Origin: Candidatus Woesearchaeota archaeon | GTDB lineage: Archaea; Nanobdellota; Nanobdellia; Woesearchaeales; 21-14-0-10-32-9 | Length of the DNA: 64,000 nucleotides | Assembly: GCA_021735165.1 (NCBI GenBank) | Contig: JAIPHP010000003.1 | Location: 1,419-65,418 of the forward strand | Direction of reading: 5' to 3' | Shown here: piece by piece, positions 1 through 64,000 of the stretch | Position numbering within the stretch: the stretch's first letter is position 1 | Layout: each line of letters starts with the position of its first letter | The notes under the pieces: generated by a model | Database searches by the model: none | The model's input: only the letters and a program-made list of their open reading frames with translations | Told to the model about the DNA's origin: nothing | Program-made: the position numbers and the translations under genes

Positions 1-556
1 ATAAAAGAGGGATTTTCTAAGGTTCCATTTAATTCTTGTCCATAATCTACAAGTCCATAAATAACAGTTCCGAACATAGCTGATGTTCCTATGGCTTTAC
101 CTATATTCCTTCCTTTTTCCTCATTGATAAATTTTGGGGGCCAAGATAATAATTTTTGTTCTAGGATTTCATTTGTTACGCTATTCATAATGTCTACGGC
201 ATTTCCATATATACATACAGGCAGCCCAGTCTCATTAGTACTTACTTCTTGACTATTATAATCCAGTTTTATGCTTGTGTGGTTTTTTTTGTTTGTATAC
301 ATCAAAAATAAACTCGGTGGAAGAATTAATTTTTTTTCTTCGAGTGTTTCTATTTCTTTTTCTGGTCTTGTGAATACGTTCCAAACTCCTTCCATATTTA
401 AAAAATCACCAAAATTGGGATTCCAATTTTTGTCATAGATAAAATTAAGTTTTTCTAGCAATATTCTTTCATTTTCTTCTCTTTTCTTTTTTGTAGGGAC
501 AAAATATTTGTATCTTCCTTGCCTTATTTTTTGTGGTATGTTTTTGAATTTCATTT
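1..556 (-). CDS. hypothetical protein, 5'-complete, truncated by the window edge
   Basis: Open reading frame on the minus strand starting at the ATG near 554-556 (reverse complement of 537-556) and running off the window; not in the ORF track because it is truncated. Confidence 0.35.
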
Positions 557-565
557 TTACTCCTT

Positions 566-1030
566 TTATTTCATCTTTTTGAACGTTGCTGTTCTTTTAA
601 TGTATTTGTAGAAGTTTTCTCTATTGTTTTTTCCAGCAGATTTGCTTGATTTGAACTGCTTGCATAATCTTTTCATCGACTCTCTGTTTTCTTTGCTGTT
701 TGTTTTTTCAAAGTGTTTTAGAACTTGAGCCATTTCATGATCTTGGTTGCATGCAACAAGATTTGCATCTCTTGACATACTTTTTTTATGAGTTTTTTTC
801 TTTGCAGCTTTCTTTTTTGTTGCTTTTTTTACAGTTTTTTTCGCAACTTTTTTCTTTGCTGTTTTTTTTACTTTCTTTTCTATCGATTCATTTTTTCTTT
901 TTATTTGAGTTAATGTCTTTTTTAGTTCAGAATTTGCTTTTTGCATTTTTGAAAGTTCTTCTTCCATTTTTTTAACATGAGCTCTTACGTTTTTGAATGA
1001 TTCTTTAACGTTTTTTTTGAATTGATCCAT
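566..1030 (-). CDS. lysine-rich coiled-coil protein, possibly nucleic-acid binding
   Basis: 154 aa; N-terminal coiled-coil heptads; central KKxVAKKTVKKATKKKAAKKK basic low-complexity tract. Confidence 0.5.
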   Translation of the reverse strand: MDQFKKNVKESFKNVRAHVKKMEEELSKMQKANSELKKTLTQIKRKNESIEKKVKKTAKKKVAKKTVKKATKKKAAKKKTHKKSMSRDANLVACNQDHEMAQVLKHFEKTNSKENRESMKRLCKQFKSSKSAGKNNRENFYKYIKRTATFKKMK

Positions 1031-1174
1031 ATTATCGCCTCTTTATGTGATAATATTCTATAATATATAAAGTTTTTGAATATTTACCATTAAAAAGTAG
1101 TCAAAATAATTATTTGCTATATGGAAAATATATTCGATAAATTTATTAACTAAAAAATAAAACACAAAATAATC

Positions 1175-1726
1175 ATGAAGCTACCTAAACAAGCAAAAAA
1201 AGTATTCTCGGGAATAATGTATACAGTTTATCAATGGGAACAAAAACTTTACGATGGAAAAACAGCAACCTACGAAGCAATAAAAAGAAAGTCATCCGTA
1301 CAAATAATACCTGTATATGAAAACAAAATAATTCTGTCTGATGAAGAGCAACCACATAGGGGGAAATTCACAGGAATGATAGGCGGACAAATTGATGCAA
1401 AGGAAACTCCCAAACAAGCAGCAAAAAGAGAACTGTTAGAAGAAACAGGAATGAAACCAACAAAATTAATATTTTGGAAAAAAACAAACTTTGGGAAACA
1501 ACTAAACTGGGAAACACACTACTATGTAGCAAAAAATTGCAATAAAATACAAGAACCAAAACCAGGAAATGGAGAAAAAATAAAATTAAAATTCCTAACA
1601 TTTAATGAATTATTCAAAGAAACAGAAAAACCAGGATTTAGAAACAAATCATTTAAAGAAATGTTATTTAGAATAAATCATACAAAAGGAGAAAAAGAAA
1701 AACTAAGAAAATTTCTTTTTGACTAA
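1175..1726 (+). CDS. Nudix hydrolase
   Basis: Nudix box GGQIDAKETPKQAAKRELLEETGM (Gx5Ex7REUxEExGU). Confidence 0.75.
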   Translation: MKLPKQAKKVFSGIMYTVYQWEQKLYDGKTATYEAIKRKSSVQIIPVYENKIILSDEEQPHRGKFTGMIGGQIDAKETPKQAAKRELLEETGMKPTKLIFWKKTNFGKQLNWETHYYVAKNCNKIQEPKPGNGEKIKLKFLTFNELFKETEKPGFRNKSFKEMLFRINHTKGEKEKLRKFLFD

Positions 1727-1783
1727 TCTCTTCCCAAAGTATTTTATCACAAATTTTAAAAACTAACGCACTAACAAGTAAAT

Positions 1784-3076
1784 ATGGAACTAGAATTTCA
1801 CGGAGCAGCACAAGAAGTAGGAAGATCATGCATCGAACTAAGACTAAAAGATGGTGATAGATTTCTATTTGACGTAGGCGTAAAATTTTCTGAAGGAGGA
1901 CTGCTATTTCCAGAAAAAGTTTTAGAAATAAAAGAATTAGACGGAGTTTTCCTAAGTCACGCACACTTAGACCACTCAGGGGGATTGCCTTTATTTGAAA
2001 ATAAAGATCTAAAAGGGCCAATATTTTCCACAAAACAAACGCTTGCAATATCTAGAATATTGCTAAAAGACTCGTATAAAATAGCAAGAATAAGAAATCT
2101 TCATCCAGCATACGACAGAGATGACATAAAAGAAGTATACAGAGATTCTTTATTCGTAAATTATGACACCTGGTATAAACACAGAAATATAAAATTCAAA
2201 TTCCTAAATGCAGGACACATACCAGGATCTGCAATGATTCTAGTTGAAGCAGAAGGAAAAAGAATATTATATACAGGAGACATAAATACGACGGACTCAT
2301 ATCTTATGTGGAAAGCACACATATCAAAAGAACTAATAGACGAAGAAGTAGACGTTCTAATAACAGAATCAACGTATGGCCATAGAGAACTCCCTAATAG
2401 AGAAGAACTAAGAACAAAATTCATACAAAGCATAAAACAAACAATAAACAATGGCGGCTCTGTACTAATACCAACATTCGCCTTAGGAAGAGCACAAGAA
2501 ATACTTTTAATGCTAGCAGACGAAGAATTCAAAGTACCAATATATACAGAAGGAATGTGCAACAAAATAACAAGAAAAATACTCCAAACACCAAGCAAAT
2601 ATGTAAGAAACAAAAAAAAATTATCAGAAATGTTCTATGAAAAAGTGCACTGGATAAGCAGCCCAAGAAAAAGAAAATCAGTTCTAAAAAAACAAGGAAT
2701 TTTCATAACAACAAGCGGGATGGTACAAGGAGGGCCTGTACTGAGTTACATAAAAGAATTATGGCACGACCCAAAAAATAAAATTTGCTTAATGGGATTT
2801 CAATGCAAAAACACAAATGGCCGCCACCTATATGAAGATCACTATATATACTTAGACGGATGGAAAACAAAAATAAAATGCCAAATAGAAAAATATGATT
2901 TTTCAGGACACGCAGACTCGCAAGGCATAATGCAACTAATAAAAGAACTAAATCCAAAAAAAATATTCTTTCAACACGGAGATAAAGAAGCAATAAGTAC
3001 ATTAGCAGAATGGGCCAAAAAAAACACGAAAGCAAAAATATATTCTCCACAAGTTGGTTCAACACAAAAAATATAA
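1784..3076 (+). CDS. beta-CASP metallo-beta-lactamase-fold ribonuclease (aCPSF2-like)
   Basis: HAHLDHSG motif (HxHxDH), 430 aa with no KH domains; typical archaeal short beta-CASP RNase. Confidence 0.7.
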   Translation: MELEFHGAAQEVGRSCIELRLKDGDRFLFDVGVKFSEGGLLFPEKVLEIKELDGVFLSHAHLDHSGGLPLFENKDLKGPIFSTKQTLAISRILLKDSYKIARIRNLHPAYDRDDIKEVYRDSLFVNYDTWYKHRNIKFKFLNAGHIPGSAMILVEAEGKRILYTGDINTTDSYLMWKAHISKELIDEEVDVLITESTYGHRELPNREELRTKFIQSIKQTINNGGSVLIPTFALGRAQEILLMLADEEFKVPIYTEGMCNKITRKILQTPSKYVRNKKKLSEMFYEKVHWISSPRKRKSVLKKQGIFITTSGMVQGGPVLSYIKELWHDPKNKICLMGFQCKNTNGRHLYEDHYIYLDGWKTKIKCQIEKYDFSGHADSQGIMQLIKELNPKKIFFQHGDKEAISTLAEWAKKNTKAKIYSPQVGSTQKI

Positions 3077-3156
3077 TTAATCATTACAAAATGAAAACAA
3101 AACTTTTAATACTTGCCTAAGAAATTATTTATAAATACAAAAAAGGGGTTTAAAAC

Positions 3157-3936
3157 ATGGGATTTTTTGGCTTTGGAAAGAAAAAAGAAGAAAACAAAAC
3201 AACTTCTGAAAATACGCAACAACCAAAACTATCACCACTAAATACGCCTCTAAACCCACAAAAAACAACGACTGTAAATGACGAAAACGCATCATTTCAA
3301 GTACCTGACTTCTCTGAAGATGACCTTGACTTTGACTTGGATGTAAATGAATTTTTACCAGAAATGGACAAAGAGACACAAATAGACTCAAACCAAATAA
3401 AAGAACAACAAGATCTAAATAAAATACTAAATCAACCAACAGAAGAAACAAAACCAGAATCATCAAAAATAATAGAAAAAAAAGAAATACAAAAAGAAAC
3501 ACCAACACAAAAAACAAACAAACAAGAACAAGATGAGTTCAACCAAACAAATCCAGAAGATCAACAACTAAATACTTCAGAATACAAAAACCAGAAACAA
3601 AATAAAAATAAATTTGACAATCTAAACACATCACCAAACCTAAACACATCAAATGCTCCAAATACAACACAAAACAAGGAACTACCAAAATTCAAAACAC
3701 CCAAACCAGACAAAAACAAAGAATACATAGAAAAAGAAAACTACAAAAACTTTCTAAAATCAGAAGAAGAAATAAAAGAAGAATCAAATGCGCATAAAGA
3801 AATACTTTCAAAAATAAACAAACACCAAGAACAACAAGACCAACTATACAAAGAAACAGAAAAAATAATAGAAACCATAAAATCAAAACTAATGGACTTA
3901 GACGAAAGAATATTTGAAATAAACCAACAGGTGTAA
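3157..3936 (+). CDS. low-complexity Q/N/K/E-rich hypothetical protein
   Basis: 259 aa ORF with extreme compositional bias; N-terminal MGFFGFGKKK. Confidence 0.45.
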   Translation: MGFFGFGKKKEENKTTSENTQQPKLSPLNTPLNPQKTTTVNDENASFQVPDFSEDDLDFDLDVNEFLPEMDKETQIDSNQIKEQQDLNKILNQPTEETKPESSKIIEKKEIQKETPTQKTNKQEQDEFNQTNPEDQQLNTSEYKNQKQNKNKFDNLNTSPNLNTSNAPNTTQNKELPKFKTPKPDKNKEYIEKENYKNFLKSEEEIKEESNAHKEILSKINKHQEQQDQLYKETEKIIETIKSKLMDLDERIFEINQQV

Positions 3937-3938
3937 AT

Positions 3939-4151
3939 ATGGACAACAAACCAATCTACATAAAAATAGAAGAATACGAAAAAGTAGAAATAATAGTTAA
4001 CGAAATAAAAAAACTCATATTCCAAGCAAAAGAAAAAATAGAAACCCTAAAACAAATAAGAAAAGAAGAAGAACAAAGCGTAACTGAATGGCAAGACAAA
4101 ATAGATATGATGGAACAACAAGTATCAGAAATGCAAAAATACCTGAACTAA
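3939..4151 (+). CDS. small coiled-coil protein
   Basis: 70 aa, heptad-rich; start 3 nt after the previous stop (operon-like). Confidence 0.4.
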   Translation: MDNKPIYIKIEEYEKVEIIVNEIKKLIFQAKEKIETLKQIRKEEEQSVTEWQDKIDMMEQQVSEMQKYLN

Positions 4152-4152
4152 A

Positions 4153-4497
4153 ATGTACTTCTCAAAAATAAAAAACCCAAAAGCAATAAGAAAACAAATA
4201 CTCTTAACAGCAAGAGAATCAATACTAGCTCTATCAAATCAAAAGAAAACCGAAAACATAAAATTAAAAAAACAAGAAACAATAACAGAAATAACAGAAA
4301 AAATGAATCAGATACAAAAACAAATAGACAAATTAAACAAAATCTTGCCTAATCAAGAACTAAAAAAAGAAACTGAAACACTAAAAAGAATAAAAAAAAT
4401 CCCGCAAACAACACAACAAACACCAAGAATGACCGACCTTGACAGATTAGACTACACACTAAAAAAAATAGAAGAAAAACTAGCCAAAATAGAATAA
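4153..4497 (+). CDS. small coiled-coil protein
   Basis: 114 aa, K/E/Q-rich; starts 2 nt after the upstream stop. Confidence 0.4.
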   Translation: MYFSKIKNPKAIRKQILLTARESILALSNQKKTENIKLKKQETITEITEKMNQIQKQIDKLNKILPNQELKKETETLKRIKKIPQTTQQTPRMTDLDRLDYTLKKIEEKLAKIE

Positions 4498-4548
4498 TAC
4501 TTTCTAAAAAAAGATAAATTAATAAACATCTAAGCAAATTTTATGTAA

Positions 4549-5097
4549 ATGGATAATAATATAAGAAAATCAATAGAAAATTTATCAACTAATCTGATCG
4601 ACATTCATTTTATAATAGTTGGAAATGGAAACAACATAAAAGCACAATATCCTTCTTTGAAATCATCAATACTAAAATTATCTGATTTAGCAGAAAGCAC
4701 ATCAAATATTAATGAAGAATTAGACGCTTTAATAGAAAAACACGAAAAAATATTCTTAATATTAATAGACAAAGAAAACTCTTTGAAAAAACTTTTGGAC
4801 ATTTTAGAAAATATATCTTCTGACAACTCAGCTAAAGACTTAATAGATGCTAAAACCCAGCTAAAACTTGTACGGGAAGAAATAAGCTTATTTTCTAAAG
4901 AATACAATAGAATAACAAAAATCTTAAAAGAAAGCTATGAAAGTATAAAAAATAAACAAGGAATAAATCCCTCAAATCACAAAAAAACAGTGGAAATACT
5001 AGAACAAGATTATAACAAATCAGCAAAAAAATTAACTCTATCTGCAGCCAACGCACACGAATATATTTCAAGATTTCTAAGAAATGCTAAAAATTAA
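4549..5097 (+). CDS. hypothetical protein
   Basis: 182 aa ORF, helical/coiled-coil character. Confidence 0.4.
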   Translation: MDNNIRKSIENLSTNLIDIHFIIVGNGNNIKAQYPSLKSSILKLSDLAESTSNINEELDALIEKHEKIFLILIDKENSLKKLLDILENISSDNSAKDLIDAKTQLKLVREEISLFSKEYNRITKILKESYESIKNKQGINPSNHKKTVEILEQDYNKSAKKLTLSAANAHEYISRFLRNAKN

Positions 5098-5132
5098 TTC
5101 TGAAATAAAAATATATAAAGGGGAACACAATA

Positions 5133-6014
5133 ATGGTAATTATGTTTGAAAATATAACTTTTTTCGGAGTGAGCATGGGACGAATAATCCTAATACTTCT
5201 AACGGCACTAATAACTTTCATTCTTGAAAAAATCATCAGAGCAGCAATAAACAAAAGCTTAAAACAAAACCACGAAATAAAAAAAGACGACAAAACAGGA
5301 CTTGCAGTATCAAAATACTTAATCTCCGTAATAATATATATGATAGGCCTAACAATAATAATAACCCTGATTCCGGGACTGCAAACATTAGCAGTAAGCA
5401 TGCTAGCAGGCGCAGGAATACTGGCAGTAGTTATTGGTTTTGCAAGCCAAGCCGCATTCTCAAATATAATAAGCGGAATTTTCATAGCAATATTCAAACC
5501 ATTCAGAGTAGGAGACATAGTGAAATTTCAAACATTCACAGGTACAGTAGAAGACATAACATTAAGACACACAATAGTTAGAAACTTTGAAAATAAAAGA
5601 TATGTTGTCCCAAACTCAGTAATAAGCAATGAAATAATAGAAAACTTCAACATAGAAGATGAAAAAGTCTGCTCTCACATAGAAATAGGAATAAGTTACA
5701 GTTCGAACATCGACAAAGCGATGCAAATAATGAGAAAAGAGATAAACAAACACCCAAAACTCATAGACAATAGATCAGAACAAGATAAAAAGGATCAAAA
5801 AGACAAAATACCAATAAGAGTGATGCAACTTGGAGATTCTTCAGTATTATTAAGAGCGTGGGCATGGTCAGCAAATCCTGGAGACGCATTCGAGCTAAAA
5901 ACAGATATGTACAAAAAAATAAAACAGGAGTTTGATAAAGCAGAAATAGAAATACCTTTCCCCCACAGAACAGTTTATTTAAGACAAGATAAGCAAAAAA
6001 GAAAAAGAAAATAA
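5133..6014 (+). CDS. mscS: small-conductance mechanosensitive channel (MscS family)
   Basis: N-terminal TM helices followed by a GTVEDITLRHTIVRNFENKRYVVPNSVISNEIIENF beta-domain pattern, as in MscS. Confidence 0.7.
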   Translation: MVIMFENITFFGVSMGRIILILLTALITFILEKIIRAAINKSLKQNHEIKKDDKTGLAVSKYLISVIIYMIGLTIIITLIPGLQTLAVSMLAGAGILAVVIGFASQAAFSNIISGIFIAIFKPFRVGDIVKFQTFTGTVEDITLRHTIVRNFENKRYVVPNSVISNEIIENFNIEDEKVCSHIEIGISYSSNIDKAMQIMRKEINKHPKLIDNRSEQDKKDQKDKIPIRVMQLGDSSVLLRAWAWSANPGDAFELKTDMYKKIKQEFDKAEIEIPFPHRTVYLRQDKQKRKRK

Positions 6015-6042
6015 AAAAATAGATTCCAAAAATATATAAAAA

Positions 6043-6681
6043 ATGAAAGATGTGAAAAATGCGTTTATATTCTTAATTCTTTTAATAACAATCACAATAA
6101 TATTAACTTCTTGCTCTCAAAATGTAACTTATGATTTTCCTTCTGCCCCAGAAAATTGCACTAAAACCGTACTGGAAAGAAAATCTGATTTATTATCAGA
6201 AGGAGAAACTATGGAATCAAATAAACAATTCGCATTAAGAATGTATGATTGTCTTCAAGAAGAAAATCAAAAAGGATTTATAAGAATAACTTATTTTGTG
6301 TCACAATCCTTTGCTGATCAATTAACTCAAAACATGTTTCCTCCAAAAGAATTTCTTGAAAAAAATGCTTTTAGTTCTGACGAGTTCAAATATGCAAAAA
6401 AAGAATTTTTAGATTATAAAGACGTAAACTGTGATGATGGAGGAACTTTAAAGTACTATAAAATTAAAATGATTTTTGAAAAAATAAACCCGTCTCTTGA
6501 CACAAATTACCCGAAATACAGCATAAATATTTCAAAAGTAAAAGCTGGAGATTACGTAATTTATGAACAACTCAAATACAAAAAAGACAAATTATACGTT
6601 GAAATAGACAAACAAACGAAAAATAAAGATTCAGGAACAATACTTAACACGCTAAACGAACTAGGATATTTCTGTCAATAA
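6043..6681 (+). CDS. secreted/lipoprotein-like hypothetical protein
   Basis: N-terminal hydrophobic signal ending in LTSC (lipobox-like); Cys-containing extracytoplasmic domain. Confidence 0.45.
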   Translation: MKDVKNAFIFLILLITITIILTSCSQNVTYDFPSAPENCTKTVLERKSDLLSEGETMESNKQFALRMYDCLQEENQKGFIRITYFVSQSFADQLTQNMFPPKEFLEKNAFSSDEFKYAKKEFLDYKDVNCDDGGTLKYYKIKMIFEKINPSLDTNYPKYSINISKVKAGDYVIYEQLKYKKDKLYVEIDKQTKNKDSGTILNTLNELGYFCQ

Positions 6682-6732
6682 GCAAATAAATTTAAAAAAC
6701 CAAACAAATTCTTATTCACATTGCTCATAAAT

Positions 6733-6963
6733 GAGGGGGTAGCGAAGTCTGGTCAAACGTGACAGACTCAAGCAATGATTGCGCTCATTGAACGCATTGT
6801 CAAGCGCGGTACAAGACCGCACGAACAGTTTGTTTGAGTGATGAGCCAAGAGGCGATGAATAAACAAAAGCTATTCCGCTAAGAAAACTTTGCTAAAAGC
6901 AAGGAAACATTTGAGGAATCTGTTCCCTTAGTGGGTTCGGGGGTTCGAATCCCTCCCCCCTCA
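6733..6963 (+). tRNA. tRNA-Leu (anticodon CAA, type II) interrupted by a ~145-nt intron at the canonical 37/38 position (intron 6773-6917)
   Basis: Hand-folded: acceptor GAGGGGG/CCCCCTC, U8-A9, D-arm GCG-AAGUCUGGUCAAA-CGU, anticodon stem ACAGA/UCUGU with loop CUCAAG, long variable arm CCC-UUAGU-GGG, T-arm GGGGG-UUCGAAU-CCCUC, discriminator A. Strongly parallels archaeal tRNA-Leu. Confidence 0.65.
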
Positions 6964-7264
6964 TGAGTAAATTGAATGAGGGTGAGGCACAGAACGAAAG
7001 TGATGATGTCTCCCTCTCCATCTTCTCAAAATTAGAAATTTTTGGATGCGTAAAAAGGGTTTTTTAGTACACGGAAATTATTGATTTCCTTTGTGCAGAA
7101 TGCTTATTTTCCTTGTATGGACCAAAAAAGCAGGCATAAAGTCTACTGAATTTTAAGTCTGGTAACGTGAAGAGAGGGGGAAGGCACAGAACAAAAGTGA
7201 TGATTTATTCTTTAATCACCACAAAATAGTAATATTTATATATTTCATTCGGCTCTCTGTTTAC

Positions 7265-7720
7265 ATGATTGATGAATTGAATGCTCTAAGAATAATTAGA
7301 GACTTGTATGATATGATCCCCTTCAAAGATTCTGTCTATGAAATTGATAGTGCAGGGGATATTGTTAGCGGCTCAGATTTTTCATTTGAATTGACGTATA
7401 AAATAAACAATATTGACAAAATAGCTCTTCAGGATGTAATAAAAAACAATAAAGAAGTTTATTTAACTAAGGTGGATCATTGTCCTGAAGACAATGTTTC
7501 CTACGAAGGAACTTTAGGTAACATTAAGTGGGGCATAAGTCTTGAACTTTTTAATGTAGACGACAGAAAAGATAAACAAGGATCTAAGCTCGAAGTTGCT
7601 GTAGGAACTGAGTTTCCAGAAGATCAAAAAAACATGGATGATTATAAAGTTGATTTTACACCTGTTTTTAATATAGTTTCTCAATACGTAGAAAGAGTAT
7701 TGAACACAAAGAAGGAGTAA
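7265..7720 (+). CDS. hypothetical protein
   Basis: 151 aa ORF, acidic, no recognizable motif. Confidence 0.4.
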   Translation: MIDELNALRIIRDLYDMIPFKDSVYEIDSAGDIVSGSDFSFELTYKINNIDKIALQDVIKNNKEVYLTKVDHCPEDNVSYEGTLGNIKWGISLELFNVDDRKDKQGSKLEVAVGTEFPEDQKNMDDYKVDFTPVFNIVSQYVERVLNTKKE

Positions 7721-7801
7721 TTCTATTTGCTCATTTCTGTTTTTTCTTATATTCGAGTTATTAAAAAACTTTAAAAAGCATCAATTTCACTTTTTAATAA
7801 T

Positions 7802-9508
7802 ATGGATCCATTCTTAGAACTAGGAACAATAATACTACTAACACTAATAATCTCATTTATAATAAGAGCACTAAAACAACCAAGTATAATAGGCTACATA
7901 ATCGCAGGAATAATTGCAGGACCATACTTCTTGAACTTAATAGAAAATACAGAAACAATACATTTACTCTCACAAATAGGAATTGCTCTTCTACTATTCA
8001 TAGTAGGTATAAGTCTAAACCCAAAACACATAAAAGATACAGGAAAAATATCTATAATAACAGGTTTAGGACAAGTTCTATTTACAAGTATCGCAGGACT
8101 TATTATTTGCCTAACAATAGGCTTTAATCTAACAGAAAGCATATACATAGCTATCGCAATAACTTTTAGTAGCACCATAATAATAATGAAACTACTATCT
8201 GACAAAGGGGCATTAGAAACACTTTACGGAAGAATATCTATGGGCTTTTTAATAGTTCAAGACATAATTGCTGCACTAATACTCATGATTGTTCCAGCAC
8301 TTGCCAGCCAATCAGGCAACATATTGATGAATGTAACAGAAACAATACTAAAAGGAGTCGGAATAATTGCGATAATACTATTGTTTGGATTCACATTTTT
8401 ACAAAAAATAGTAGAAAAAACCGCCAAAAACCAAGAACTTCTATTATTACTATCAATCTCTTGGGTATTAATAGTTGCAAGCATATTTCACTTAGTAGAA
8501 TTTTCAATAGAAATAGGAGCACTAGTAGCAGGAATGACTCTTAGTATATCCAAATACAGACACGAGATTTCTTCAAAACTAAGGAGTATGAGAGATTTTT
8601 TCCTAATACTATTTTTCATATTGTTAGGATCACAACTAATAATACAAGACGTAATAGGACACTTACCAACAATCCTAATACTTTCAGCATTCATCTTAAT
8701 AGGAAACCCAATAATTGTTATGATACTAATGGGGATATCAGGATACACTAAGAAAAACGGTTTTATGGCAGGACTTACAGTTGCACAAATAAGTGAATTC
8801 TCCTTAATTTTAGTCGCATTAGGACTAAATCTAGGCCAACTAACAGAAACAATAGTATCTATAGTGACAATGGTTGGCTTAATAACAATAGCAGGCTCAA
8901 CATATATGATAATGTACTCAGAAAAAATATATGGAAAAATCAAAAATTTACTAAATATCTTTGAAATAAAAGGAAAAAAGAAAGATCAATACGATACACA
9001 TATCGGAAAAGAATACGCGGTATTCATGATAGGTTGTAACAGAACAGGATTTGAAATACTGCACATGCTAAAAAAACAAAAACAAAAAACCTTAGTTATG
9101 GATTACAATCCAGAAACAATAAAAAAACTAACAACCGAAGGCACAGATGTTGTGTATGGGGATGCTTCAGACATAGAAACCATAAATGAAATAGACCTTA
9201 AAAACACGAAACTTCTAATATCAACGATAACAGACTTTGACTCAAATGCCATGCTAATAAATTTAGTAAAAGAAAAAAACAAAAACATAATGATATTTAT
9301 GATGGCAAATGAAGCCGAAGAAGCCTTAGAACTATATGAAAAAGGAGCAACTTACGTGATAGTGCCTCATATGGTTGGTGGATTTCATGCCTCTGCAATT
9401 CTAGAAAAACACGGGTTTGACATAAAAAAAATTTTGAAAGAAAAACTAAAACACAAAAACAGACTAGAAAAAATAAGAAAAGAAAATCAAAGTGATAAAA
9501 CCATTTAA
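7802..9508 (+). CDS. CPA2-family cation:proton antiporter with C-terminal RCK/TrkA-N domain
   Basis: About 12 TM N-terminal domain; C-terminal Rossmann-like FMIGCNRTGFEIL (GxGxxG) NAD-binding RCK domain. Confidence 0.7.
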   Translation: MDPFLELGTIILLTLIISFIIRALKQPSIIGYIIAGIIAGPYFLNLIENTETIHLLSQIGIALLLFIVGISLNPKHIKDTGKISIITGLGQVLFTSIAGLIICLTIGFNLTESIYIAIAITFSSTIIIMKLLSDKGALETLYGRISMGFLIVQDIIAALILMIVPALASQSGNILMNVTETILKGVGIIAIILLFGFTFLQKIVEKTAKNQELLLLLSISWVLIVASIFHLVEFSIEIGALVAGMTLSISKYRHEISSKLRSMRDFFLILFFILLGSQLIIQDVIGHLPTILILSAFILIGNPIIVMILMGISGYTKKNGFMAGLTVAQISEFSLILVALGLNLGQLTETIVSIVTMVGLITIAGSTYMIMYSEKIYGKIKNLLNIFEIKGKKKDQYDTHIGKEYAVFMIGCNRTGFEILHMLKKQKQKTLVMDYNPETIKKLTTEGTDVVYGDASDIETINEIDLKNTKLLISTITDFDSNAMLINLVKEKNKNIMIFMMANEAEEALELYEKGATYVIVPHMVGGFHASAILEKHGFDIKKILKEKLKHKNRLEKIRKENQSDKTI

Positions 9509-9574
9509 CTTCTTAAAAAATAAAAACACTACACAAAAGATTAACTATATAAAATAAAAGGAAGTACAAATAAC

Positions 9575-10885
9575 ATGATAGAAATAATTCCTGTAGGGGG
9601 ATACAGCGAAATAGGAAGAAACTGCACAATCGTTAAATGGAAAGACGAAGCAGTAATGCTCGATTTAGGGTTGATGATGGAAAATTATGTTCCAATACAA
9701 GAAGAAAATGAAAAAATGCCATTAGACCTCTTAATAAGGGAGCAAGCAGTTCCAGATCTTGACGCAGTACGCGAAGAATTAAAGTACATAAAAGGAATAA
9801 TAATAAGCCATGCACACCTAGATCATATAGGCGCAATACCGCACTTCATAAACAAAATAAAAGCACCCATATACGGAACAAAATTCACCATCGAAATAAT
9901 AAAAGCAATCCTTGATGATAAAAAAACAAAAACAGGCACTAAACTAATAACAAAAAAAACAAACAGCCAATTTAAAGTCTCTAAAAACCTCAAAATACAA
10001 TTTATACACGTAACACACTCAACACCACAATCAGTTATAATTGCAGTACACACACCAGAAGGCACAGTAGTATACGCTAACGATTTTAAATTTGATGAAG
10101 ACCCAGTCTTAGGAGAAAAAACCAACTTTCAAGCACTTAGTAAGCTAAAAAATGTGAAAGCACTAATAATAGATTCATTATATTCTCAAAGTCAAGGAAA
10201 AGCGACTTCAGAAGCAGAGGCAAAAAAACAACTAGAAATAGTTATGCAAGAAAACAATCACAAAAACAAAAACTTAGTAATAACAACATTTTCATCACAA
10301 ATAGCAAGACTTAAAACAATAACAGAAATAACAAAAAAAATAGGTCGGACTCCAGTATTTGTTGGAAGAAGTATGAACAAATATATAACTGCAGCAAAAA
10401 AAGCAAACTTAACAGACTTGACAAAAAAAGCAGAAATAATAAAATACGGATCAGCAATAGAAAAATACTTCAAACAAAACAAAATCACAACAGACAAAGT
10501 CTTCATAGTAACAGGTCATCAGGGAGAACCAAGGTCTGTATTAAGCAGAATGAGCAAAGGAAAATTTTTCCCCTTCAATGACCAAGATACAATAATATTT
10601 TCTTGCAAAATAATACCCACAGAAGAATGCTTTCAAAATAGAGAAAAATTAGAAATCGAACTTAAAGCAAGAAATTTAGAAATAATAAAAGACATACACG
10701 CATCAGGACACGCATACCAAGAAGATCACCAGCAATTAATAAAAACAATAAAACCAGAAAACATAATACCAACTCACGGAGACTTAGAAATGTTACAAGC
10801 ACAAAAACAAAACTGCAAAAAATTAGGATACAAAGACGAAAACATACACATACTTCAAAATTTCTCAAAAATATATCTTAAATAA
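9575..10885 (+). CDS. beta-CASP ribonuclease, RNase J-like
   Basis: N-terminus MIEIIPVGGYSEIGRNCTIV and HAHLDHIGAIP motif typical of RNase J; C-terminal HxH/H motifs (HASGHA, THGD). Confidence 0.7.
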   Translation: MIEIIPVGGYSEIGRNCTIVKWKDEAVMLDLGLMMENYVPIQEENEKMPLDLLIREQAVPDLDAVREELKYIKGIIISHAHLDHIGAIPHFINKIKAPIYGTKFTIEIIKAILDDKKTKTGTKLITKKTNSQFKVSKNLKIQFIHVTHSTPQSVIIAVHTPEGTVVYANDFKFDEDPVLGEKTNFQALSKLKNVKALIIDSLYSQSQGKATSEAEAKKQLEIVMQENNHKNKNLVITTFSSQIARLKTITEITKKIGRTPVFVGRSMNKYITAAKKANLTDLTKKAEIIKYGSAIEKYFKQNKITTDKVFIVTGHQGEPRSVLSRMSKGKFFPFNDQDTIIFSCKIIPTEECFQNREKLEIELKARNLEIIKDIHASGHAYQEDHQQLIKTIKPENIIPTHGDLEMLQAQKQNCKKLGYKDENIHILQNFSKIYLK

Positions 10886-13466
10886 GATGTTCCACATCAT
10901 TTAATGTAGCTTTATTGCTAAGCGCGGGCTTAATATCAATTCCCGCAACAGCTTTCCTGTTTAAATAATCGCATACAAACTTATGTTCATCATAACATTT
11001 AGTACAAGAATGACATACATCATGTTGATAAGTCTTATATTCAATAAATTCCTTAATATCAGTTCTTAACATTTCTTTTTCTTCCATAATTTGACCAACA
11101 AGATGCTGAATGCCCTTATGGAAAATGTGATCCTTATCAAACCTAATTATCGGGGAAGTTTGCATAGGTCTGTGTTCATTATGAGGAATAACAAAGCTCC
11201 CCTTTCCCTGAAAACCATAATAAAAAGCATTTTTATCAAGACTTGCATACAAATTCTCTATTTTTATTCCCATATTTTTTTCAACAACAGATTTGATAGT
11301 AAAATGATAAAAAAATAATTGAGCCATATATTTATGTTCAGGATAATGAGTAACTCTGTTTGTCTTAGTATCATTAATAAATAAATCAAAAGTATTCTCT
11401 CCTTTCTTAAGGAAAAGATAAACATCAGGATGCAATGAAACAGAAAACTCTTGCATGCTATGCTTTCCAGGAAACTTAAATTTAGTTGCAAATGTCGTCT
11501 CAGAATAATTATCAGAGCTAACAGGTTCAATTCCTGCTTTCTCTAAAGTTTGATAATGAACTAAATCAGGATAAGGCTCAGTTGTCAATGCATGAATAGC
11601 AGTTCCTCTCATAGCAAAAATACTGTTAAAACTATCTGAATCTCTATATTTTAAAAAATTATCTTTAGTAAAGTCTCCTATGTAATTCAATGCCTTTTTT
11701 ATCAAGGCATTTCGTGTCTCAATCGGAATAGTTCCTATAATTTTCTCTAAAGTGCAACCAACATATGCATTTCCTTCAAACAATTCATCAAAATATTGAT
11801 TAGAGAACTTAGGAGATGTCGGGAGTGAAAGTTCAGAGCCTCTGAAATCAGAAATAACGCTGATGTCTCTTCCTGGAACTTCGTCTAATTCAAAGATATC
11901 TATGCCACTTGTAATATTATCTTTTAACTTATCAGGCGTTAATATCTTTTTATCCTTAAATTCAGGAAACCACCTAACATTTTCTTTATTATCTTTTCTG
12001 AAACCATCATATATGCTCTTATTATTTCCAAAAATAATTGCAAGTCTTGGTTCTTTTCTGCTCCAACCAATTCTATGAGTATAAGAAAATCTGTCAATAA
12101 GCTCAAGATGAATCTTTCCCAAATCATAATCATTAGGTTTCTTAAACAAATAATCAATAAGAGCGTGTCCATTAGGCCATTTATTTTCGGTTCCCTTTTC
12201 AAGAAGCATCCAGGGATACTTAGGAAGCGAAACGAATTCAATTAAATTATCCGGCTTTTTAATTGATATCTGTAAACTTTTTCTCTTAAACTTTTTAGTG
12301 TATTGCATATGCATATTATCAATCATGCCAAAAAGACGTCCCATTGCTCTCGGTTCACATATGCCAAGTTTTGGCATGTCAAGACCATTAAGAGGGCCAT
12401 ATTCTCCTCCTGTATTTTTCAAACGAGGCTTGCCATTCACAGGATTAAGCAATTTTGAAGAAGCTTTATTAACAGCTCTTTGCATAATCTCAAAACTTGA
12501 ACTTGTCTTTTCCATATGAATTGGTATGCCATTAAAACCAAGTCTTGAAAAATTATCAAAACAATAATCATGCACATTATCAATAATATTTCCGAAAGTT
12601 AAAGACATAACTTCAAGACTCGCCTCAACTTCCAATTTCATACGTTCTAAAGCAAATTCAGGATTAAACTTCACAGGATCATAATTTTCTGCAAACATAT
12701 CCGGAGCTAGAGAATACTTCTTTTCTAATTCTTTCTTAGATAAAAGCTCAGGTTTAAACCAAGAATTTCCAACTTTAGGAGAAACATCATCGAATTTTTC
12801 CATCGACCCATACTTAACATTTCCAGAAGCATCATCATTTATTTTTTCTATTTGAGACTTAAGAACTTCTTGCAAACCAAAACCCTTGTCTGTAAAAATA
12901 GGTTTTTGAATCCACACTTCAGGCTGAACATAAACAAGACGAAGCTTTTCAACAAATTCCCTATCAAAACCCAATGAATTCATAGATTCAATAAATATTG
13001 TGCTAAAAAGATGCAAATTACTATATGGATCAAGACCTAATTTTTCATTACTATAAGGGGTAGCAATAGAAGTTCCAGCAATAAAAATGGGATAAGTATC
13101 ATAAAAAATATTTTCTTTGTCTTGATTTTTATTAGAAAAATAATAAAACTGCTCCATATGTCTTATTTGACGCCCCATTTTTTTTATTGAAGAATGTCCA
13201 AATTCATTATCTTTCAAATACAATTTATTTTCTATTTGGTCAATAACTATATTTTCAAGAGTTAGTTTAGGATATTTTTTACTTTTTAACTTCGCCTTAT
13301 TTTTGCTTATTTTGCTAAGAAATGTTTGAGGACTCAATTCTTTACTGGAAGGATCAATAAACAAATGCTGAATAGCTGCAAGCGTATAAAACCTTTTAAC
13401 CACAAAACTAGTATCTATTTCCCCCATTTTTAAAAGAAAAACAACACAATATATAAAAGTTATCAA
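10878..13466 (-). CDS. large hypothetical protein with C-terminal Cys/His cluster
   Basis: 862 aa ORF; C-terminal CHSCTKCYDEHKFVCDY zinc-binding-like cluster; annotated start is only 16 bp from the divergent neighbour's start, so one start is probably mis-called. Confidence 0.5.
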   Translation of the reverse strand: MITFIYCVVFLLKMGEIDTSFVVKRFYTLAAIQHLFIDPSSKELSPQTFLSKISKNKAKLKSKKYPKLTLENIVIDQIENKLYLKDNEFGHSSIKKMGRQIRHMEQFYYFSNKNQDKENIFYDTYPIFIAGTSIATPYSNEKLGLDPYSNLHLFSTIFIESMNSLGFDREFVEKLRLVYVQPEVWIQKPIFTDKGFGLQEVLKSQIEKINDDASGNVKYGSMEKFDDVSPKVGNSWFKPELLSKKELEKKYSLAPDMFAENYDPVKFNPEFALERMKLEVEASLEVMSLTFGNIIDNVHDYCFDNFSRLGFNGIPIHMEKTSSSFEIMQRAVNKASSKLLNPVNGKPRLKNTGGEYGPLNGLDMPKLGICEPRAMGRLFGMIDNMHMQYTKKFKRKSLQISIKKPDNLIEFVSLPKYPWMLLEKGTENKWPNGHALIDYLFKKPNDYDLGKIHLELIDRFSYTHRIGWSRKEPRLAIIFGNNKSIYDGFRKDNKENVRWFPEFKDKKILTPDKLKDNITSGIDIFELDEVPGRDISVISDFRGSELSLPTSPKFSNQYFDELFEGNAYVGCTLEKIIGTIPIETRNALIKKALNYIGDFTKDNFLKYRDSDSFNSIFAMRGTAIHALTTEPYPDLVHYQTLEKAGIEPVSSDNYSETTFATKFKFPGKHSMQEFSVSLHPDVYLFLKKGENTFDLFINDTKTNRVTHYPEHKYMAQLFFYHFTIKSVVEKNMGIKIENLYASLDKNAFYYGFQGKGSFVIPHNEHRPMQTSPIIRFDKDHIFHKGIQHLVGQIMEEKEMLRTDIKEFIEYKTYQHDVCHSCTKCYDEHKFVCDYLNRKAVAGIDIKPALSNKATLNDVEHLI

Positions 13467-13482
13467 GTGTTTCTATTAATAA

Positions 13483-16179
13483 ATGGTCACAAATTTCGTT
13501 ACGTATTTCGAATCAGACAAATCCCTTGAAGGAAGATTAAATTCCTTAGTAGATATAGCGGTATGGGATTATGATGAAAAAACTGAAAAATTTTCAGAAA
13601 ATGACTGGTATAAAATAAAAATACCAAACAAAATATCAACTCCTTTTCTAAAAAATCAAAACAGAAAAGAACTTCTAACAGCAGTAAATAGTTTTCGAGA
13701 AAAAATAGAAGACAAATATGTTCAAGAAATTTCTAATATCCAAAAATCACTCGAAAAAAAAATGCCAAAAAAACAAAAAGATGCAAAACAAGAAAAAATG
13801 TTCTTAATAGAAAGATTTCTAGAGAACATAAACGAAGAAATAAAATTACTAGGACCCTTTGGAAATGGAAACTATGAATCATACAACGTCATAATGCCTC
13901 CGATAGAGAAAATGATGGCGAAAACGTATCTATCAAAATACTTCCAATTTTTCAACTCAACAAATTACACTTTGCAAATAATGATGGAACTAAACTTTCC
14001 ATTCAACATAGTAGAATTTCATGATGGAAAAATAAAATTTACTAAAAAAAGAATGGAAATTGATACTTTGTTAAAAGCGCCAATATATTATTTAGATTAC
14101 GAAGCAACAGATTACAAAAAATATTCCATGACAGAAAAATTAACAGGAATGAACAGAGATGAACTAGAAAATACTTTCATAAAATTTGCTAAAGTCTACA
14201 ATTACAAGTTAGTACATAACGATTTTTCAAGTATGAATAGAAAAGACTTCATACAAGGAATAAATAGCATACTAGACTCGAAAAGAAACGAAAGGCTTAC
14301 AGGAGCAGTATTTGGAAGTCTTGATACAGGAGAACAAAAACTAATAACTTCAATAAAATCAGGAAAAGATAAAATAATTATTGATAATCCTTGGAATGAA
14401 GAAAAACATGAATTTGAAATAATAACTGTAAAAGACCAATTTGAACAAACAAAATATTTAAATAAAAACTTTAAAGGATTATTCATCGCCGGATTCTACC
14501 ATTTATTCTATGATTATTTAGCCGGAGAAAAATTTACAGGAATACAGAATTTTGGTATGCGAGGAAAAAAAGCAAAATTCAAAGGACAAATAATAGATTA
14601 CCGGCAAACAAGAATGCTACCAGGACGAATAGATGTAGACCCTTCGTCATGCAGTCAAAAAATAATGAAGAATCCAAGCAATAAAATGGATGCAGTTGGA
14701 GAAGATGTATCAGGAATAAAAACAAAAAAGAAACACAACCACGAAGAACTTGAAATAATAACTCACAGAGCACTAAATGGAGATTTAAAAGCAGCAATCG
14801 AATTTCTTAAATATACAGCAATCGACGGATTAAAAACAGGAAAAATAGTTCGAGATTTATTACCAGAACACTTGCACTTATTTAGAATCTTTAACTCGAT
14901 AGGATATAGGATAGACGCAACAGGAATAAACTCTTTAACAGAAGAATTCTGGTACATGAACCATTTTAAAAGAAACAAAGCATATCCTTTTGAATCTATA
15001 AAAAGTTTCAAAGCACCAATATTTGAAGAAGAAATAAAATACAAAGATTATAAAATACAAAATTTAACAGCAGATTATTTTAAATTTCAAAATCATAAAA
15101 TAGAAACAAAAAAGGGTTTAAAAAACGCATACTTAGTAGACTTTTTTCCTTTAACAAGTTCATTTAAAAGTCTGCTTCGTAAAGATAAGGATGTTGAAAA
15201 CTTCTATAAGTTTGCAAGCACATCAAAAGATGAAAAACTAAAAGCAAGGGCATACAGATGGATAGAACAATTAGCAAAATACCCTTACTTTTACAGTCAA
15301 AAACACAAGGAAGCATGGAAATTTAACAAGCACTTTGGAATACATAGAAACGAAAAGGAAATAGAAGAAATAAACACGGAATTAATGAGTTACTTTAACA
15401 AAGTACAAGCACTATTTGAAGACTGTCCTCCCATAAATTATAACGGAGAAAGCATTTTATTATCAGAAAATATTTCAGAAGAAGAATTAAAAGAGCGTAT
15501 GAAACCACTTGGAATAATAAAAGGAAAAGGACCATTTATTTCAGGAACAAAAGGTAGATTTGCAGGAAACATAAATGGACAATTAATTATGCAAGGAATA
15601 GCAGATTTTAACTCAAAAAAAGGAGAAAGAAATATATTTGAAAAAGATATATATAATAAATTCTTTGAAACAATATTGTTTGAAAATAATCTTGAAGAAG
15701 CTTTGAAATATGTTTTTAACAGAATAGAACAATTTCACAAAGGAAATTTAACTAAAGAAGAATTAATCTATGAAAAAATAGCAAAAAAAGACCATACAGA
15801 CTACGCAATTAGTGCAACCGCTCCATTTATAGACGCATTTATAGAACGCCAAGTAATGAAAGGAGATGAAGTTAGATATGAGTATAATTATGAAAGACTA
15901 TTAAAAAAATTTTTTGGAATGGAAGAAGTTGAATTTTCAAACAAAACTCAGTCTTCATTATCAATTGAAAATACTCCCCAAAAAATATGTGATTATAATT
16001 CTTCTTGTGAATGTAAACATTACAAGTTTCATCCTGAACAAGGAACTATAAGTAGAATAATAAACTGGGTCTTTCCAGTACACGAAAACACCCTGGAAAA
16101 AAATGTAGTTGCTAGTGCTTATCTTAATGGAGAATCAAATGAGTTGGTCAAAAAAATAATTTGTTCTCACAAAAATTGA
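13483..16179 (+). CDS. large hypothetical protein
   Basis: 898 aa ORF, divergent from the 862-aa gene; no recognizable catalytic motif; C-terminal Cys cluster CDYNSSCECKHYKFH. Confidence 0.5.
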   Translation: MVTNFVTYFESDKSLEGRLNSLVDIAVWDYDEKTEKFSENDWYKIKIPNKISTPFLKNQNRKELLTAVNSFREKIEDKYVQEISNIQKSLEKKMPKKQKDAKQEKMFLIERFLENINEEIKLLGPFGNGNYESYNVIMPPIEKMMAKTYLSKYFQFFNSTNYTLQIMMELNFPFNIVEFHDGKIKFTKKRMEIDTLLKAPIYYLDYEATDYKKYSMTEKLTGMNRDELENTFIKFAKVYNYKLVHNDFSSMNRKDFIQGINSILDSKRNERLTGAVFGSLDTGEQKLITSIKSGKDKIIIDNPWNEEKHEFEIITVKDQFEQTKYLNKNFKGLFIAGFYHLFYDYLAGEKFTGIQNFGMRGKKAKFKGQIIDYRQTRMLPGRIDVDPSSCSQKIMKNPSNKMDAVGEDVSGIKTKKKHNHEELEIITHRALNGDLKAAIEFLKYTAIDGLKTGKIVRDLLPEHLHLFRIFNSIGYRIDATGINSLTEEFWYMNHFKRNKAYPFESIKSFKAPIFEEEIKYKDYKIQNLTADYFKFQNHKIETKKGLKNAYLVDFFPLTSSFKSLLRKDKDVENFYKFASTSKDEKLKARAYRWIEQLAKYPYFYSQKHKEAWKFNKHFGIHRNEKEIEEINTELMSYFNKVQALFEDCPPINYNGESILLSENISEEELKERMKPLGIIKGKGPFISGTKGRFAGNINGQLIMQGIADFNSKKGERNIFEKDIYNKFFETILFENNLEEALKYVFNRIEQFHKGNLTKEELIYEKIAKKDHTDYAISATAPFIDAFIERQVMKGDEVRYEYNYERLLKKFFGMEEVEFSNKTQSSLSIENTPQKICDYNSSCECKHYKFHPEQGTISRIINWVFPVHENTLEKNVVASAYLNGESNELVKKIICSHKN

Positions 16180-16263
16180 TAAACATATATAATAACAAGA
16201 AAATACGACTTTTTTACTATACTGAAGATAAATATTTTATGTCAATCAACAAAAAGCAAAAAA

Positions 16264-16303
16264 GTATATAAAGAACAACAAATTATTAGCACTAATGAGG
16301 AGG
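16264..16303 (+). promoter_or_regulatory. putative archaeal TATA box (GTATATAAAG) plus Shine-Dalgarno GAGGAGG upstream of PCNA
   Basis: TATA-like element about 40 nt upstream of ATG 16312; purine-rich RBS at 16297-16303. Confidence 0.35.
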
Positions 16304-16311
16304 ATAAAATA

Positions 16312-17055
16312 ATGAAATTCACACTCGCAGAACCAAAACTACTAAAAGAAAGTATTGCAATCATATCAGAATTAGTAACTGAAACCAGACTGCATGCAAC
16401 TAAAGACATGCTACAAATAATAGCAATGGACCCTGCAAACGTAGCAATGGTAATCTTCAAAATGCCATCAAGCTCATTTGTAGAATACAAGCTAGAAGAA
16501 GACACAACAATCGCAATAAACATGGCAAGCTTAAAACAAATACTAAGAAGAGCAAAACCAAAAGACGTGCTAAGCATAGAAACAACAGAAAATAAACTAA
16601 AATTAACACTAAAAGAAAAAAACACAAGAACCTTTGAATTACCACTAATAGACATAGACGAAAAAGATCAAAAAATACCAAAACTAAGTGCAAAGGCAAC
16701 TATAACAATGAAAAGCACGATATTTAATGATGCAATAGAAGACGTAGACATAGTATCAGAATCAGTAACTCTAATAGCACAAAAAGACAAACTATCAATA
16801 TCCGCGTCAGGAGACCTAACAAAAGCAGAAGTAGAAATAAATCCTAATGATGATGTAAAAATACAAATAGACGAAGAAGAACCACAAAGAAGCAAATACT
16901 CTGTAGAATACTTAAAAAAAATGATGCAAGGATCAAAACTATCAGAAACAGTAACCATAAAATTCTCAAAAGATTATCCAATAACAATAGAATACAAAGA
17001 AATAGACAAACTAGAACTAAGCTTTATACTAGCACCTAGAGTTGACAATGATTAA
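16312..17055 (+). CDS. pcn: DNA polymerase sliding clamp PCNA
   Basis: 247 aa, archaeal PCNA-like sequence ending in the characteristic ...ILAPRVDND C-terminus. Confidence 0.85.
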   Translation: MKFTLAEPKLLKESIAIISELVTETRLHATKDMLQIIAMDPANVAMVIFKMPSSSFVEYKLEEDTTIAINMASLKQILRRAKPKDVLSIETTENKLKLTLKEKNTRTFELPLIDIDEKDQKIPKLSAKATITMKSTIFNDAIEDVDIVSESVTLIAQKDKLSISASGDLTKAEVEINPNDDVKIQIDEEEPQRSKYSVEYLKKMMQGSKLSETVTIKFSKDYPITIEYKEIDKLELSFILAPRVDND

Positions 17056-17056
17056 T
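17032..17056. repeat. 25-bp direct repeat copy 1 (gcacctagagttgacaatgattaat), putative attL; covers the last codons and stop of PCNA
   Basis: Exact 25/25 match to 40642-40666. Confidence 0.65.
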
Positions 17057-17479
17057 AGGTACAGTTCAGGACTATAGAGCCAGGGTATAAAACTGGCTAA
17101 TTCCTTTGTTTTTCGTCTATAGAGTACGCCTAATTGTTTATGAAGTTCTCCCATTGTTCTTTAAAGGGAGCGTTTTTCTATATAAAACTTGTCGCTCAGG
17201 ACTAGTTTCCATTACAAACTTATACTTTCGGATAACATCTGGATGAAGTATAATAATGTCTAGTGATGAATAAGTTTTAACTCTGTTTTCTTTAGTAACA
17301 TTTACGCTAATAAAATAATATAAAGAAAGAAAGTTCTATTCTAGTTATCAGAAAATAATAACTTCAAGATGTAAGTTTCTTTATTTATTTTTTGATGTGA
17401 TTAAGTTTTGCCTCACAGAAGGCTTTGGAGCACAGACTCTTTTCTAAGATAGAAAACATACTGCAAAGGAGGTAAAACT

Positions 17480-17914
17480 ATGAAACAGATAAAAAGAAAG
17501 GACTTTACACAAGAGTTCATAATTAAAATAGTAAATCCACGAAAGATTGGAAATCAATGGACAGGTTATATTTCAACAATTCATGCAGCTAATTTCTTTG
17601 GTAAAGATCTAGAAGTATTTCCAATGAGGTACAGAGATGAAGATGAGAACCTTGGTCTTGCATATTATACAGAGATGCCATCTGATTATTATTACAGACC
17701 ATACAAAGTCTACAAGCTAAAGAAAAATTACAAGTTAGCAAATGGCGAGACAAAAACAACCTGGAGTTATTGTATTCCCATTCCTGCAAAGATGATGGTA
17801 GATGTAGGAATATCTAAGCATGATCCAAGAAAACATCTTACTATAACTGGAGGTATCCTTGAGGATGGTTCAAGAGTAATACTTGTGCAAAAGTATAAGC
17901 TAGAGGCTAAGTGA
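17480..17914 (+). CDS. hypothetical protein
   Basis: 144 aa ORF with an RBS-like GGAGG 8 nt upstream. Confidence 0.45.
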   Translation: MKQIKRKDFTQEFIIKIVNPRKIGNQWTGYISTIHAANFFGKDLEVFPMRYRDEDENLGLAYYTEMPSDYYYRPYKVYKLKKNYKLANGETKTTWSYCIPIPAKMMVDVGISKHDPRKHLTITGGILEDGSRVILVQKYKLEAK

Positions 17915-18010
17915 TAATTTCGCTAATAAATCGCGGGAATCATGTATGTCTTACCCTGAAAAAGTCCAATGTTTCCCGCAGATGATTCGAATTTATGGAA
18001 GTTATAGAAG

Positions 18011-20074
18011 ATGAAGAATAATATTGAAGATATAAGGTCTAAATTATTGAATCTTATGATGAATTGTCCTATTGTTGGGACTTCTGATGAAATTCATATG
18101 GAGATGAATAAATTTATTTATAGATTAATTCCTAATGATGCTGATAATAATTTAAAAGTTCTATCAGATATTAAACAACACATTCTTTCAATTAGAGAAA
18201 AACATAAGGATGAAGATATTCTTCTTGAAACTTTTAATTTTATTGATAGTTATTTAGGTTGTAAAAATTCTTTTTCTGATTTTGATAAAACTTCTAATGT
18301 TCCTAATTCTTTTTTAGATGCTTTAACTATGGTTGAGGGAGATAGAATAATTAGATCAGATAAACAATTTAATCAGTCTCAACTTAAAACAATTGCATTA
18401 CATTGTTATAATGAAATTAAAAGTTTATGTTTTACAATTTCTAGAGGGACAATATTAAAAGGTAAAATGGTTGGTGTATTAAGGAATGGAACTAAAGTAA
18501 AAATTCCTGTTATGACTTTGTATCAAGTTTCTGGAGGAGATAATCCTCAATACGCTCCTTATCTTTTTACAGATGCTCCGTCGAGAAAAAGAGTGTCAAG
18601 AGAATTGGCAGGGTATTTTTATATCTATAAATTTGTGAGTGAATCAGATGAACTTTTTATTGTTCTAAGTCAAAAGAAATTAGATCTTAGAAGATATGAA
18701 ATTGAAGGTAATGTCTTTGAAGTTAAAGATTCTAGTTTGATTGCTGAGACAAGTAAGATTCCTGTTAAGTCTAAAGTATTCTTCTTACATACTGCAAAGT
18801 CTGTTGTTACAAAACTAAAGAACCATGATGAGTTATTTTCTTTCTGTAAAGATAAGGGTGTAACTGCAGACAGAATGCTAAATTATATTGTTTCAATTAA
18901 TGATGATGGAAAAATTAAGATGTTTCTTCATCCTTTATGGTTTTTGCAATTATTATTCATATTTCTTATTCATGCTAAAAAAGGAGAAACCGATAAGTTT
19001 CCTCTTCATCTGCTTTGGATAGCTGATAGGGGTACTGGTAAAACCACTTGTCTTGAGGCAATAGTTCAAAAGTTTGGAGAGAAGATTATTGATGGATCTA
19101 CATCAACTCTCAAATATCTAATTCCAAGTTTTAAGGAAAGAAATAATCCTGAAATTGGTGCTTTAGCTGTTGCTGTTTTTATTGTTGGACTTGATGAATT
19201 TCTTAGAATGTTTTTCAAAGGAAAAAATGATGAAAGAAATATTGATGCTGCAAGAATGAATATTCTTCTTGAACATAAAGAACGTGCAGCAGGTTCAGGT
19301 CATGGAGCAACTATTGTTAAAATGACGGCAAGATTAATTGCTACAACTAATCCAGTTGCAGGAACAAATAATATCTATAATCTCTTAGATAAAGTTGATG
19401 ATAGTTTTCTTAGTAGAATGCTTATTTATTATCAGTTGCCTGAACATCAAGAGTTTATCAATGAGTCAAAAAAGAAGAGATATACTAAATCTGATTTTTG
19501 GCTTGATGAAGATGATTTTATTTCAATTATTGAATATCTGTCATGTTTTGAGGCTAGTTATGATTGGGATGAGTTGATTAAGTTATATGAATTGTTTAGT
19601 CTGCCATTAAGTGAAGAAGTTAAAGGGATGTATGAAGCTAGATATCTTCATCATCTTGAATGTATGCTTGATGGTGTTGTGAAAATGAGATGTCTTTTTG
19701 AGGGGGATAATAGTTTTACTGCTAAACCTGAAGATTATAAACTTCTTGAGTTTATCTTTGGAAAGATTATTTCTTCTTGGTTTGGAGACACAAGAGATTT
19801 AGTTTTGAATTTGAGTATTCCTGCAGAGAATAGAGTTAATTATCTTCCTGAACAGGCAAAGGTAATTTTGGATGTGTTAGGTCGTATTGGTTTTAAGACT
19901 AAGATTGAAGAGCTGAAAAAGGCGTGCCGATCAGAGATGAAAGAAAGTGCATTTGCAAGTATGTTGAGTTTGTTAAAGACTGGACATTTCATTTTTGAGA
20001 CAGGTTCTGAAGTAGAGCATTATGCTTATCATACGGAGGAACAAAATGAAAGAAGATCATTACGAAAAACTTAA
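18011..20074 (+). CDS. MCM-like AAA+ ATPase/helicase (mobile-element replicative helicase candidate)
   Basis: Walker A ADRGTGKTT, Walker B VGLDEF, sensor-1 IATTNP, SRM arginine-finger region (cf. MCM GDPGTAKS/DEFDKM/AAANP/SRFD). No obvious N-terminal C4 zinc finger. Confidence 0.55.
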   Translation: MKNNIEDIRSKLLNLMMNCPIVGTSDEIHMEMNKFIYRLIPNDADNNLKVLSDIKQHILSIREKHKDEDILLETFNFIDSYLGCKNSFSDFDKTSNVPNSFLDALTMVEGDRIIRSDKQFNQSQLKTIALHCYNEIKSLCFTISRGTILKGKMVGVLRNGTKVKIPVMTLYQVSGGDNPQYAPYLFTDAPSRKRVSRELAGYFYIYKFVSESDELFIVLSQKKLDLRRYEIEGNVFEVKDSSLIAETSKIPVKSKVFFLHTAKSVVTKLKNHDELFSFCKDKGVTADRMLNYIVSINDDGKIKMFLHPLWFLQLLFIFLIHAKKGETDKFPLHLLWIADRGTGKTTCLEAIVQKFGEKIIDGSTSTLKYLIPSFKERNNPEIGALAVAVFIVGLDEFLRMFFKGKNDERNIDAARMNILLEHKERAAGSGHGATIVKMTARLIATTNPVAGTNNIYNLLDKVDDSFLSRMLIYYQLPEHQEFINESKKKRYTKSDFWLDEDDFISIIEYLSCFEASYDWDELIKLYELFSLPLSEEVKGMYEARYLHHLECMLDGVVKMRCLFEGDNSFTAKPEDYKLLEFIFGKIISSWFGDTRDLVLNLSIPAENRVNYLPEQAKVILDVLGRIGFKTKIEELKKACRSEMKESAFASMLSLLKTGHFIFETGSEVEHYAYHTEEQNERRSLRKT

Positions 20075-20363
20075 TCTTTATGAAAGAAATAAAGAGGCAA
20101 GGCAAGCAAATCCCTGTATCAATCCAAACTGTGAAAATTTTGTTGATATTGGAAATCAATACAATATTTGTATTAGATGTTTTGAAATGTTAGTTGATTA
20201 TTATGGGTCAGAACATTTTATTTTTGATTATGTGACTAAACCTGCATTAAGAAGAATGCCTGTTGAACAATTAAAGAAAGTATTAGAGAAAGCAGAAAAA
20301 GAAAAACGAACTCTCAAAAATAAGAGATGGGGCATTTCTAACAGTCAAAAGAGGTGGGAATAG
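20022..20363 (+). CDS. small zinc-ribbon protein
   Basis: CxNPNC...CIRC motif; overlaps the MCM-like 3' end (probable start at the internal Met near 20046). Confidence 0.4.
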   Translation: MLIIRRNKMKEDHYEKLNLYERNKEARQANPCINPNCENFVDIGNQYNICIRCFEMLVDYYGSEHFIFDYVTKPALRRMPVEQLKKVLEKAEKEKRTLKNKRWGISNSQKRWE

Positions 20364-20767
20364 TGTCAAATAAGATAGATAATTTTAAAGGGAAAAGGCA
20401 CACTTTTTCGCCAGAAGAGAGGGCGAAAGGTGGAAGAAAAAGAACAGATAAGAAAATTTACAATTGTCAGACTAACGCAATCAAAAAAGGTAAAACTGAG
20501 AATGTTTTGAAAGATTGTAATTCTTGCAATATTCCTCTTTGTCCTTTTTTCAAAGAAGATGAGCAATGTAGTATGTTTAATACAAAGTTTGTAAGATTAG
20601 TTTCGTTTAAGAAAAACCTTTCTTCAATAAAAGATTTTGATGCATTTATGTTTAATTTTTTTCAAAGGGGTGCAAGGGCTCAAACATCGGATTCTTTTGA
20701 AGAAATGAAAATATTTCTTGATGACCTTTTAGAATATAGAGAGTGGAAATATGAATCGCTTAGATAA
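20354..20767 (+). CDS. small Cys-rich protein, paralog A
   Basis: Shares the N-terminal motif DNFKGKxHxF...ERxKGGxK with the next ORF; CNSCNIPLCPFF Cys cluster. Confidence 0.45.
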   Translation: MGIVSNKIDNFKGKRHTFSPEERAKGGRKRTDKKIYNCQTNAIKKGKTENVLKDCNSCNIPLCPFFKEDEQCSMFNTKFVRLVSFKKNLSSIKDFDAFMFNFFQRGARAQTSDSFEEMKIFLDDLLEYREWKYESLR

Positions 20768-21131
20768 TTTCAAAGGAAAGATTCACAAACTTACTAAAGA
20801 TGATTGTATTAGAGGAGGCAAGGTTTCCAGTGAACGTAAAAGAAAAGCAAATGGTATTAAAAATCTTCTTCATGGAAGAAATTCAGATAAACTATTTTTT
20901 CTTTTGAGTTGTATTGATTGTCCCGCTATTGGCAGATGTGAAAAAAGTCATGATGGATATTGTACTTATCTTCTAGAAGAGATGAAACTCAATAGGGATT
21001 TTTCTAAGCAGGTTGCCAGATGTCTTCATGTTGATAAAGAAGGACTTGATCCAACTACTTTTCTGATGAAGAAATATGAATTAAATAAAGAGTATATTGC
21101 TATGTTGTTTCCTAGCGACTCCAATGGATAG
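20751..21131 (+). CDS. small Cys-rich protein, paralog B
   Basis: N-terminal LDNFKGKIHKLT...RGGK motif paralogous to 20354-20767; CIDCPAIGRCEKSHDGYC cluster. Confidence 0.45.
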   Translation: MNRLDNFKGKIHKLTKDDCIRGGKVSSERKRKANGIKNLLHGRNSDKLFFLLSCIDCPAIGRCEKSHDGYCTYLLEEMKLNRDFSKQVARCLHVDKEGLDPTTFLMKKYELNKEYIAMLFPSDSNG

Positions 21132-21170
21132 TTTGCTTCTCGACGGTGTTTATATATGTCTTAGAGCATC

Positions 21171-21464
21171 ATGGATGACAATAATAACACGAGGTATAAT
21201 AATATGGCAAACAAAAAAACAAAGAAAGATTCTTTTTACCAAATGGCTAAGAAAGTACTCAATACAGAAAAGAAACCTATGCACTATGCAGACATTACAA
21301 GGGAGATCTTAAAGACAAAAGAAAGTAAAGGTAAGAGTCCTGAAAGAACTGTAATGGCTGTAATCATTAGAGATTCTCATGATGTGTTTATGAAAATGGG
21401 TGATGGTGTTTTTGGACTTACTAAATTAAAAGAACTTTATTCCGCTGAAAGTTCAAAGGTTTAA
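21171..21464 (+). CDS. HARE-HTH-like winged-helix DNA-binding protein
   Basis: Pattern YQMAKKVL...MHYADITREIL...SPERTVMAVIIRDSHDVFMKMGDGVFGL resembles the HARE-HTH domain. Confidence 0.4.
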   Translation: MDDNNNTRYNNMANKKTKKDSFYQMAKKVLNTEKKPMHYADITREILKTKESKGKSPERTVMAVIIRDSHDVFMKMGDGVFGLTKLKELYSAESSKV

Positions 21465-21560
21465 ATAAGATTCTTGTTTTAGCGGAAAATATTCTCATTT
21501 TTATGAGATTTATTTGCCATTGTATAATTAAAACCCTTAAACTAATGATTTAAGTGCTAT

Positions 21561-21580
21561 TTTTGTGATTTTATCACAAA
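21561..21580. promoter_or_regulatory. perfect palindrome ttttgtgat-tt-atcacaaaa, candidate operator
   Basis: 9-bp inverted arms about 130 bp upstream of the Csa3-like regulator gene. Confidence 0.3.
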
Positions 21581-21707
21581 ATTCAACTGTAAATCTCTGA
21601 AAACAGGGTTTTTATGTTTAGATATTATTTGATATTAAGTCTAGTTTTAGTGAGATAATTCCGTTAATTGAGTAATATTTATAAACTAGCATAACTTTAC
21701 CACATCC

Positions 21708-22307
21708 ATGACAAAGATACTCATTGCTACGCTCTATGTATTTGAACCTGTAATAGCTTCTGCAACGAAAATGAGTGCTGACAGACTCATTCTACTTATT
21801 GATAAGAAACCCGATAAGAAGCAAGTAGAATCGCTAGAAATACTAAAGAAATCACTTGGTTCAGTCATGGAAATAACTACTGTTGAGACTGAAGTGTATG
21901 ACATTGTTGAAGTAGCAAAAGAGACTGTTAAGATAATTGATCTTCTTTCTGATAAAGATGAAATCTATGTTGATATAACTGCTGGTCGTAAGACTAAAGC
22001 TTTAGGATTATTATTTGGTGCATATGCTCGAACTGACAGAGTAAAAAAGATAATGTATGTAAAAGAAGAGGATAAGTCCATTGTAAGTCTCCCTAAATTA
22101 TCTTATGCTATTACTCCAGGACAATATAAAATAGTTCATTATTTGCACAAGAATTCTATTGTTTCAATGATTGACCTTGCAAAGGAGATAGATATAAGCC
22201 GAGCCATGCTCTACAAACATATCAAAGAACTTAAGGATATGGATGTTATTGAGAACACTAAAGAAGGTCTCCAATTGACTGATTATGGGAGGATAGTGGT
22301 GCTTTAA
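21708..22307 (+). CDS. Csa3-like transcriptional regulator (CARF-like Rossmann domain plus C-terminal wHTH)
   Basis: N-terminal LIATLYVFEP...DITAGRKTKALGLL resembles the Csa3/CARF core (TxGF...DxTxGxR); C-terminal helix-turn-helix IVHYLHKNSIVSMIDLAKEIDISRAMLYKHIKEL. Confidence 0.5.
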   Translation: MTKILIATLYVFEPVIASATKMSADRLILLIDKKPDKKQVESLEILKKSLGSVMEITTVETEVYDIVEVAKETVKIIDLLSDKDEIYVDITAGRKTKALGLLFGAYARTDRVKKIMYVKEEDKSIVSLPKLSYAITPGQYKIVHYLHKNSIVSMIDLAKEIDISRAMLYKHIKELKDMDVIENTKEGLQLTDYGRIVVL

Positions 22308-22308
22308 A

Positions 22309-23157
22309 ATGGATAAAGAAAACAAGATTGTAGTATTCCAGGATAAAAAGATTAGAAGAACTTGGTTTAATGATGAATGGTGGTTTTCTATACTTGATAT
22401 TATAGGTGTTCTAACTAATCAATCTGATTATCAAAAGGTTCGTAATTACTGGAAATGGCTTAAAAATAAGCTAAAGGAAGAAGGAAGCGAGTTGGTTAGT
22501 GATACTAACCAACTGAAATTAGAAGCAGCAGATGGGAAAAAGTACAAAACTGATGTTGCTAATACTGAGCAAATATTTAGGTTGATCCAGTCAATCCCTT
22601 CTCCAAAAGCTGAACCTTTCAAACAGTGGCTTGCAAAAGTAGGTTATGAAAGAATTCAAGAAATAGAGAATCCTGAACTTGCTCAAGATAGAGCTAAAGA
22701 GTATTATGAACTTAAAGGATATCCTAAAGATTGGATTGACAAAAGACTTCGAGGGATTGCAGTTCGTCAAGCATTGACTGAAGAATGGAGCAACAGAGGA
22801 ATTGAAGAAAAAAGAGAATATGCCATCCTTACTAATGAAATATCTAAAGCAACTTTTGGTGTTGGAATTAAAGATCATAAGAAAGTCAAAGGTCTTGATC
22901 CAAAATTCAAGAATCAGAACCTTCGTGATCATATGACTGATCTTGAGCTTATCTTTAACATGCTTGGAGAAGCATCAACTACTGAGATTGCAAAGAAGAA
23001 AGATGCTCAAGGTTTTGTAGAAAATAAACTTGCAGCTAAAGAAGGTGGAAAGATAGCTGGAGATGCAAGAAAGAATCTTGAACTAAAGACAGGAGATAAA
23101 GTAGTTAGTGAAAAGAACTATCTTGATCTAAAGAAGAAGAGGAAAGAGTTGAAATGA
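22309..23157 (+). CDS. Bro-N / DinD-like (DNA-damage-inducible protein D family) protein
   Basis: N-terminal FQDKKIRRTWFNDEWWFSILDI...KKYKTDVANTEQIFRLIQSI matches the Bro-N/DinD pattern; shares the GKKYKT module with the downstream RhuM. Confidence 0.55.
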   Translation: MDKENKIVVFQDKKIRRTWFNDEWWFSILDIIGVLTNQSDYQKVRNYWKWLKNKLKEEGSELVSDTNQLKLEAADGKKYKTDVANTEQIFRLIQSIPSPKAEPFKQWLAKVGYERIQEIENPELAQDRAKEYYELKGYPKDWIDKRLRGIAVRQALTEEWSNRGIEEKREYAILTNEISKATFGVGIKDHKKVKGLDPKFKNQNLRDHMTDLELIFNMLGEASTTEIAKKKDAQGFVENKLAAKEGGKIAGDARKNLELKTGDKVVSEKNYLDLKKKRKELK

Positions 23158-24323
23158 CTTGCTATTCCCACTCTCGGATTTCAACTTTTGAACAATGTAA
23201 ATACAAGTACAAACTCCAATATATTGATAAGGTCAAAGTAGATGTTCCGACAACTGTTGAATGCTTTATGGGAGATCTTGTTCATCGTAGTTTGGAGAAG
23301 TTGTATAATGATCTGAAGTTTGAGAAACAGAACAGTAAAGAAGATCTAATCTCTTTTTTTAATGATCTTTGGTCTAAAGAGTGGACTGATGAAATCCTAA
23401 TTGTTAAGGAGGAGTTGAGTTCAGAGAATTATCGTTTGATGGGAGAGAAGTATATCTCTATGTATTATGATCATTATCAACCTTTTAATCAAATGACTGT
23501 TCTTGGTTTAGAGACTCAAGACAGAATGACTTTATCTGATGGAAACCAGTATCATGTAAGAATAGATAAGTTGGCTTGTGTGAGAGATACCTATTATGTC
23601 TGTGACTATAAAACTAATTCACGAATGAAAGATCAAGAAGAAGCAGACGAAGATAGACAACTTGCAATGTATTCAATCTGGGTAAAAGATAAATACAAAG
23701 ATGCAAAGAAAGTGGTTTTGCTTTGGCATATGCTTGCTTTTGATAAAGAAGCTATTTCTTCAAGGACTGACGAACAGTTGGAGAAATTACATTCCGAAGT
23801 TGTTTCTCAAATTAAAGATATTGAATCCTGTACTGAGTATCCTACTAATGTGACTGCACTATGCAATTATTGCGTGTATAAATCAATGTGTCCTTCTTTT
23901 AAGCATGAAGCAGAACTTGAGTTTAAATCTGCTGAAGAATTTACTGATGACTTCGGTGTGCAATTGGTTAATGATTATGCTGAAGCGGACTTTACTGAGA
24001 AAGAAGCTAAAAAGAAAAAAGAAGAATTGAAGATTAAGCTTATTGAGTTTGCAAAACAGAAAGAAGTTGATGTAGTCTATGGTTCTAATAAGAAAGCATC
24101 TGTTAAATCATATGACAAAGTTGTTTATCCAGAAGACAAAGCAGAGTTTATAAAACTCATAAAAGATAAAGGATTATATGATGAAATCAGCATGATTTCG
24201 TATCCTAGATTAAACTCACTTATCCTAAAAAAACAAGTTGATCAGGAAGTAATTGACAAGACTTCAACTGAAACTGATTATAGGATTTCACTATCTAAGA
24301 AGAGAACTGAGGGGGAAGAATAA
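23154..24323 (+). CDS. PD-(D/E)xK nuclease of the Cas4/RecB family with C-terminal Cys cluster
   Basis: N-terminal SHSRISTFEQCKYKYKLQYI (Cas4/AddB-like), DYKTN motif III, C-terminal CNYCVYKSMC Fe-S-type cysteines; 4-nt ATGA overlap with the upstream gene. Confidence 0.55.
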   Translation: MTCYSHSRISTFEQCKYKYKLQYIDKVKVDVPTTVECFMGDLVHRSLEKLYNDLKFEKQNSKEDLISFFNDLWSKEWTDEILIVKEELSSENYRLMGEKYISMYYDHYQPFNQMTVLGLETQDRMTLSDGNQYHVRIDKLACVRDTYYVCDYKTNSRMKDQEEADEDRQLAMYSIWVKDKYKDAKKVVLLWHMLAFDKEAISSRTDEQLEKLHSEVVSQIKDIESCTEYPTNVTALCNYCVYKSMCPSFKHEAELEFKSAEEFTDDFGVQLVNDYAEADFTEKEAKKKKEELKIKLIEFAKQKEVDVVYGSNKKASVKSYDKVVYPEDKAEFIKLIKDKGLYDEISMISYPRLNSLILKKQVDQEVIDKTSTETDYRISLSKKRTEGEE

Positions 24324-24332
24324 TAATGGCAC
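24286..24332. repeat. 47-bp direct repeat copy 1 (tttcactatctaagaagagaacNgagggggaagaataataatggca), flanks rhuM
   Basis: 46/47 identical to 25351-25397; contains the SD GAGGGGGAAG and the ATG of rhuM. Confidence 0.7.
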
Positions 24333-25348
24333 GGAATACAGATAATAATAAAATTGTCATCTATGAAACTGAAAAAGGGTTACCTAATATTGCAGTAAAG
24401 ATCGAAGATGAAACTGTATGGCTCACACAAGCCCAATTAGCTGATCTTTTTAGAACAACTAGACCTAATATAACAATGCATATTAGAAATCTTTTTGATG
24501 AAGGTGAATTGGATGAAAATTCAGTATGTAAGGATTTCTTACATACTGCTAATGATGGAAAAAAGTATAAAACTAAGCATTACAATCTTGATCTTATTAT
24601 TTCTTTAGGTTACAGAATTAAATCTAAAATTGCAACTAAATTTCGTCAATGGGCAACAGCAAGATTGCATGAATTCATAGTAAAAGGTTTTACTATGGAT
24701 GATGAGCGTCTAAAAAAGCTTGGTGGAGGTAATTATTGGAAAGAATTACTTGACCGTATCAAAGATATTCGTTCAAGTGAGAAAGTATTATATCGCCAAG
24801 TTCTTGACTTATATGCAACAAGCACAGATTATGATCCAAAATCAGCAGAATCAATTGATTTCTTTAAAGTTGTGCAAAATAAACTTCACTATGCAAGTCA
24901 TGGAAATACTGCTCCTGAGACAATCTATAATCGTGCAGATGCAGAAAAAGAATTTATGGGTTTGACTTCTTTTAAAGGAGACTTTCCTATCAAATCTGAT
25001 GTGGTTATTGCAAAGAACTACCTTTCAAAAAAAGAATTGAAAGTGCTTAATAATATAGTATCTGCATTCTTTGATCTGGCAGAAGTCAAAGCAATGAATC
25101 AAGAACCAATGCATATGAAAGATTGGATTATACAATTAGATCGTCTAATTCAGACATTTGACAAAGACGTCTTAACTGATGCAGGGAAGATCACTCATAA
25201 GAAAGCAGTGGAAAAAGCAGAAAAAGAATACAAAAAATACCAAGTAAAAACATTATCCCCAGTTGAAAAAGCATATCTAGAAAGCATAAAAGACGTTCAG
25301 AAGAAAGTCAAGAAAAGTGTAAATAAAGGAGCAAATAAAAATGAATGA
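24326..25348 (+). CDS. rhuM: RhuM-family protein
   Basis: N-terminus IVIYETEKG...IAVKIEDETVWLTQAQLADLF... is characteristic of RhuM, which is frequently embedded in type I R-M loci. Confidence 0.65.
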   Translation: MARNTDNNKIVIYETEKGLPNIAVKIEDETVWLTQAQLADLFRTTRPNITMHIRNLFDEGELDENSVCKDFLHTANDGKKYKTKHYNLDLIISLGYRIKSKIATKFRQWATARLHEFIVKGFTMDDERLKKLGGGNYWKELLDRIKDIRSSEKVLYRQVLDLYATSTDYDPKSAESIDFFKVVQNKLHYASHGNTAPETIYNRADAEKEFMGLTSFKGDFPIKSDVVIAKNYLSKKELKVLNNIVSAFFDLAEVKAMNQEPMHMKDWIIQLDRLIQTFDKDVLTDAGKITHKKAVEKAEKEYKKYQVKTLSPVEKAYLESIKDVQKKVKKSVNKGANKNE

Positions 25349-25350
25349 AG

Positions 25351-25397
25351 TTTCACTATCTAAGAAGAGAACAGAGGGGGAAGAATAATAATGGCAA
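25351..25397. repeat. 47-bp direct repeat copy 2, carries the SD and ATG of hsdM
   Basis: Matches 24286-24332 with one mismatch. Confidence 0.7.
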
Positions 25398-27100
25398 ATA
25401 TTACAGAATTAGCAAACTTCATATGGAGTGTAGCAGATCTCTTAAGAGGAGATTATAAACAATCAGATTACGGAAAAGTAGTCTTACCTTTCACGGTTTT
25501 AAGAAGACTTGATTGTGTTATAGAACCAACAAAAAAGAAAGTGCTTGATTATCTTCCAAAAATAAAAGGAATGAATATTAAAAATGCAGATCCAATTCTC
25601 AACAAAATTGCAGGATTAAATTTTCATAACAAAAGTAAGTTTGATTTTGAAAAACTAGTAGCAGATCCTGATAATATTGCTTCAAATCTAAGAAATTATA
25701 TCAACGGATTTTCTGAAGATGCAAGAAGTATAATGGAGTATTTTGACTTTGACAAAGAAATAGGTAAGCTCGATGATGCGAATTTGCTTTATATGATTGT
25801 TAAAAGATTCTCAGAAGTTGATTTACATCCTAACAAAATAAGTAATATTGAAATGGGGTATGCTTTCGAAGAACTTATCAGAAAATTCTCAGAGATATCT
25901 AATGAAACTGCTGGAGAGCACTTTACACCCAGAGAAGTAATTAGACTAATGGTAAATATTCTTTTCTTGAACGACAGAGATATTCTGACTAAGAAAGGAG
26001 TTACCAAAACCCTTTACGATCCTGCTTGTGGTACTGGAGGAATGCTTTCAGTTTCAGAAGAACATTTAAGAGAATTAAACCCAGATGCTCGTTTGGAAGT
26101 CTTTGGTCAAGAAATTAATCCTGAGTCTTATGCTATCTGTAAATCTGATATGGTTATTAAAGGTCAAAATACTGCAAATATAAAATATGGAAATACATTT
26201 ACGCATGATGGATTAGAGTTTAGCAAATTTGATTATATGCTTTCAAATCCTCCATTCGGAGTTGATTGGAAGAAATATGCTAAGCATGTAAAAGATGAAC
26301 ATGGAAACAGAGGTCATGCAGGAAGATTTGGTGCTGGGTTGCCTCGTATTTCTGATGGTTCATTGTTATTTTTACAACACATGATTTCAAAGATGAAACC
26401 GACTGGTTCTCGAATTGCTATTGTGTTTAATGGGTCTCCCCTATTTACTGGAAGTGCAGGTTCAGGAGAAACAGAAATAAGACGTTGGATTATTGAAAAT
26501 GATTGGCTTGAAGCAGTTATAGCTTTACCTGATCAACTATTCTATAACACAGGAATTAATACATATATTTGGATTATTTCAAATAAAAAATCTATTTATA
26601 GAAAGGGGAAAGTTCAATTAATTAATGCTACATCAGACAAATTTTATTCTAAGATGAAAAAGAGTCTTGGAAGTAAAAGACATGAAGTTGACAAAGTTTC
26701 AGAAATTACTTCCCTTTATGGTGATTTTAAGAATGGGAAATTCTGTAAACTTTTTGATAATGATGATCTTGGTTATTGGCAAGTTACTGTAGAAAGACCA
26801 TTAATGAAAGATGGAAAACCAGTTACTGATAAGAATGGCAATCCAAAACCTGACAGCTCATTAAGAGATACTGAAATAATACCATTGACGCAAGACATTA
26901 ATGAATATATTGAGAAAGAAGTAAAGCCTCATGTTCCTGATGCTTGGGTTGACGAATCAAAAACCAAGAAAGGGTATGAGATTAATTTTACTAAATATTT
27001 CTATGAATACAAACCTCTTCGAAGTTTGGCAGAAATCAAGAAAGATATTCTTGCTTTAGAAGAAGAAACAAAAGACATGATCGAGGAGGTTGTTGAATGA
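25391..27100 (+). CDS. hsdM: type I restriction-modification system methyltransferase subunit HsdM
   Basis: N6-adenine MTase motifs: DPACGTGGML (motif I) and LSNPPFG (motif IV); N-terminal HsdM_N-like region. Confidence 0.9.
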   Translation: MANITELANFIWSVADLLRGDYKQSDYGKVVLPFTVLRRLDCVIEPTKKKVLDYLPKIKGMNIKNADPILNKIAGLNFHNKSKFDFEKLVADPDNIASNLRNYINGFSEDARSIMEYFDFDKEIGKLDDANLLYMIVKRFSEVDLHPNKISNIEMGYAFEELIRKFSEISNETAGEHFTPREVIRLMVNILFLNDRDILTKKGVTKTLYDPACGTGGMLSVSEEHLRELNPDARLEVFGQEINPESYAICKSDMVIKGQNTANIKYGNTFTHDGLEFSKFDYMLSNPPFGVDWKKYAKHVKDEHGNRGHAGRFGAGLPRISDGSLLFLQHMISKMKPTGSRIAIVFNGSPLFTGSAGSGETEIRRWIIENDWLEAVIALPDQLFYNTGINTYIWIISNKKSIYRKGKVQLINATSDKFYSKMKKSLGSKRHEVDKVSEITSLYGDFKNGKFCKLFDNDDLGYWQVTVERPLMKDGKPVTDKNGNPKPDSSLRDTEIIPLTQDINEYIEKEVKPHVPDAWVDESKTKKGYEINFTKYFYEYKPLRSLAEIKKDILALEEETKDMIEEVVE

Positions 27101-28362
27101 ACACCTACTCTGAATACAAAGACAGTGGTATTGACTGGATTGGAAAAATTCCAAAGAGTTGGCAAGTTAAGAAATTAAAGTATATTGCAGACATTAAAAC
27201 AGGCGATAAAGATACAGTTGATCGTGAAGATGATGGAAAATATCCTTTTTTTGTTAGGTCACAGACTGTGGAGAAAATTAGTTCATATTCATTTGACGGT
27301 GAGGCAGTATTAACTGCAGGAGATGGGGTAGGCGTAGGTAAAGTATTTCATTATATTAATGGCAAATTTGATTATCATCAAAGAGTATATGGAATAAAAA
27401 ATTTCAAAGATGTAAATGGAAGATATTTTTATTATTTCCTTAAAGAAAATCTGCGTAAAGAAATTGCAAGAAATAACGCTAAATCAACTGTTGATTCTTT
27501 AAGATTGCCAATGTTTAAGGATTTCCATGTTACTTTTGGAAACATAGATGAGCAGAAAAAAATTGTTGATTTCTTAGATTCGAAATCAGAAAGAATTAAA
27601 GAATTTGTACATAAGAAAAAAGAACTTATAGAACTTCTTAAAGCACAGCGAATATCTCTTATCAATCAAGTTATTACTAAAGGTTTGAATAGAACTGTTG
27701 AATTAAAAGAGTCTAATATAACTTGGATTGGAAAATTTCCGAAGCATTGGATTATTAAGAAACTTAAATATAATACCTATATTAAAGGCAGAATAGGTTG
27801 GCAAGCATTAAAAACTGATGAGTTTGTTGATGAAGGTCCTTATTGTGTTACAGGAACCGACTTTAAAGAGGGGGAAATCAATTGGAATAGTTGTTATCAT
27901 GTTGGTGAAGAAAGATGGGCGATGGATAAATTCATCCAATTGAAAGAAAAAGATCTTGTAATTACTAAAGATGGAACAATTGGTAAAATTGCAATTGTAA
28001 AAAATTTAAATGGTAAAGCTTGTTTGAATAGTGGCGTTTTTGTTACAAGACCAAAGAATGAAGATTATATTACTGAGTATATGTATTGGGTTTTAAATTC
28101 AACTATATTTACTGAATTTATTAATTTTGAAAAGAAAGGCACTACTATTTCCCATTTATATCAAAATGTATTCGAGAATATGCCTTATACTCAACCTCCT
28201 ATCTCTGAACAGAAAGAGATTGTTAAATTTTTAGATCAAGAAACATCACAAATAGATAAATCCATAGAAAAGATTCAGAAAGAGATTGGGCTTTTAGAGG
28301 AGTACAAGGAAGCTCTTATTTCTGAGGCTGTGACTGGAAAAATAAAGGTGACGCATGAATAA
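27097..28362 (+). CDS. hsdS: type I R-M specificity subunit HsdS
   Basis: Two target-recognition domains each followed by conserved coiled-coil repeats (QKKIVDFLDSKSERIKEF... / QKEIVKFLDQETSQIDKSIEKIQKEI...); 4-nt overlap with hsdM. Confidence 0.85.
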   Translation: MNTYSEYKDSGIDWIGKIPKSWQVKKLKYIADIKTGDKDTVDREDDGKYPFFVRSQTVEKISSYSFDGEAVLTAGDGVGVGKVFHYINGKFDYHQRVYGIKNFKDVNGRYFYYFLKENLRKEIARNNAKSTVDSLRLPMFKDFHVTFGNIDEQKKIVDFLDSKSERIKEFVHKKKELIELLKAQRISLINQVITKGLNRTVELKESNITWIGKFPKHWIIKKLKYNTYIKGRIGWQALKTDEFVDEGPYCVTGTDFKEGEINWNSCYHVGEERWAMDKFIQLKEKDLVITKDGTIGKIAIVKNLNGKACLNSGVFVTRPKNEDYITEYMYWVLNSTIFTEFINFEKKGTTISHLYQNVFENMPYTQPPISEQKEIVKFLDQETSQIDKSIEKIQKEIGLLEEYKEALISEAVTGKIKVTHE

Positions 28363-28525
28363 AGAAGATAAAAATATACTTCTGGCGATAGGAGGCATGG
28401 CATTACTTGGATGGCTTTTAAGTAAAGACAAATATAAATGTCCTAGATGCAATTATCCCGTTACTAAAGAAATGTATTCTTGTCCTAATTGCGGTCAACC
28501 TTTGGCTTGGGAGGGTAAAAAATGA
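28355..28525 (+). CDS. 56-aa membrane-anchored zinc-ribbon protein
   Basis: MNKEDKNILLAIGGMALLGWLL (TM) followed by CPRC...CPNC; overlaps the hsdS stop (ATGAATAA) and the next start (ATGA). Below the ORF-track size cut-off. Confidence 0.4.
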   Translation: MNKEDKNILLAIGGMALLGWLLSKDKYKCPRCNYPVTKEMYSCPNCGQPLAWEGKK

Positions 28526-28845
28526 CTGATAAAGTTAAACCTCTGCCACCAGTAAAAGTAAAAATCAATCTTTGGAATTATTTAAAGTTAGGATTTTTAA
28601 TTTTAATATCTTGCATACTTTGGATTACATTAATTATTACAGGCATTAATTTGTTAGGGTATTATATTAAATCAATTATAGTTAATGGATTTTTTGATCC
28701 TGAAACCTTAAAATATGCCGTCATGCTTGTTGTTGGAGCTTATTTCTTTTTAATACTCGATAAAAATAAGATCTATGAAGCACTTAATGTAAAGAGGGGT
28801 TTGCCATTCATTACAGTTGAACAAATAGAGGAGAAAAAGAAATGA
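28522..28845 (+). CDS. small membrane protein (2 TM)
   Basis: 107 aa with two hydrophobic helices; translationally coupled (ATGA) on both sides. Confidence 0.45.
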   Translation: MTDKVKPLPPVKVKINLWNYLKLGFLILISCILWITLIITGINLLGYYIKSIIVNGFFDPETLKYAVMLVVGAYFFLILDKNKIYEALNVKRGLPFITVEQIEEKKK

Positions 28846-31181
28846 ATTTGATAATTAAAGTAATTACGGATTTAGGATATTTAATTTCTCCTGAAAATAG
28901 TCTTCTACTTTATTTCACAATATTGGGTATTTTAGTTACTTTAATTTCTATTTCAAGCAGTTTAACTAAAGAAGTACGTCAAGATTTATTTTATAATTAT
29001 TATATTAAATCAAAATTTCTGATTAGTTATCTAATATTTTATTTGATTTCATTTATTATTACATTTAGTTTTTATGTGTTTGAATGGGAATATTTGGATG
29101 TGTTATTAGGAACTCTTTTCATCATATTATTTGCTTGGTCGGTCTTTGTAATCTTTTTGTTTGTTAAAAATCTCAGTAGAAACTGGTTTTATGGACAACT
29201 TATTAGAAAGTTTAAATCAGAATTAAAAAAGACCAAACGGTCAGAAACCAAATATCAAACTCACACTCGAACAGAATTCAAATCATTAGATGATTTTCTA
29301 AAGAACCTAACTTATATTGAAACTACAAGTAGTGATTTTATCGAAGAAATAGAATTTGTAAAAGAGGTTGGTAGAATTACTCTAAAATCCAGTAATAATT
29401 ATATCTTTGATGATTTTTTTAGGCAACTTAAAAAAATAGAGAATCCTAAATTCTTTAGAAAATTAAGAAATTCTCTTTATGATTTAATGTGGGACAATTT
29501 CAATGAGCTAAGGGTTGTTATAAATCTTCAAAATATATATTCATCTTTATCAATTCATAGTTTTGAGAAAGTAAAAGAATTTGATAAAAATATTAATTCT
29601 GATGGTCTTAGAATTAAATCATTTAATGATATAAGATATATTGATTTATATGAAAAATCAACAGACCTAGATTGGATTAAGAGTTATGAAAGTCTAATTG
29701 TTAATACTATCAACAACTTATTTTCTTTAAGCAAGCAAACTATTTATTTGGATCTTGCTATAAAATCAAAGAAAAGATATCTTCTAGAACAATTGGGATC
29801 GATGGTTAAAGTTTTAGAGCATTATAATCACATACATGGACAAGATTTCCTAGATAATTATTATAATTTAAAATATAAAAAAGACATATCTGGAGATGAA
29901 AAGAAAAATTTGGATTTAGCAGATAGAAAATTGAATGCAATATCAGAACTAAAATCATTTCTTTGGAATAAACTGTCTGAATTATTCTATTTAATTTTAT
30001 ATGAAATTAATAGAAATGAACTTTCAAAAGATTTTTTTGAAGTGGCATTAAAGATATTTAATATTAAAAGTTTTAAAGACCAATTTTACTCTTATGAGAG
30101 ATTTGATAAATTAGATTTTTTAAATTACGACTGGTTTGAAGGCGGGGCTCAAGCTATTGCATCATTTAATTTTAACAAGTATAAATCATTGCTTTCATTC
30201 TATCAATATAAACTCGATGAGACTCTAGATTTAAATCAATATGGTGATGAACATTTCTCCAAACATAATGTTAATGATCTTAAAAATGCATTAAATGATT
30301 TGTCTGCAGAATATATAAATAAATATTTTGAATATGATTCTAAGCAGTTAAATGATTTTAAAAAGAAAGCCATTAAGGAAATTGACAATAAAATTAAAAT
30401 TTTAAAGAAGAATAAGAAAAAATATATTGCTGAAACTCCTTTAGTGAAAAAGTATGTGAATAATTTTATTTCAGACTGTAAATCTAATTGGGATAAAAAT
30501 CAAGAGATTCTCAAAAAGATCTTTAATTATGTTGAATTAGACAATGGTTATAAAGTTAAAAATTTCTTTGGTCAATACAAATTATTTGATAAAGATTGGT
30601 TTTTAGAATCTTTTGACAAAACTGTCGCTTTAGATAGAAGTTCAGGTCAGCACTTTGGAAGAGATCAAGTTATCAGTAAACGAAAAAATATATTAACAAA
30701 AATAAATGAAACTTTTAATGCCAAAATTGATAAAGAAATTATTGTAAAAGATCTATATTCTGATTTGAAGAAAATAATAAAGAAAAATAAAGAATACGTG
30801 TTGTTTTATAATTCTGATATTGGTAGAGAAATATATAGGATTCCTGATATTCAATGGGATAGACAAGAATGGCTTACAGCTTCGTTTAAAATTAATGATT
30901 CTAAAATTTTCTTGTATGCAACAAATATCGAGGAAAGTTTATTGTTTGAAAAGGAAAGCTTCACATTAGAGCAATATAAAGAAGGCTATGAGAAAATAAA
31001 ACAACCTTTAGTAGTGCAAGTTGAAGAAATAAAGAATAAGGATGAAATTAAAAAAATCAAAGAATCAAATGATAGATTCAAAAATACTCAAGATGTTCAG
31101 CAAAACGTAAAAATAAGAATTGCGGAAAAGTTCGAGATTAAACGTAATAAAGGTTCAAAATTTATTAGACTAAAAAGATAA
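28842..31181 (+). CDS. membrane-anchored large protein of unknown function embedded in the R-M operon (candidate abortive-infection/defense effector)
   Basis: 779 aa; about 4 N-terminal TM helices then a roughly 640-aa soluble domain with no recognizable motif; located between hsdS and hsdR. Confidence 0.5.
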   Translation: MNLIIKVITDLGYLISPENSLLLYFTILGILVTLISISSSLTKEVRQDLFYNYYIKSKFLISYLIFYLISFIITFSFYVFEWEYLDVLLGTLFIILFAWSVFVIFLFVKNLSRNWFYGQLIRKFKSELKKTKRSETKYQTHTRTEFKSLDDFLKNLTYIETTSSDFIEEIEFVKEVGRITLKSSNNYIFDDFFRQLKKIENPKFFRKLRNSLYDLMWDNFNELRVVINLQNIYSSLSIHSFEKVKEFDKNINSDGLRIKSFNDIRYIDLYEKSTDLDWIKSYESLIVNTINNLFSLSKQTIYLDLAIKSKKRYLLEQLGSMVKVLEHYNHIHGQDFLDNYYNLKYKKDISGDEKKNLDLADRKLNAISELKSFLWNKLSELFYLILYEINRNELSKDFFEVALKIFNIKSFKDQFYSYERFDKLDFLNYDWFEGGAQAIASFNFNKYKSLLSFYQYKLDETLDLNQYGDEHFSKHNVNDLKNALNDLSAEYINKYFEYDSKQLNDFKKKAIKEIDNKIKILKKNKKKYIAETPLVKKYVNNFISDCKSNWDKNQEILKKIFNYVELDNGYKVKNFFGQYKLFDKDWFLESFDKTVALDRSSGQHFGRDQVISKRKNILTKINETFNAKIDKEIIVKDLYSDLKKIIKKNKEYVLFYNSDIGREIYRIPDIQWDRQEWLTASFKINDSKIFLYATNIEESLLFEKESFTLEQYKEGYEKIKQPLVVQVEEIKNKDEIKKIKESNDRFKNTQDVQQNVKIRIAEKFEIKRNKGSKFIRLKR

Positions 31182-31200
31182 TATTTAAGGAGGCATCATA

Positions 31201-34200
31201 ATGGCAAAAACTAAAGAAAGTGATTTTGAGGAGGCAATCGTTGACTCTCTTGTAAACTCAGGAGGGTATGAAGAAGGAGATCCTAAGGATTTTGATTCAG
31301 AGACAGCAATATTCAAGAATGATTTATTCAATTTTTTACAAAAAACTCAACCTAATGAGTGGAAGAAATCTCTTGAGGTTCATGGTAATGATGTTGAAGA
31401 GAAAGTTCTATTTAGATTAACGCAAGAATTACAGTCTAGAGATATTTTAGATGTACTCCGAAATGGGTTTACCGATTATGGAGTAAAATACAAATTAGCT
31501 TTTTTTAAGCCTGAGACTAAATTAAATCTTGATGATGCTAAAAGATATAAGAATAATCTCTTAAAAGTTACACGACAAGTTCATCACTCTCCTAATAATC
31601 CTGATCTTTCCTTAGATTTAGTTTTATCTATTAATGGTATTCCTGTTGCTACAGCTGAACTTAAAAATCAGTTCACAGGTCAGAATGTATCTAATGCTGA
31701 AAGGCAATATATTGAAGATAGAGATCCTAATGAATTAATTTTTCAATTTAAGAGAAGAACCTTAGTTCATTTTGCTATTGATACTGATGAAGTGTTTATG
31801 ACAACTAAACTTGAAGGTAAGAGAACTAGATATTTGCCTTTTAATCAAGGAGATAATAATGGTGCAGGTAATCCCTTAAATCCTGATGGATACAAAACTG
31901 CTTATCTTTGGGAGTATGTTTGGTCTAAAGATAGTTGGATGGATATATTACAGAAATTTGTTCATTTACAAACTGAAACCTACAAGATAGAAGGTAAAAC
32001 TATAAAAAAAGAAAAGATGATTTTTCCTAGATACCATCAATTAGATTCTGTAAGAAAACTAACTCAAGATGTAAAGTCAAAAGGTGCAGGTATTAATTAT
32101 TTAATTCAACATTCTGCAGGAAGTGGTAAATCTAATTCTATTGCCTGGTTAGCTTATAGGTTAGCAAGTCTTCATAATAAAGAAGATAAGGCTGTATTCA
32201 ATAGTGTTATTGTTGTTACTGATAGAACTGTTCTTGATAAACAATTACAAGATACAATTTATCAGTTTGAACATAAACAAGGAGTTGTTCAAAAGATTGA
32301 TAAGAATTCAACTCAATTAGCTGAATCGCTTACAAAAGGTATTCCAATTATCATTACAACATTGCAAAAGTTTCCATTTGTTCTTGATAAAATTGGTAAA
32401 TTACCTAAGAGAAAATATGCTGTTATTGTAGATGAAGCTCATTCTTCTCAAGGTGGAGAATCTTCTAAAAAGATGAAAGAAGTTCTTTCTATAAAAGACT
32501 CTGAAAAAGCATTGAATACTTTAACTGAAGAAGCTGAAGATCTTGCAGAAGATGAAATCAGGAAATCTATGGAAGCGAGAGGAAAGCAAGATAATCTAAG
32601 TTTCTTTGCATTTACTGCCACTCCTAAAAATAAAACATTAGAAGTATTTGGTCATAAGAAAAATAAGAAACCATATCCTTTCCATCTTTACTCTATGCGA
32701 CAAGCAATTGAAGAGGGATTTATTATTGATATATTAAAGAATTTTACAACATACAAAACTTATTTCAAATTATCTAAAGAAATTGAAGATGATCCTAAGA
32801 TAAATAAAAAGAAAGCTGCACGAGCAATAGCAAGGTTCTTAACTTTACACCCTCATAATTTATCACAAAAAACCGAAGTTATGGTGGAACATTTTAGACA
32901 AGTTGTAATGCATAAAATTGGAGGTAAAGCAAAAGCAATGGTTGTAACAGCCTCTAGACTTCATGCAGTAAGATACTATCAAGAGTTCAATAAATATATC
33001 AAAGAAAAAGGATATAGCAATATTAAAACACTTGTCGCATTTTCAGGGATTGTTAAAGATGAATTCGGTAACGAGTTTAAAGAAACTATTATGAATGGTT
33101 TTAAAGAAAAAGAATTGCCTGATAAGTTTAATACTAGTGAATATCAAATTCTTTTAGTTGCAGAAAAATATCAGACTGGATTTGATCAACCATTACTCCA
33201 TACTATGTATGTTGATAAAAAATTATCTGGTGTGAAAGCTGTTCAAACATTATCTAGATTAAATAGAGTTTGTTCAGGAAAAGAAGATACTTTCATCCTC
33301 GATTTTGCAAATACAGAAGAGGAAATTATTGAATCATTCCAACCTTACTATGAAATTACAACTATTGATGAACCAACAAATCCTAATAGGTTATATGATC
33401 TTAAGACAAAACTAGATCAAACAAGAGTTTATACAAATTCAGAAATAGATAGTTTTGCTAAGTTCTTCTTTAAACCAAAAGAGCGATATACTGTAAGAGA
33501 TAATGCTCAATTAAATAGATTTATTGATCCTGCAGTTGATAGATATAAAGGAATTAGCGGTGAAGATGATAAAGAAGATTTCAAACACACACTTACTGTG
33601 TTTATTAGAACTTATGCCTTCTTGGCTCAGATAATGCCTTTTAATGATGCTGAACTTGAAAAACTATTTGCATACGGTAAACTTCTTTTGAACAAACTTC
33701 CAAAAAGACAACTAGGAGAACAATTCAAACTAAATGATGAAGTTGCCTTGGAATATTATAGACTACAAAAAATCAAAGAAAGTCATATTAAACTTGAAAA
33801 AGGAAAAGTTGGAGAGTTAAACTCTGCAAAAGAAGCAGGAATAAGAAAAGACAAAGAAGAGAAAGCCAAACTATCCGAATTAATCGAAGTATTAAACGAT
33901 AGGTTTGGAACTGACTTTACTGAAGCAGATAAATTGTTCTTTGATCAAATTGAAGCTGAGCTAGTTGAAGATCAAAAGCTAAAAAGTAGTGCCGAAGTAA
34001 ATAATATTGAAAACTTCAAGTTTGGATTTGATGACCAATTCATGAATAAGTTAATTGATAGGATGGAACAAAATGAAGACATCTTTAGAAAAATAAATGA
34101 TGATAAAGTATTTGCTTCTGTAGTTAAAGACTATATGCTAAAGAAAGTTTACAATAGACTAAAAGAAGAAGAGAAAACTCTTTCAAAGTATCTAACTCAA

Positions 34201-34266
34201 GACGGTTCTGCTATGGCTGTTGCTGATAAAAAAGAAAAGTACGGTAAGAAGAAGGTGAAGAAATAA
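31201..34266 (+). CDS. hsdR: type I restriction enzyme R subunit HsdR
   Basis: 1021 aa; SF2 helicase motifs including GSGKS-like QHSAGSGKSNS and DEAH box VIVDEAHSSQ; RBS AAGGAGG upstream. Confidence 0.9.
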   Translation: MAKTKESDFEEAIVDSLVNSGGYEEGDPKDFDSETAIFKNDLFNFLQKTQPNEWKKSLEVHGNDVEEKVLFRLTQELQSRDILDVLRNGFTDYGVKYKLAFFKPETKLNLDDAKRYKNNLLKVTRQVHHSPNNPDLSLDLVLSINGIPVATAELKNQFTGQNVSNAERQYIEDRDPNELIFQFKRRTLVHFAIDTDEVFMTTKLEGKRTRYLPFNQGDNNGAGNPLNPDGYKTAYLWEYVWSKDSWMDILQKFVHLQTETYKIEGKTIKKEKMIFPRYHQLDSVRKLTQDVKSKGAGINYLIQHSAGSGKSNSIAWLAYRLASLHNKEDKAVFNSVIVVTDRTVLDKQLQDTIYQFEHKQGVVQKIDKNSTQLAESLTKGIPIIITTLQKFPFVLDKIGKLPKRKYAVIVDEAHSSQGGESSKKMKEVLSIKDSEKALNTLTEEAEDLAEDEIRKSMEARGKQDNLSFFAFTATPKNKTLEVFGHKKNKKPYPFHLYSMRQAIEEGFIIDILKNFTTYKTYFKLSKEIEDDPKINKKKAARAIARFLTLHPHNLSQKTEVMVEHFRQVVMHKIGGKAKAMVVTASRLHAVRYYQEFNKYIKEKGYSNIKTLVAFSGIVKDEFGNEFKETIMNGFKEKELPDKFNTSEYQILLVAEKYQTGFDQPLLHTMYVDKKLSGVKAVQTLSRLNRVCSGKEDTFILDFANTEEEIIESFQPYYEITTIDEPTNPNRLYDLKTKLDQTRVYTNSEIDSFAKFFFKPKERYTVRDNAQLNRFIDPAVDRYKGISGEDDKEDFKHTLTVFIRTYAFLAQIMPFNDAELEKLFAYGKLLLNKLPKRQLGEQFKLNDEVALEYYRLQKIKESHIKLEKGKVGELNSAKEAGIRKDKEEKAKLSELIEVLNDRFGTDFTEADKLFFDQIEAELVEDQKLKSSAEVNNIENFKFGFDDQFMNKLIDRMEQNEDIFRKINDDKVFASVVKDYMLKKVYNRLKEEEKTLSKYLTQDGSAMAVADKKEKYGKKKVKK

Positions 34267-34267
34267 G

Positions 34268-34648
34268 ATGGCTTTTGCATTATCATTAAAACAACCATGG
34301 GCTGAATTGATTTTACAAGGTAAGAAAACAATTGAGACTAGGAGATGGAATACTGAGTTTCGAGGAGAGTTCTATATTCATGCTTCCAAAACCATTGATA
34401 AAGAAGCTTGTGAAGAGTTAGGGATTGATCCTTCTTCTTTGGTTACTGGTGTTATTGTTGGGAAGGCAACAATAGTTGATGTTAAGGAGTATTATTCTGA
34501 AGACCAATTTATGAAAGATAATTCTAAACACCGAGCAGGATTTTATGGGTTTGGACATCCTCTTTTTGGATTCATATTGGAAGATGTAGAGCGAATCGAA
34601 CCAATTCCTCAGAAAGGTGCTCTGAAGTTTTTTGAGGTGAATGTATAA
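34268..34648 (+). CDS. ASCH-domain (PUA-like) protein
   Basis: LSLKQPWAELILQGKKTIETRRW is the hallmark ASCH N-terminal motif; starts 2 nt after the hsdR stop. Confidence 0.65.
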   Translation: MAFALSLKQPWAELILQGKKTIETRRWNTEFRGEFYIHASKTIDKEACEELGIDPSSLVTGVIVGKATIVDVKEYYSEDQFMKDNSKHRAGFYGFGHPLFGFILEDVERIEPIPQKGALKFFEVNV

Positions 34649-36912
34649 TGGGATCACGTACTGGCTCTACATTTAAGTCATTGGCTGGACGAAAGAGAGG
34701 CAGTAAATTAAAGAGTATTGGTGCTTCTATCTCTGCAGGCATGCAAGCAGGAGAAACAGCTATTGTTTCATCTGGAGGTGCTGTTAGTGCAGGATCTGGA
34801 GCAATTGTTAGTGGAGGGGGTAGTGGTGCAGGAGTTGCTTTTGTAGCACCAATTGCAGGAGCAGCTGCTTTAGTTGCAAGTAGTAAGCCTTCTATGGATG
34901 TAGTGTATCATACTACCAAGTTAGCTGATTCTGTTTTAAAAAATCTGAATGACCTAACTAACAAATATCAAACTGCAAGTCAGAATCAGCCTGTTTATTC
35001 TTATTTTGCTAAAAGTCCAGTTGAGTTTCCAGTTAATATGGTTCAGAGCATGGTTGTTGATGAAGTTTCTGATCTTGCATGGGCTAATGTAAAGAGTGAA
35101 CTTGGATTAAAGACAACTGCACACCAGGATAGAATTGCGAAATTTATCATTTCACAATTAATTGGTCTTACATTGAACATGATTAAACAGAAAATAAAAG
35201 GAGAGAAAATAGACAAGCACTTTTTCTATAAAGAAGTTATGGGTGCAGCTATTGAATATTGCCTTGATGGGTTTATGCAATCAAATGCAGAAAATGAAGT
35301 CTTATCATCAAACCCTTCTGTTGCTTATTGCCAAATGGAGACTGGCTCACAAAAAGTTTTTCAAACAGCTACAAAAGAGATTGCCAAAGAACTGGCAGAA
35401 TTAATCTATGATGATATCTCTTCTCAAAACGAGTTTCCAGAACAAAAGCAATTCAATAGGATACTAAAGAAAAGAGTCACTGAAAAACTAAAGGTAGAAG
35501 TGGAAGCCACAGAATATGAAGGGGATTCTGATTTCAAAAAGCAACGTCTTCTCGCCTCTGATCAAAAAAAAGTCCCAGATAAATTAGATAAGAAAGATGT
35601 TGTGATCTCTACTCAAACCACTGTCAATAAAAGAAAGATTGATGATTCTTTGAGAATACGATTTACCGCACCAGAGAATGATTATGTAAGGGGAAGGATA
35701 ACTCCTGCACATAGGGATTTGCTTTCTATAACATCTACTATTTCAAAAATAGAGTATCTAATGAGAAGTGGTGATGTCACGAATATTTTACCTACTGACA
35801 CAATCATTTACTCCAACACAGACATTTCTAAGAAAACCAGAAGCCTTGTTAATACACTTGCTTCTTTTTTGCTAACCTTTAACCCAAATATATCTATAAA
35901 GAAAAATAGTGCCTCTTCGGAAAAAAAAGAACAAAAGGAAAATACAGAAAAATCTGATGTTATTGTTCTATTCTCTGGAGGATTAGATAGTTTAGCAGGA
36001 TTAGAATATGCAAAGAAAAAATACAAAAACCCTAAGTTTGTATATGTGAATAATCAAGTCAATAGAACAAGTGCTGTTGTAAGATATCTTCAACATAAAC
36101 TCCATTTAGGAGATGACCTTATTATTTTCCAAAGTCAGAAAGGAGGACAATTTCTACAACAGACAAGAGGATTTTTATTTCTCTCTGCCGCGGCTGTCAC
36201 CGCAGATGTGTTTGGAGCTAAAGAAATAATTGTTGCAGAATGCGGGGTAACAAAATATCAACCCAGTACAACCATTTCTGATGAGATTACAAAAACAACC
36301 CACCGATTAATGATTGAATTGGCAGAACATATTTTCTCTGAGTTCAATATAAATGTAAAAATCAAGTTCCCATTTGATATGAAAACTAAAGCTGAGATCA
36401 TAGCAGGATATCCAGACAAAAAGCTTCTTATTGATTCTCATTCGTGTAGATCATCAAGATTTTCAGATAAAGATAAGGATGAATGTGGATATTGTTTTGC
36501 TTGTCTACTAAAAAATATAAGTTTATCTTATGTGTTGGGCAAAAAACAAGACCAGTTTTTAATTGATCCAATTACAAATTCACAATCCTTTACAACTCAG
36601 AATTTAGGAAGAACCAGATCGTTAAAGAATAAGTGCTATGAATCAATTTTCTCACTTATTAATTTCTCCAAATCAATGCTTGCAGGCAATCTTCCAGAGC
36701 CAATACAAAAGTACATGCAGGACTATGGAACAACTAAATTATTCAAGAATCATGCAGAAGATATGATTTATGGGCTTATGTTCATGAAGAATAAAGGATG
36801 GGTAAAAAATGAGAAAGTTCTCGAATTGCTTAACAAAATTGAGAAGGAATCTTGGTTTGATAAAAAACAAATACTTGAACGAAGAAAAGAATTACTAAAT
36901 GTTAAGACTTAG
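34648..36912 (+). CDS. fusion protein: Gly/Ala/Ser-rich N-terminus, unknown middle domain, C-terminal QueC-like PP-loop ATPase
   Basis: C-terminal VIVLFSGGLDSLAG (SGGxDS PP-loop) and CGYCFACLLKN Cys cluster as in QueC; N-terminal 80 aa GSxGAxVSGGGSGAGVAFVAPIAGAAALVASS (Gly-zipper/hydrophobic); 1-nt overlap with the ASCH gene. Confidence 0.6.
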   Translation: MGSRTGSTFKSLAGRKRGSKLKSIGASISAGMQAGETAIVSSGGAVSAGSGAIVSGGGSGAGVAFVAPIAGAAALVASSKPSMDVVYHTTKLADSVLKNLNDLTNKYQTASQNQPVYSYFAKSPVEFPVNMVQSMVVDEVSDLAWANVKSELGLKTTAHQDRIAKFIISQLIGLTLNMIKQKIKGEKIDKHFFYKEVMGAAIEYCLDGFMQSNAENEVLSSNPSVAYCQMETGSQKVFQTATKEIAKELAELIYDDISSQNEFPEQKQFNRILKKRVTEKLKVEVEATEYEGDSDFKKQRLLASDQKKVPDKLDKKDVVISTQTTVNKRKIDDSLRIRFTAPENDYVRGRITPAHRDLLSITSTISKIEYLMRSGDVTNILPTDTIIYSNTDISKKTRSLVNTLASFLLTFNPNISIKKNSASSEKKEQKENTEKSDVIVLFSGGLDSLAGLEYAKKKYKNPKFVYVNNQVNRTSAVVRYLQHKLHLGDDLIIFQSQKGGQFLQQTRGFLFLSAAAVTADVFGAKEIIVAECGVTKYQPSTTISDEITKTTHRLMIELAEHIFSEFNINVKIKFPFDMKTKAEIIAGYPDKKLLIDSHSCRSSRFSDKDKDECGYCFACLLKNISLSYVLGKKQDQFLIDPITNSQSFTTQNLGRTRSLKNKCYESIFSLINFSKSMLAGNLPEPIQKYMQDYGTTKLFKNHAEDMIYGLMFMKNKGWVKNEKVLELLNKIEKESWFDKKQILERRKELLNVKT

Positions 36913-37570
36913 TTTGCTCATTAAAACTATAATATCCTTCATTACCAATAATTACATGATCCAACACTTTAATAGATAATAATTCTCCTGACTTAAACAA
37001 TATGTCTGTAATTTTAATATCTTCTTCTGAAGGTTCTGCTTCTCCTGATGGGTGATTGTGAACAAGAATAACAGAATTTGCACTTTCTTTTATTGCAGAT
37101 TTGAAGACTTCACGAGGATGAATCAAAGAACTATTCAAAGTACCTACAGAAATAATTTCATCCTTGATAACTCTGTTTCTTGTATCTAGATGTAAGATCA
37201 TGAAGTGTTCTTTATCCGCTCCATTAAGTTTTGGGTGTGCATAATCAAATACATCTTTTGCTGATTTTATTGGTTTTCCATTTTGTTTAGATAAACTGTG
37301 TCTTTTATTGAATTCAAATAGTGCAATTATTTGAGAAGCTTTAGCTTTTCCTATGCCTTTAATCTCTTGTAATTCTTTTAATGAACAAGAAGACAATTTA
37401 TTAACTCCATATTTAGAAATAAGTCTATTGGACATATCAATTACGTTTTCTTCTTTTGTTCCTTTTTGTAGAATCACAGCTAATAGTTCTGAGTCTGAAA
37501 GTACAGAAACTCCTTGTTTTTCCATTCTTTCTCTAGGTCTATTCTCTAAAGAGATGTCTTTAATACGCAT
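36902..37570 (-). CDS. radC: RadC-family JAB/MPN (JAMM) domain protein
   Basis: JAMM motif HNHPSGEAEPSEED (HxHx7Sx2D), N-terminal HhH-like region; typical RadC/DUF2466. Confidence 0.8.
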   Translation of the reverse strand: MRIKDISLENRPRERMEKQGVSVLSDSELLAVILQKGTKEENVIDMSNRLISKYGVNKLSSCSLKELQEIKGIGKAKASQIIALFEFNKRHSLSKQNGKPIKSAKDVFDYAHPKLNGADKEHFMILHLDTRNRVIKDEIISVGTLNSSLIHPREVFKSAIKESANSVILVHNHPSGEAEPSEEDIKITDILFKSGELLSIKVLDHVIIGNEGYYSFNEQTKS

Positions 37571-37628
37571 TAATACATGATATCTTATGGTGTTTGATAA
37601 AGGTTTCTAAGAATTATCCGAAAGATTT

Positions 37629-37814
37629 TCACTTTTTCTGAACAATTATTTCATGTATTTCTCTAATTCTTTTTTCATTTATCATCTCATCACTTAGCAA
37701 TAAATCTCTAATAAATTGAGAAAGAGAAATGTATCCTTTGCATTCTTTTCTTAATTGTATTAATTCGTATTGTTTTGTAGTTACTCTAAAGTTGATGAAT
37801 CTAGTTCTTTTCAT
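37629..37814 (-). CDS. ribbon-helix-helix (MobC/CopG-like) small DNA-binding protein
   Basis: RTRFINFRVTTKQYELIQLRKECKG-YISLSQFIRDLLL pattern; 4-nt overlap with the upstream ligase gene. Confidence 0.45.
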   Translation of the reverse strand: MKRTRFINFRVTTKQYELIQLRKECKGYISLSQFIRDLLLSDEMINEKRIREIHEIIVQKK

Positions 37815-38620
37815 TTATCTTCTCTCACTCTTAAGATTTTTGGAAATCTCAACTTATAGCTGTCTTCTTTTTTATACATCATGTCATACCCAACCTCGAC
37901 TGTTTGTCCATTCTCTATATATAGTTTTGAGCTTGCTGTTCCTATCTGTTTTTCTCCTTCATTTAATGTGTATATCCATCCAAGATTATCTTTTCTTTCT
38001 CTTCTACTAATTACTTGCAAGTCTACTGTTCTAAGTGGTTTTTTCTTTAGCCAATTATATCGAGAGCCTGGATGATAAGGACTGCAGTTCTTTACTACTA
38101 TTCCTTCCATTCCTTTTTTTATCATCTTTGTATAAAACTCTTGTATGTCAACGATAGTATTGGTGCAAAAGAATGGAACGTGAGAAAGATGTTTATTTTC
38201 CTCAATCATCAAACCTAGATGTTGTTTTCGGGATAATAATGGATCTTTATAGAGGAAATGTTCTCCTATCTGTAAAACATCAAAAACAAAATATACAAAC
38301 TTTTGTCCAGGAGGAAGTTTCTTTAGCAGTACCGAATTTGAACTTAATATTTTTCCATTATCGACTACTGCTATTTCTCCATCCAGTATCATATTGATTC
38401 CATGAATTCCTTTTATTACTTCTTCTCCAAGATTTCCAAATCTTTTAGTCCAGTCTGCTCCACTTCTTGTAAAGAACTTGATATCATCTCCTTGTTTCAA
38501 ACATAGAATACGAACTCCATCTATCTTTGGCTCTACAAATACTCCCTCGTTATTGTAGAGAAAGATTCCTAAATCGCCTTCTCCTACTAATTGTGGCTTA
38601 AATTTCGTCAGATCTATCAT
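37811..38620 (-). CDS. small ATP-dependent DNA ligase
   Basis: Adenylation motif I EPKIDGVRIL (KxDGxR), motif V-like EGIVVK; 269 aa minimal ligase typical of mobile elements. Confidence 0.7.
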   Translation of the reverse strand: MIDLTKFKPQLVGEGDLGIFLYNNEGVFVEPKIDGVRILCLKQGDDIKFFTRSGADWTKRFGNLGEEVIKGIHGINMILDGEIAVVDNGKILSSNSVLLKKLPPGQKFVYFVFDVLQIGEHFLYKDPLLSRKQHLGLMIEENKHLSHVPFFCTNTIVDIQEFYTKMIKKGMEGIVVKNCSPYHPGSRYNWLKKKPLRTVDLQVISRRERKDNLGWIYTLNEGEKQIGTASSKLYIENGQTVEVGYDMMYKKEDSYKLRFPKILRVREDK

Positions 38621-38957
38621 TATTCGTTACCTCCTTAACCTCTTTATCAAGTAGCTTCAAAACCCACTTTCCACTACCTTGTGACGAGTGTGAACTCTTG
38701 AAATAAACTGCGAGTAAAGAACCAACATTAAACTCGCTGGCTTTCTCAATTATTCCATGCAGTCCTCTCATCTTGAACTTCTCTTCAGCTGTACTTTTTA
38801 CTTCCACAAGGAAAGTCTTTGTTTTACTAAACAAAACAACATCACAGACAGAATATTTTCTTCTGCCTGATGCAGCTACTCTTTCTGTATGGAAACCTTG
38901 TTCCTTCATGAGATTACAAAAATCTCTTTCATATTGCAGATGGCTTTTTAGTCTCAT
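38598..38957 (-). CDS. hjc: Holliday-junction resolvase Hjc-like PD-(D/E)xK nuclease
   Basis: ERVAASG...CDVVLFSK...LVEVKST resembles the archaeal Hjc catalytic core (E...D...EVK). Confidence 0.6.
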   Translation of the reverse strand: MRLKSHLQYERDFCNLMKEQGFHTERVAASGRRKYSVCDVVLFSKTKTFLVEVKSTAEEKFKMRGLHGIIEKASEFNVGSLLAVYFKSSHSSQGSGKWVLKLLDKEVKEVTNNDRSDEI

Positions 38958-40470
38958 CTTCTAATCGTACCTCCACTTGTTTTTTTACTAGATGATGGGC
39001 TTTGCATTTGCCCACTATCACATCTTCGTGATTCTCATATCTTTCAAGCAAAATAGTTTCTTCATGTAAGTCTTTGATTTGTTTGTCCTTATCGTACTTG
39101 ATTCCCATTTCATTACAATAAGCGATGATCCTCTCCACTTTCTTCGCATATAATAACAAACATCCTGTCTGTCTTGCCCAATCAAATAATTTGATTCCCA
39201 TAGGATTATTCATAATCAAAACGGGCTTTAGAGAATTGAATTGAGGAATCTTTCTCATATCATATGAGAAACCTTGAGACATACAACCAATCATGGAAGT
39301 GATGTATTTTTTTCCAGCCATACCAAGATATTTTCCTTTCTTATCTCGCTTAATAGAAACAGCATAACCCATAATCGGAACATCCATGATATCATCATAG
39401 ACATAAATTAGATAATCTATTGGATCATTATCAAACTTCCAAACATCAACTAAACGTTTTCCTTTCTCGTCAGTATATTTGTGAATACTATCTTTGTTAA
39501 ACCACGAAGGAATCTTCTTAGGAAAATCAGCATTAAGACGAACCTGTAATTTATACCTCTTAATCAGATACATTACAAAATAGAATATTGCCTGTTCTTC
39601 AAACGCAAAACCAAGAGAACTATTATCAAGAATGCTTTTGACTACCTCTTTTTGATGAATCTTAGGAACAAGTTCTGCAATTAAATCTTCTGGTCTTGAA
39701 GGATTGTAATAATAACGTCTTTGCTTATAGGAAAAGACTTTCAACCAACTCACGCTGACCAATCGATAAATTATCCAAGATTTGATGACTTCCTCATCAA
39801 GCTTATACCTATCCTTAAGAATGTCTACTGGAAAGATCTCATTAGAATGTATTATATCAAGATACGCAGTCCTAATTCCCTTAGGCATCAAATTCAATAT
39901 TTTAAGCTTGACAGCATCATCATCCCTGCCATAGACATATCCTGGTTTTCTACCATGAATCATCTCAGTAGCAGGAATAGTGAACTCACTTCTGCTAATC
40001 TTTCCAGCAGTAAACAACTCCCTAATACACTGATAAGTATAATCCCAATTACCATAATCCTCAAGAGATGGATAATCCTTAAGCTGATAGAAGACCTCTG
40101 CTAAAGTAAGCCCTGCCTTATTATTCTGAAAGATCTCAAAGACTTTAGCCTTGATACCAACCAAGAGCTCATCAGTATCAACTGTCTTGTTAAAAGACTC
40201 AATCTTCCTATTGACATCATCCTCACTAATACCATACACAAAAGAACGAGAACACATCCTTTTCTCAGACTGGACTCTAACCTTACTCTTAACAATCAAA
40301 TCCTTAAGCAATAATTGCTTTAAATAACTAGAAACATGATGCTTCTGAAGAGAAGTACCCTTAAACTCATCAGCAATCTCACTGGAAATCACAGCCCTCT
40401 TACGCACTATGAATTTATAGATCTTGTAAGTGTAAGATCCAGTATTGAACATAATATTCTTTTCCGCCAT
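38929..40470 (-). CDS. hypothetical protein with N-terminal wHTH-like region, adjacent to the putative attR
   Basis: 513 aa ORF; first gene inside the right border; no integrase catalytic motifs recognized. Confidence 0.45.
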   Translation of the reverse strand: MAEKNIMFNTGSYTYKIYKFIVRKRAVISSEIADEFKGTSLQKHHVSSYLKQLLLKDLIVKSKVRVQSEKRMCSRSFVYGISEDDVNRKIESFNKTVDTDELLVGIKAKVFEIFQNNKAGLTLAEVFYQLKDYPSLEDYGNWDYTYQCIRELFTAGKISRSEFTIPATEMIHGRKPGYVYGRDDDAVKLKILNLMPKGIRTAYLDIIHSNEIFPVDILKDRYKLDEEVIKSWIIYRLVSVSWLKVFSYKQRRYYYNPSRPEDLIAELVPKIHQKEVVKSILDNSSLGFAFEEQAIFYFVMYLIKRYKLQVRLNADFPKKIPSWFNKDSIHKYTDEKGKRLVDVWKFDNDPIDYLIYVYDDIMDVPIMGYAVSIKRDKKGKYLGMAGKKYITSMIGCMSQGFSYDMRKIPQFNSLKPVLIMNNPMGIKLFDWARQTGCLLLYAKKVERIIAYCNEMGIKYDKDKQIKDLHEETILLERYENHEDVIVGKCKAHHLVKKQVEVRLEDETKKPSAI

Positions 40471-40641
40471 TTATCATACCTTATTACAATAAATGACAGA
40501 ATTAGAGTGCATAAATAGTTAGTTCGCTTAATTAGTATTATTTATCTCCCAATTCGATATATTTTTATACATTAATCATATTAAACGGTTAAGACGTTGA
40601 ATATGACTAGTTGGCAATGAAAGGTCCCGAGCAAAGTGAGT

Positions 40642-40666
40642 GCACCTAGAGTTGACAATGATTAAT
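40642..40666. repeat. 25-bp direct repeat copy 2, putative attR
   Basis: Exact match to 17032-17056. Confidence 0.65.
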
Positions 40667-40787
40667 TGTTAAACTCCTTAATGTCATTCGTGACATTTGA
40701 GTAATTATAAGCTAAGCTTAATTGCTCAGTCTGAGTTTTTTGTTTTATACACAACTTTTTTAAAATAACTTTTTTTCTTATAATTAT

Positions 40788-41720
40788 ATGAATTCTGTAG
40801 AGATAAAAGGACTTGTAAAAGAATACAAAGAAAAGAAAAAAGAAACAATCATAGCGGTAGATAATATTTCATTCAACGTAAAAAAAGGAGAAATATTTGG
40901 ATTTTTAGGTCCGAACGGTGCTGGAAAAACAACTACAATAAACTGCGTAACACAACTATCAAACAAAACAAGTGGAAAAATTTTTGTAAATGGTTTTGAT
41001 ACAGAAAAACAATATTTAGAAGCAAGAAGACAAATAGGACTAAGTCCTCAGGACTTGTTATTTGATCCTTACTTCACAGTCATGGAACTTCTTACTTATC
41101 AAGGTGGATATTTTGGAATGCCAAAAAAACAAGCGCAAAAAAGAGCAGAAAAACTTCTTAAACAATTCAATTTATGGGATAAAAGAAAAGTAAATATGCG
41201 CCAATTGAGCGGCGGTATGAAAAGAAAATTTAGTATAATAAAAGCACTTATGCACGAGCCATCAATACTAATACTTGACGAGCCAACAGCAGCATTAGAC
41301 GTTGATTCAAGATACGAGCTCTGGGAATTTATAAAAAAACTGAACAATGAAGGGATAACAATAATCCTCACAACACATTACATAGAAGAAGCAGAAAAAC
41401 TTGCAGATAGAATATGCATAATAAACAAAGGAAAAATAATAAAATTGGAAGAAAAAGAAAAAATAATAGATGAACTAAGCCAAAACATAATAACAATCTA
41501 CCTAAAAAAAAATGAGGCGCTACCAAAAGAATTTCCTCAATTAAATTACACTTATTATGACAAAAAATTAATAATAACAACGCCCAAAAAAGACCAAAAC
41601 AAGAACTTGAGATTTGCCTTGAAAACATTAGAAGAAAATAAAATAGAAACAGAAAACTTCTCCGTAGATCAAGATAACTTAGAAAATATATTCAGGAGGC
41701 TAATAAAAAATGAAAAATAA
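40788..41720 (+). CDS. ABC transporter ATP-binding protein
   Basis: Walker A GPNGAGKTT, signature LSGGMKRK, Walker B ILILDEPT. Confidence 0.85.
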   Translation: MNSVEIKGLVKEYKEKKKETIIAVDNISFNVKKGEIFGFLGPNGAGKTTTINCVTQLSNKTSGKIFVNGFDTEKQYLEARRQIGLSPQDLLFDPYFTVMELLTYQGGYFGMPKKQAQKRAEKLLKQFNLWDKRKVNMRQLSGGMKRKFSIIKALMHEPSILILDEPTAALDVDSRYELWEFIKKLNNEGITIILTTHYIEEAEKLADRICIINKGKIIKLEEKEKIIDELSQNIITIYLKKNEALPKEFPQLNYTYYDKKLIITTPKKDQNKNLRFALKTLEENKIETENFSVDQDNLENIFRRLIKNEK

Positions 41721-42486
41721 GCTTAGCAACTGGATATCATTTTATACTTTATTCAAAAGAGAATTTTTACGTTTTTTTAAAGTGCCTAACAATACAATAT
41801 TTCCCCAATTAATAACTGTATTGTTCTACTTCATAATATTTGGAATAGCAATAGGAGCAAGGATAAAAGAAGTAGCAGGAGTATCGTACTTCCTGTTTAT
41901 ACTTCCAGGATTATTCGTACAAGTGCTCATAAATGGTTCCTATAGCAATCCTTCAGGTTCATTATTCATGTCAAGAATGTGGGGAAGTATAACAGATGTT
42001 CTCATAGCACCAATATCATATACACAATTCACGTTCGCATACATATTTGCAGCAATGCTTCGAGGATTGACTTTAGGAATAGGCGCAATACTCATAGCGA
42101 TGATATTCATACAAGTAAACATATACAGCATATGGATATTAGGGTTATACATTCTATTAATATCTTTTGTCTTCGCATTAATGGGAATAATAATAGGTCT
42201 TTGGTGCAAAACGCACGAGCAGCTTAACATATTCATAAATTTTATAGTAACCCCGTTAACATTTCTTGGGGGCGTATTCTATACATTAAATATGGTTCCA
42301 AAAACAATAGCAACAATAACACAACTAAATCCGATATTTTACATGATAAACGGAGTAAGATATGGAATGATAGGTGTGCAAGATGGAAATATATATCTTG
42401 GACTGTTATTTTTAACAATTTTAGCAATATCTCTATTCACAATAGTTTACTTATTAATAAAAAGAGGATATAATTTAAGGACGTAA
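41710..42486 (+). CDS. ABC-2 type transporter permease
   Basis: 258 aa, 6 TM; overlaps the ATPase gene by 11 nt. Confidence 0.7.
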   Translation: MKNKLSNWISFYTLFKREFLRFFKVPNNTIFPQLITVLFYFIIFGIAIGARIKEVAGVSYFLFILPGLFVQVLINGSYSNPSGSLFMSRMWGSITDVLIAPISYTQFTFAYIFAAMLRGLTLGIGAILIAMIFIQVNIYSIWILGLYILLISFVFALMGIIIGLWCKTHEQLNIFINFIVTPLTFLGGVFYTLNMVPKTIATITQLNPIFYMINGVRYGMIGVQDGNIYLGLLFLTILAISLFTIVYLLIKRGYNLRT

Positions 42487-42528
42487 GTTCCCAAAGTATA
42501 TAAACAAAGCTTCATTCTACATATTAAT

Positions 42529-43275
42529 ATGGAAAAAATGCCTAAGTTAAAATCTGACGAACCTCCTGCAGAAGCAGAAAGAGTACAAAAATTGCTTGCA
42601 AATGGAGGCTTGTGTTCAAGAAGAAGAGCAGAAGAGCTAATAGAACAAGGAAAAGTAACAGTAAATGGCAAAATAATAAAACTAGGAGATAAAGCAAGAC
42701 CTGGCACAGACGAAATAGTTGTAGAAGGCAAAATGCTTAAAAAAATAAAAAAAATATATTTATTACTTAATAAACCTCCAGGATACGAAACAACGCTATT
42801 TAGTCCTCAAAACAGAAAAAAAGTAACTGACCTAATAAAAATTAAGGAAAGAATAATACCTGTGGGAAGACTGGATTTGAACAGTCGCGGACTATTAATT
42901 CTTACAAATGATGGAAACTTCGCAAATAAAATAATGCACCCGAGATTTGAAAAAGAAAAAACATATGAAGCAACAGTAAAAGGAATAATACCTGAAAGCA
43001 AACTAAAAATGATAGAAAATGGGCTGGACATAGGAATAGCAAAAGCAAGTCCTTGTGAAGTAAAAATTCTAAAAGAAGGGAAAAAATTCATGCGAGTAGC
43101 AGTAACAATTAAAGAAGGAAAGAACAGGCAGATAAGAAGGATGTTTCACAGAATAGGCTACAACGTAGAAGACTTAGTAAGAACCAAAATAGGCAATATA
43201 GGTATAGGAAAATTAAAAGAAGGAAAGTATAGGCATCTAACGACAAAAGAAGTACAAACATTATTAGAAAAATAA
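42529..43275 (+). CDS. pseudouridine synthase, RsuA/RluB family, with S4 domain
   Basis: S4-like N-terminus (RVQKLLANGGLCSRRRAEELIEQGKVTVNG) and catalytic PVGRLDLNSRGLLILTNDG motif. Confidence 0.8.
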   Translation: MEKMPKLKSDEPPAEAERVQKLLANGGLCSRRRAEELIEQGKVTVNGKIIKLGDKARPGTDEIVVEGKMLKKIKKIYLLLNKPPGYETTLFSPQNRKKVTDLIKIKERIIPVGRLDLNSRGLLILTNDGNFANKIMHPRFEKEKTYEATVKGIIPESKLKMIENGLDIGIAKASPCEVKILKEGKKFMRVAVTIKEGKNRQIRRMFHRIGYNVEDLVRTKIGNIGIGKLKEGKYRHLTTKEVQTLLEK

Positions 43276-43423
43276 ATTAGTTGAATTATTCAGCATAAAA
43301 TTCTGCATCTGAACTATCAAAAAATAATATTTCTTCATTGAATCAACAGGATCAAGTTCGTATTTAAAATTACTAAACCCTATTTTTTTATCCTCATAAT
43401 GTTCGTTCATTTTAACCATTTTT

Positions 43424-44038
43424 TTATTGATCTAAATAATCACTGTAAAAGAGTTTTTGAAATGCTTTAGAAAATTCGTTTGACGTGAGAATTTCCTCGA
43501 GTTTGTCATATCTCTCCACATATTTTTCTTTAACCAGTTTTAATAAGTCTTTTGAAGGCTCTTCTAAGCTGCAAAAATAATAGCACATCTTCTCAATTTT
43601 ATTATTTGTTTCTTTAAGAATTGCTGACTCTTTTTCTGCCAGACTTACGTTGTACTGTATTTTTGTCAGCATTGCTTGTATTTTAAATTCCTCTTCGACT
43701 TTGTAATTTATGCTGTTGATTAAATTTCTATCTTCATTTGTCATGTCAAATTTTTCTACCTCTGCAGGGTTTATTGTGTTTACTATTTTATGTATCTTGG
43801 TGTCCACTAATCTTTTCATCGCCATAATCATAGCTGAATACCACCCATTCTCATAATTTTTAAGATAAACTTTCTGCCACGTTTCATCTTCAGGATAATA
43901 TTTATTGTAAATATCCAGGCTTAGCTCTTTACTAAGGATTGGACCATGGGTTTCAAATCTTTTTTCTTCTGCCTGTTTTCTTCCTATGTCTTCTCTGAGG
44001 ATATTTTCAATTCTGTTCTTGTATTCAGTGTGTATCAT
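43424..44038 (-). CDS. hypothetical protein
   Basis: 204 aa ORF. Confidence 0.45.
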   Translation of the reverse strand: MIHTEYKNRIENILREDIGRKQAEEKRFETHGPILSKELSLDIYNKYYPEDETWQKVYLKNYENGWYSAMIMAMKRLVDTKIHKIVNTINPAEVEKFDMTNEDRNLINSINYKVEEEFKIQAMLTKIQYNVSLAEKESAILKETNNKIEKMCYYFCSLEEPSKDLLKLVKEKYVERYDKLEEILTSNEFSKAFQKLFYSDYLDQ

Positions 44039-44093
44039 TTATTATCAATTAGTGGAAACTACATAAATATTTAAATATTAGTTGTCATAATTT

Positions 44094-44846
44094 ATGACTA
44101 CTATGAACTATGAAAAGTTGATTGAACTTGGCTTCAATAAAAATGAGGCAAAGGTATATCTTTCGCTTATGAAATTTACTAGCGCAGATGCGAACACAAT
44201 AATAAAGGACACTAAATTTCACAAAAATATTGTATATGACAATCTAAGCAAACTCTCAGACAAAGGACTTGTAACACATATAATAAAAGAAGGAAGAACA
44301 GTATTTCAGGCAGCAGATCCGAATATGCTTCTTGAACTGTTTGTTGAAGAGCAGAAAAAACTTGATTCAAAAAAGAAAAAAGCACAAAAGGTATATGATG
44401 AACTGAAAAAAATTGTCAGAAAAGAACAGGAAAAACAGACAGCGAAAATATACACAGGGAAAAAAGGAATAAGAACTTTTTACAAAGAGCTTATAGAAAT
44501 AGAGAAAGACTATGTTGTATTCGGAGCCCCGCTGCATTCTGTAGAGATTATGGGAGAAACATTCTGGAAGAACTTTCATTTAAAGTCAAGAGAAAAAGGT
44601 ATGAAGATGAAAATGATAATGAACAAATCCATAAAGCATTATGCGAATATACCCAGAGGAAAAGACAGACAAGTAAGATTCTTCGACCGAAACTTTGAGC
44701 CATTAACAGAGACAAACATACAGGGAGAAAGAACTGCAATAATGGTCTGGACTCAGGAGCCGATCTTATTCCTTATAGAATCAAAAAAAGTTGCAGACTC
44801 CTACAGACTATACTTTAAAAAGATGTGGAAAGAATTAAAGGAATAA
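44094..44846 (+). CDS. TrmB-family transcriptional regulator
   Basis: N-terminal wHTH LIELGFNKNEAKVYLSLMKF...DKGLVTHI typical of TrmB. Confidence 0.6.
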   Translation: MTTMNYEKLIELGFNKNEAKVYLSLMKFTSADANTIIKDTKFHKNIVYDNLSKLSDKGLVTHIIKEGRTVFQAADPNMLLELFVEEQKKLDSKKKKAQKVYDELKKIVRKEQEKQTAKIYTGKKGIRTFYKELIEIEKDYVVFGAPLHSVEIMGETFWKNFHLKSREKGMKMKMIMNKSIKHYANIPRGKDRQVRFFDRNFEPLTETNIQGERTAIMVWTQEPILFLIESKKVADSYRLYFKKMWKELKE

Positions 44847-44896
44847 AAAATTATTCAGATCATCAATTTTTTCAGCTAATTCTTTATCTGTAATCT

Positions 44897-45132
44897 TATT
44901 GCGCGCTAGCGAAAGGGGTTTAATACAAATAAATGCTTTGCATTTATTGTACACAAAAGCTTTGCTTTTGTCGTATCCCGACCTGCTCAAAAATCTTTGA
45001 TTTTTGGCATGCAAATAAAAACTTTGTTTTTATTGCACACAAAATTGTTCGTTCATTTTTGTTGTGCCAGAAACTTTGTTTCTGTGCATTTAGGGCGGAG
45101 ATAGCTTCGGAGCAGCGATTTTCATTATTTTC
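44897..45132. repeat. direct repeat copy 1 (~111-bp core plus shared tail) with internal TTGYACACAAAA-like sub-repeats; promoter/operator region of the RHH gene
   Basis: Core 44897-45007 about 93% identical to 46091-46201; tails cggagcagcgattttcattatt / cggaggagcgattttcattatt. Confidence 0.7.
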
Positions 45133-45184
45133 CGGTAAATATTCAGAAAACTATTTAAACAACCAAGTATTACGATGTATTACA

Positions 45185-45463
45185 ATGGACGTCTTAACTG
45201 TAAAGTTCCAGCCAAATATTATGAAAAAAATAGATAAGGCAATAAAGCAAAACAACTATAACTCAAAAACTGAATTCATAAGAGATGCGGTAAGAAATAA
45301 ACTTGAAGAAATAGAAAGAGAAATAGCTCTGAAAAAATTCATGGAACTTCAGGGCAGAGCAGGAAAAATAACTACAGATGAAGAAAATGAAAAAACAAGA
45401 GAACTTGTTGGAAAACAAATACTTGCTAAATACAAGAAAAAAATCAAAAATTCTCAGGTTTAA
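45185..45463 (+). CDS. ribbon-helix-helix (CopG/VapB-like) antitoxin candidate
   Basis: MDVLTVKFQPNIMKKIDKAIKQNNYNSKTEFIRDAVRNKLEE RHH pattern; the 176-aa ORF in the track (from 44933) carries an N-terminal extension through the repeat and is probably spurious. Confidence 0.5.
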   Translation: MDVLTVKFQPNIMKKIDKAIKQNNYNSKTEFIRDAVRNKLEEIEREIALKKFMELQGRAGKITTDEENEKTRELVGKQILAKYKKKIKNSQV

Positions 45464-45863
45464 GAGAATCACAAACATCTGTAAGATTGTTGAAAAAATG
45501 CCTGTCTCTGGTTATAGCAACAGATTTTTTGTTTCTAGTCTGCACTGCTATTAGACAATCTGCAAAAGGTATATTTCTTTCCTTTGACAAATTATCTGCT
45601 TCTTTAATTTCATAATGTTCTGGTTTTAAAATATCTAACGAAATAAACTTTCCAAGAAGATAAATTAGATCATTAATCTGGCATTCTGAGAAATCTGTTT
45701 TTAGCTCTTTTATGGAAATTTGAGAAATAAACAATTTGTTTTTATTTGAAAAGACATAAAGAAAAAATTTAGCGGCATAGTCTCCTATAGGCTCTTTTTT
45801 TCTCCCGAATCTATTTTCATAAAAATCTCTTAAAATACAAGTATCGATAAAATAGCGTTCCAT
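45444..45863 (-). CDS. vapC: PIN-domain protein (VapC-like toxin)
   Basis: N-terminal YFIDTCIL acidic motif, DCLIAV and ITRD motifs typical of PIN. Confidence 0.7.
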   Translation of the reverse strand: MERYFIDTCILRDFYENRFGRKKEPIGDYAAKFFLYVFSNKNKLFISQISIKELKTDFSECQINDLIYLLGKFISLDILKPEHYEIKEADNLSKERNIPFADCLIAVQTRNKKSVAITRDRHFFNNLTDVCDSLKPENF

Positions 45864-46090
45864 AAAAAAAGAAAAATCAAATCATATTAATTCTTAAGCA
45901 GAACTTTTTCGGAAGTTTTCCGATAAAACTATGATTTAATATTTTTTTAATATTGCATAATACATAACATCAAACAATTCGCCCATTTCTTCTATTTTTG
46001 AATTCGTATTGTTAACCATTTTTTCAATATATTTTTGTCTGCATGCTTTAACATCTCCCCAGGTATCTGAACTAATTGTGTGATTTTTTT

Positions 46091-46255
46091 TATTGCGCGC
46101 TAGCGGAAGGGGTTTAATACAAATAAATGCTTCGCATTTATTGTACACAAAAGCTTTGCTTTTGTCGTATCCCGACCTGTTCAGAAATCTTTGATTTCTG
46201 CGCTCAAGAAACTTTTAGTTTCTTAGCAGACTCGGAGGAGCGATTTTCATTATTC
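46091..46255. repeat. direct repeat copy 2 of the 44897 element
   Basis: See copy 1; lacks the roughly 90-bp internal segment of copy 1. Confidence 0.7.
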
Positions 46256-46316
46256 ATATGATAAAGAAAATGATATTATTACTTTCTTGGATATTTATCA
46301 TAAAGATGATCAATGA

Positions 46317-46895
46317 TTAGAACTTCTTCCTCAAAAATACCTTATTAGTTTTACCATCTTGACTTCTACTTACAATCTCTCGTTCTTCCAAATTCTTAAG
46401 AAGCAACGAAAGCGAGGTTTTACTCATCCCCGTTTTATACCTCAAAGTGCTTTGCTGAATTCCTTCCTGATCATGAACTGCTCTTAGAACACTTTGTTCA
46501 TCTTTTCCAAAACTCGAAATAAATGCTTCAAACTTGCCTTTTTCTTCATTTTCTCGCTTCACAGATTTTAAAGCCTGACTAACCTCGAAGTTTTGCTTTT
46601 CCAGCATTTGCTGAGTCTTATCAAAAAATATCAAGTATACTCCCAAAATCAATAATGTACCTGCAGCTATCCAACCAACAATAAAAGGAGCATAATCCCT
46701 ATCGCCGTGAAGACATGTTCCATCTGCTAAATAACAAGATCCGTTCTGAGTTTCTACAATTGCAGCTATATAATTATCTTCTCTAATCTTAGAAGTTTGC
46801 ACAAGAAATGCAAGAACTAATGCTATGAATATGACTATAAAACCAACATGTTTATTCTTCATTCTAAACCTAAAAACACACTTTATTTTTAACAT
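46317..46895 (-). CDS. membrane-anchored wHTH transcriptional regulator with extracytoplasmic Cys motif (possible metal sensor)
   Basis: N-terminal TM helix, CYLADGTCLHGD motif, second TM, C-terminal MarR/ArsR-like wHTH; adjacent to copA. Confidence 0.5.
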   Translation of the reverse strand: MLKIKCVFRFRMKNKHVGFIVIFIALVLAFLVQTSKIREDNYIAAIVETQNGSCYLADGTCLHGDRDYAPFIVGWIAAGTLLILGVYLIFFDKTQQMLEKQNFEVSQALKSVKRENEEKGKFEAFISSFGKDEQSVLRAVHDQEGIQQSTLRYKTGMSKTSLSLLLKNLEEREIVSRSQDGKTNKVFLRKKF

Positions 46896-46920
46896 TTATG
46901 ATTTAAAACAAGCAAAATCA

Positions 46921-47148
46921 TCATTTACCCCAAGACCACTTAGCTTTCTCCCCAGTTAACATACAAATTGTGACTAATGCAACAACTGTAAGAACAAGAT
47001 ATATTATTCCAGCTAAAGAATCGACTTCAATTAGTTTAGAAAAAACAATTATGAGCAAAACAGCAACAATGGTAACAACCCAGCCTTCCTTAGAAACAGG
47101 ATACCAACCATACCCATACAACTTTCTCTTAAACCAATGCTTTCTCAT
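46921..47148 (-). CDS. small membrane protein
   Basis: 75 aa, two hydrophobic helices. Confidence 0.4.
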   Translation of the reverse strand: MRKHWFKRKLYGYGWYPVSKEGWVVTIVAVLLIIVFSKLIEVDSLAGIIYLVLTVVALVTICMLTGEKAKWSWGK

Positions 47149-47271
47149 AAATTTAATTTTTAGTTCTAGACTATATAAACTCTTCTAATTTACATTTAAT
47201 TCTTAAAAAGCATGGCTAAAAATTCACTTTGCTAATAAAATAAAATAAATTAATTAATTTTCAAAATAAGT

Positions 47272-49449
47272 CTACAATTTCTTATACTTTAATAGTAAAC
47301 TATTTGTAAGCACAGAAACTGAAGACATCGCCATAGCAGCACCTGCAATAATAGGTGACAAAAGCCAACCTGTACTCGTATAAAGAACGCCAGCAGCTAT
47401 CGGAATCCCAAGCACATTATAAAATAATGCCCAAAACATATTTTGTTTAATCTTATTCATTGTAAGTTTGCTTAATCGCAAAGCACTAGGAACTGCCAAA
47501 GGATCATCTTTCATTAAAACTATATCTCCAGTCTCCATCGCAACATCTGTTCCAGAACCCATAGCAATACCTATGTCTGCTTGAGCAATAGCTGGAGCAT
47601 CATTAATGCCATCACCTATCATTGCAACTTTGTACTTTCCTTTTTTCTGAAGCTTTTTTACATAACTTGCTTTATCTTCAGGCAAAACCTCTGCAAAAAC
47701 ATTCTTTATTCCTGCCTGAGCAGCTATTGCTTTTGCAGTCCTTTTATTATCTCCTGTCATCATAAATGTCTTGATGCCCATTTTATGCAATCTAAGAATT
47801 GCTTTCTTACTCGTTTCCCTTATTGTATCTGCAACAGCAATAATTCCAAGAACCTTTTTATCAGCCAGCACCATAACTGTTTTTCCTTCACTTTCAAGCT
47901 TATTGATTTCAGATTTATATTTAGAAACATTAATTTTTTGTTTATTCATCAACTTCATATTTCCAGCAAAATATTTTTTCTTTCCAACAAAAGCTTCAAC
48001 TCCATGTCCGGGCACCGCTTTAAAACCTGAAATCCTTTTGAATTTAATTTTCTTATGTTTAGCAAATCTAACTATTGATTCTGCTAAAGGATGTTCAGAT
48101 TCATTTTCAATACTTCCTAAAATTGTTAAAAATTCTCCATCCTTCAATTCACTTTTAAAATCAGTAACTTCAGGAACTCCTTTAGTTATAGTTCCAGTTT
48201 TATCAAACACAACGTAATTAATTTTATGAGCAGTTTCAAGAGCATCTCCACCTTTAATTAAAATACCTCTTCTAGCGCCAAGTCCTGTACCTACCATGAT
48301 GCTTGTTGGGGTGGCAAGACCTAAAGCACAAGGACACGCTATAACTAAAACAGAAACTCCTGTTAGTATTGCAAAGCTCAAGCCTTGTCCTGATAACAAC
48401 CAAATAAAAAAAGTAACAATTGCAATAACAATTACTACTGGAACAAAATAAGAACTAATACTATCTGCAAATCTTTGTATTGGTGCTTTTCTTCCCTGTG
48501 CATCTTCAACCAATTTAATTATGTGCGAAAGAGTAGTATCTTTTCCTATTTTTGTCGCCTTAAACCTAAAAGAGCCATGTTTATTTATAGTGCCGCCAAA
48601 TACCTTATCTCCTTTAGCTTTGTCTATAGGTACACTTTCTCCAGTAATCATAGACTCATCAACACTGGTGTTTCCTGAAATAATCTTTCCATCAACAGGA
48701 ATTTTTTCTCCTGGTCTAACAAGAATGATGTCTTTGAGAACGACGTCATCAACACTCACAATAATTTCTCTATTTTTTCTTAAAACTCGTGCGGTCTTAG
48801 GACTGAGATTCATTAATTTGCTAATAGCATCACTAGTTTTGCCTTTAGCTCTAGCTTCCAAATATTTTCCAAGAATAACTAATGTTATAAGAATCGCTGA
48901 CGTTTCAAAATACTGCCCTCCATCCGTTACAAACAAAACTAAATATACTGAATAAAAATATGCTGCAGATGTTCCAAGTGCAATCAAAGAATCCATATTT
49001 GCGTTTTTATTTTTCAAAGCACTCCAAGCACCCTTATAGAATTCGGCCCCAATATAAAACTGAATAGGTGTTGCCAATAGCCACAAAACATACTCCTCGA
49101 AAGGAATCATGATCTTAAGCCACATAAACACCATGCCAATAATAAATGCAGGAATTGCGAAAATCAAACTAATTAAAAGTTTATTTTTCAAACGATTCAT
49201 TTCTTTAATATGTTGCTTTTTAGGATCTTCTAATCCCTTACTTAAGGAAGCATCATATCCTTTACTTTTCACAATATTAATAAGATCATTTTCATTTAAT
49301 AATGAATCATCAAATTCTACTGTTGCTTTGGCAGTACTATAATTAACATTTGCTAATTTAACACCATCTTTCTTAGAGAATCCTCTTTGAATCAAAGTAG
49401 CACAACTAGCACAATGCATTCCCTTAACGTCCAAATCTATTTTTTTCAT
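47272..49449 (-). CDS. copA: copper-translocating P1B-type ATPase
   Basis: N-terminal HMA GMHCASC, CPC motif (ACPCALG), DKTGT phosphorylation site, GDGINDAP hinge. Confidence 0.9.
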
Positions 49450-49626
49450 ATTATCTCTCCATACCTAAAAGTATTAAAATTTAATATAACTTTTTTAATA
49501 ATTATATCTAACACATATATCTAGCATGTTTATAGTTCATTATTAATATAGCGAAAACAAGCTCTTATATAATTTACAAAAGTAAAAAATATAGCTTTTG
49601 TATAAAATCACAGTAAGTCTATTAGT

Positions 49627-50148
49627 TTATCCGCCACAACCACATCCGCCAGAACCACCTGCGCCACAGCTACCTGCACCTCCTGAATTTTGAGTGCCAG
49701 AATTTGACTTTTCTACATAATCTGCTTTTTCTCCTGAACTATCAACCACATCAAAAGTCGTAGCGCCCATACCCATACTGCAAGCTATATTAAATGTGCC
49801 AGATTTATCAGGAGTGAATTCTATGATGTTGTTTCCTTCGCTTACATATTCACTTACACCAAACGCAGGAATTCTCACAGCTTTCATACAACCTACAACG
49901 CTCTTAAGATCAACTTCCATTCTTACAGGAACTCCAACTTTTAATTCCGAAGGTTCTAATACATAGACATAATTCTCATAAGTTAATTTAACAGTCTGAA
50001 TATCTCCATTTCCTGTGTTAGCAACAACTTTACCAGTAGCACTACTTGTTTTGGCTGCGCTAGCACCATATGTCAAACTAACAACACCAAATAAGCTAAC
50101 GACAAATATCGCAAGCACCAAATATAAAACATTTTTCTTAATTCTCAT
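49627..50148 (-). CDS. secreted cupredoxin-like copper-binding protein with C-terminal Gly/Cys-rich tail
   Basis: Signal peptide; Cys/Met ligand candidates (VGCMKAV...NIACSMGMG); tail SGGAGSCGAGGSGGCGCGG. Confidence 0.45.
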   Translation of the reverse strand: MRIKKNVLYLVLAIFVVSLFGVVSLTYGASAAKTSSATGKVVANTGNGDIQTVKLTYENYVYVLEPSELKVGVPVRMEVDLKSVVGCMKAVRIPAFGVSEYVSEGNNIIEFTPDKSGTFNIACSMGMGATTFDVVDSSGEKADYVEKSNSGTQNSGGAGSCGAGGSGGCGCGG

Positions 50149-50161
50149 TTTTTTTACCTCC

Positions 50162-51085
50162 TTAAAAACTAACTAAAGGACTTTTAGGTCCATAAATCAT
50201 TATTGCTAAAAGAATAAATGTTGCAATTATTGCTATTGAACTAAGTGTCATGAAATCAGCAGGTTTCTTTTCATGTTTTTTTCCTTCTGCTACTTCTTCA
50301 TACATCATGATGCTTAAACCGCCTAATATTATCACATTAATTATTATGTAAAAAGGCATGAATATTAACAGGTTATCTGAAAACATCATGATCGAAATCA
50401 TAGGCCCCATAGTTCCCCCCATAAGTCCTGCCATCATTCCTTCCATAGTTCCCATAACGCCGCAGCATTTTCCTGTAAGCCAACCGACCAAACATCCTAA
50501 AAGCATTCCAACCATTGCTCCTGCAAAGAAACCATTAGTTGCTCCTATAACTGCACCTATCATCATTCCTGTCTGCATTCCTATGGTCATTCCTATCATC
50601 ATTCCTGTCATGCAAGTAATTTTATTCTTCAAATAAGCAACAACATGCCAAATAGCCACTCCTATTGTTGCTATGCTTATGTTAAGATACAATATCCACC
50701 AACCATAATTTACAAAGAAATCAGGAATGTTCTTTAGAAATACAAAATAAGCAAGAACTTCCAATATGCTAATTATAAGAAAAATTCCTATTGTATATGG
50801 TATTATCTTTGATTCAACAATATAATTTGAAGGATTCTCCTTGAAATGTCTTATTCTCTCTTTGAACGTTTTTCTTTCAAATGACTGAGTTGAAGCACGA
50901 AAACCTTTTGATTTTATTATATTGATTATGTGGTCAGGACTTGTCTTTGAATCATCAAATTCAAATGTTGCCGATTCATCGTTTATTGAATACTTTATTA
51001 TTCCATCCTCTTTGTCAAAAGCTTTTTTTAGAACTCTTGAACAGGAATCACATTCTATGTCTGGTATGTAAATAGTTTCTTTCAT
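50162..51085 (-). CDS. HMA-domain membrane protein with Met/Gly-rich transmembrane region (putative copper-handling protein)
   Basis: N-terminal IPDIECDSCSRVL (CxxC HMA); TM region MTGMMIGMTIGMQTGMMIGAV...GMMAGLMGGTMGPM. Confidence 0.55.
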   Translation of the reverse strand: MKETIYIPDIECDSCSRVLKKAFDKEDGIIKYSINDESATFEFDDSKTSPDHIINIIKSKGFRASTQSFERKTFKERIRHFKENPSNYIVESKIIPYTIGIFLIISILEVLAYFVFLKNIPDFFVNYGWWILYLNISIATIGVAIWHVVAYLKNKITCMTGMMIGMTIGMQTGMMIGAVIGATNGFFAGAMVGMLLGCLVGWLTGKCCGVMGTMEGMMAGLMGGTMGPMISIMMFSDNLLIFMPFYIIINVIILGGLSIMMYEEVAEGKKHEKKPADFMTLSSIAIIATFILLAIMIYGPKSPLVSF

Positions 51086-51288
51086 TACTCCACCTCATAA
51101 CCTTCTTTTTTTATCACTGCCCTGATTTTATTTTCAGAAACCTTGTTTTCATCAAATCCTAATTTTAATTCTCCAGAATCATGAGAAATACTTTTTACAT
51201 TTACATAATCTAGTTCCTCCAATTCTTCTTTTATTAACATTTCGCACGATTTGCAATGCATTCCTTTCACTTTGAATTTCTTTTCCAT
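51085..51288 (-). CDS. copZ: copper chaperone CopZ (HMA domain)
   Basis: 67 aa with GMHCKSC metal-binding motif. Confidence 0.75.
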   Translation of the reverse strand: MEKKFKVKGMHCKSCEMLIKEELEELDYVNVKSISHDSGELKLGFDENKVSENKIRAVIKKEGYEVE

Positions 51289-51567
51289 GATTAATCACCC
51301 TGCAACTCTGTCTGAACAGGGTTTATTAATACCATTCGCCCATAGTTTTCATGCTCAGAAAGTTTGAAACGTCCAAATTGTTGTTCTAGAACGTTTATGG
51401 CTGAAAAAGAACAGGATTTTATATTTGTGTTGCTATTGGAGTCATTATACATAAATAAAAATATTATAATTTATGTTTATTTCTTTGAAAAAACCATGGA
51501 AGAATTTGCCTTTAAAAAATTGATTTTGATAAGTAAAACTGACTTATAAACGTTAATTCTTGAGAAT

Positions 51568-52896
51568 TTGGAGATTTCAGCCATTTTGGTTTATGTTAAA
51601 TCAATGGAAAGGTATATAAATAATTTTGATGTTTTATTTTACGAAGTGGTGCTTAAAAAAGTAAAAACGGGTTTTGATAAAGTTTTTGAAGATAAATTCA
51701 ACAGGATCTTCATACCGTTACTCATATTAATAGGAATACTGTTAATTGTAAGTGGAGGAGCAAGTTCTGATGTTAATGATAATACAGAAGTAGGAAAGTT
51801 AAATGTTCACTTTTTCTATCTTCCAAGCTGTCCTCATTGTCAAGAACAAAAACCATTCAATGAGCAGTTGATGCAGGAATATCCCGAGATTAATTGGATA
51901 TATCATGACACAAGTGACTCCAAAGAAAATCAAATATATGCTCAGATGGCTGTTGAGAGAGGTCTTAGTCTTAGAAATTTAGGAGTACCAGGAACATTTA
52001 TTGGAGATGAAGAAATAATTGGTTTTGGGAGTGCTGAGACAACAGGCGTTCAGATAAGACAAGCACTAGAAGATTATATTGCACAAAATACTAAAGAAAC
52101 AGAACAAGAGGTTAATGAAACTGTTTTACCAGAGAATGATTCTGAGGAATTCAACAGAATAGTAAACTTACCTATGTTTGGAGAAATAGATGTTCTGAAT
52201 GTAAGTCTTCCTGTTCTTTCTATTTTACTCGGATTCGTAGATGGAATGAATCCCTGCGCTATGTGGGTCTTGGTATATTTAATATCTTTAATTCTTGAAG
52301 TAAGAGATAGAAAGAAAATATGGTTCTTAGTTGGATCTTTCTTATTAGCATCAGGAGTATTATATTTCTTATTCATGACTGCATGGCTAAATGTATTTTT
52401 ATTGGTTGGTTACATACGGACTGTAACAATAATAGTGGGTCTTGTTGCTTTATATTTTGGAGTTACAAGTATAAAGACTTTTATAGAAACAAAAGGCGCC
52501 ATTCAATGTGAAGTGGGTGATGCTGAAAGTAAGAAAAAAACTATGAGCAAGATGAAACAATTAGTTGCTTCTCCCCTAACGTGGGCAACAATGGCTGGAA
52601 TGGTAGGATTGGCTTTTTTAGTAAATTCTCTAGAATTTGTATGCTCTGCAGCACTTCCGGCAATATTTACACAAGTTTTAGCAATAAGTGAAATATCAGG
52701 AGCATCATATTACTTGTATATTTTGTTATATGTGTTCTTCTTTATGCTAGACGACCTTATAATATTTGGATTAGCAGTATTTGCAGTAAATAAATTCGTA
52801 GGGGACAAATATGCTAAATGGTGCAAATTGATAGGTGGAATAATAATGTTAGTCTTAGGAATAATAATGGTCTTCTTTCCACACATATTAAGATGA
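51568..52896 (+). CDS. thiol:disulfide interchange protein (thioredoxin-fold domain fused to DsbD/CcdA-like membrane domain)
   Basis: CPHC thioredoxin motif in FFYLPSCPHCQ; C-terminal multi-TM with DGMNPCAMWVL CcdA-like motif. Confidence 0.6.
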   Translation: MEISAILVYVKSMERYINNFDVLFYEVVLKKVKTGFDKVFEDKFNRIFIPLLILIGILLIVSGGASSDVNDNTEVGKLNVHFFYLPSCPHCQEQKPFNEQLMQEYPEINWIYHDTSDSKENQIYAQMAVERGLSLRNLGVPGTFIGDEEIIGFGSAETTGVQIRQALEDYIAQNTKETEQEVNETVLPENDSEEFNRIVNLPMFGEIDVLNVSLPVLSILLGFVDGMNPCAMWVLVYLISLILEVRDRKKIWFLVGSFLLASGVLYFLFMTAWLNVFLLVGYIRTVTIIVGLVALYFGVTSIKTFIETKGAIQCEVGDAESKKKTMSKMKQLVASPLTWATMAGMVGLAFLVNSLEFVCSAALPAIFTQVLAISEISGASYYLYILLYVFFFMLDDLIIFGLAVFAVNKFVGDKYAKWCKLIGGIIMLVLGIIMVFFPHILR

Positions 52897-52937
52897 TTTT
52901 CTAAAAATTTATATTTGAATATGATTTATGTTATTTT

Positions 52938-53699
52938 ATGAGAGAAAATAAAGTCTTCCTATTTAATAAATATGGCGAGAAACTTGCAGGTCTTGAAGCA
53001 ATTCCTTCTGAGAAAAAAGAGAAATATCCTGCAGTCATATTAGTTCATGGATTCGGGGTTACAAAAGAAGAATACGGATTATTTGATGGATTAGCAAAAA
53101 CTCTTTCAGATGCAGGTTTTATTGTGTATAGATTTGACTTTTCAGGAAGAGGAGAAAGTGAAGGAGATTACTCTGAGATGACTATAACTCGTGAATGTGA
53201 TGATCTTGACGCAATAATGAGCTTTGTCGAAACTCAGGATTTTGTTGATTCCGGGATGATAGGGATGCTAGCACAATCATTTGGAACTGCCGTAGTCGCT
53301 TCCTATGTTCCTGATGTAAAAGCTCTTGTCTTCACAGGAAGCATATCTGATTTTGAAAATGTTACTGCAAATCCAAAAAAATGGGATGTTCTTGACAAAA
53401 AAGGCATATCTATAAAAACAAAAGGACCTGGCGAAGTAATAAAAATAAATTCTGCTTTTTGGGAAGACTTAGAAAAATATGATGTGCTTAAATCTATAAA
53501 AAAAATAAAGTGTCCGATACTTTTTATACACGGTTCAGAAGATGGAAGAGTTCCGCTTGAAAGCATGGAAGCATATTATGAGAATGCAAATGAGCCAAAA
53601 GAAAAAATAATAATTCAAGGAGCAGATCATGATATGGAACCAAAAAGAGAAGAACTGAACAAAATTGTTGTCAATTGGTTCAAGAAAAATTTAAATTAA
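52938..53699 (+). CDS. alpha/beta hydrolase
   Basis: HGFG oxyanion motif and GxSxG-like nucleophile elbow (AQSFG), conserved C-terminal HG...D...H. Confidence 0.65.
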   Translation: MRENKVFLFNKYGEKLAGLEAIPSEKKEKYPAVILVHGFGVTKEEYGLFDGLAKTLSDAGFIVYRFDFSGRGESEGDYSEMTITRECDDLDAIMSFVETQDFVDSGMIGMLAQSFGTAVVASYVPDVKALVFTGSISDFENVTANPKKWDVLDKKGISIKTKGPGEVIKINSAFWEDLEKYDVLKSIKKIKCPILFIHGSEDGRVPLESMEAYYENANEPKEKIIIQGADHDMEPKREELNKIVVNWFKKNLN

Positions 53700-53700
53700 T

Positions 53701-53990
53701 TATTTACTTAAATATTTTTATTATTCTTACCTATGGTTACGGTCATAGAACCCATTCAGAACGTTGGAGGAACGTTCGCTTTGCTCAGTTCCTCAGTTAG
53801 AGTTTTACTTGAATATTTTTATTATTTTTACTGGGCAGTCTTTTGCTGCTTTTTCGTTCTAAGGTTACGGTCTTAGGTCCCATTCAGAACGTTGGAGGAA
53901 CGTTCGCTTTGCTCAGTTCCTCAGTTAGAGTTTTACTTGAATATTTTTATTATTTTTACTGGGCAGTCTTTTGCTGCTTTTTCATTTTCT
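53701..53990. repeat. tandem direct repeat, 118-bp unit x ~2.4 copies, containing the palindrome GAACGTTggaggAACGTTC
   Basis: Units 53745-53862 and 53863-53980 about 95% identical; partial copy 53701-53744; the last unit overlaps the 3' end of the ferredoxin gene. Confidence 0.8.
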
Positions 53991-54157
53991 TCTAGAAGAG
54001 CAAGGTCAAGGTCTGTTACGTATGTGTCTCCTTTCTTTTCAGAATCTTTCAGGTCTGCTTTTCCGTCTTTTTCGTTGATTTTCCACATGCTCGGACAATT
54101 CTCAACGCATGAGTTACATCCGATGCAGTCTTTTCTGTAATGAACTATTTTCGCCAC
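53933..54157 (-). CDS. 4Fe-4S ferredoxin
   Basis: CIGCNSCVENCP (CxxCxxCxxxCP) and a distal C; 74 aa. Confidence 0.8.
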   Translation of the reverse strand: MAKIVHYRKDCIGCNSCVENCPSMWKINEKDGKADLKDSEKKGDTYVTDLDLALLEENEKAAKDCPVKIIKIFK

Positions 54158-54164
54158 TTTGGTT

Positions 54165-54434
54165 TCACTCTTTTTTATTGAATATTAAGAAGTCAATATC
54201 TGTTATTGCTTTTATTTTGTGATATGTTCTTTCTGGTATTTCAAATTTTGCGGGAGCTTCAAGTATTTCTGTTTTGTCTTTAATTGTGATTTCTGCTCTT
54301 CCTCTTATTAAATATATTAATTCATATTCGTTTATTTCATTATCTCCTGAAACTGTATCTTTATATCTGTAAAGTATTTTGAATCCTTTTGCTTGGTATG
54401 TTTTTCCTTTTTCGTTTTCTTTTATTAGTTTCAT
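54165..54434 (-). CDS. small cupin-like protein
   Basis: 89 aa beta-rich ORF; weak cupin pattern. Confidence 0.35.
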   Translation of the reverse strand: MKLIKENEKGKTYQAKGFKILYRYKDTVSGDNEINEYELIYLIRGRAEITIKDKTEILEAPAKFEIPERTYHKIKAITDIDFLIFNKKE

Positions 54435-55054
54435 TTTTCTTCTATTATTACTTCGCCGTCTCTGATGGCTTTGTATGGTTTGCTGTTTGTTTTGCAGTAT
54501 TCTATTTCTTTGTTTATATCTTCTGATTCGTTATGGTCTGAATCATAGTGCGGCATGAATGCGTAATCTATGAAGCCGAGTCCTTCCCATATTATTTCTT
54601 TTTGTTCTTTGTATGGAGTTTGCGGGTTGTCTACTGTTTGATATACTTTAAGAGAAGGTGAAAGTACGCATCCAGCTGCGCTGTATCCTGCGTAGAGAAA
54701 GTTTTCTTTGTTTTCTTTGATGTTGTTTAGTATTTTATCCATTCCGCTTAGTTTCATTGCTTGTCTTAATACGTATGTGTTTCCGCCGCTTATGAAAACT
54801 GCTTTTATTTGTTTAAGTTTTTGTTTTAGTTCTTGTTCTTTATTGAAGTATTGTTTAAGATCTAAAAGTTCGCACTGAAGTCCCAATTCTTTTAATGAGT
54901 TCATGTCTTTTTCTATGTGTTTTTGTTTTCTTTTTGGGTCTGCTCCTTCAAAATCTAGTGCATTTGGAATGTATGCTATTTTTTTAATTGGCGTCATCTC
55001 TATTAATTTGTCTGTTTCTTTTCCAAGTCTGTATGATGATAAGTATAGTTTCAT
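54431..55054 (-). CDS. peptidase S51 (dipeptidase E-like)
   Basis: FISGGNTYVL motif and overall S51 layout. Confidence 0.6.
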   Translation of the reverse strand: MKLYLSSYRLGKETDKLIEMTPIKKIAYIPNALDFEGADPKRKQKHIEKDMNSLKELGLQCELLDLKQYFNKEQELKQKLKQIKAVFISGGNTYVLRQAMKLSGMDKILNNIKENKENFLYAGYSAAGCVLSPSLKVYQTVDNPQTPYKEQKEIIWEGLGFIDYAFMPHYDSDHNESEDINKEIEYCKTNSKPYKAIRDGEVIIEEK

Positions 55055-56292
55055 TTTTCTTCTATTATAATAAAAAATTTATCGCCTTTTCTAACTTTGC
55101 CTGGAACTTTGAAACTTATTTCTTGTTTCTTTTTTCCTGTTTCTACTTCTCCGTCGTCTGCGTGTATTTCTTCTATTGTTCCTTTCATAACGCCTGTTGT
55201 CGGACCAGTTATCATAAAGTTGTTGCCTTTGTTTACTTCTCTTGCTTCAAGTAATGCTGATGCAACTCCTAGTTTTTCAAAATAGTTTGTTATTTTTCCT
55301 GCTAAGTGTTTTTCAACAGTGGTCTTTGAACCTTCTACTCCTGCCCATTCATTTATTTTCTTTCCAAGGTAATATCCGCCTTCCCAGAAACCTCTGTTGT
55401 AAACTGATTTTAATCTTTTCATCCAGTTTTCTATTTTTTCTTTTGTGAATTCGTTGTTTTTTATTGCTTTAACTGCTTCTTTGTAGCATTTCACGGTTTC
55501 ATCAGCATAATCAGGGCTTCTTCCTCTGCCTTCAATTTTTAATACGGAGACTCCGGAATCAAGAATTTTGTCTAAGAATGGCAGTGTGCATAAATCTGAT
55601 GGAGACATTACGAATTTATTATCTATTTTTAATTCATCTCCTGTTTCTTCATCTATTACTTTGTATGCTCTTCTGCAGTTCTGAAGACATGCACCTCTAT
55701 TTGCACTTGCATTGTATGTTGAAAGAGACATGTGGCATTTTCCACTTATCGCTATACACAATGCTCCGTGGACAAAGATTTCAATTTCTACAAGTTTTCC
55801 TTTTGGTCCTCTTATATCTTGTTTTTTTATTTCTTCACAAATTGTTGTTATTTGCTTTAATGTTAGTTCCCTTGCTAAGACTACTACGTCTGCGAATTGT
55901 GAATAGAATTTTACTGCTTCTATATTTGAAACGTTTATTTGTGTTGAAATATGAACTTCCAGTCCAATTGATCTTGCGTATTGTATTGCTGCAATGTCCA
56001 TGCATATAACTGCTGTAAGTTCTGCTTTTTTTGCAGCATCGCATATTCTTTTAACCATGTTCATATCGTGGTCGTACACGATTGTGTTTACTGTAAGGTA
56101 GGATTTTACGTTATTGTCTTTGCAGATTTCTACTATTTTTGGTAAATCGTCGAGCATGAAGTTGGCTGAACGTGAGCGCATGTTCATCTGTTCCACACCA
56201 AAATATATTGAGTCTGCACCCGCATTAATTGCTGCTCTTAATGATTCGTATGAGCCTGCTGGCGCCATTATTTCTATTTTTTTGCTTATCAT
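55051..56292 (-). CDS. peptidase U32 family protein
   Basis: U32 signature GALCIAISGKCHMSLS and CLQNCRRAY cysteine region. Confidence 0.8.
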   Translation of the reverse strand: MISKKIEIMAPAGSYESLRAAINAGADSIYFGVEQMNMRSRSANFMLDDLPKIVEICKDNNVKSYLTVNTIVYDHDMNMVKRICDAAKKAELTAVICMDIAAIQYARSIGLEVHISTQINVSNIEAVKFYSQFADVVVLARELTLKQITTICEEIKKQDIRGPKGKLVEIEIFVHGALCIAISGKCHMSLSTYNASANRGACLQNCRRAYKVIDEETGDELKIDNKFVMSPSDLCTLPFLDKILDSGVSVLKIEGRGRSPDYADETVKCYKEAVKAIKNNEFTKEKIENWMKRLKSVYNRGFWEGGYYLGKKINEWAGVEGSKTTVEKHLAGKITNYFEKLGVASALLEAREVNKGNNFMITGPTTGVMKGTIEEIHADDGEVETGKKKQEISFKVPGKVRKGDKFFIIIEEK

Positions 56293-56363
56293 GTTGCTTT
56301 GGAGTGGTTTTTTGCTTAAGAATTTTATGGTAATGTGAGAATTTTCGTGTTATCTAACTTAAA

Positions 56364-56888
56364 TTATTTGTTATGGGGATTCTTGAAAGGTTCGGGGGTT
56401 AGATAAAATTCATTATCTTTTTCAAACATTATTCCTATGTCGATATTTTTTGCTATTTGTGTATTGCTTTCCCCATATTTTTTTCTTAACTCTTCTTCTT
56501 GATATTTTGAAGATGTCCAGTTTCTATTTTCAAGGTCTGTTTTCATTTTTTGGAATTCGTTACTTTTTAATATTTGAGTTACCTTATCGACATTTATATC
56601 AACTTTATGATTGTCTATTGCGTATCCTGTGAAGAATTCTCCGTTTTTGTGTTGTATGTGATGACCTCCCTCTGTCAAGACTTTTCCATTTGAGTTAACT
56701 AAGTATTTGGTAGCGCCTAATGTCACTACGGTTCCTTTGTCTGTTTCATAGGCAGAGTGATATGAAGGCCAGTCGGTGTTGGGTCTAACAACAGTAATAT
56801 CTTCCAAGCTTTCTTGAATATTTTTCAAGTCTTTGATGTTTCTTACCAAATCCTGTATTGCCATTCTATCTATGTAAATAATCTCCAT
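56364..56888 (-). CDS. hypothetical protein
   Basis: 174 aa ORF. Confidence 0.45.
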   Translation of the reverse strand: MEIIYIDRMAIQDLVRNIKDLKNIQESLEDITVVRPNTDWPSYHSAYETDKGTVVTLGATKYLVNSNGKVLTEGGHHIQHKNGEFFTGYAIDNHKVDINVDKVTQILKSNEFQKMKTDLENRNWTSSKYQEEELRKKYGESNTQIAKNIDIGIMFEKDNEFYLTPEPFKNPHNK

Positions 56889-57126
56889 CTATATATTTTT
56901 CTTTTTTTATCCCTGTTTGATGGTAAAAAGTTCTTTATTTTTGCTTATCGTGCTTCTTAGAATTAAGTTTTATCTTAAGAATTTTATGGTGTTAGTACTG
57001 CAAAATATCTCTTTTTTCATAGGTACTTTCATTTATTTGTTTGTTTTTGGTGTACTCGAAATCATTTATAAACAACATCTTTCTACTAACAGTACTTCCA
57101 AAATTTAGAAGTATTAAAAGGTTAAA

Positions 57127-58443
57127 ATGTTCAAAAAAATATTAGAAAAAATAGCAAGATTCCAAGTAAAGAATCCGTATATTACTGTTCTAATAATCTT
57201 AACAATAACAATAATCTTATTTTCAGGAATGCAAAACGTAAGAACTGTTGCATCCATGGAAAAGATGATGCCTCCTCAAGTAGAAGAAATAAAAGCATTC
57301 AATACCTTGCGCGATAATTATTTAGGGCAAGACATGGTTGCTATTGTTATAAAAGTAGACAGGGAAAGTTCTGCAACAGAAGGCGTAATTGATGTTCGAG
57401 ACAAAAGAGTAACAGAATATGTTCAGTCTTTAAAAAAACTCATAGAAGAATCTCCCGATATAAGACAAGCATACGCTTCTTCTGACATAATAGAATATGC
57501 GATGCAACAGCAAGGAATTGATATGACTATAAGAGAACTTCCCGATAATTATTATGCACAAATACTTTCAAATCAACAGGTAAAAGACCAGCTTTCTAAT
57601 TTTATTAACGATGATTATTCAGTAACTATGATTCTAGCAACAACAGATATTGCTGCAGATGATTCTCGTATGAACCTTCTAGCAACTAAAGTATTGCACG
57701 ATATTGATAGTATGGGAAAACCTCCAGGAGTTGAAATAAAAGTTACAGGAACACCAATAATACAACAAAAACTAGGAGAGCTAATAGCTCAGGATAGAAG
57801 CAACACTCAATGGATATCCACAGGCCTAGTATTTCTAATTACCATGATATTGTTTGGAACATTCACATCAGCCTTAGTTCCAATAATAATAGTAACAATC
57901 AGCGTTAATTGGCTCTATGGGATAATGGGATATACGAACCTTCCAATAAGCACACTTGCTGGTGGCGTTGCAGCAATGGTTATTGGAATAGGGATAGATT
58001 ATTCCATTCATATGATGAACAAATTCAAAAATGAAAGAAAAAAAGGAAATTCAATAGAAGAATCCGCAGTCAAAGCAGTAACGGAAACAGGAACCGCTCT
58101 GACAGGAGCAGCAGTTGCAACTATCTTAGCATTTTTAGCATTTTTACTAGGAGCAATGCCTGAAATGAATCGATTTGGACTATTAATGGCGATAGGTGTT
58201 AGTAGCGCTTTTATTCTTAGTATCTTTGGATTGCCTTCATTGCTTATAATTGAAGAAAAAATAATCCACGCAATAAGAAAAAAACTACACTTTGGAATAG
58301 AAGGAGAATATCAACTTTGCGATGTTAACGAAATACATCCTGAAACACACGAAGAAATTTCTTCAGACAAAGTAAAAAATGAAGAACTAAGAACCATGCT
58401 TAAAGGAAAAAAAATAATAAAGAAAAAAAAGGAATTAAAATGA
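57127..58443 (+). CDS. RND-superfamily exporter, N-terminal half (COG1033/SecDF-like)
   Basis: One N-terminal TM, a roughly 200-aa periplasmic domain, then a 5-TM bundle. Confidence 0.55.
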   Translation: MFKKILEKIARFQVKNPYITVLIILTITIILFSGMQNVRTVASMEKMMPPQVEEIKAFNTLRDNYLGQDMVAIVIKVDRESSATEGVIDVRDKRVTEYVQSLKKLIEESPDIRQAYASSDIIEYAMQQQGIDMTIRELPDNYYAQILSNQQVKDQLSNFINDDYSVTMILATTDIAADDSRMNLLATKVLHDIDSMGKPPGVEIKVTGTPIIQQKLGELIAQDRSNTQWISTGLVFLITMILFGTFTSALVPIIIVTISVNWLYGIMGYTNLPISTLAGGVAAMVIGIGIDYSIHMMNKFKNERKKGNSIEESAVKAVTETGTALTGAAVATILAFLAFLLGAMPEMNRFGLLMAIGVSSAFILSIFGLPSLLIIEEKIIHAIRKKLHFGIEGEYQLCDVNEIHPETHEEISSDKVKNEELRTMLKGKKIIKKKKELK

Positions 58444-59555
58444 ACGAACTTGAGAAACTAGGACAAAAATTAGGAATTGCACAAAGCAAAAAACCAACAC
58501 TATTCCTATTTTTACTAATACTTATTATAATTATAACTTTGCCAGGAATACCTTTACTTTTAGGAAACGTAGAGCCAAGTTTAGAAAAAATACTTCCTCA
58601 GGATGTACAAGAAGTTCAGACTATGAACGATATGCGAGCACAATTTGGAGCAGACATGATGTATGTTCTTGTAAAAGCTCAAGGACCAACTTACGACGTT
58701 CGTGACCCAGACGTTTTAAAATATGTCGACATACTTTCTGAAAGAATAAGAGAAAACGAATATATATTGCAAGTGCGTAATTTACCTGATTTAGTAAAGC
58801 AAGTCAACAACGGAATTATACCAGAATCAAATCAAGATATACAAAAATTAATGAATTTAAATCCTAACACTCCCAGTTTCATAAATCAAGATTATTCCAT
58901 GACAATAATAGAAATAAGAAGCGATACAGGCGCAACATCCGAAACAATAGCACAAGTCGTAGAAGAATTAGAAAACGAATTTATGATTACGCAAGACCAA
59001 AACCCCGGAGTTAGTTTACAAATAACAGGATTTAATTCAATAGATAAAGCAACATTTCAAGTAATAATACAAGACTTTCAATACATAACAGGATTTTCAT
59101 TTCTCTTCATGCTAATATTCCTAGGATTTTATTTTAAATCTATCAAAAAAATAATTGCATCTGTAGTTGTGATAATGACTGCAGTGATAATAACCTTGGG
59201 AATAACAGGATATTTAGGCCTAACTATAACTGTAGTAACGATGGTAGCAGCCGCAATGATAATGGCTCTTGGAATAAGCTATGGGATAAACGTAACGGTA
59301 GAATACTATTTACTAAGAAAACAACACAATAAAGAAAAAATTCTACCAGAACTAAATAAAAACATGATAAGAGCGCTAATCGGCAGTTCTTTAACAACAA
59401 GCGCAGGATTTTTAGCATTATTATTTGGAATAATACCTGCAATGAAAACTTTAGGAATAGTTCTTGCAATAGGTATATCAATAACGCTACTCATTAGCAT
59501 ACTATTCCTTCCTGTGATATTAATACTACAAGATAAAAAATACGAGGTAAAATAA
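58440..59555 (+). CDS. RND-superfamily exporter, C-terminal half
   Basis: Same architecture as the upstream gene; 4-nt ATGA overlap. Confidence 0.55.
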   Translation: MNELEKLGQKLGIAQSKKPTLFLFLLILIIIITLPGIPLLLGNVEPSLEKILPQDVQEVQTMNDMRAQFGADMMYVLVKAQGPTYDVRDPDVLKYVDILSERIRENEYILQVRNLPDLVKQVNNGIIPESNQDIQKLMNLNPNTPSFINQDYSMTIIEIRSDTGATSETIAQVVEELENEFMITQDQNPGVSLQITGFNSIDKATFQVIIQDFQYITGFSFLFMLIFLGFYFKSIKKIIASVVVIMTAVIITLGITGYLGLTITVVTMVAAAMIMALGISYGINVTVEYYLLRKQHNKEKILPELNKNMIRALIGSSLTTSAGFLALLFGIIPAMKTLGIVLAIGISITLLISILFLPVILILQDKKYEVK

Positions 59556-59557
59556 AA

Positions 59558-60823
59558 ATGAAAAAAACAATACAAATACTAATAATTGGAATGTTGATGG
59601 TTATAATGACTCAAGTAGTGAGCGCCAATCTAATATTGGACTCTGTACAATTTGATCCTCCAATAATAACATCTGGAGACCAAGTAGATTTATACGTTCA
59701 ATACCACGATGAAATAGATGCAGATGACGATAGAACAAACAACCCAGACTACGAATTTAAAGTAGTTTTAGATTCTGCAGATACAATAACAAAAGAATAT
59801 GTTACTATATTTGATGCGGATGGAGACGATCAGGCAAACAAAATAATTGCAGGCGCTTATTATTACAAAAAATACAGACTAAAAATAAACCAAAACGCAC
59901 CAGCAGGAACATACCAATTTAAACTTTCAGGACAATGGTATTACAAAGGAAACCCAGAAAATACAGTAAGAGAAAGAACATTTCTTATGACTGTAAAAAA
60001 AGAAGGCATAATAATGAATGTAGCTCAATTGAGAACGGAACCCGCAGAAGTAAGACCAGGAGACAATTACGTTAAAATCGTATCTGTAATAGAAAACTCT
60101 GGAGAAAAATCCGCTAAAAGCATAGAAGTTAATTTAGAATTGCCTCCAGACATAACAGCATCATACACAGACAACAACAGACAGTATATTGGCATTTTAG
60201 CACCTGGAGAGAGCAAAGAAATAAACTTCTTTGTAGACATAGATAACTACGCAAAAACACAAATATACAAAGTAAACTACAACTTTCAATACATGGACTT
60301 AGACAATAACAAATATGAAAAAGAACAACAAACACCATTTTACGTAAAACCAAGACCTTACTTAGATATTACAAAAACAGAAGGAAGCGGCTTAGCAGGA
60401 ACAACCTCAAACCTAAAAATATACGTCAAAAATACAGGAACAGAATCAGCAGAAAGCGTAGATGTAAGAATAGTAAAACAAAATTCGCAACCATTCAACT
60501 TTGATGTAAGATCAGACTACATAGGAGAACTGGAACCTGGCGAAGAAGGAATTGCAATAATCCCGGTAAGCATAACAAGCGATGCAGAAATCAAAACGCA
60601 TGATTTTAAAGTAATGATAAGAAGCAAAGGAGACAGCGATGAAGGAGATGACAACATCTACACATACAACAGAAGAGCAAGTTTTGAAGTCACAGGAACA
60701 AAGCCAGACTACACAACTCCAATAGGCATAGCAATACTAGCAATAATCGTTTTGTTCCTAATAAGCAGAGCAATAGTAAAGAACAACAACAGCAAAGCAA
60801 ACAGAGCAAAGAACAAGAAGTGA
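59558..60823 (+). CDS. secreted S-layer-domain-like protein with C-terminal TM anchor
   Basis: Signal peptide, beta-rich repeats, C-terminal TM followed by a KR tail; commonly partnered with archaeal RND-type exporters. Confidence 0.5.
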   Translation: MKKTIQILIIGMLMVIMTQVVSANLILDSVQFDPPIITSGDQVDLYVQYHDEIDADDDRTNNPDYEFKVVLDSADTITKEYVTIFDADGDDQANKIIAGAYYYKKYRLKINQNAPAGTYQFKLSGQWYYKGNPENTVRERTFLMTVKKEGIIMNVAQLRTEPAEVRPGDNYVKIVSVIENSGEKSAKSIEVNLELPPDITASYTDNNRQYIGILAPGESKEINFFVDIDNYAKTQIYKVNYNFQYMDLDNNKYEKEQQTPFYVKPRPYLDITKTEGSGLAGTTSNLKIYVKNTGTESAESVDVRIVKQNSQPFNFDVRSDYIGELEPGEEGIAIIPVSITSDAEIKTHDFKVMIRSKGDSDEGDDNIYTYNRRASFEVTGTKPDYTTPIGIAILAIIVLFLISRAIVKNNNSKANRAKNKK

Positions 60824-60939
60824 AATAAAATAACAGTCGCCTTGGTGAAAATTTGAGGAAAGCATAACGCGAATGCGTTAAAGCTTTTGCTTTCCGGTTC
60901 AGTTTTGTAGTCCATAGGACACAACAATCACCGCGACGT

Positions 60940-61146
60940 ATGAGGTGTAATAAAATGATGAAGAAAAAAAACTTAATGCGTTTAATCATAGGTTTACTAG
61001 TAACGCTAAGCGCAGTACTAACATACCTATTCAGCCCATGGTGGCTCATCCTAACGCTATTTGTAGGATTAAACCTAATCCAATTCTCATTCACGAATTG
61101 GTGTTTAATGGAAGTAATTCTGGAGAAGATTGGTATAAAAGATTAA
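60940..61146 (+). CDS. small membrane protein (DUF2892/YgaP-like)
   Basis: Two TM helices with the SPWWLILTLFVGLNLIQFSFTNWC pattern. Confidence 0.4.
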   Translation: MRCNKMMKKKNLMRLIIGLLVTLSAVLTYLFSPWWLILTLFVGLNLIQFSFTNWCLMEVILEKIGIKD

Positions 61147-61458
61147 TTTTTCTTTTATTATATCGTGTGTGTCTAAAAGTAGTTTTGCAACGTGTTTTCT
61201 ACTATTTCTTAACTTATTAACTCTTAAAAAATAATAAATTAGACTTAAAAAATAGATTAGTAAAAATAATATTGTGGTGCACAAATAATATTTCTCAGAT
61301 ATTATGTTCATTATAGATATGTAAATAGATACTATGCCTATTGAAAGGGTCACTATTATTGTTATAAAAAGACTGATATCTGAATTTATGCTATCGAGAT
61401 TTATTTGATTTAGTTTGAAAGTATACTACGTAGATTTTATTTCATTTTCTTTTTTCAT

Positions 61459-61968
61459 TTAATGCCATACTCCTATTATATTTTTTCTTCTTCTGAATCT
61501 GAATGTTCCAAATGCACCTATTATTGCTAATGCTAAAAGGAATAACACTAATACCCATTCTGAAAAAGTTGTGCCTGGTGTTATTAACATCGCAAAACCG
61601 AATATGATTAGTATGTATATTGATATTATTGAAGCTATTGCAGATATTATTCTTAATATCCATATGTTTAAATCTGACATTAAGTTTAATCTGTTTATTT
61701 TTTTAAGAACTAACCAAGTAGTTTTTCCAAATAAGTATAAAGAAGCTATTACAAACAACCAAATCAATGGAATATTAAATGTACTAAGTTCTTTATTAAA
61801 ATAATAATCTATAACTAAACTGGCCACTAAAAATATTAATGAATATAAGATGTATTTATTGGTATATCTGATTTTTTTCTTTCTTTTAAACTTCTGTTTT
61901 GTTTTGTGAAAATTTTTTTCGGGTTTATTTTTATGAGGGTTTCTTCGATTATGGTTTTTTCTTCTCAT
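61459..61968 (-). CDS. membrane protein with basic N-terminus
   Basis: 169 aa, about 4 TM. Confidence 0.45.
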   Translation of the reverse strand: MRRKNHNRRNPHKNKPEKNFHKTKQKFKRKKKIRYTNKYILYSLIFLVASLVIDYYFNKELSTFNIPLIWLFVIASLYLFGKTTWLVLKKINRLNLMSDLNIWILRIISAIASIISIYILIIFGFAMLITPGTTFSEWVLVLFLLALAIIGAFGTFRFRRRKNIIGVWH

Positions 61969-62026
61969 AATTGTTAATTTGCTTATTCTCTTTATATATT
62001 TTCTTTGAAATTCTGATAATATTTAT

Positions 62027-62557
62027 ATGCTGATATTGTTAAATATGTTATTATTGGTGGTTACTTTGCAAAAAAAGATATCTGGACATTATTTCTTGAC
62101 AAGGATTTATAATCATATTTTTCAAGAGTTTATTTCTAAATATGATGATTCTAAGGTTGTCGGATATACGCATAGTACTACAAAGGAATTTGATACTAAA
62201 TCATATGGAAAATATTATTTTTTAACTCAAAAAATTATTGATTATAGAAATAATATTTTGAACATGGAGTCTATTTCTGAAGAAAACATTGTTTTGGTAT
62301 TAAAATATATTATTTCTTTATATTTTGAACATGACAGACCTTTTGATTTAGAAAAACCACTTAAAGAATTATTATCATATTCTAATCAAGAATTTAATGT
62401 AGATTTATATGATTTTTTTGAACAAGAAAATTTGATTTACGAACGAGAACTGCAAAGAAGACTGGAAGAGAAACGGCTAAGGGAAGAAAGAGAAAAACCA
62501 TTTTTTAAGAAATTAGGAAGTAAAATAAGTTCTTTATTTAAAAAAGAAAAGAGATAA
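62027..62557 (+). CDS. hypothetical protein
   Basis: 176 aa ORF. Confidence 0.4.
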   Translation: MLILLNMLLLVVTLQKKISGHYFLTRIYNHIFQEFISKYDDSKVVGYTHSTTKEFDTKSYGKYYFLTQKIIDYRNNILNMESISEENIVLVLKYIISLYFEHDRPFDLEKPLKELLSYSNQEFNVDLYDFFEQENLIYERELQRRLEEKRLREEREKPFFKKLGSKISSLFKKEKR

Positions 62558-62583
62558 TCTTTAAATAATTCATTTCATTTCCA

Positions 62584-63120
62584 TTGTTTATCATGGATGT
62601 GGATATTGATATCGAGATTATTATGGGCGATATAACTAAGCTTAACGTTGATGCTATTGTTAATGCTGCTAATAGTTCTCTTTATGGCGGTGGAGGAGTT
62701 GATGGGGCGATTCATAGAGCTGCTGGCGAGGGTCTTCTTCGGGAATGCGAACGAATAAGAAGTAAACCTGAATATGTTGACGGCCTTGATACAGGGCAGG
62801 CAGTTATTACAAAAGGTTATAATCTTCCTGCAAAACACGTTATTCATACTGTTGGTCCTATTTATGATGCTGTTCCTAATCCTGCTGAACTTCTTGCTAA
62901 TTCTTATTGGAATTCTTTAAAATTGGCTGAAGAAAATAAGCTGAAATCAATTGCGTTTCCTGCTATAAGCACGGGTGTTTTTGGTTATCCTAAGGAAGAA
63001 GCTTTAATGATAGTGGATAATGTTATTAGTGCTTTTGATTATAATTCAATTAAGAAAGTTATTTTGTGTTATTTCTCAGAGGAAGATAGGGTTTTAGCTG
63101 AAAAAGAATTCGATAAATAA
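62584..63120 (+). CDS. macro-domain protein (ADP-ribose/O-acetyl-ADP-ribose processing)
   Basis: ITKLNVDAIVNAANSSLYGGGGVDGAIHRAAG and ISTGVFGYP macro-domain motifs. Confidence 0.8.
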   Translation: MFIMDVDIDIEIIMGDITKLNVDAIVNAANSSLYGGGGVDGAIHRAAGEGLLRECERIRSKPEYVDGLDTGQAVITKGYNLPAKHVIHTVGPIYDAVPNPAELLANSYWNSLKLAEENKLKSIAFPAISTGVFGYPKEEALMIVDNVISAFDYNSIKKVILCYFSEEDRVLAEKEFDK

Positions 63121-63534
63121 TCATATTGTAAGAACGATTAGATTGGTATTCCCAAGATTTGTTTTTTTAATAACTTCTCTTTGTTCAAGGACTTTGAGGA
63201 TTCTGCTAATCTTGACTTTGTTGTATCCACTTAGAGCTACAAGTTTATTTTGCTCTATGCTTCCTTTGTTATCAAGTAAAATTCGAACAACTCTTCGCTC
63301 TTCACCTGGCAGTATTTTTAGAACTTTTCTTAACTGCAAATCGTTTAGTTTCCACTGAAATAAAACAACGAGTGCGCCTCCAAGAATTATAGAGACAAAG
63401 CTTATTCCGTAAACAATTAAAGGCAACGTGCTACTTTCTTCGGAGTAATATATTCCGTTAACTACTGAAAAAGCAACTCCTAATAAAAACACGAGTGCTA
63501 ATGCAATTATGAGTTTTTTTGGACTTATCTCCAT
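63121..63534 (-). CDS. membrane-anchored wHTH (MarR-like) regulator
   Basis: Two N-terminal TM helices plus C-terminal KLVALSGYNKVKISRILKVLEQREVIKK. Confidence 0.5.
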   Translation of the reverse strand: MEISPKKLIIALALVFLLGVAFSVVNGIYYSEESSTLPLIVYGISFVSIILGGALVVLFQWKLNDLQLRKVLKILPGEERRVVRILLDNKGSIEQNKLVALSGYNKVKISRILKVLEQREVIKKTNLGNTNLIVLTI

Positions 63535-63538
63535 AGTA

Positions 63539-63811
63539 TCATTTCTTTCTTGGTTTTGGTTCTGAGACTTCTTTCATAAGATCTTCATATTCTTTTTTAT
63601 TGATCTCGCCTAAAGCTAGTCTTCTTTTCAGAATCTGTTGAGGAGTTTCTGTTGTGGTGGGTTTTTGTTCGATTCTCTGATTTTTAAGAAGCCAGAATAC
63701 CACTAAAAAGAACAATATGAATATTACTACTTGTATGATCCATCCATAACCCATGAATCCAATTCCCGAATGCATTCCGCCATATGTTCCTGGCAAAGCC
63801 ATAATTATCAC
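63539..63811 (-). CDS. SHOCT-domain membrane protein
   Basis: TM helix plus C-terminal ILKRRLALGEINKKEYEDLMKEV SHOCT motif. Confidence 0.55.
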   Translation of the reverse strand: MIIMALPGTYGGMHSGIGFMGYGWIIQVVIFILFFLVVFWLLKNQRIEQKPTTTETPQQILKRRLALGEINKKEYEDLMKEVSEPKPRKK

Positions 63812-63902
63812 CTTTTATAGTTTTAGAATAGTTTATTCTTTTTTATTATTTGTTAATTTTTATCTTTTTTAAAATAAAATAAAAATGAAAAATTAAGTTG
63901 TT

Positions 63903-64000
63903 TATTGAAGCATTGGACATCCGCCAAAGCCAGCACCTTGACCTTTGAATCCTTGTCCTGAATGCATGCCTCTACCTTGTCCATTTCCTAAACCTTGACC
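63903..64000 (-). CDS. Gly-rich small protein, 3' end only (5' end outside the window)
   Basis: Reverse frame reads ...GQGLGNGQGRGMHSGQGFKGQGAGFGGCPMLQ* with the stop at 63903-63905. Confidence 0.3.

What the first reader, a model, noticed from the sequence alone, without database searches (positions are those of the whole stretch)
21561..22307. Csa3-like CARF/wHTH regulator in a defense island with no CRISPR-Cas, preceded by a perfect palindrome
The 199-aa protein has a Rossmann-like N-terminus with a Csa3-type core (DITAGRKTKALGL resembling the DxTxGxR signature) and a C-terminal wHTH. CARF-family sensors are normally tied to cyclic-oligoadenylate signalling in type III CRISPR contexts, yet there is no CRISPR array or cas gene here. 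It sits upstream of the DinD/Cas4-like/RhuM/R-M block, and the palindrome ttttgtgat-tt-atcacaaaa at 21561-21580 is a candidate operator. It may act as a ligand-gated transcriptional switch for the island.
Basis: partly seen in the sequence, partly recalled or inferred. Interest (0 to 1): 0.6.

Follow-up and report, generated by a model that had tools for sequence, protein, structure and literature searches.

The report
Csa3-type regulator heading a CRISPR-less defence operon
A small sensor-plus-DNA-binding protein of the CRISPR-associated Csa3 family sits, in a tiny symbiotic archaeon without CRISPR nearby, as the first gene of a long anti-virus gene cluster, and its relatives do the same in about 60 other genomes, always near a Cas4-like nuclease, so it probably switches that cluster on or off.

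Summary
The 199-aa ORF (21708-22307, +) is real and is a Csa3-family CARF + winged-HTH protein. TIGR01884 scores 88 bits against a cutoff of 60. The PADLOC CARF3 profile matches full length at 7e-72. The AF2 model (pLDDT 91) hits Csa3 structures 6WXQ/2WTE first. The window is from a Woesearchaeota (DPANN) archaeon and holds no CRISPR array and no cas gene.

The gene is the leaderless first cistron of a ~15-kb co-directional cluster: Bro-N/PDC-S13, Cas4-like nuclease, RhuM, type I R-M, ASCH, QatC-like. In about 60 related loci, including Methanococcus at 69% identity, the orthologue again heads variable defence cassettes. The most constant partner is a Cas4-superfamily PD-(D/E)XK nuclease.

It is not rarer than chance and is kept only in the closest relatives.

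The family-wide conserved element is a TGAGA(A/T) box about 27 nt upstream of the TATA box, usually within TTCTCA-N6-TGAGAA. Its sequence changes together with the recognition helix.

Csa3-like regulators outside CRISPR loci are already known (HFX_2341/Crr). This is therefore a variant of a known kind, and its ligand is unknown.

The parts
21492..21509 (.). Distal inverted repeat TTCTCATTTTTATGAGAT. It is the only near-perfect copy in the window of the family operator consensus TTCTCA-N6-TGAGAA.
   Evidence: 1 mismatch to the consensus. It is conserved in the 97% relatives L004/L005 but not in L001 or L033.
21561..21581 (.). It is lineage-specific and its function is unknown.
   Evidence: The arms are invariant and the spacer varies (TTT/ATT/AAA) in WIN, L004 and L001. 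L033 has one mismatch and L014 is degenerate. It is not rarer than chance.
21639..21656 (.). Proximal operator-like site. It has a conserved TGAGAT box (21651-21656) and a weak left half GTCTAG (21639-21644). The box starts 27 nt upstream of the TATA box.
   Evidence: A TGAGA(A/T) box lies 25-28 nt upstream of TATA in 7 of 9 independent promoter groups. The other two (L028, L021/L030) carry variant boxes there. The box co-varies with the recognition helix.
21670..21685 (+). Archaeal core promoter: BRE-like GAGTAATA followed by the TATA box TTTATAAA (21678-21685). The ATG lies 30 nt downstream, which implies a leaderless mRNA.
   Evidence: The TATA-to-ATG distance is 27-32 nt in nearly all orthologues. 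No SD sequence precedes csa3, whereas internal genes have GGAGG-like SDs.
21708..22307 (+). csa3-like gene, 199 aa. The CARF domain is aa 1-131 (21708-22100) and the wHTH is aa 137-199 (22116-22304). Motif 2, DITAGRKTK, is at 21972-21998. The recognition helix SRAMLYKHIKEL is at 22197-22232.
   Evidence: dN/dS is 0.06-0.11.
22309..23157 (+). Bro-N / DinD-like protein (PADLOC candidate PDC-S13).
   Evidence: Pfam Bro-N 9e-13. PDC-S13 2e-120. The gap after csa3 is 1 nt.
23154..24323 (+). Cas4-like PD-(D/E)XK nuclease, 389 aa. It has four Cys (an N-terminal Cys plus C-x2-C-x5-C), D...DYK and QxxxY motifs. It is the most constant partner of csa3-like genes.
   Evidence: PDDEXK_1 90.9 bits. TIGR00372 cas4 32.5 bits, below its cutoff of 65. 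Orthologues at 45-89% identity, or UvrD-fused or DUF2779 forms, lie next to csa3-like genes in most loci.
24326..25348 (+). RhuM-family protein (PDC-S05).
   Evidence: Pfam 350 bits. PADLOC 5.5e-153.
25391..28362 (+). Type I R-M genes HsdM (25391-27100) and HsdS (27097-28362).
28355..31181 (+). Three uncharacterised ORFs inserted in the R-M operon: a 56-aa TM + zinc-ribbon ORF (28355-28525), a 107-aa ORF (28522-28845) and a 779-aa ORF (28842-31181).
   Evidence: The 107-aa and 779-aa ORFs have no Pfam or PADLOC hits. The small ORF was read.
31201..34266 (+). Type I R-M restriction subunit HsdR.
34268..36912 (+). ASCH-domain protein (34268-34648) and a 754-aa QueC/QatC-like protein (34648-36912). 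These are the last co-directional genes of the cluster.
   Evidence: PADLOC QatC 2.2e-22.

Best explanation
The gene encodes a Csa3-family transcription factor, most likely dimeric, with an N-terminal CARF sensor and a C-terminal winged HTH.

It is the first, leaderless cistron of a roughly 15-kb polycistronic defence cluster in a Woesearchaeota genome region without CRISPR-Cas.

The protein most likely binds an inverted repeat of TGAGA-type half-sites placed immediately upstream of the BRE/TATA of its own promoter. Through that binding it would set the transcription of itself and of the genes behind it: the Cas4-like nuclease, Bro-N, RhuM, type I R-M and the QatC-like gene.

The very strongly conserved CARF pocket motifs suggest that DNA binding or activation is modulated by a small nucleotide ligand of the cOA type or a related adenylate or oligonucleotide. 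The source of that ligand in a CRISPR-poor DPANN genome is unknown.

What is shown: family membership, fold, gene order, conservation of the promoter element and of the association with defence genes and Cas4-like nucleases. What is inferred: binding to that element, the direction of regulation (activation is slightly favoured, because the site lies upstream of BRE as it does for Csa3a), and ligand gating.
For: Family and fold.

Operon structure:
- Gaps from csa3 to the QatC-like gene run from -4 to +42 nt, and the apparent 159-nt HsdS gap is filled by a small ORF.
- SD-like GGAGG motifs precede internal genes, but none precedes csa3.
- The TATA box lies 30 nt upstream of the ATG.

Comparative context: across the fetched loci the gene is followed, on the same strand, by different defence sets.
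- These include type I R-M, GmrSD, UvrD-PDDEXK/HEC-05, Dnd, BREX in M. maripaludis KA1, and SNF2/MTase/Res.
- The upstream flanks differ: PCNA, phage-tail-like genes plus a Cdc6-like gene, or a TrmB-like gene.
- A Cas4-like, DUF2779 or UvrD-fused PD-(D/E)XK nuclease is present in nearly all loci that have 4.4 kb or more of downstream sequence.

Operator:
- A TGAGA(A/T) box lies 25-28 nt upstream of TATA in 7 of 9 promoter groups whose remaining upstream sequence has diverged beyond recognition. The other two (L028, L021/L030) carry variant boxes at that position.
- It usually forms the palindrome TTCTCA-N6-TGAGAA, for example M. vannielii TTCTCATAATTATGAGAA.
- Clades with an altered recognition helix have altered half-sites. 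SKSLLYQSIKDL goes with TTCCAG-N6-ATGGAA, and SRAMLYRNIKEL goes with TTCTAC-N6-GTAGAA.

Pocket:
- T91-A92-G93-R94-K95 fits the Csa3 cA4 motif 2, small-small-G-x-R (PMC8844856).
- Y10 is invariant, and E120/E121 are invariant or nearly so.
- GRKTKALGLLFGAYAR is the most conserved stretch, even at 42-55% overall identity.

Purifying selection: dN/dS is 0.06-0.11.

Precedent: Csa3a binds an imperfect palindrome immediately upstream of the promoters it activates (PMC5587795).
Against: - No binding or expression data exist.
- In this window the promoter-proximal site has only one good half-site. The left half matches 3 of 6 positions.
- The one near-perfect palindrome (21492-21509) is about 200 nt upstream and is not conserved beyond the 97% relatives.
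- Genome-wide the motif is not enriched: 7 matches against 8.2 expected at up to 2 mismatches.
- Csa3 motif 1 (Phi-G-F-N/D-x-z-F) is only loosely matched by T8-L9-Y10-V11-F12-E13, and there is no Gly.
- No cOA synthase is encoded in the window, and DPANN genomes are poor in CRISPR-Cas (PMC12988326).
- For Csa3Sso, cA4 did not change specific DNA binding in vitro (PMC8844856).
- One orthologue (L061) is not followed by a defence cassette.
Confidence: 0.6

Rival explanations
1. It is a general or global regulator like Haloferax HFX_2341/Crr. Its position next to defence genes would be incidental, or would reflect co-transfer only, and it would not specifically control the island.
For: - Pfam HFX_2341_N is the best Pfam hit, at 45 bits.
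- HFX_2341 is a Csa3-like global repressor found in CRISPR-negative species.
- Orthologue L061 sits among housekeeping genes.
Against: - The gene holds the same position and orientation at the head of defence cassettes in dozens of loci with unrelated flanks.
- There is a 1-nt gap to the next gene, and csa3 is the only cistron with its own TATA.
- The 69% identity between DPANN and Methanococcus proteins argues for travel with mobile defence DNA. HFX_2341, by contrast, shows a vertical signal.
Confidence: 0.15
2. The CARF domain no longer senses a ligand and serves only as a dimerisation scaffold for a constitutive autoregulator.
For: - There is no Cas10 or CD-NTase in the window.
- Csa3 motif 1 is only partly matched (one search compared).
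- cA4 had no effect on Csa3Sso DNA binding.
Against: - The pocket-lining motif 2 and helix alpha4 form the most conserved segment of the whole family.
- Y10, R94, K95 and E121 are invariant among the 32 sequences (65-100% identity). Y10, R94 and K95 stay invariant down to about 42% identity. G93 and E120 are about 90% conserved in that wider set.
- That pattern is more than dimerisation alone would require.
Confidence: 0.15
3. It is a CARF-wHTH ring nuclease or cOA sink of the Crn1 type that degrades or sequesters cyclic oligoadenylates rather than regulating transcription.
For: - The next-best structural matches, with lower rmsd, are the ring nucleases Sis0811 and Sso1393.
- T8 is about 90% conserved at the end of beta1, and K95 is invariant in motif 2. 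These resemble the catalytic Ser/Thr and Lys positions described for ring nucleases.
Against: - There is no GxS/T motif; the sequence is I-A-T-L-Y.
- The best HMM and Foldseek E-values go to Csa3.
- The wHTH recognition helix is strongly conserved and co-varies with a promoter palindrome, which indicates sequence-specific DNA binding.
- No cOA-producing system is evident.
Confidence: 0.07
4. csa3 and the Cas4-like gene are inert remnants of a decayed type I-A/I-B adaptation module.
For: csa3 and cas4 are neighbours in Sulfolobales adaptation modules, where Csa3a regulates cas4, cas1 and cas2.
Against: - dN/dS is 0.06-0.11.
- The 199-aa length is kept without indels throughout the clade with 65% or more identity.
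- No CRISPR array was found in about 625 kb of related loci.
- The Cas4-like protein scores below the Cas4 equivalog threshold.
Confidence: 0.03

Closest known systems
Csa3 / Csa3a of Saccharolobus solfataricus and Sulfolobus islandicus (PDB 2WTE, 6WXQ, 6W11; TIGR01884)
   Same: - It has the same two-domain architecture and size, CARF + wHTH in about 200 aa, and Csa3 is the best structural match.
- It scores above the TIGR01884 cutoff.
- A motif-2-like sequence, TAGRK, and a Glu equivalent to E122 are present.
- The putative binding site is an imperfect palindrome immediately upstream of the promoter, as for Csa3a.
- It lies next to a Cas4-family nuclease gene.
   Different: - Identity is only 18-19%.
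- There is no CRISPR array and no cas1/cas2/Cascade genes nearby in any of about 60 loci.
- Motif 1 differs (T-L-Y-x-F-E instead of Phi-G-F-N/D-x-z-F).
- The genes it fronts are R-M, BREX, GmrSD, Dnd and helicase-nuclease systems.
- The ligand and the ligand source are unknown.
HFX_2341 (Crr) of Haloferax mediterranei (Pfam PF19810)
   Same: - It is a Csa3-like CARF-HTH regulator that is not genomically linked to CRISPR.
- Homologues occur in CRISPR-negative organisms.
- The ligand is unknown.
- The Pfam HFX_2341_N domain is matched above its cutoff.
   Different: - HFX_2341 is 308 aa, vertically inherited, and acts as a global repressor of metabolic and transport genes.
- The present clade is 199 aa.
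- It appears horizontally mobile, with 69% identity between DPANN and Methanococcus.
- It is tied to defence cassettes.
WYL-domain defence regulators (BrxR, CapW)
   Same: It resembles these in how it probably works: a ligand-sensing domain fused to a wHTH, encoded at the 5' end of BREX, CBASS or R-M islands and controlling them. M. maripaludis KA1 has the csa3-like gene directly in front of brxA-brxC.
   Different: The sensor fold is unrelated (CARF Rossmann-like against the WYL Sm-like fold), and these regulators are bacterial rather than archaeal. It is not a member of this family.
Solo-Cas4 / UvrD-Cas4-like nucleases of DPANN and other small genomes (Hudaiberdiev et al. 2017)
   Same: The partner gene 23154-24323 belongs to this group. 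That paper already noted solo-Cas4 genes next to R-M systems in DPANN genomes.
   Different: In a term search of that paper's main text, Csa3 appears only in the reference list and CARF not at all. A consistent pairing with a Csa3-like regulator therefore appears not to be described there. The 2020 CARF census could not be read.

Membership tests
Csa3 (CARF3 clade; NCBIfam TIGR01884 cas_HTH) | Score above the curated family HMM threshold over the full length | tested here: met
   TIGR01884 scores 88.3 bits against a cutoff of 60.2, covering aa 5-186. PADLOC CARF3 PDLC01849 matches at 6.8e-72 over 1-199. Pfam Csa3_N alone scores 22.8 bits, below its cutoff of 27.
Csa3 (CARF3 clade; NCBIfam TIGR01884 cas_HTH) | N-terminal CARF (Rossmann-like) fold followed by a C-terminal winged HTH | tested here: met
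   The AF2 model has pLDDT 90.8, with a beta-alpha core followed by three helices and a wing. The Foldseek top hits are 6wxq, 2wte and 6w11. HTH_24 scores 30.4 bits.
Csa3 (CARF3 clade; NCBIfam TIGR01884 cas_HTH) | cA4-binding motif 2 (small-small-G-hydrophobic-R) and the limiting Glu (E122 in Csa3Sso) | tested here: met
   T91-A92-G93-R94-K95 and E120/E121 were read from the sequence. R94 and K95 are invariant across the family, and G93 and E120 are about 90% conserved. The motif definition comes from PMC8844856. The correspondence rests on secondary-structure register, not on a superposition.
Csa3 (CARF3 clade; NCBIfam TIGR01884 cas_HTH) | Csa3-specific cA4-binding motif 1 (Phi-G-F-N/D-x-z-F) | tested here: inconclusive
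   The sequence is T8-L9-Y10-V11-F12-E13-P14. An invariant aromatic, Y10, sits where F10 is expected, but there is no Gly and the second Phe is not conserved.
Csa3 (CARF3 clade; NCBIfam TIGR01884 cas_HTH) | Genomic association with CRISPR-cas loci (type I-A/I-B) | tested here: not met
   There is no array and no cas gene in the 64-kb window. No arrays were found in about 625 kb of related loci. No Cas family other than Cas4 appeared among the 25 families listed (of 51 found) for the downstream neighbours.
Csa3 (CARF3 clade; NCBIfam TIGR01884 cas_HTH) | Binding of cyclic tetra-adenylate by a homodimer | not testable with these tools
   This needs ITC, MST or DSF with purified protein.
HFX_2341/Crr-like regulators (Pfam PF19810) | HFX_2341_N domain above the gathering threshold | tested here: met
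   45.1 bits against a cutoff of 30, aa 12-121.
HFX_2341/Crr-like regulators (Pfam PF19810) | Global repressor function, about 308 aa, vertical inheritance | not tested
   The length differs (199 aa). The distribution across DPANN and Methanococcus at about 69% identity suggests horizontal transfer. Function was not tested.
Crn1-type CARF-wHTH ring nucleases (Sso1393, Sis0811) | Catalytic GxS/T motif after beta1 plus a motif-2 Lys | tested here: inconclusive
   K95 is invariant and T8 is about 90% conserved, but the local sequence is I-A-T and has no Gly. Structural similarity is at E about 4e-9.
Cas4 (TIGR00372), for the partner gene 23154-24323 | Score above the Cas4 equivalog cutoff | tested here: not met
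   It scores 32.5 bits against a cutoff of 65. It is a PDDEXK_1 member at 90.9 bits with a Cas4-like 4-Cys pattern and a QxxxY motif. It is therefore Cas4-like, not Cas4 proper.

The most novel reading that the evidence does not exclude
The Csa3-like regulator and a Cas4-superfamily nuclease (solo, DUF2779-type or UvrD-fused) form a small, horizontally mobile core module around which defence islands assemble in CRISPR-poor archaea (DPANN, Methanococcus).

In this reading the CARF domain senses a nucleotide signal that Cas10 does not make. Candidates are oligonucleotide products of the partner nuclease acting on restricted DNA, or the product of an unrecognised cyclase. The signal would couple detection of invading DNA to induction of the whole island. 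This would be an archaeal, CARF-based counterpart of the WYL (BrxR/CapW) regulators, and a possible evolutionary link to the csa3-cas4 adaptation modules of type I-A CRISPR.
Probability: 0.25. Interest if true: 0.75.

Novelty: new variant of a known kind. Interest (0 to 1): 0.45.

Why it matters
CARF domains are understood almost entirely as receivers of Cas10-made cyclic oligoadenylates. This tightly conserved Csa3 clade regularly heads R-M, BREX, Dnd, GmrSD and helicase-nuclease cassettes in lineages that mostly lack CRISPR-Cas. That raises two questions: what does the pocket bind there, and do archaea use CARF regulators the way bacteria use WYL regulators to control innate defence islands?

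The question is experimentally tractable. A 69%-identical orthologue sits between a UvrD-nuclease gene and a BREX operon in Methanococcus maripaludis KA1, a strain of a species with established genetics. A concrete operator candidate is also available, with helix/half-site covariation that can be tested.

The conserved gene could also serve as a marker for finding new archaeal defence genes. Examples here are the uncharacterised 779-aa and 107-aa ORFs inside the R-M operon.

Tried and rejected
1. Its frequency is within chance, it is absent from orthologues below about 90% identity, and its half-site arrangement does not fit the family consensus.
2. A sequence-profile search of the PDB with the full-length family alignment found only HTH proteins. 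Csa3 was recovered only by structure. The CARF half alone recovered Can2 and Sso1393.
3. The IMG/VR scan for relatives found none. A viral origin is therefore unsupported, although some loci lie just after phage-tail-like genes.
4. Window-wide enrichment of TTCTCA-N6-TGAGAA was absent. Support for the operator rests on positional conservation and covariation only.
5. A strict BRE/TATA regular expression gave no hits, not even the csa3 promoter itself. It says nothing about internal promoters.
6. The Makarova 2020 CARF census could not be retrieved. Whether it already lists this clade's non-CRISPR context could not be checked.
7. M. vannielii protein P0095 (the short start) was not on record. 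The 205-aa form P0096 worked.
8. Small ORFs downstream of the csa3-like gene in the 50% clade were searched for Cascade-like or cyclase functions. They returned no family apart from DUF2779 and GmrSD.
Full report
**What is there.** The window is AT-rich (31% G+C) and archaeal. It carries a PCNA gene at 16312-17055. The protein of interest is 100% identical to a record from a Candidatus Woesearchaeota (DPANN) archaeon that NCBI names 'CRISPR locus-related DNA-binding protein'.

The palindrome is also real, but it was mis-transcribed by one base. Its arms are 21561-21569 and 21573-21581, and the spacer is TTT.

**Family assignment.** Several independent lines place the protein in the Csa3 branch of the CARF superfamily.
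- NCBIfam TIGR01884 (cas_HTH/Csa3) scores 88.3 bits against a cutoff of 60.2.
- A PADLOC CARF3 profile matches end to end at 6.8e-72, and CasR matches at 1.9e-28.
- Pfam HFX_2341_N (45 bits) and HTH_24 (30 bits) are above their thresholds, while Csa3_N (22.8 bits) is just below its own.
- An AlphaFold2 model built from 32 homologues has pLDDT 90.8. It retrieves S. solfataricus Csa3 (6WXQ, 2WTE, 6W11) as its best PDB matches over the full length. The CARF-wHTH ring nucleases Sis0811/Sso1393 come next, followed by Can2, Cam1, Csm6 and Card1.
- The CARF half alone hits Can2 at the sequence level (E 9.8e-5), aligning DEIYVDITsGRKT with DEIYVNISGGTKS.

That criterion is not met.

**Pocket.** The published Csa3Sso-cA4 structure defines motif 2 as small-small-G-hydrophobic-R, and identifies a limiting Glu122 (PMC8844856). 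Here T91-A92-G93-R94-K95 and E120/E121 occupy the corresponding beta4-alpha4 and beta5-beta6 loops. An invariant Tyr10 sits where Phe10 stacks on adenine in Csa3Sso.

Motif 1 is otherwise only loosely matched. Across the family, GRKTKALGLLFGAYAR is the most conserved segment, even at 42-55% overall identity. This favours a preserved ligand site but does not identify the ligand.

**No CRISPR-Cas.** TRF, Rfam and a custom regular-spacing scan find no array. Family searches on ORFs across the window find no cas gene. The only exception is the weak, sub-threshold Cas4 similarity of the PD-(D/E)XK nuclease at 23154-24323 (32.5 bits against a cutoff of 65).

**Operon.** From csa3 to the QatC-like gene (21708-36912), all genes are co-directional with gaps of -4 to +42 nt. 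The one apparent 159-nt gap holds a 56-aa zinc-ribbon ORF. Internal genes are preceded by GGAGG-like sequences. In contrast, csa3 has a BRE/TATA (TTTATAAA, 21678-21685) 30 nt upstream of its ATG and no SD, which is a leaderless first cistron. The same 27-32 nt TATA-to-ATG spacing holds for nearly all orthologues.

**Comparative genomics.** Homologues are abundant in metagenomes. There are 672 clusters at 90% identity, but they collapse to few clusters at 50% identity: 254 at E<=1e-3 among 1.84 billion representatives.

The 199-aa clade is extraordinarily uniform.
- It has no indels and 79% mean column identity.
- It spans Woesearchaeota/Nanoarchaeota and, at about 69% identity, Methanococcus vannielii and M. 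maripaludis.
- dN/dS is 0.06-0.11.

I fetched 62 related loci. In nearly all of them the gene is followed on the same strand by defence genes that differ from locus to locus:
- Bro-N, GmrSD, Cas4-like and type I R-M with an AAA_15 gene (L004);
- Cas4-like, DUF1232, a DEAD helicase, an SMC-like gene and Dnd (L003/L006);
- GmrSD, UvrD-PDDEXK (HEC-05), RmuC and a Schlafen-like gene (L009);
- BrxA-BrxC in M. maripaludis KA1 (L060);
- SNF2, a methyltransferase, Res and PDDEXK_1 (L062).

The upstream flanks also differ: PCNA-linked, phage-tail-like genes plus a Cdc6/NACHT-like ATPase, or a divergent TrmB-like gene.

Pooled Pfam and PADLOC scans of 88 downstream proteins are dominated by PDDEXK_1/Cas4-like, GmrSD, UvrD, HsdM and Bro-N.

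The most constant partner is a Cas4-superfamily nuclease, which takes one of three forms:
- the roughly 390-aa protein orthologous to 23154-24323, at 45-89% identity;
- a UvrD-fused PD-(D/E)XK domain;
- in the 50% clade, a DUF2779 protein.

L002 shows a minimal form: csa3, a 92-aa ORF and the Cas4-like gene. One locus (L061) lacks a defence cassette. No CRISPR array occurs in the approximately 625 kb examined.

**Operator.** The TGTGAT palindrome is within chance expectation for this composition: 11 comparable palindromes against 6.3 +/- 2.9 expected. Its arms are invariant and its spacer variable in WIN, L004 and L001. L033 carries one mismatch, and the palindrome has decayed in the 85% relative L014. 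It is therefore probably functional in a narrow lineage, but it cannot be the cognate site of a recognition helix that is nearly invariant family-wide.

Upstream regions anchored on the TATA box reveal a TGAGA(A/T) box 25-28 nt upstream of TATA in 7 of the 9 promoter groups of the 68%-or-more clade. L028 (TGATA) and L021/L030 (TGGAA) carry variant boxes at that position. The box usually forms part of TTCTCA-N6-TGAGAA, for example M. vannielii TTCTCATAATTATGAGAA and L003 TTCTCACAGTCATGAGAT.

In the window the proximal copy is TGAGAT (21651-21656) with a weak left half. A near-perfect copy lies at 21492-21509.

Clades with altered recognition helices have correspondingly altered half-sites:
- L021/L030: SKSLLYQSIKDL with TTCCAG-N6-ATGGAA;
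- the 50% clade: SRAMLYRNIKEL with TTCTAC-N6-GTAGAA.

This covariation is the best available evidence for direct autoregulation. A site just upstream of BRE/TATA matches the Csa3a activator arrangement (PMC5587795), so I slightly favour activation. HFX_2341 and Csa3b are repressors, however, so the sign of regulation is open.

**Relation to what is known.**
- Csa3-like proteins unlinked to CRISPR are not new. Makarova et al. 2014 noted unlinked members in every CARF family.
- HFX_2341/Crr is a characterised example in haloarchaea, with the same open question about its ligand.
- Solo-Cas4 genes next to R-M in DPANN genomes were noted in 2017.
- In the papers I could read, I did not find the systematic pairing of this Csa3 clade with Cas4-superfamily nucleases at the head of diverse innate defence cassettes. 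Nor did I find its operator.
- The 2020 CARF census could not be read. That limits the novelty claim.

**Verdict.** The finding is a new variant of a known kind, of moderate interest.

Noticed in passing
window 34268-36912: An ASCH-domain gene is immediately followed by a 754-aa protein with a QueC/QatC-like C-terminal half (PADLOC QatC 2.2e-22). The pair is fused onto the end of the type I R-M operon. No QatA, QatB or QatD is nearby, so this may be an unusual QueC-family defence gene.
   Followed up: partly
window 28355-31181: Three ORFs are inserted between hsdS and hsdR: a 56-aa TM + zinc-ribbon ORF, a 107-aa ORF and a 779-aa ORF. The 107-aa and 779-aa ORFs have no Pfam or PADLOC match. The 97% relative L004 carries an AAA_15/AAA_21 ATPase at the same place, so this is a cargo slot inside the R-M operon.
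   Followed up: partly
window 17480-21131: Between PCNA and the HARE-HTH gene lies a block comprising a 144-aa ORF, a 687-aa P-loop protein with only a weak AAA hit, and small Cys-rich ORFs. Two of the small ORFs (20354-20767 and 20751-21131) are paralogues sharing an N-terminal DNFKGKxH...GG(R/K) motif. The block is conserved in L004 but replaced in L001 and L002. It may be a remnant of an integrated element.
   Followed up: partly
window 39251-39271: A perfect palindrome, TTTCTCATAT-N-ATATGAGAAA, lies inside the minus-strand 513-aa ORF of unknown function (38929-40470). It has the same TTCTCA/TGAGAA half-sites as the csa3 operator consensus, but with a 7-nt rather than 6-nt spacing. This could be coincidence or a second binding site at the far edge of the island.
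   Followed up: no
L003/L006/L009/L022-L029, about 8 kb upstream of the csa3-like gene: In one Woesearchaeota group the csa3-led defence cassette directly follows genes with tape-measure (PhageMin_Tail) and tail-fibre domains and a 349-aa Cdc6/NACHT-like ATPase. This suggests the cassette sits at the end of a provirus or tail-like element. The IMG/VR scan nevertheless found no relatives.
   Followed up: partly
window 36902-40470 (minus strand): The distal end of the island carries, in convergent orientation, RadC (JAB domain), a short ATP-dependent DNA ligase (269 aa), a 119-aa ORF and a 513-aa ORF. Neither of the last two has a PADLOC match, and the 513-aa ORF also has no Pfam match.
   Followed up: no
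window 53731-53983: A 128-bp unit is duplicated in tandem (2.0 copies, 96% identity) in an intergenic region. It has no Rfam match.
   Followed up: no
window 21171-21464 and loci L002, L015: A small HARE-HTH protein (97 aa) lies immediately upstream of csa3. HARE-HTH genes, stand-alone or as a 306-aa fusion, recur within three genes upstream of csa3-like genes in other Woesearchaeota loci.
   Followed up: partly
L060 (Methanococcus maripaludis KA1, AP011526.1 800029-820646): The island around the orthologue also holds Shedu (SduA), a DEAD/MZB (DUF1998-type) helicase and an RNase T-like gene upstream. A BREX operon lies downstream and a divergent UvrD-PDDEXK gene is adjacent. M. maripaludis has established genetics, so this locus could be used to test the regulator.
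   Followed up: partly

Follow-up and report, generated by a model that had tools for sequence, protein, structure and literature searches.

A Membrane-Anchored Protein with a Predicted HK97-Type Fold and a Small Two-Gene Cassette Are Embedded between hsdS and hsdR of an Archaeal Type I Restriction-Modification Operon

Gene organization of the locus

The window, i.e. the whole 64,000-nucleotide stretch of Candidatus Woesearchaeota DNA analyzed here, carries a type I restriction-modification (R-M) operon with three open reading frames (ORFs) lodged between its hsdS and hsdR genes. The features of the operon are as follows:

25391..27100, + strand: hsdM, type I R-M methyltransferase subunit, first gene of the operon (PF02384, 3e-60; PF12161, 1.5e-27)
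27097..28362, + strand: hsdS, specificity subunit (PF01420, 1.2e-32; two TRD stretches)
28355..28525, + strand: 56-aa peptide (p56), gene A of cassette 1 (PF13240, 25.7 bits)
28522..28845, + strand: 107-aa protein (p107), gene B of cassette 1 (23 homologues, no library family)
28842..31181, + strand: protein X, 779 aa, cassette 2 (NCBI hypothetical protein K9L97_01205, Candidatus Woesearchaeota archaeon)
28890..29168, + strand: X residues 17-109, three transmembrane (TM) helices with the N-terminus outside (hydropathy, model helices, loop charges, alignment A1)
29178..30326, + strand: X residues 113-495, all-helical cytoplasmic domain (structural matches only to generic helical repeats)
30339..31178, + strand: X residues 500-779, conserved C-terminal module, comprising in the model a pair of long helices and the full HK97 (capsid/encapsulin) fold
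30525..31178, + strand: core of the predicted HK97 fold, roughly residues 562-779
31187..31193, + strand: AAGGAGG, a Shine-Dalgarno-like motif 7 nt 5' of the hsdR start (sequence read)
31201..34266, + strand: hsdR, restriction/translocase subunit (PF04313, PF18766, PF22679, PF04851; HSDR_N/ResIII/SWI2_SNF2)

An earlier, sequence-only reading of this DNA had placed three ORFs, tightly coupled by ATGA-type overlaps, in this interval, and both points are borne out: the ORFs lie exactly where it had put them, and ATGA overlaps occur at the p56/p107 and p107/X junctions. Further, the 3' end of hsdS overlaps the start of the p56 ORF by 8 nt (ATGAATAA), and a purine-rich, Shine-Dalgarno-like motif lies 5' of each of the three ORFs. 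The p56, p107 and X genes are translationally coupled. The spacer between X and hsdR is 19 nt long, holds the AAGGAGG motif, and ends at the hsdR ATG; beyond hsdR, the operon continues with ASCH and QatC-like genes. The island in the window also contains Bro-N and RhuM genes, types that are usual in mobile elements.

The three ORFs are real genes that are kept by purifying selection. In comparisons with homologues, pN is far below pS for p56 (pN 0.18-0.24, pS 0.57-0.83), p107 (pN 0.17-0.37, pS 0.67-0.81) and X (pN 0.25-0.39, pS 0.69-0.84), a result that disposes of the possibility, raised earlier, that they are pseudogenes. X is not a chance ORF, because it runs for 779 codons in sequence of 31% GC.

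Two cassettes at a recurrent cargo site

The interval between hsdS and hsdR is made up of two independent cassettes, each of which turns up repeatedly in this position in type I R-M operons that are not related to one another. The three genes had been taken for a unit, but only the window holds all of them; elsewhere, the p56-p107 pair (cassette 1) and the X gene (cassette 2) travel apart. Their description as genes embedded between R-M subunit genes proved apt, for they are genuine cargo, and our survey found both cassettes beside hsd genes in other genomes.

For cassette 1, p56 orthologues lie directly 5' of every p107 homologue examined. The pair resides within R-M operons, after hsdS and/or before hsdR, in seven of nine distinct loci (the window, L009/10, L024/25, L026, L027/28, L029 and L030); the exceptions are L011, which has no R-M genes and adjoins a ribosomal protein gene, and L012/13. 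Among those seven, HsdR identity ranges from 23% to 73%, while the identity of p107 to its counterpart in the window is 43-72%.

X-family genes occupy the hsdS-hsdR interval of type I R-M operons at 10 of the 12 distinct loci that were informative (the window, L001/2, L003-5, L006, L014, L017, L018, L019, L020 and L021/22). As five of these ten come from a single lineage of closely related R-M operons, the number of independent insertions is about five or six, not ten. The embedding spans at least four HsdR lineages that are 23-56% identical, and L017 has a different gene order. Compared with all the others, the HsdR protein of the window shows 23-27% identity, that of L003 about 31% and that of L006 56%; yet the X protein of the window is 57% identical to those of L001 and L019. 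One island with an embedded X gene, L003-5, also has an integrase and a D5-type primase. In operons whose HsdR proteins are 92-98% identical, the X proteins are only 50-71% identical, with dS values of 0.50-0.66 for X against 0.12-0.29 for hsdR and dN/dS of about 0.33 against 0.13-0.19. This divergence, far beyond that of hsdR in near-identical operons, points to exchange of the X cassette combined with faster evolution.

In these archaea and bacteria, the hsdS-hsdR junction serves repeatedly as a site for cargo. Enrichment for defense functions has been published for genes nested in type I R-M operons, a pattern called "guilt-by-embedding" (bioRxiv 10.1101/2024.01.29.577857; TgvAB, PMC11411939), and the window locus fits it.

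The strict placement of the cassettes, directly 3' of hsdS and/or 5' of hsdR and often with overlapping stop and start codons, raises the question of whether they are accessory subunits of the R-M enzyme that tether or position HsdM/S/R at the cytoplasmic membrane, at the point of entry of foreign DNA, or that regulate restriction, rather than defense systems in their own right. In the window, L010 and L025, cassette 1 is translationally coupled to hsdS, which is consistent with such a role, as is the membrane association reported for E. coli type I enzymes. However, X occurs without R-M genes at two loci (L007 and L008/L015), and therefore does not need R-M; the pair does likewise in L011. 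Further, both cassettes move between operons that are 23-31% identical in HsdR without co-diverging with them, and thus behave as autonomous cargo. X variants that lack the membrane anchor hold the same slot, and other cargo occupies it in closely related R-M operons. We consider a role as R-M subunits unlikely, if not negligibly so.

The X family is rare: it was found in 4 of 185,579 species genomes and in 80 clusters among 1.84 billion proteins. Its distribution is patchy, comprising DPANN archaea, CPR and other bacteria; these hosts are uncultivated. It had been asked whether the genes might be housekeeping ones, and a transporter or membrane-biogenesis set present here by accident could be imagined, given that all three products are membrane proteins and that the L011 copy of the pair adjoins a ribosomal protein gene. 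The rarity of X, its scattered occurrence across archaea and bacteria, the lack of a match to any transporter family, and the residence of most X and pair loci in R-M operons argue against this notion; rarity and context effectively refute it.

Properties of the cassette 1 proteins

The p56 peptide had been described as a TM segment plus a zinc ribbon. The ribbon is well founded: PF13240 matches with 25.7 bits against a cut-off of 25, and the cysteines of the C4 motif (CPRC...CPNC) are invariant across six loci. The membrane segment is probable, not certain, because the N-terminal hydrophobic stretch (ILLAIGGMALLGWLL) is short, at about 15 residues, and falls below the hydropathy threshold. 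The zinc ribbon probably faces the cytoplasm. In accord with the earlier description of p107 as a two-TM protein, hydropathy indicates two TM helices that form a hairpin; loop charges (the positive-inside rule) predict an N-in/C-in topology, and there is a conserved C-terminal motif (LDKNKIYEALNVKRDLPFIT). Despite its 23 homologues, p107 matched no library family. PADLOC-DB v2, including its PDC and HEC families, gave no match for p107 or X, and only chance-level zinc-ribbon matches (E>=0.01) for p56.

Architecture and predicted fold of protein X

Protein X of the window is a 100% match to K9L97_01205 (P0001 in our family set). About four N-terminal TM helices had been proposed; we find three, with hydropathy peaks at residues 20-38, 59-77 and 87-105 and model helices at 17-41, 58-79 and 85-109. 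The cytoplasmic loop past the first of them carries a conserved motif, SLTKEVRQDL (alignment A1). By the positive-inside rule, the loop charges place the HK97 module in the cytoplasm.

The earlier statement that these proteins match nothing nameable stands for X at the level of sequence. Searches of Pfam, NCBIfam, PHROG, PADLOC and PDB sequences assigned it to no family; the PDB search gave no match at E<=10, and no sequence-level link to capsid or encapsulin families emerged. Among 37 X-family members, neither PF04454 nor any other Pfam model matched at E<=1, DUF2254 (PF10011) aside. The latter, a family of predicted membrane proteins, matched in any degree in just three of the 37, its best score being 19.1 bits (P0089; 11.4 for the window) against a gathering cut-off of 28.8, and it was rejected. 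X of the window has no nuclease, NTPase or protease motif, and no effector activity was identified by sequence.

At the level of structure, the statement fails, for the C-terminal third of X is predicted to adopt the HK97 capsid/encapsulin fold. The prediction has high confidence, and as a prediction the assignment is robust. It comes from AlphaFold models whose input alignments were shallow (21 and 14 sequences); pLDDT values are 85.3 for the AF2 model of X and 92.5 for the domain-only model. The elements of the alpha/beta topology characteristic of HK97 are all present in the model: an E-loop hairpin, a spine helix, a P-domain sheet, and an A-domain sheet with two helices. A Foldseek search of BFVD returned 94 matches at E<=1e-3, and all of the functionally named matches in the top 50 were capsid or head proteins. 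In the literature, we found an architecture of membrane anchor plus capsid/encapsulin fold described nowhere.

The N-terminal half of X is modular. Three relatives (P0067, P0071 and P0081), whose genes sit in the same slot just 5' of hsdR, share only the C-terminal module with X and have a TM-free N-terminal domain. P0089 has an additional transglutaminase-like domain.

In structure, X matches family 1 encapsulins best, among them the fusion encapsulin of the archaeon P. furiosus, rather than viral capsid proteins. This leaning fits equally well with a role in forming a shell or lattice, in which X would be a non-immune compartment or scaffold protein that hitch-hikes in R-M operons. In favor of such a role, encapsulin shell proteins with N-terminal fusions are known, and TM helices have been predicted for some family 3 encapsulins (PMC8346489). 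The failure of PF04454 and other Pfam models to match casts doubt on it, as does the absence of a conserved cargo gene beside X from all loci examined, where the neighbors are hsd genes or varied defense-type cargo with no conserved enzyme partner. Further, a membrane-anchored N-terminal half of some 500 residues is hard to fit into a closed shell, and the family is very rare, turns over rapidly, and has been inserted repeatedly and independently into R-M operons. A shell or lattice protein of this kind is, in our estimation, quite improbable.

Tailed viruses are typified by the HK97 fold. The cassettes could thus be selfish cargo of mobile elements, namely remnants of viruses or integrated elements, or addiction or superinfection-exclusion genes that serve the element and not the cell. 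The integrase and primase of the L003-5 island and the Bro-N and RhuM genes of the window island would accord with this origin. However, no virion gene, be it for a portal, terminase, protease or another component, adjoins X in the loci shown. IMG/VR, in pattern scans with full-length and C-terminal alignments, yielded no relatives, and tblastn against 50,697 GenBank phage records gave no match at E<=1. The ORFs are intact and have long been under purifying selection, and no recombinase is associated with the cassettes. Selfish cargo is accordingly a distinctly improbable explanation.

Discussion

We infer that an antiviral role is the most likely one for both cassettes, and their context suggests phage exclusion. 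The fuller account that we favor, with about even confidence, is that both are antiviral add-ons that back up restriction, with X proposed to serve as a capsid-mimicking sensor or assembly poison. In this proposal, the HK97 module would be the constant recognition or oligomerization part of X. Mimicking the major capsid protein (MCP) of tailed viruses, it might interact with viral capsomers or procapsids on the cytoplasmic side of the membrane. In HK97-fold proteins, extensions at the N-terminus are directed into the shell, as in the HK97 delta domain and in fusion encapsulins; therefore, a co-assembled X would tether or cap the growing shell, and its bulky, membrane-anchored N-terminal half could poison assembly. 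Alternatively, clustering of the TM segments might damage the membrane and abort infection. In the sister proteins, the soluble domain that stands in place of the membrane half would be a different effector.

A bolder possibility, which we advance tentatively and think rather less probable, is that X founds a new class of immune proteins in prokaryotes, one that derives from a domesticated capsid protein and has an interchangeable effector half. The HK97 module would co-assemble with, or be recognized by, the capsid proteins of infecting tailed viruses; the N-terminal effector would thus be brought into or onto the nascent capsid, and assembly would be poisoned or infection aborted.

Among the known systems closest to X are the family 1 encapsulins (P. 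furiosus PfV, 2e0z; B. linens linocin M18, 7bcv; T. maritima, 7k5w). Unlike them, X has no sequence similarity to the family (PF04454 is unmatched), possesses a 500-residue N-terminal half with three TM helices, and resides in R-M operons without a nearby cargo gene; shell assembly by X looks sterically doubtful. HK97-type MCPs of tailed phages, archaeal tailed viruses and herpesviruses are also among the closest systems. X differs from these in being membrane-anchored and conserved singly as a chromosomal gene in an R-M context, with no virion-module neighbors and no sequence relatives in IMG/VR or GenBank phages; an identity as a Duplodnaviria MCP was rejected on these grounds. Ccm of SaPIbov5 is a satellite-encoded, HK97-fold homologue of a capsid protein; its PDB entry calls it size-redirecting, in the context of the SaPIbov5 procapsid. 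It is the soluble product of a satellite that packages by a strategy of its own, and its sequence is recognizably homologous to capsid proteins; X shares none of these features, and for X, co-assembly is only hypothesized.

The genomic logic of the cassettes is that of defense genes embedded in type I R-M operons, such as PrrC, TgvAB of V. cholerae VPI-2 and the PADLOC "PDC" candidates. Embedded defense genes are nested between hsd genes, mobile between operons, and less often solo (10.1101/2024.01.29.577857; PMC11411939). The cassettes have no homology to any of the three, and X lacks ABC-ATPase, anticodon-nuclease and GmrSD domains. The sequence-only reading had named prrC as an example of what this position hosts. 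PrrC joins an N-terminal ABC-type NTPase to a C-terminal anticodon-nuclease domain; X has no Walker A motif, no nuclease signature and no Pfam, NCBIfam or PADLOC match, and a PrrC identity was rejected.

The MCP is the cue for many defense systems, and the immune systems that it triggers include PifA, Lit, CapRel, some CBASS/Pycsar systems and SEFIR (PMC10884400). Viral capsid protein is also the presumed target of X, although we found no sequence or structural relation between X and these systems. PifA is membrane-associated and aborts infection; none of the systems listed is reported to have a capsid-fold domain of its own. A conceptual analogy may be drawn with Fv1, a mouse restriction factor that derives from a retroviral gag gene and targets incoming virus capsids, in that X too could be a capsid protein turned to host immunity. 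Fv1 is, however, eukaryotic and evolutionarily unrelated, has another fold, and works against capsids as they arrive, not as they assemble.

New antiviral systems have already come to light among genes that lie within restriction operons, and few recognized defenses have been reported for DPANN archaea and CPR bacteria (PMC12988326). Two recurrent families of cargo, both without annotation, emerge from the present locus. If X does act on capsid assembly, it would embody a new immune principle, a host capsid mimic directed against viruses. It would then be a prokaryotic counterpart to gag-derived restriction factors and a late-acting partner of restriction in DPANN and CPR organisms. The HK97 module would also represent a new, non-viral branch in the evolution of its fold and a third cellular use of it, after encapsulins and gene transfer agents, and the case bears on the frequency and the purposes of capsid-protein domestication by cells. 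Whatever the mechanism, the cargo hotspot at the hsdS-hsdR junction, the exchange between near-identical operons and the swappable effector half are observations that lead to concrete hypotheses open to test.

Position is the sole functional clue for cassette 1. Its coupling to hsdS suggests co-expression with the R-M complex, and it may act as a small membrane effector or anchor.

Gene layout and coding status

The window is AT-rich (GC ~31%) and carries three genes between the subunit genes hsdS and hsdR of a type I restriction-modification (R-M) operon:

25391-27100, +, hsdM
27097-28362, +, hsdS
28355-28525, +, 56-aa ORF (p56)
28522-28845, +, 107-aa ORF (p107)
28842-31181, +, 779-aa ORF (X)
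31201-34266, +, hsdR

The first of the three overlaps hsdS by 8 nt (ATGAATAA), the 56/107 and 107/779 junctions are both ATGA overlaps, and a 19-nt spacer carrying AAGGAGG lies directly 5' of hsdR. The sequence of X is identical to that of a protein annotated as hypothetical in a Candidatus Woesearchaeota archaeon, a DPANN lineage. Homologues are known for all three ORFs, and in each the non-synonymous divergence lies far below a synonymous divergence that approaches saturation. This makes them functional genes rather than pseudogenes and confirms the sequence-only reading of three overlapping membrane-protein genes at this position. The membrane features proposed there were borne out in part: p107 has two transmembrane (TM) segments and p56 has a C4 zinc ribbon (marginally above the PF13240 threshold) plus a short hydrophobic segment, but X has three TM segments, not four.

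Two cassettes in type I R-M operons

The three genes had been considered as a trio that might recur beside hsd genes elsewhere. We found instead that the small pair (p56 and p107) and X each recur separately. X had 21 homologues in a word-indexed search and 80 clusters when 1.84 billion representatives were searched exhaustively with a profile; the two small genes lay upstream of X in none of the fetched X loci other than the window. The 107-aa protein belongs to a separate family of 23 homologues, and a 55-61-aa zinc-ribbon ORF with an invariant CPRC...CPNC lies directly upstream of it wherever upstream sequence is present (in L027/28 with a non-ATG start). Among the loci examined, the pair and X are combined in the window only; no second locus with both was found, and the idea of a single three-gene system was rejected.

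Ten loci, half of them of one R-M lineage, have X placed between hsdS and hsdR: the window, L001/2, L003-5, L006 (Patescibacteria), L014 (another Woesearchaeota), L017 (a bacterium, gene order R-X-S-M), L018, L019, L020 and L021/22, with a variant architecture of X in L020 and L021/22; L016, too short to judge, is left out of this tally. The HsdR sequences indicate that the host operons are of more than one lineage. HsdR of the window is 23-27% identical to the rest, the corresponding values being ~31% for L003 and 56% for L006, yet the X of the window is 57% identical to those of L001 and L019, against the HsdR pattern. Conversely, the HsdR proteins of L001, L018, L019, L020 and L021 are 92-98% identical to one another, whereas their X proteins share only 50-71% identity; in this group, dS is 0.50-0.66 for X versus 0.12-0.29 for hsdR, and dN/dS is ~0.33 versus 0.13-0.19. 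From these mismatches in identity and dS it follows that X entered unrelated operons at one junction and has been swapped within near-identical ones. In L017 (2309-4590), the X homologue is split into ORFs of 133 and 627 aa, by a frameshift or as a genuine two-gene form; the full order there is hsdR, a 367-aa ORF, X, hsdS, a 116-aa ORF, Bro-N and hsdM.

The pair mirrors X, in that its gene neighborhoods mark it as cargo of type I R-M operons. It follows hsdS and/or precedes hsdR in the window, L009/10, L024/25, L026, L027/28, L029 and L030, and the HsdR identities among pair-bearing loci range from 23% to 73%. It probably constitutes a small membrane module that is expressed together with HsdS. 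In L012/13 the pair stands beside an hsdM-hsdS-GmrSD cluster, where it also adjoins a QueC-like gene. Could the cassettes serve the R-M system itself, as accessories or anchors? Their repeated embedding has to be set beside the solo pair of L011 and the X genes of L007 and L008/L015, which lie outside any R-M operon; we consider this reading unlikely. X is also rare, with 4 loci among 185,579 species genomes. It is not a housekeeping gene by this measure, and a housekeeping role for the cassettes is extremely improbable.

The hsdS-hsdR junction elsewhere bears PIN toxins, RNase H, nucleotidyltransferase pairs, OLD-type ATPases and a 406-436-aa protein. The last is encoded at L018 6669-7898, L021 6040-7260 and L001 13421-14731, with 34-53% mutual identity, and no Pfam family was found for it. 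Its gene adjoins X in these three loci, before X in two and after it in one, but L019, L020 and the window lack it. This absence rules it out as a partner of X and makes it a third independent cassette. In the lineage of L001, L018, L019, L020 and L021, which come from different assemblies, the cargo differs at the hsdM-hsdS and hsdS-hsdR junctions alike, and includes an AAA_15/OLD-type ATPase, PIN_12, RNase H together with a PIN pair, 389- and 406-aa proteins of no known family and the X variants. These near-identical operons constitute a natural series for the study of cassette exchange.

Predicted structure and modularity of X

Neither X nor p107 had a match in Pfam, NCBIfam, PHROGs or PADLOC, and a PDB sequence search with the X family profile returned nothing at E<=10. 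Matches to Tctex-1 (17.6 bits) and DUF2254 (at most 19.1 bits) fell below the cut-offs and were rejected. The AlphaFold model of X, built on a shallow alignment of 21 sequences, has a mean pLDDT of 85.3. It places TM helices at 17-41, 58-79 and 85-109, followed by an all-helical domain to ~495, two long helices (500-531 and 536-560) and an alpha/beta domain to the C-terminus. Judging from loop charges, the N-terminus is outside and everything past TM3 is cytoplasmic. The C-terminal part is predicted to adopt the HK97 fold, an assignment that is robust for a prediction. N-terminal extensions of HK97-fold proteins point into the shell interior, as the delta domain does in HK97.

X relatives are modular. 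Some match the X profile only from ~500 onward; P0067 (755 aa), P0071 and P0081 have this C-terminal module in common with X, preceded by a TM-free N-terminal domain of ~440-460 aa. P0067 and P0071 occupy the same slot as X, immediately upstream of hsdR. The TM-free domain, found in P0067 (residues 1-457), P0081, P0121 and L020 (1600-3867), had no Pfam or PDB match and only three homologues; P0121, at 431 aa, is a stand-alone form. Its conserved G-T-x-D-F...E-x-[TR] faintly recalls PD-(D/E)XK nucleases. A constant C-terminal module with interchangeable N-terminal ones would be a layout typical of sensor-effector immune proteins. Two more distant relatives carry other additions: P0089 (1254 aa) has an N-terminal transglutaminase-like core (PF01841, 1.6e-9) before its TM region, and P0102 (865 aa) has a Cys-rich tail (…YHKSNCRCL…GYTPCSKCNPP) resembling a small zinc-binding domain.

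A possible antiviral role

Antiviral systems are overrepresented among genes that sit inside type I R-M operons (Payne et al., 10.1101/2024.01.29.577857; TgvAB, PMC11411939), and the position of X inside such an operon places it in this known class of cargo. Bacterial immunity is often set off by the major capsid protein (PMC10884400). The best explanation, to which we give an even chance as a whole, is that the cassettes are antiviral add-ons. In X, the HK97 module on the cytoplasmic side of the membrane would bind capsid proteins or procapsids of the virus there, and the N-terminal half would act as tether or effector, such that assembly is poisoned or the membrane permeabilized. The specific step of capsid mimicry is more tentative, and we would sooner doubt it than assume it.

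Comparison with known HK97-fold proteins bears on the alternatives. X shares the fold with encapsulins, but has neither their sequence family nor their cargo gene features. Family 4 encapsulins retain an A-domain fragment only, whereas X is predicted to have the whole fold, and fusion encapsulins carry N-terminal extensions toward the shell interior (PMC8346489). The closest precedent found in the literature is a set of family 3 encapsulins for which TM helices are predicted. That X forms a non-immune, encapsulin-like lattice has the fold to recommend it, but seems improbable. X likewise shares its fold with viral capsid proteins, but has no virion-module neighbors and was not found in viral genomes: three scans of IMG/VR and one tblastn of GenBank phages returned neither X nor the pair, and so gave no sequence evidence of a viral origin. 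The window holds no tRNA genes as island borders. We judge it as improbable as the lattice reading that the cassettes are cargo of a selfish element. X is unrelated to PrrC and belongs to no PADLOC family. No earlier account of a defense-associated or membrane-anchored protein with a capsid-fold domain, or of DPANN R-M cargo, was found in the literature; the hosts of X and the pair are uncultivated.

Genomic surroundings

The R-M operon appears to form the heart of a larger defense island. It lies in an array of 13 co-directional genes (21708-36912, +; ~15 kb) that overlap or follow one another very closely, in which hsdM, hsdS, the three cargo genes and hsdR are flanked by:

21708-22307, +, CARF/Csa3-like regulator
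22309-23157, +, Bro-N/PDC-S13
23154-24323, +, Cas4-like PD-(D/E)XK
24326-25348, +, RhuM/PDC-S05
34268-34648, +, ASCH protein
34648-36912, +, QatC-like protein, 754 aa
36902-37570, -, RadC, convergent, closing the array

The QatC-like protein has a Gly/Ala/Ser-rich N-terminus, ~400 aa without assignment and a C-terminal QueC/QatC-like domain, whose match to NF041925 (4e-25) is far below the 280-bit cut-off; its gene has no QatA, QatB or QatD partners and is translationally coupled to hsdR via the ASCH gene. Directly upstream of the array, 18011-21464 holds four consecutive ORFs without a Pfam family (687, 113, 137 and 126 aa), after which a HARE-HTH protein is encoded at 21171-21464.

What the first reader, a model, noticed from the sequence alone, without database searches (positions are those of the whole stretch)
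34268..37570. ASCH protein, Gly-rich/QueC-like fusion protein and convergent JAB(RadC) gene downstream of hsdR: candidate novel 7-deazaguanine-linked defense module
Seen in sequence: a 754-aa ORF ends in a clear QueC-like PP-loop domain (SGGLDS) with the QueC-type C-terminal cysteine cluster (CGYCFACLL). No other queuosine/archaeosine pathway gene (QueD, QueE, FolE, TGT/DpdA) is nearby. Its first 80 residues are a Gly/Ala/Ser-rich, partly hydrophobic Gly-zipper-like segment, and about 350 residues in between have no recognizable motif. It overlaps by 1 nt an upstream ASCH (PUA-like, modified-nucleic-acid-reader fold) gene that starts 2 nt after hsdR. Its 3' end overlaps a convergent JAB/JAMM (RadC) gene. 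Established knowledge: QueC-like proteins outside queuosine synthesis have been reported in anti-phage systems (QueC-like QatC in QatABCD; QueC-like ancillary proteins of some CBASS operons; 7-deazaguanine DNA modification dpd clusters). JAB proteases commonly partner with protein-conjugation systems. ASCH/EVE PUA-like domains are coupled to modification-dependent restriction. I do not recognize this fusion architecture, or an ASCH/QueC-like/JAB neighbourhood inside a type I R-M island, as a described system. Hypotheses: a nucleobase-protein or nucleobase-DNA conjugating effector acting on modified phage DNA, or a membrane-targeted abortive-infection effector.
Basis: partly seen in the sequence, partly recalled or inferred. 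Interest (0 to 1): 0.9.

Follow-up and report, generated by a model that had tools for sequence, protein, structure and literature searches.

The report
Archaeal ASCH plus fused QatC-like defence pair
Two tightly coupled genes in a DPANN archaeon encode a small ASCH hydrolase-like protein and a large protein that seems to join a Qat-type protein-tagging enzyme to its own target tail, a compact and undescribed variant of a known anti-virus system.

Summary
The 754-aa protein's C-terminal ~460 residues are a QatC-family enzyme, not biosynthetic QueC. They score 88.5 bits on NCBIfam QatC versus 24.9 on QueC. hhalign to canonical QatC gives 99.8%. The best PDB fold match is QatC from QatB-QatC crystals, over ~470 columns. 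The QatC-type Thr-x-Thr and Asp63 equivalent are invariant, and QueC catalytic motifs are absent.

The N-terminal ~295 residues are an invariant MGSRTG start, a variable 57-109-aa tail and a ~220-aa helical bundle. This mirrors QatB (MGTS, disordered tail, helical domain), the presumed QatC substrate. No sequence or fold similarity to QatB was found.

Only nine such fusion clusters turned up in the databases searched. ASCH, with intact Lys/Glu catalytic residues, lies directly upstream in eight of nine loci, usually with stop/start overlap, behind varied defence genes. A related ASCH also neighbours a different QatC-family protein.

RadC recurs only in the closest relative and is not part of the module. 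The Gly-rich composition is not conserved, so the membrane idea is unsupported.

Verdict: a new single-chain, ASCH-partnered archaeal variant of the Qat (QatBC) kind. Self-modification of Gly2 and the role of ASCH are inferred.

The parts
34268..34648 (+). ASCH protein (126 aa), GKER-type octapeptide G18-K-K20-T-I-E23-T-R25; conserved partner gene
   Evidence: Pfam PF04266 at 40.4 bits. Best PDB sequence matches are the TRIP4 ASCH domain, TTHA0113 (2DP9) and EOLA1. K20, E23 and R25 are invariant in 8 loci. The gene lies directly upstream of the fusion in 8 of 9 loci.
34634..34650 (+). Translational-coupling junction: GAGGTG Shine-Dalgarno-like motif inside the ASCH 3' end, with the TAA stop overlapping the fusion ATG
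   Evidence: GAGGTG or AAGGTG lies 8-9 nt before the ATG in all 8 loci. A 1-nt stop/start overlap occurs in 6 of 8.
34648..34671 (+). Residues 1-8, MGSRTGST: invariant N-terminal motif and presumed acceptor glycine (Gly2 after Met removal)
   Evidence: M1 G2 S3 R4 T5 are invariant in all nine family members. Residues 1-14 stay 64-100% identical while the adjoining tail falls to 5-22%. Codons 2-4 vary synonymously. Compare QatB MGTS and CD-NTase MGGS (PMC13279940).
34672..34833 (+). Residues 9-62: variable Gly/Ala/Ser-rich tether, with a predicted helix at 18-41 and disorder at 44-62
   Evidence: Across the family the tail is 57-109 aa long with 6-21% Gly. AF2 pLDDT is below 50 at residues 44-62.
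34834..35490 (+). Residues 63-281: helical bundle of about 10 helices, an orphan fold occupying the QatB position
35533..35937 (+). Residues 296-430: QatC-type N-terminal alpha/beta extension carrying invariant D357 (equivalent of QatC D63)
   Evidence: The hhalign alignment to canonical QatC starts in this region. AF2 predicts strands and helices here with pLDDT mostly 55-90, except residues 323-341 (below 50). Foldseek aligns about 470 columns to QatC chains 9y02_B and 9y01_B.
35938..36567 (+). Residues 431-640: QueC-fold PP-loop ATPase core of QatC type. It holds SGGLDS 443-448, R507/F511, E531xG533, T548-K-T550-T-H552, P575(x)4T580-K581, and Zn cysteines C600, C613, C616, C619
   Evidence: NCBIfam QatC 88.5 bits versus QueC 24.9. 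PADLOC QatC E 2.2e-22. PDB QatC chains are the best sequence hits. Motifs tabulated. QueC motifs YxQxHxxE, VPxRN and YPDC are absent.
36568..36912 (+). Residues 641-754 plus the stop codon: C-terminal helical extension, as in QatC
   Evidence: AF2 predicts helices 661-751 with pLDDT 71-95. The region falls within the ~470-column Foldseek alignment to QatC. It was not aligned at sequence level.

Best explanation
This is a two-gene, translationally coupled module from an archaeal defence island. Gene 2 encodes a single-chain 'QatBC-like' protein: a QatC-family PP-loop ATPase fused behind its own presumptive protein substrate.

Proposed mechanism:
1. Methionine aminopeptidase removes Met1 and exposes Gly2 (inferred from the general rule for a small second residue).
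2. The flexible 57-109-residue tail delivers the conserved GSRTG N-terminus into the QatC-type active site, either of the same chain or of a neighbouring chain in an oligomer (inferred by analogy with QatB-QatC and CdnD-Cap9 crystal structures).
3. The enzyme adenylates a carboxylate substrate (7-carboxy-7-deazaguanine or a related, still unknown acid) and the Gly2 amine attacks it, forming an N-terminal amide adduct (inferred).
4. The modified protein, through its helical domain, then acts against an invading virus or plasmid in an unknown way, as is also unresolved for Qat.

Gene 1 encodes an ASCH protein with an intact Lys/Glu catalytic dyad of the nucleobase-amide hydrolase type. Genomic linkage shows it works with gene 2. 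My preferred guess is that it binds or hydrolyses the nucleobase-amide adduct, as a reader or eraser. Alternatively it senses or processes nucleic acid. RadC, hsdR and the neighbouring genes are context, not components.
For: QatC identity.
- NCBIfam QatC E 4e-25 versus QueC 1.2e-5. PADLOC QatC E 2.2e-22.
- PDB QatC chains are the top sequence hits.
- hhalign to canonical QatC from four qatABCD plasmid operons gives probability 99.8%, E 5.9e-30, with D63 aligned to invariant D357.
- AF2 plus Foldseek: QatC chains of QatB-QatC crystals at E 2.5e-11 over 468-474 columns, versus QueC at 4.6e-4 over 220 columns.
- Invariant T548/T550 sit where QatC has its hallmark Thr-x-Thr (PMC13279940, PMC13639016).

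Substrate-like N-terminus.
- MGSRT is invariant in all nine members. Residues 1-14 are 64-100% identical while the tail is 5-22%. Codons 2-4 vary synonymously.
- The layout (Gly2 motif, variable tail of 57-109 aa, ~10-helix domain of ~220 aa, then QatC) mirrors QatB plus QatC in order and size (PMC13279940).
- 123 of 124 QatB sequences collected start MGTS.

Module.
- ASCH lies directly upstream in 8 of 9 loci with a conserved SD-like motif and, in 6 of 8, a stop/start overlap. The upstream neighbours are unrelated: type I R-M twice, HmaC, SMODS+DUF6602, an LMBR1-like protein.
- A 69%-identical ASCH lies next to a different QatC-family protein in another orientation.
- The ASCH catalytic K20/E23/R25 are invariant (bioRxiv 10.64898/2026.02.27.708502).

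QatB and QatC alone suffice for defence against some phages (PMC13279940), so a minimal QatBC-like unit is plausible.
Against: - The AF2 full-length model did not place the N-terminus with confidence (pLDDT 29 for residues 1-10).
- Several QatC signature motifs are missing (WxR, DxW/YxxxF, RR after the Zn site) and the score is far below the NCBIfam cutoff (88.5 versus 280).
- QatA and QatD are absent.
- QatC chemistry itself is unresolved in the literature.
- A defence role is inferred from context only. No virus, phenotype or expression data exist.
- The ASCH family is large and slow-evolving. Many DPANN ASCH proteins are 50-63% identical, so its high conservation is not specific to this module.
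- One locus (L014, a 2.7-kb contig) has no ASCH directly upstream.
Confidence: 0.6

Rival explanations
1. Three-gene ASCH / QueC-like / JAB(RadC) system. RadC would act as the deconjugating or processing protease for a nucleobase-protein or protein-protein conjugate, as Cap3 does in type II CBASS.
For: RadC is convergent, overlaps the fusion 3' end by 11 nt and has a full JAB domain. The same arrangement occurs in L001/L002.
Against: L001/L002 come from a close relative (88% identity) with general synteny. In the other loci the downstream gene is a 212-aa orphan (L003), a DNA ligase (L006), a 566-aa orphan (L008), a secreted hydrolase-like protein (L017) or an unrelated fragment (L015). RadC scores as an ordinary RadC family member (256.6 bits, above the 180 cutoff).
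Confidence: 0.04
2. Membrane-targeted abortive-infection effector. The Gly/Ala/Ser-rich N-terminus would be a Gly-zipper membrane segment that inserts or forms pores when the enzyme is activated.
For: Residues 60-78 (GAGVAFVAPIAGAAALVAS) reach Kyte-Doolittle 1.82 over 19 residues, which is borderline for a membrane helix.
Against: In distant members the tail is short and charged (P0022: 23% charged, 12% Gly) or Ser/Pro-rich (P0023: 6% Gly). Maximum hydropathy there is only 1.07-1.47 and falls elsewhere. What is conserved is the extreme N-terminus, not the hydrophobic stretch. AF2 packs residues 63-78 into the helical bundle at pLDDT 77-90.
Confidence: 0.05
3. RNA-directed pair. ASCH would act as a tRNA N4-acetylcytidine deacetylase, and the QatC-like PP-loop enzyme would adenylate and modify a nucleobase in tRNA or other RNA, as TilS, ThiI or TtcA do. 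This could be housekeeping or an RNA-targeting defence. The N-terminal region would then be an RNA-binding or regulatory domain rather than a substrate.
For: All 19 ASCH proteins tested in bioRxiv 10.64898/2026.02.27.708502 removed ac4C from tRNA, including GKER-type ones. This ASCH belongs to a very large archaeal family (5898 hits). PP-loop ATPases commonly act on tRNA bases (established knowledge). No chemistry has been reconstituted for QatC (PMC13279940, PMC13639016).
Against: The distribution is extremely sparse and patchy: nine fusion clusters from a k-mer-prefiltered search of 5.8 billion clusters plus an exhaustive HMM search, with the N-terminal profile, of 1.84 billion representatives. 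The neighbourhoods vary, are defence-rich or adjoin mobile elements. The closest characterised relatives (QatC, Cap9) modify protein N-termini. An invariant Gly2 motif on a variable tether is hard to explain by RNA binding.
Confidence: 0.12
4. Accessory of the type I restriction-modification system. ASCH would read modified or foreign DNA and the QatC-like protein would modify or regulate HsdR or DNA. The pair would work only together with hsdMSR.
For: ASCH starts 1 nt after the hsdR stop, on the same strand. An hsdR-ASCH-fusion order occurs in two lineages with different type I systems. PUA-like domains are known modified-base readers (established knowledge).
Against: The pair follows HmaC in L006, which is closer to the window (73%) than L003. 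It follows SMODS+DUF6602 in L007 and an LMBR1-like membrane protein in L008. In L015/L016 the upstream context is not visible on the short contigs, with a 107-nt gap before ASCH in L015.
Confidence: 0.08
5. Ordinary biosynthetic QueC (preQ0 synthase) with an N-terminal extension, as the public annotation says ('7-cyano-7-deazaguanine synthase').
For: A Pfam QueC hit at 36.5 bits and the source annotation.
Against: TIGR00364 scores 24.9 bits against a 150.3 cutoff. The QueC catalytic motifs YxQxHxxE, VPxRN and YPDC are absent in all nine members. The substrate-binding Tyr/Asp are replaced by Thr/Thr. No pathway genes were found among the ORFs scanned between about 0.5 and 53 kb. E. coli QatC does not complement a queC deletion (PMC13329287).
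Confidence: 0.01

Closest known systems
QatB-QatC core of the QatABCD anti-phage system (Gao et al. 2020; structures 9Y01/9Y02, 9VLK/9VLL, 9WVJ; PMC13279940, PMC13376578, PMC13639016)
   Same: The enzyme is a QueC fold with QatC-type N- and C-terminal extensions, a PP-loop, a four-Cys zinc site, Thr-x-Thr in place of the QueC Tyr/Asp, and an Asp63 equivalent. The presumed substrate has an M-G-(S/T) N-terminus on a long variable disordered tail followed by a helical domain of about 200 residues. The order substrate-then-enzyme matches the qatB-qatC gene order. The location is a defence island.
   Different: Substrate and enzyme are one polypeptide. The helical domain has no detectable sequence or fold similarity to QatB. 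The motif is MGSRTG rather than MGTS. QatA (KAP NTPase) and QatD (TatD nuclease) are absent and an ASCH gene is the constant partner. Several QatC motifs are missing (WxR, DxW/YxxxF, RR) and the score is below the NCBIfam cutoff. The hosts appear to be archaeal (one Woesearchaeota assembly, one MAG labelled Methanosarcinales), whereas QatC is mainly bacterial.
Cap9-CD-NTase deazaguanylation in type IV CBASS (bioRxiv 10.1101/2025.04.06.647259; PDB 9NTO)
   Same: A QueC-family enzyme ligates a nucleobase carboxylate to the Gly2 amine of a partner protein that carries an MG(G/S) N-terminus. A second protein (Cap10, TGT family) binds the modified N-terminus, which is a possible analogy for ASCH.
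   Different: Cap9 is minimal (about 185 aa) and keeps the QueC Tyr/Asp CDG-binding residues. Here they are Thr/Thr and the protein has the QatC extensions. There is no CD-NTase, Cap10 or effector here. Foldseek ranks Cap9 (E 4.8e-3) well below QatC (E 2.5e-11).
GKER-type ASCH amidohydrolases (T. thermophilus TTHA0113/2DP9, human EOLA1, TRIP4 ASCH; bioRxiv 10.64898/2026.02.27.708502) and YqfB (PMC6972931)
   Same: The ASCH beta-barrel family, the octapeptide GxKxxExR with the catalytic Lys and Glu, and a size of about 120-130 aa. These are the top PDB sequence matches.
   Different: The known members act on N4-acetylcytidine, free or in tRNA. None is reported as a partner of a QueC-family enzyme or as part of a defence system of this type. 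The substrate here is unknown.
Other QatC-family variants seen here: FokI-domain / MGTS protein / QatC / ~205-aa orphan operons (L010-L012), QatC-TIR and QatC-PF18742 fusions (P0010-P0013, P0019-P0021), and ASCH next to a 695-aa QatC-family protein (L022-L025)
   Same: A QatC-family enzyme is combined modularly with different partners. Some include a small MGTS-bearing protein or extra fused domains.
   Different: In those, extra domains are C-terminal effectors or the substrate is a separate gene. Only the L022-L025 type shares the ASCH partner, and it lacks the MG start.

Membership tests
QatC (NCBIfam NF041925; PF06508 'cluster 2' of PMC13329287) | PP-loop SGGxDS ATP-pyrophosphatase motif | tested here: met
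   SGGLDS at 443-448, invariant in all nine members.
QatC (NCBIfam NF041925; PF06508 'cluster 2' of PMC13329287) | Invariant Thr-x-Thr (P. aeruginosa T278/T280) replacing the QueC/Cap9 Tyr/Asp nucleobase-binding residues, followed by H(P) | tested here: met
   T548-K-T550-T-H552 aligns with TRTTH of PDB QatC. T-K-T-T is invariant in all nine members; the following residue is His in eight and Ser in P0022. The residue after that is Pro in 6 of 9, and Arg/Lys in the window protein and its two closest relatives.
QatC (NCBIfam NF041925; PF06508 'cluster 2' of PMC13329287) | QatC-specific N-terminal alpha/beta extension with conserved catalytic Asp63 | tested here: met
   hhalign aligns from QatC residue 53, with D63 matched to invariant D357. 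AF2 predicts strands and helices at 296-430, and Foldseek aligns 468-474 columns to QatC chains of 427-428 residues.
QatC (NCBIfam NF041925; PF06508 'cluster 2' of PMC13329287) | Four-cysteine zinc site C...CGxCxxC followed by RR | tested here: inconclusive
   C600, C613, C616 and C619 are invariant. The first spacer is 12-13 residues rather than 19, and RR is replaced by L/I/M-K.
QatC (NCBIfam NF041925; PF06508 'cluster 2' of PMC13329287) | Other signature motifs: D(x)4R(x)7WxR, DxW/YxxxF, RxRxxxF/Y, ExG, P(x)4TK | tested here: inconclusive
   ExG (E531, G533) and P(x)4TK (P575...T580 K581) are met. RxRxxxF is QxRxxxF (Q505, R507, F511). D..R is E369..R373. WxR and DxWxxxF are absent.
QatC (NCBIfam NF041925; PF06508 'cluster 2' of PMC13329287) | Score at or above the curated equivalog cutoff (280 bits) | tested here: not met
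   88.5 bits for the window protein and 86-117 bits for P0022-P0024. Standalone QatC-like hits from metagenomes scored 75-215 bits.
QatABCD system | Operon with QatA (KAP NTPase) and QatD (TatD nuclease) | tested here: not met
   Neither appears in the window or in any of the homologous loci. Canonical operons fetched for comparison do have them.
QatB (PF28083; NCBIfam QatB) | Extreme N-terminal Met-Gly-(Thr/Ser) motif with essential Gly2 | tested here: met
   MGSRT is invariant in nine members. QatB starts MGTS in 123 of 124 sequences. The motif differs after residue 3.
QatB (PF28083; NCBIfam QatB) | Long variable disordered N-terminal tail (30-90 aa) | tested here: met
   Tail length is 57-109 aa and identity 5-22% in distant members. 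AF2 shows disorder at residues 44-62.
QatB (PF28083; NCBIfam QatB) | Homology of the helical domain to QatB, by sequence profile or fold | tested here: not met
Canonical QueC (TIGR00364, preQ0 synthase) | Catalytic motifs YxQxHxxE, VPxRN, YPDC; score at or above 150.3 bits; pathway neighbours | tested here: not met
   The motifs are absent in all nine members. The score is 24.9 bits. No QueD/QueE/FolE/TGT family was found among scanned ORFs.
ASCH domain, GKER-type amidohydrolase subgroup | ASCH fold and octapeptide GxKxxExR with catalytic Lys and Glu | tested here: met
   Pfam 40.4 bits, above the 21.2 cutoff. G18-K-K20-T-I-E23-T-R25, with K20/E23/R25 invariant. Motif definition from bioRxiv 10.64898/2026.02.27.708502.
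ASCH domain, GKER-type amidohydrolase subgroup | Amidohydrolase activity on an acylated nucleobase | not testable with these tools
   This needs an enzyme assay on ac4C and on an NDG-modified GSRTG peptide.
JAB/RadC as a module component | Conserved co-occurrence with the ASCH-fusion pair | tested here: not met
   RadC is present only in the window and in L001/L002. It is absent in L003, L006, L008, L015 and L017.

The most novel reading that the evidence does not exclude
The ASCH protein is the dedicated partner of protein N-terminal nucleobase conjugation. It would be either an eraser that hydrolyses the nucleobase-Gly2 amide, giving a writer-eraser pair for deazaguanylation-type marks, or a reader that binds the modified N-terminus as Cap10 does in type IV CBASS. 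The single-chain enzyme-substrate protein modifies itself in cis. If so, this is a minimal, self-contained archaeal immune switch and a naturally tethered system in which the long-unresolved QatC reaction could be reconstituted.
Probability: 0.2. Interest if true: 0.85.

Novelty: new variant of a known kind. Interest (0 to 1): 0.62.

Why it matters
QatC chemistry is an open problem. Three 2026 structural papers could not reconstitute the reaction or identify the carboxylate substrate, and it is unknown how a modified QatB stops phage. A natural protein that tethers the presumptive acceptor N-terminus to the enzyme might be an easier subject for mass spectrometry and structural work.

The finding also suggests that QueC-family N-terminal ligases are modular. 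The same Gly2-on-a-tether logic appears on unrelated cargo domains: CD-NTase, QatB, the small MGTS proteins of the FokI-type operons, and this orphan helical bundle.

The constant ASCH partner, a family recently shown to hydrolyse acyl-nucleobase amides, is a concrete and testable candidate for a reader or eraser of nucleobase-protein conjugates. It would also extend Qat-like immunity to DPANN archaea, where defence systems are poorly charted.

Tried and rejected
1. Biosynthetic QueC: rejected on scores, motifs and context.
2. RadC as a component: rejected by comparing downstream genes in seven distinct arrangements.
3. A conserved third gene overlapping the fusion 3' end: the 212-aa (L003) and 566-aa (L008) proteins are unrelated and have no family hits.
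5. The first full-length AF2 run gave pLDDT below 50 for residues 1-294, so it could not be used for that half. A second run on residues 1-300 with nine sequences was confident.
6. The Gly-zipper/membrane idea: rejected on non-conservation.
7. Searches for more loci. Genome contigs gave one (L013, the P0005 type, in a MAG labelled Methanosarcinales). Metagenome contigs and viral contigs gave none.
8. Bacterial promoter and terminator scans were at background level and do not suit an archaeon.
9. The SMODS protein upstream in L007 starts MGDEY, which is not a CBASS type IV-like MGGS motif.
10. A literature search found no description of a QatB-QatC fusion or of an ASCH link to QueC-family proteins. 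This shows absence from the held library, not proof of absence.

Full report
**Observation.**
- hsdR: 31201-34266 (+).
- ASCH gene: 34268-34648 (+), 126 aa.
- Large ORF: 34648-36912 (+), 754 aa. Its ATG overlaps the ASCH stop codon by one base.
- RadC gene: 36902-37570 (-). Convergent, overlapping the large ORF by 11 nt.

Pfam, NCBIfam and PADLOC confirm ASCH (40.4 bits), RadC (256.6 bits, above its cutoff) and a QueC-family hit in the C-terminal part of the large ORF. SGGLDS is at residues 443-448 and CGYCFAC at 613-619. Residues 1-80 are 21% Gly, 20% Ala and 19% Ser. A public record names the source as a Candidatus Woesearchaeota (DPANN) archaeon. The window is 31% GC.

**The enzyme half is QatC-like, not QueC.**
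- The best family match is the Qat anti-phage QueC-like protein QatC: NCBIfam NF041925 at 88.5 bits (E 4e-25) and PADLOC QatC at E 2.2e-22. Biosynthetic QueC (TIGR00364) scores 24.9 bits against a cutoff of 150.
- The best sequence matches among solved structures are QatC chains 9vlk_A and 9zee_B.
- I collected canonical qatABCD operons from four plasmids. A profile of the nine fusion C-terminal halves aligns to their QatC at 99.8% probability, E 5.9e-30, over 295 columns. The alignment starts inside the QatC-specific N-terminal extension and places the catalytic Asp63 on our invariant D357.
- An AlphaFold2 model is confident for residues 295-754. Its best PDB fold matches are the QatC chains of the QatB-QatC crystals (9y02_B, 9y01_B): E 2.5e-11, 468-474 aligned columns, TM 0.66 on the target. 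QueC gives E about 5e-4 over 220 columns and Cap9 gives 4.8e-3. The QatC-type extensions are therefore present.
- The QatC hallmark is two invariant threonines in place of the Tyr/Asp that bind 7-deazaguanine in QueC and Cap9 (PMC13279940, PMC13639016). It is conserved here as T548-K-T550-T-H552, along with R507/F511, E531xG533, P575(x)4TK and four zinc cysteines.
- The QueC catalytic motifs YxQxHxxE, VPxRN and YPDC are absent in all nine family members.
- Against strict membership: the score is far below the 280-bit equivalog cutoff, and the WxR, DxW/YxxxF and RR motifs listed in PMC13329287 are missing.

I file it as a divergent QatC-family enzyme, not a QatC equivalog.

**The N-terminal half looks like a built-in substrate.** Published work shows that QatB and QatC form a 1:1 complex that suffices for defence against some phages. 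QatB has a conserved MGTS start, a disordered tail of 30-90 residues and a ten-helix domain. Its Gly2 N-terminus sits in the QatC active site. Gly2 and the start of the tail are essential (PMC13279940, PMC13376578, PMC13639016). In type IV CBASS, the QueC-like Cap9 ligates a 7-deazaguanine carboxylate to Gly2 of the CD-NTase (bioRxiv 10.1101/2025.04.06.647259).

The 754-aa protein has about the combined length of QatB plus QatC (694-731 aa in the four plasmid operons), in the same order.
- Family size. A k-mer-prefiltered search of 5.8 billion protein clusters found six full-length relatives. An exhaustive HMM search of 1.84 billion representatives, using only the N-terminal 300 residues, added three distant ones. 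All of these are also 728-788-aa fusions, and no stand-alone relative appeared.
- Conserved start. All nine begin MGSRTG (one has Pro at position 6). Residues 1-14 stay 64-100% identical, while the adjoining tail falls to 5-22% identity. Tail length varies from 57 to 109 residues and Gly content from 6 to 21%.
- Protein-level selection. Codons 2-4 differ synonymously between loci, so selection acts on the peptide.
- Fold. A second AlphaFold2 run on residues 1-300 was confident (pLDDT 76.6, pTM 0.78). It shows a helix at 18-41, disorder at 44-62 and a bundle of about ten helices at 63-281.

This is the signature expected of an acceptor N-terminus on a flexible tether. The hydrophobic stretch at 60-78 is borderline (Kyte-Doolittle 1.82) and is not conserved in distant members.

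**The module is ASCH plus the fusion; RadC is a bystander.** I recovered genomic context for all nine fusion clusters.
- ASCH lies directly upstream on the same strand in eight of the nine. Six of those eight show the same 1-nt TAATG stop/start overlap, and all eight have a GAGGTG/AAGGTG motif 8-9 nt before the ATG.
- The ninth (L014) is a 2.7-kb contig with a divergent upstream gene.
- The gene before ASCH varies. It is hsdR of two different type I systems (window/L001 and L003), HmaC of an Hma system (L006; PADLOC 627 bits), SMODS plus DUF6602 (L007), or an LMBR1-like membrane protein (L008). It is not visible on the short L015/L016 contigs.
- The gene after the fusion also varies. It is RadC only in the window and its 88%-identical relative. 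Elsewhere it is a 212-aa orphan, a DNA ligase, a 566-aa orphan, a hydrolase-like protein or an unrelated fragment. The two orphans that overlap the 3' end are unrelated to each other.
- A 69%-identical ASCH lies convergent to a different 695-aa QatC-family protein (210 bits to NF041925; unknown 285-aa N-terminal region; no MG start) in L022-L025. This is an independent second instance of the ASCH-QatC-family association.

**What ASCH may do.** The protein carries the octapeptide G18-K-K20-T-I-E23-T-R25, and K20, E23 and R25 are invariant in eight loci. This places it in the 'GKER' subgroup with T. thermophilus TTHA0113, EOLA1 and TRIP4, which are its best PDB sequence matches. In that subgroup the Lys and Glu are required for hydrolysis of the N4-acetyl amide of cytidine (bioRxiv 10.64898/2026.02.27.708502; YqfB in PMC6972931). 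The product of Cap9-type chemistry is also a nucleobase-linked amide. A role as eraser or reader of the adduct is therefore chemically attractive, but it is only an inference. The ASCH family is very large and slow-evolving: 5898 hits, with many DPANN ASCH proteins at 50-63% identity. Its high conservation is thus not specific to this module, and an RNA-directed role remains possible.

**Context.** No queuosine or archaeosine pathway family was found among the ORFs scanned between about 0.5 and 53 kb. The last 11 kb, three ORFs over 700 aa and two smaller ones were not scanned. The surrounding island holds a Csa3/HFX_2341-like regulator, a Bro-N protein, a PD-(D/E)XK nuclease, RhuM, and hsdM/hsdS/hsdR with two orphan genes inserted. 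Downstream on the other strand lies a NikA-like / DNA ligase / Hjc / wHTH block that looks like part of a mobile element. The same ligase abuts the fusion in L006.

**Comparison, novelty and verdict.** The closest known system is the QatBC core of QatABCD.
- Shared: the enzyme family, with its specific extensions and active-site substitutions, and the Gly2-on-a-tether substrate logic.
- Different: the fusion into one chain, a non-homologous cargo domain, loss of QatA/QatD, gain of ASCH, divergent QatC motifs, and an apparently archaeal host range.

I found no description of such a fusion or of an ASCH partner in the held literature. The 2026 PF06508 family survey left archaeal clusters unanalysed. 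I therefore rate this as a new variant of a known kind.

Shown: gene structure, QatC-family identity, the conserved N-terminal motif on a variable tether, and ASCH linkage. Inferred: Met removal, self-modification of Gly2, the nature of the adduct, the defence function, and the role of ASCH.

Noticed in passing
window 28522-31181: A 107-aa predicted membrane protein and a 779-aa orphan protein are inserted between hsdS and hsdR of the type I R-M operon. In the close relative (L001/L002) the same slot holds a 602-aa AAA_15/AAA_21 ATPase, so this looks like a variable cargo slot inside the operon.
   Followed up: partly
window 37629-40470 (- strand); L006 6861-7076: A block of a NikA-like RHH protein (61 aa), a minimal ATP-dependent DNA ligase (269 aa), an Hjc-like resolvase (119 aa) and a 513-aa protein with an Lrs14-like wHTH. 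It looks like part of a mobile element. A close homologue of the ligase (its cut C-terminal 71 aa) directly abuts the fusion gene in L006, without RadC.
   Followed up: partly
L010 4469-7954; L011/L012 4301-7979: In 58% GC soil contigs the operon order is a FokI-cleavage-domain protein, a 188-195-aa protein starting MGTS, QatC (about 215 bits), then a ~205-aa orphan. This is a Qat variant without QatA/QatD. Its MGTS protein does not match QatB models.
   Followed up: partly
P0010-P0013, P0019-P0021: QatC-family proteins of 480-684 aa carry C-terminal TIR (PF13676/PF01582) or PF18742 domains, so effector domains can be fused to QatC.
   Followed up: no
L023 6001-9352; L024; L025; L022: An ASCH (69% identical to the window's) is convergent with a 695-aa QatC-family protein that has an unknown 285-aa N-terminal region. 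Upstream of that protein is a pesticin-like lysozyme-domain protein ending in a ~30-residue Gly/Ser/Ala tail. In L022 the 695-aa gene is split into 258 and 440 aa, either a frameshift or a pseudogene.
   Followed up: partly
(P0145-P0179): About 35 ASCH clusters are 60-87% identical to the window's ASCH, several times more than the nine known fusions. Most lie on short contigs and their neighbours were not examined, so the ASCH-QatC-like association may be wider than shown.
   Followed up: no
L013 (CAYSDY010000007.1): The 52%-identity member of the family lies in a MAG labelled uncultured Methanosarcinales (27% GC), next to a UDG gene and an integrase. This suggests horizontal mobility or a binning error.
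   Followed up: no
window 21708-25348: Upstream of hsdM lie a Csa3/HFX_2341-like Rossmann-wHTH regulator, a Bro-N protein, a PD-(D/E)XK nuclease and a RhuM-family protein. The relative L001 has GmrSD plus PD-(D/E)XK at this position.
   Followed up: no
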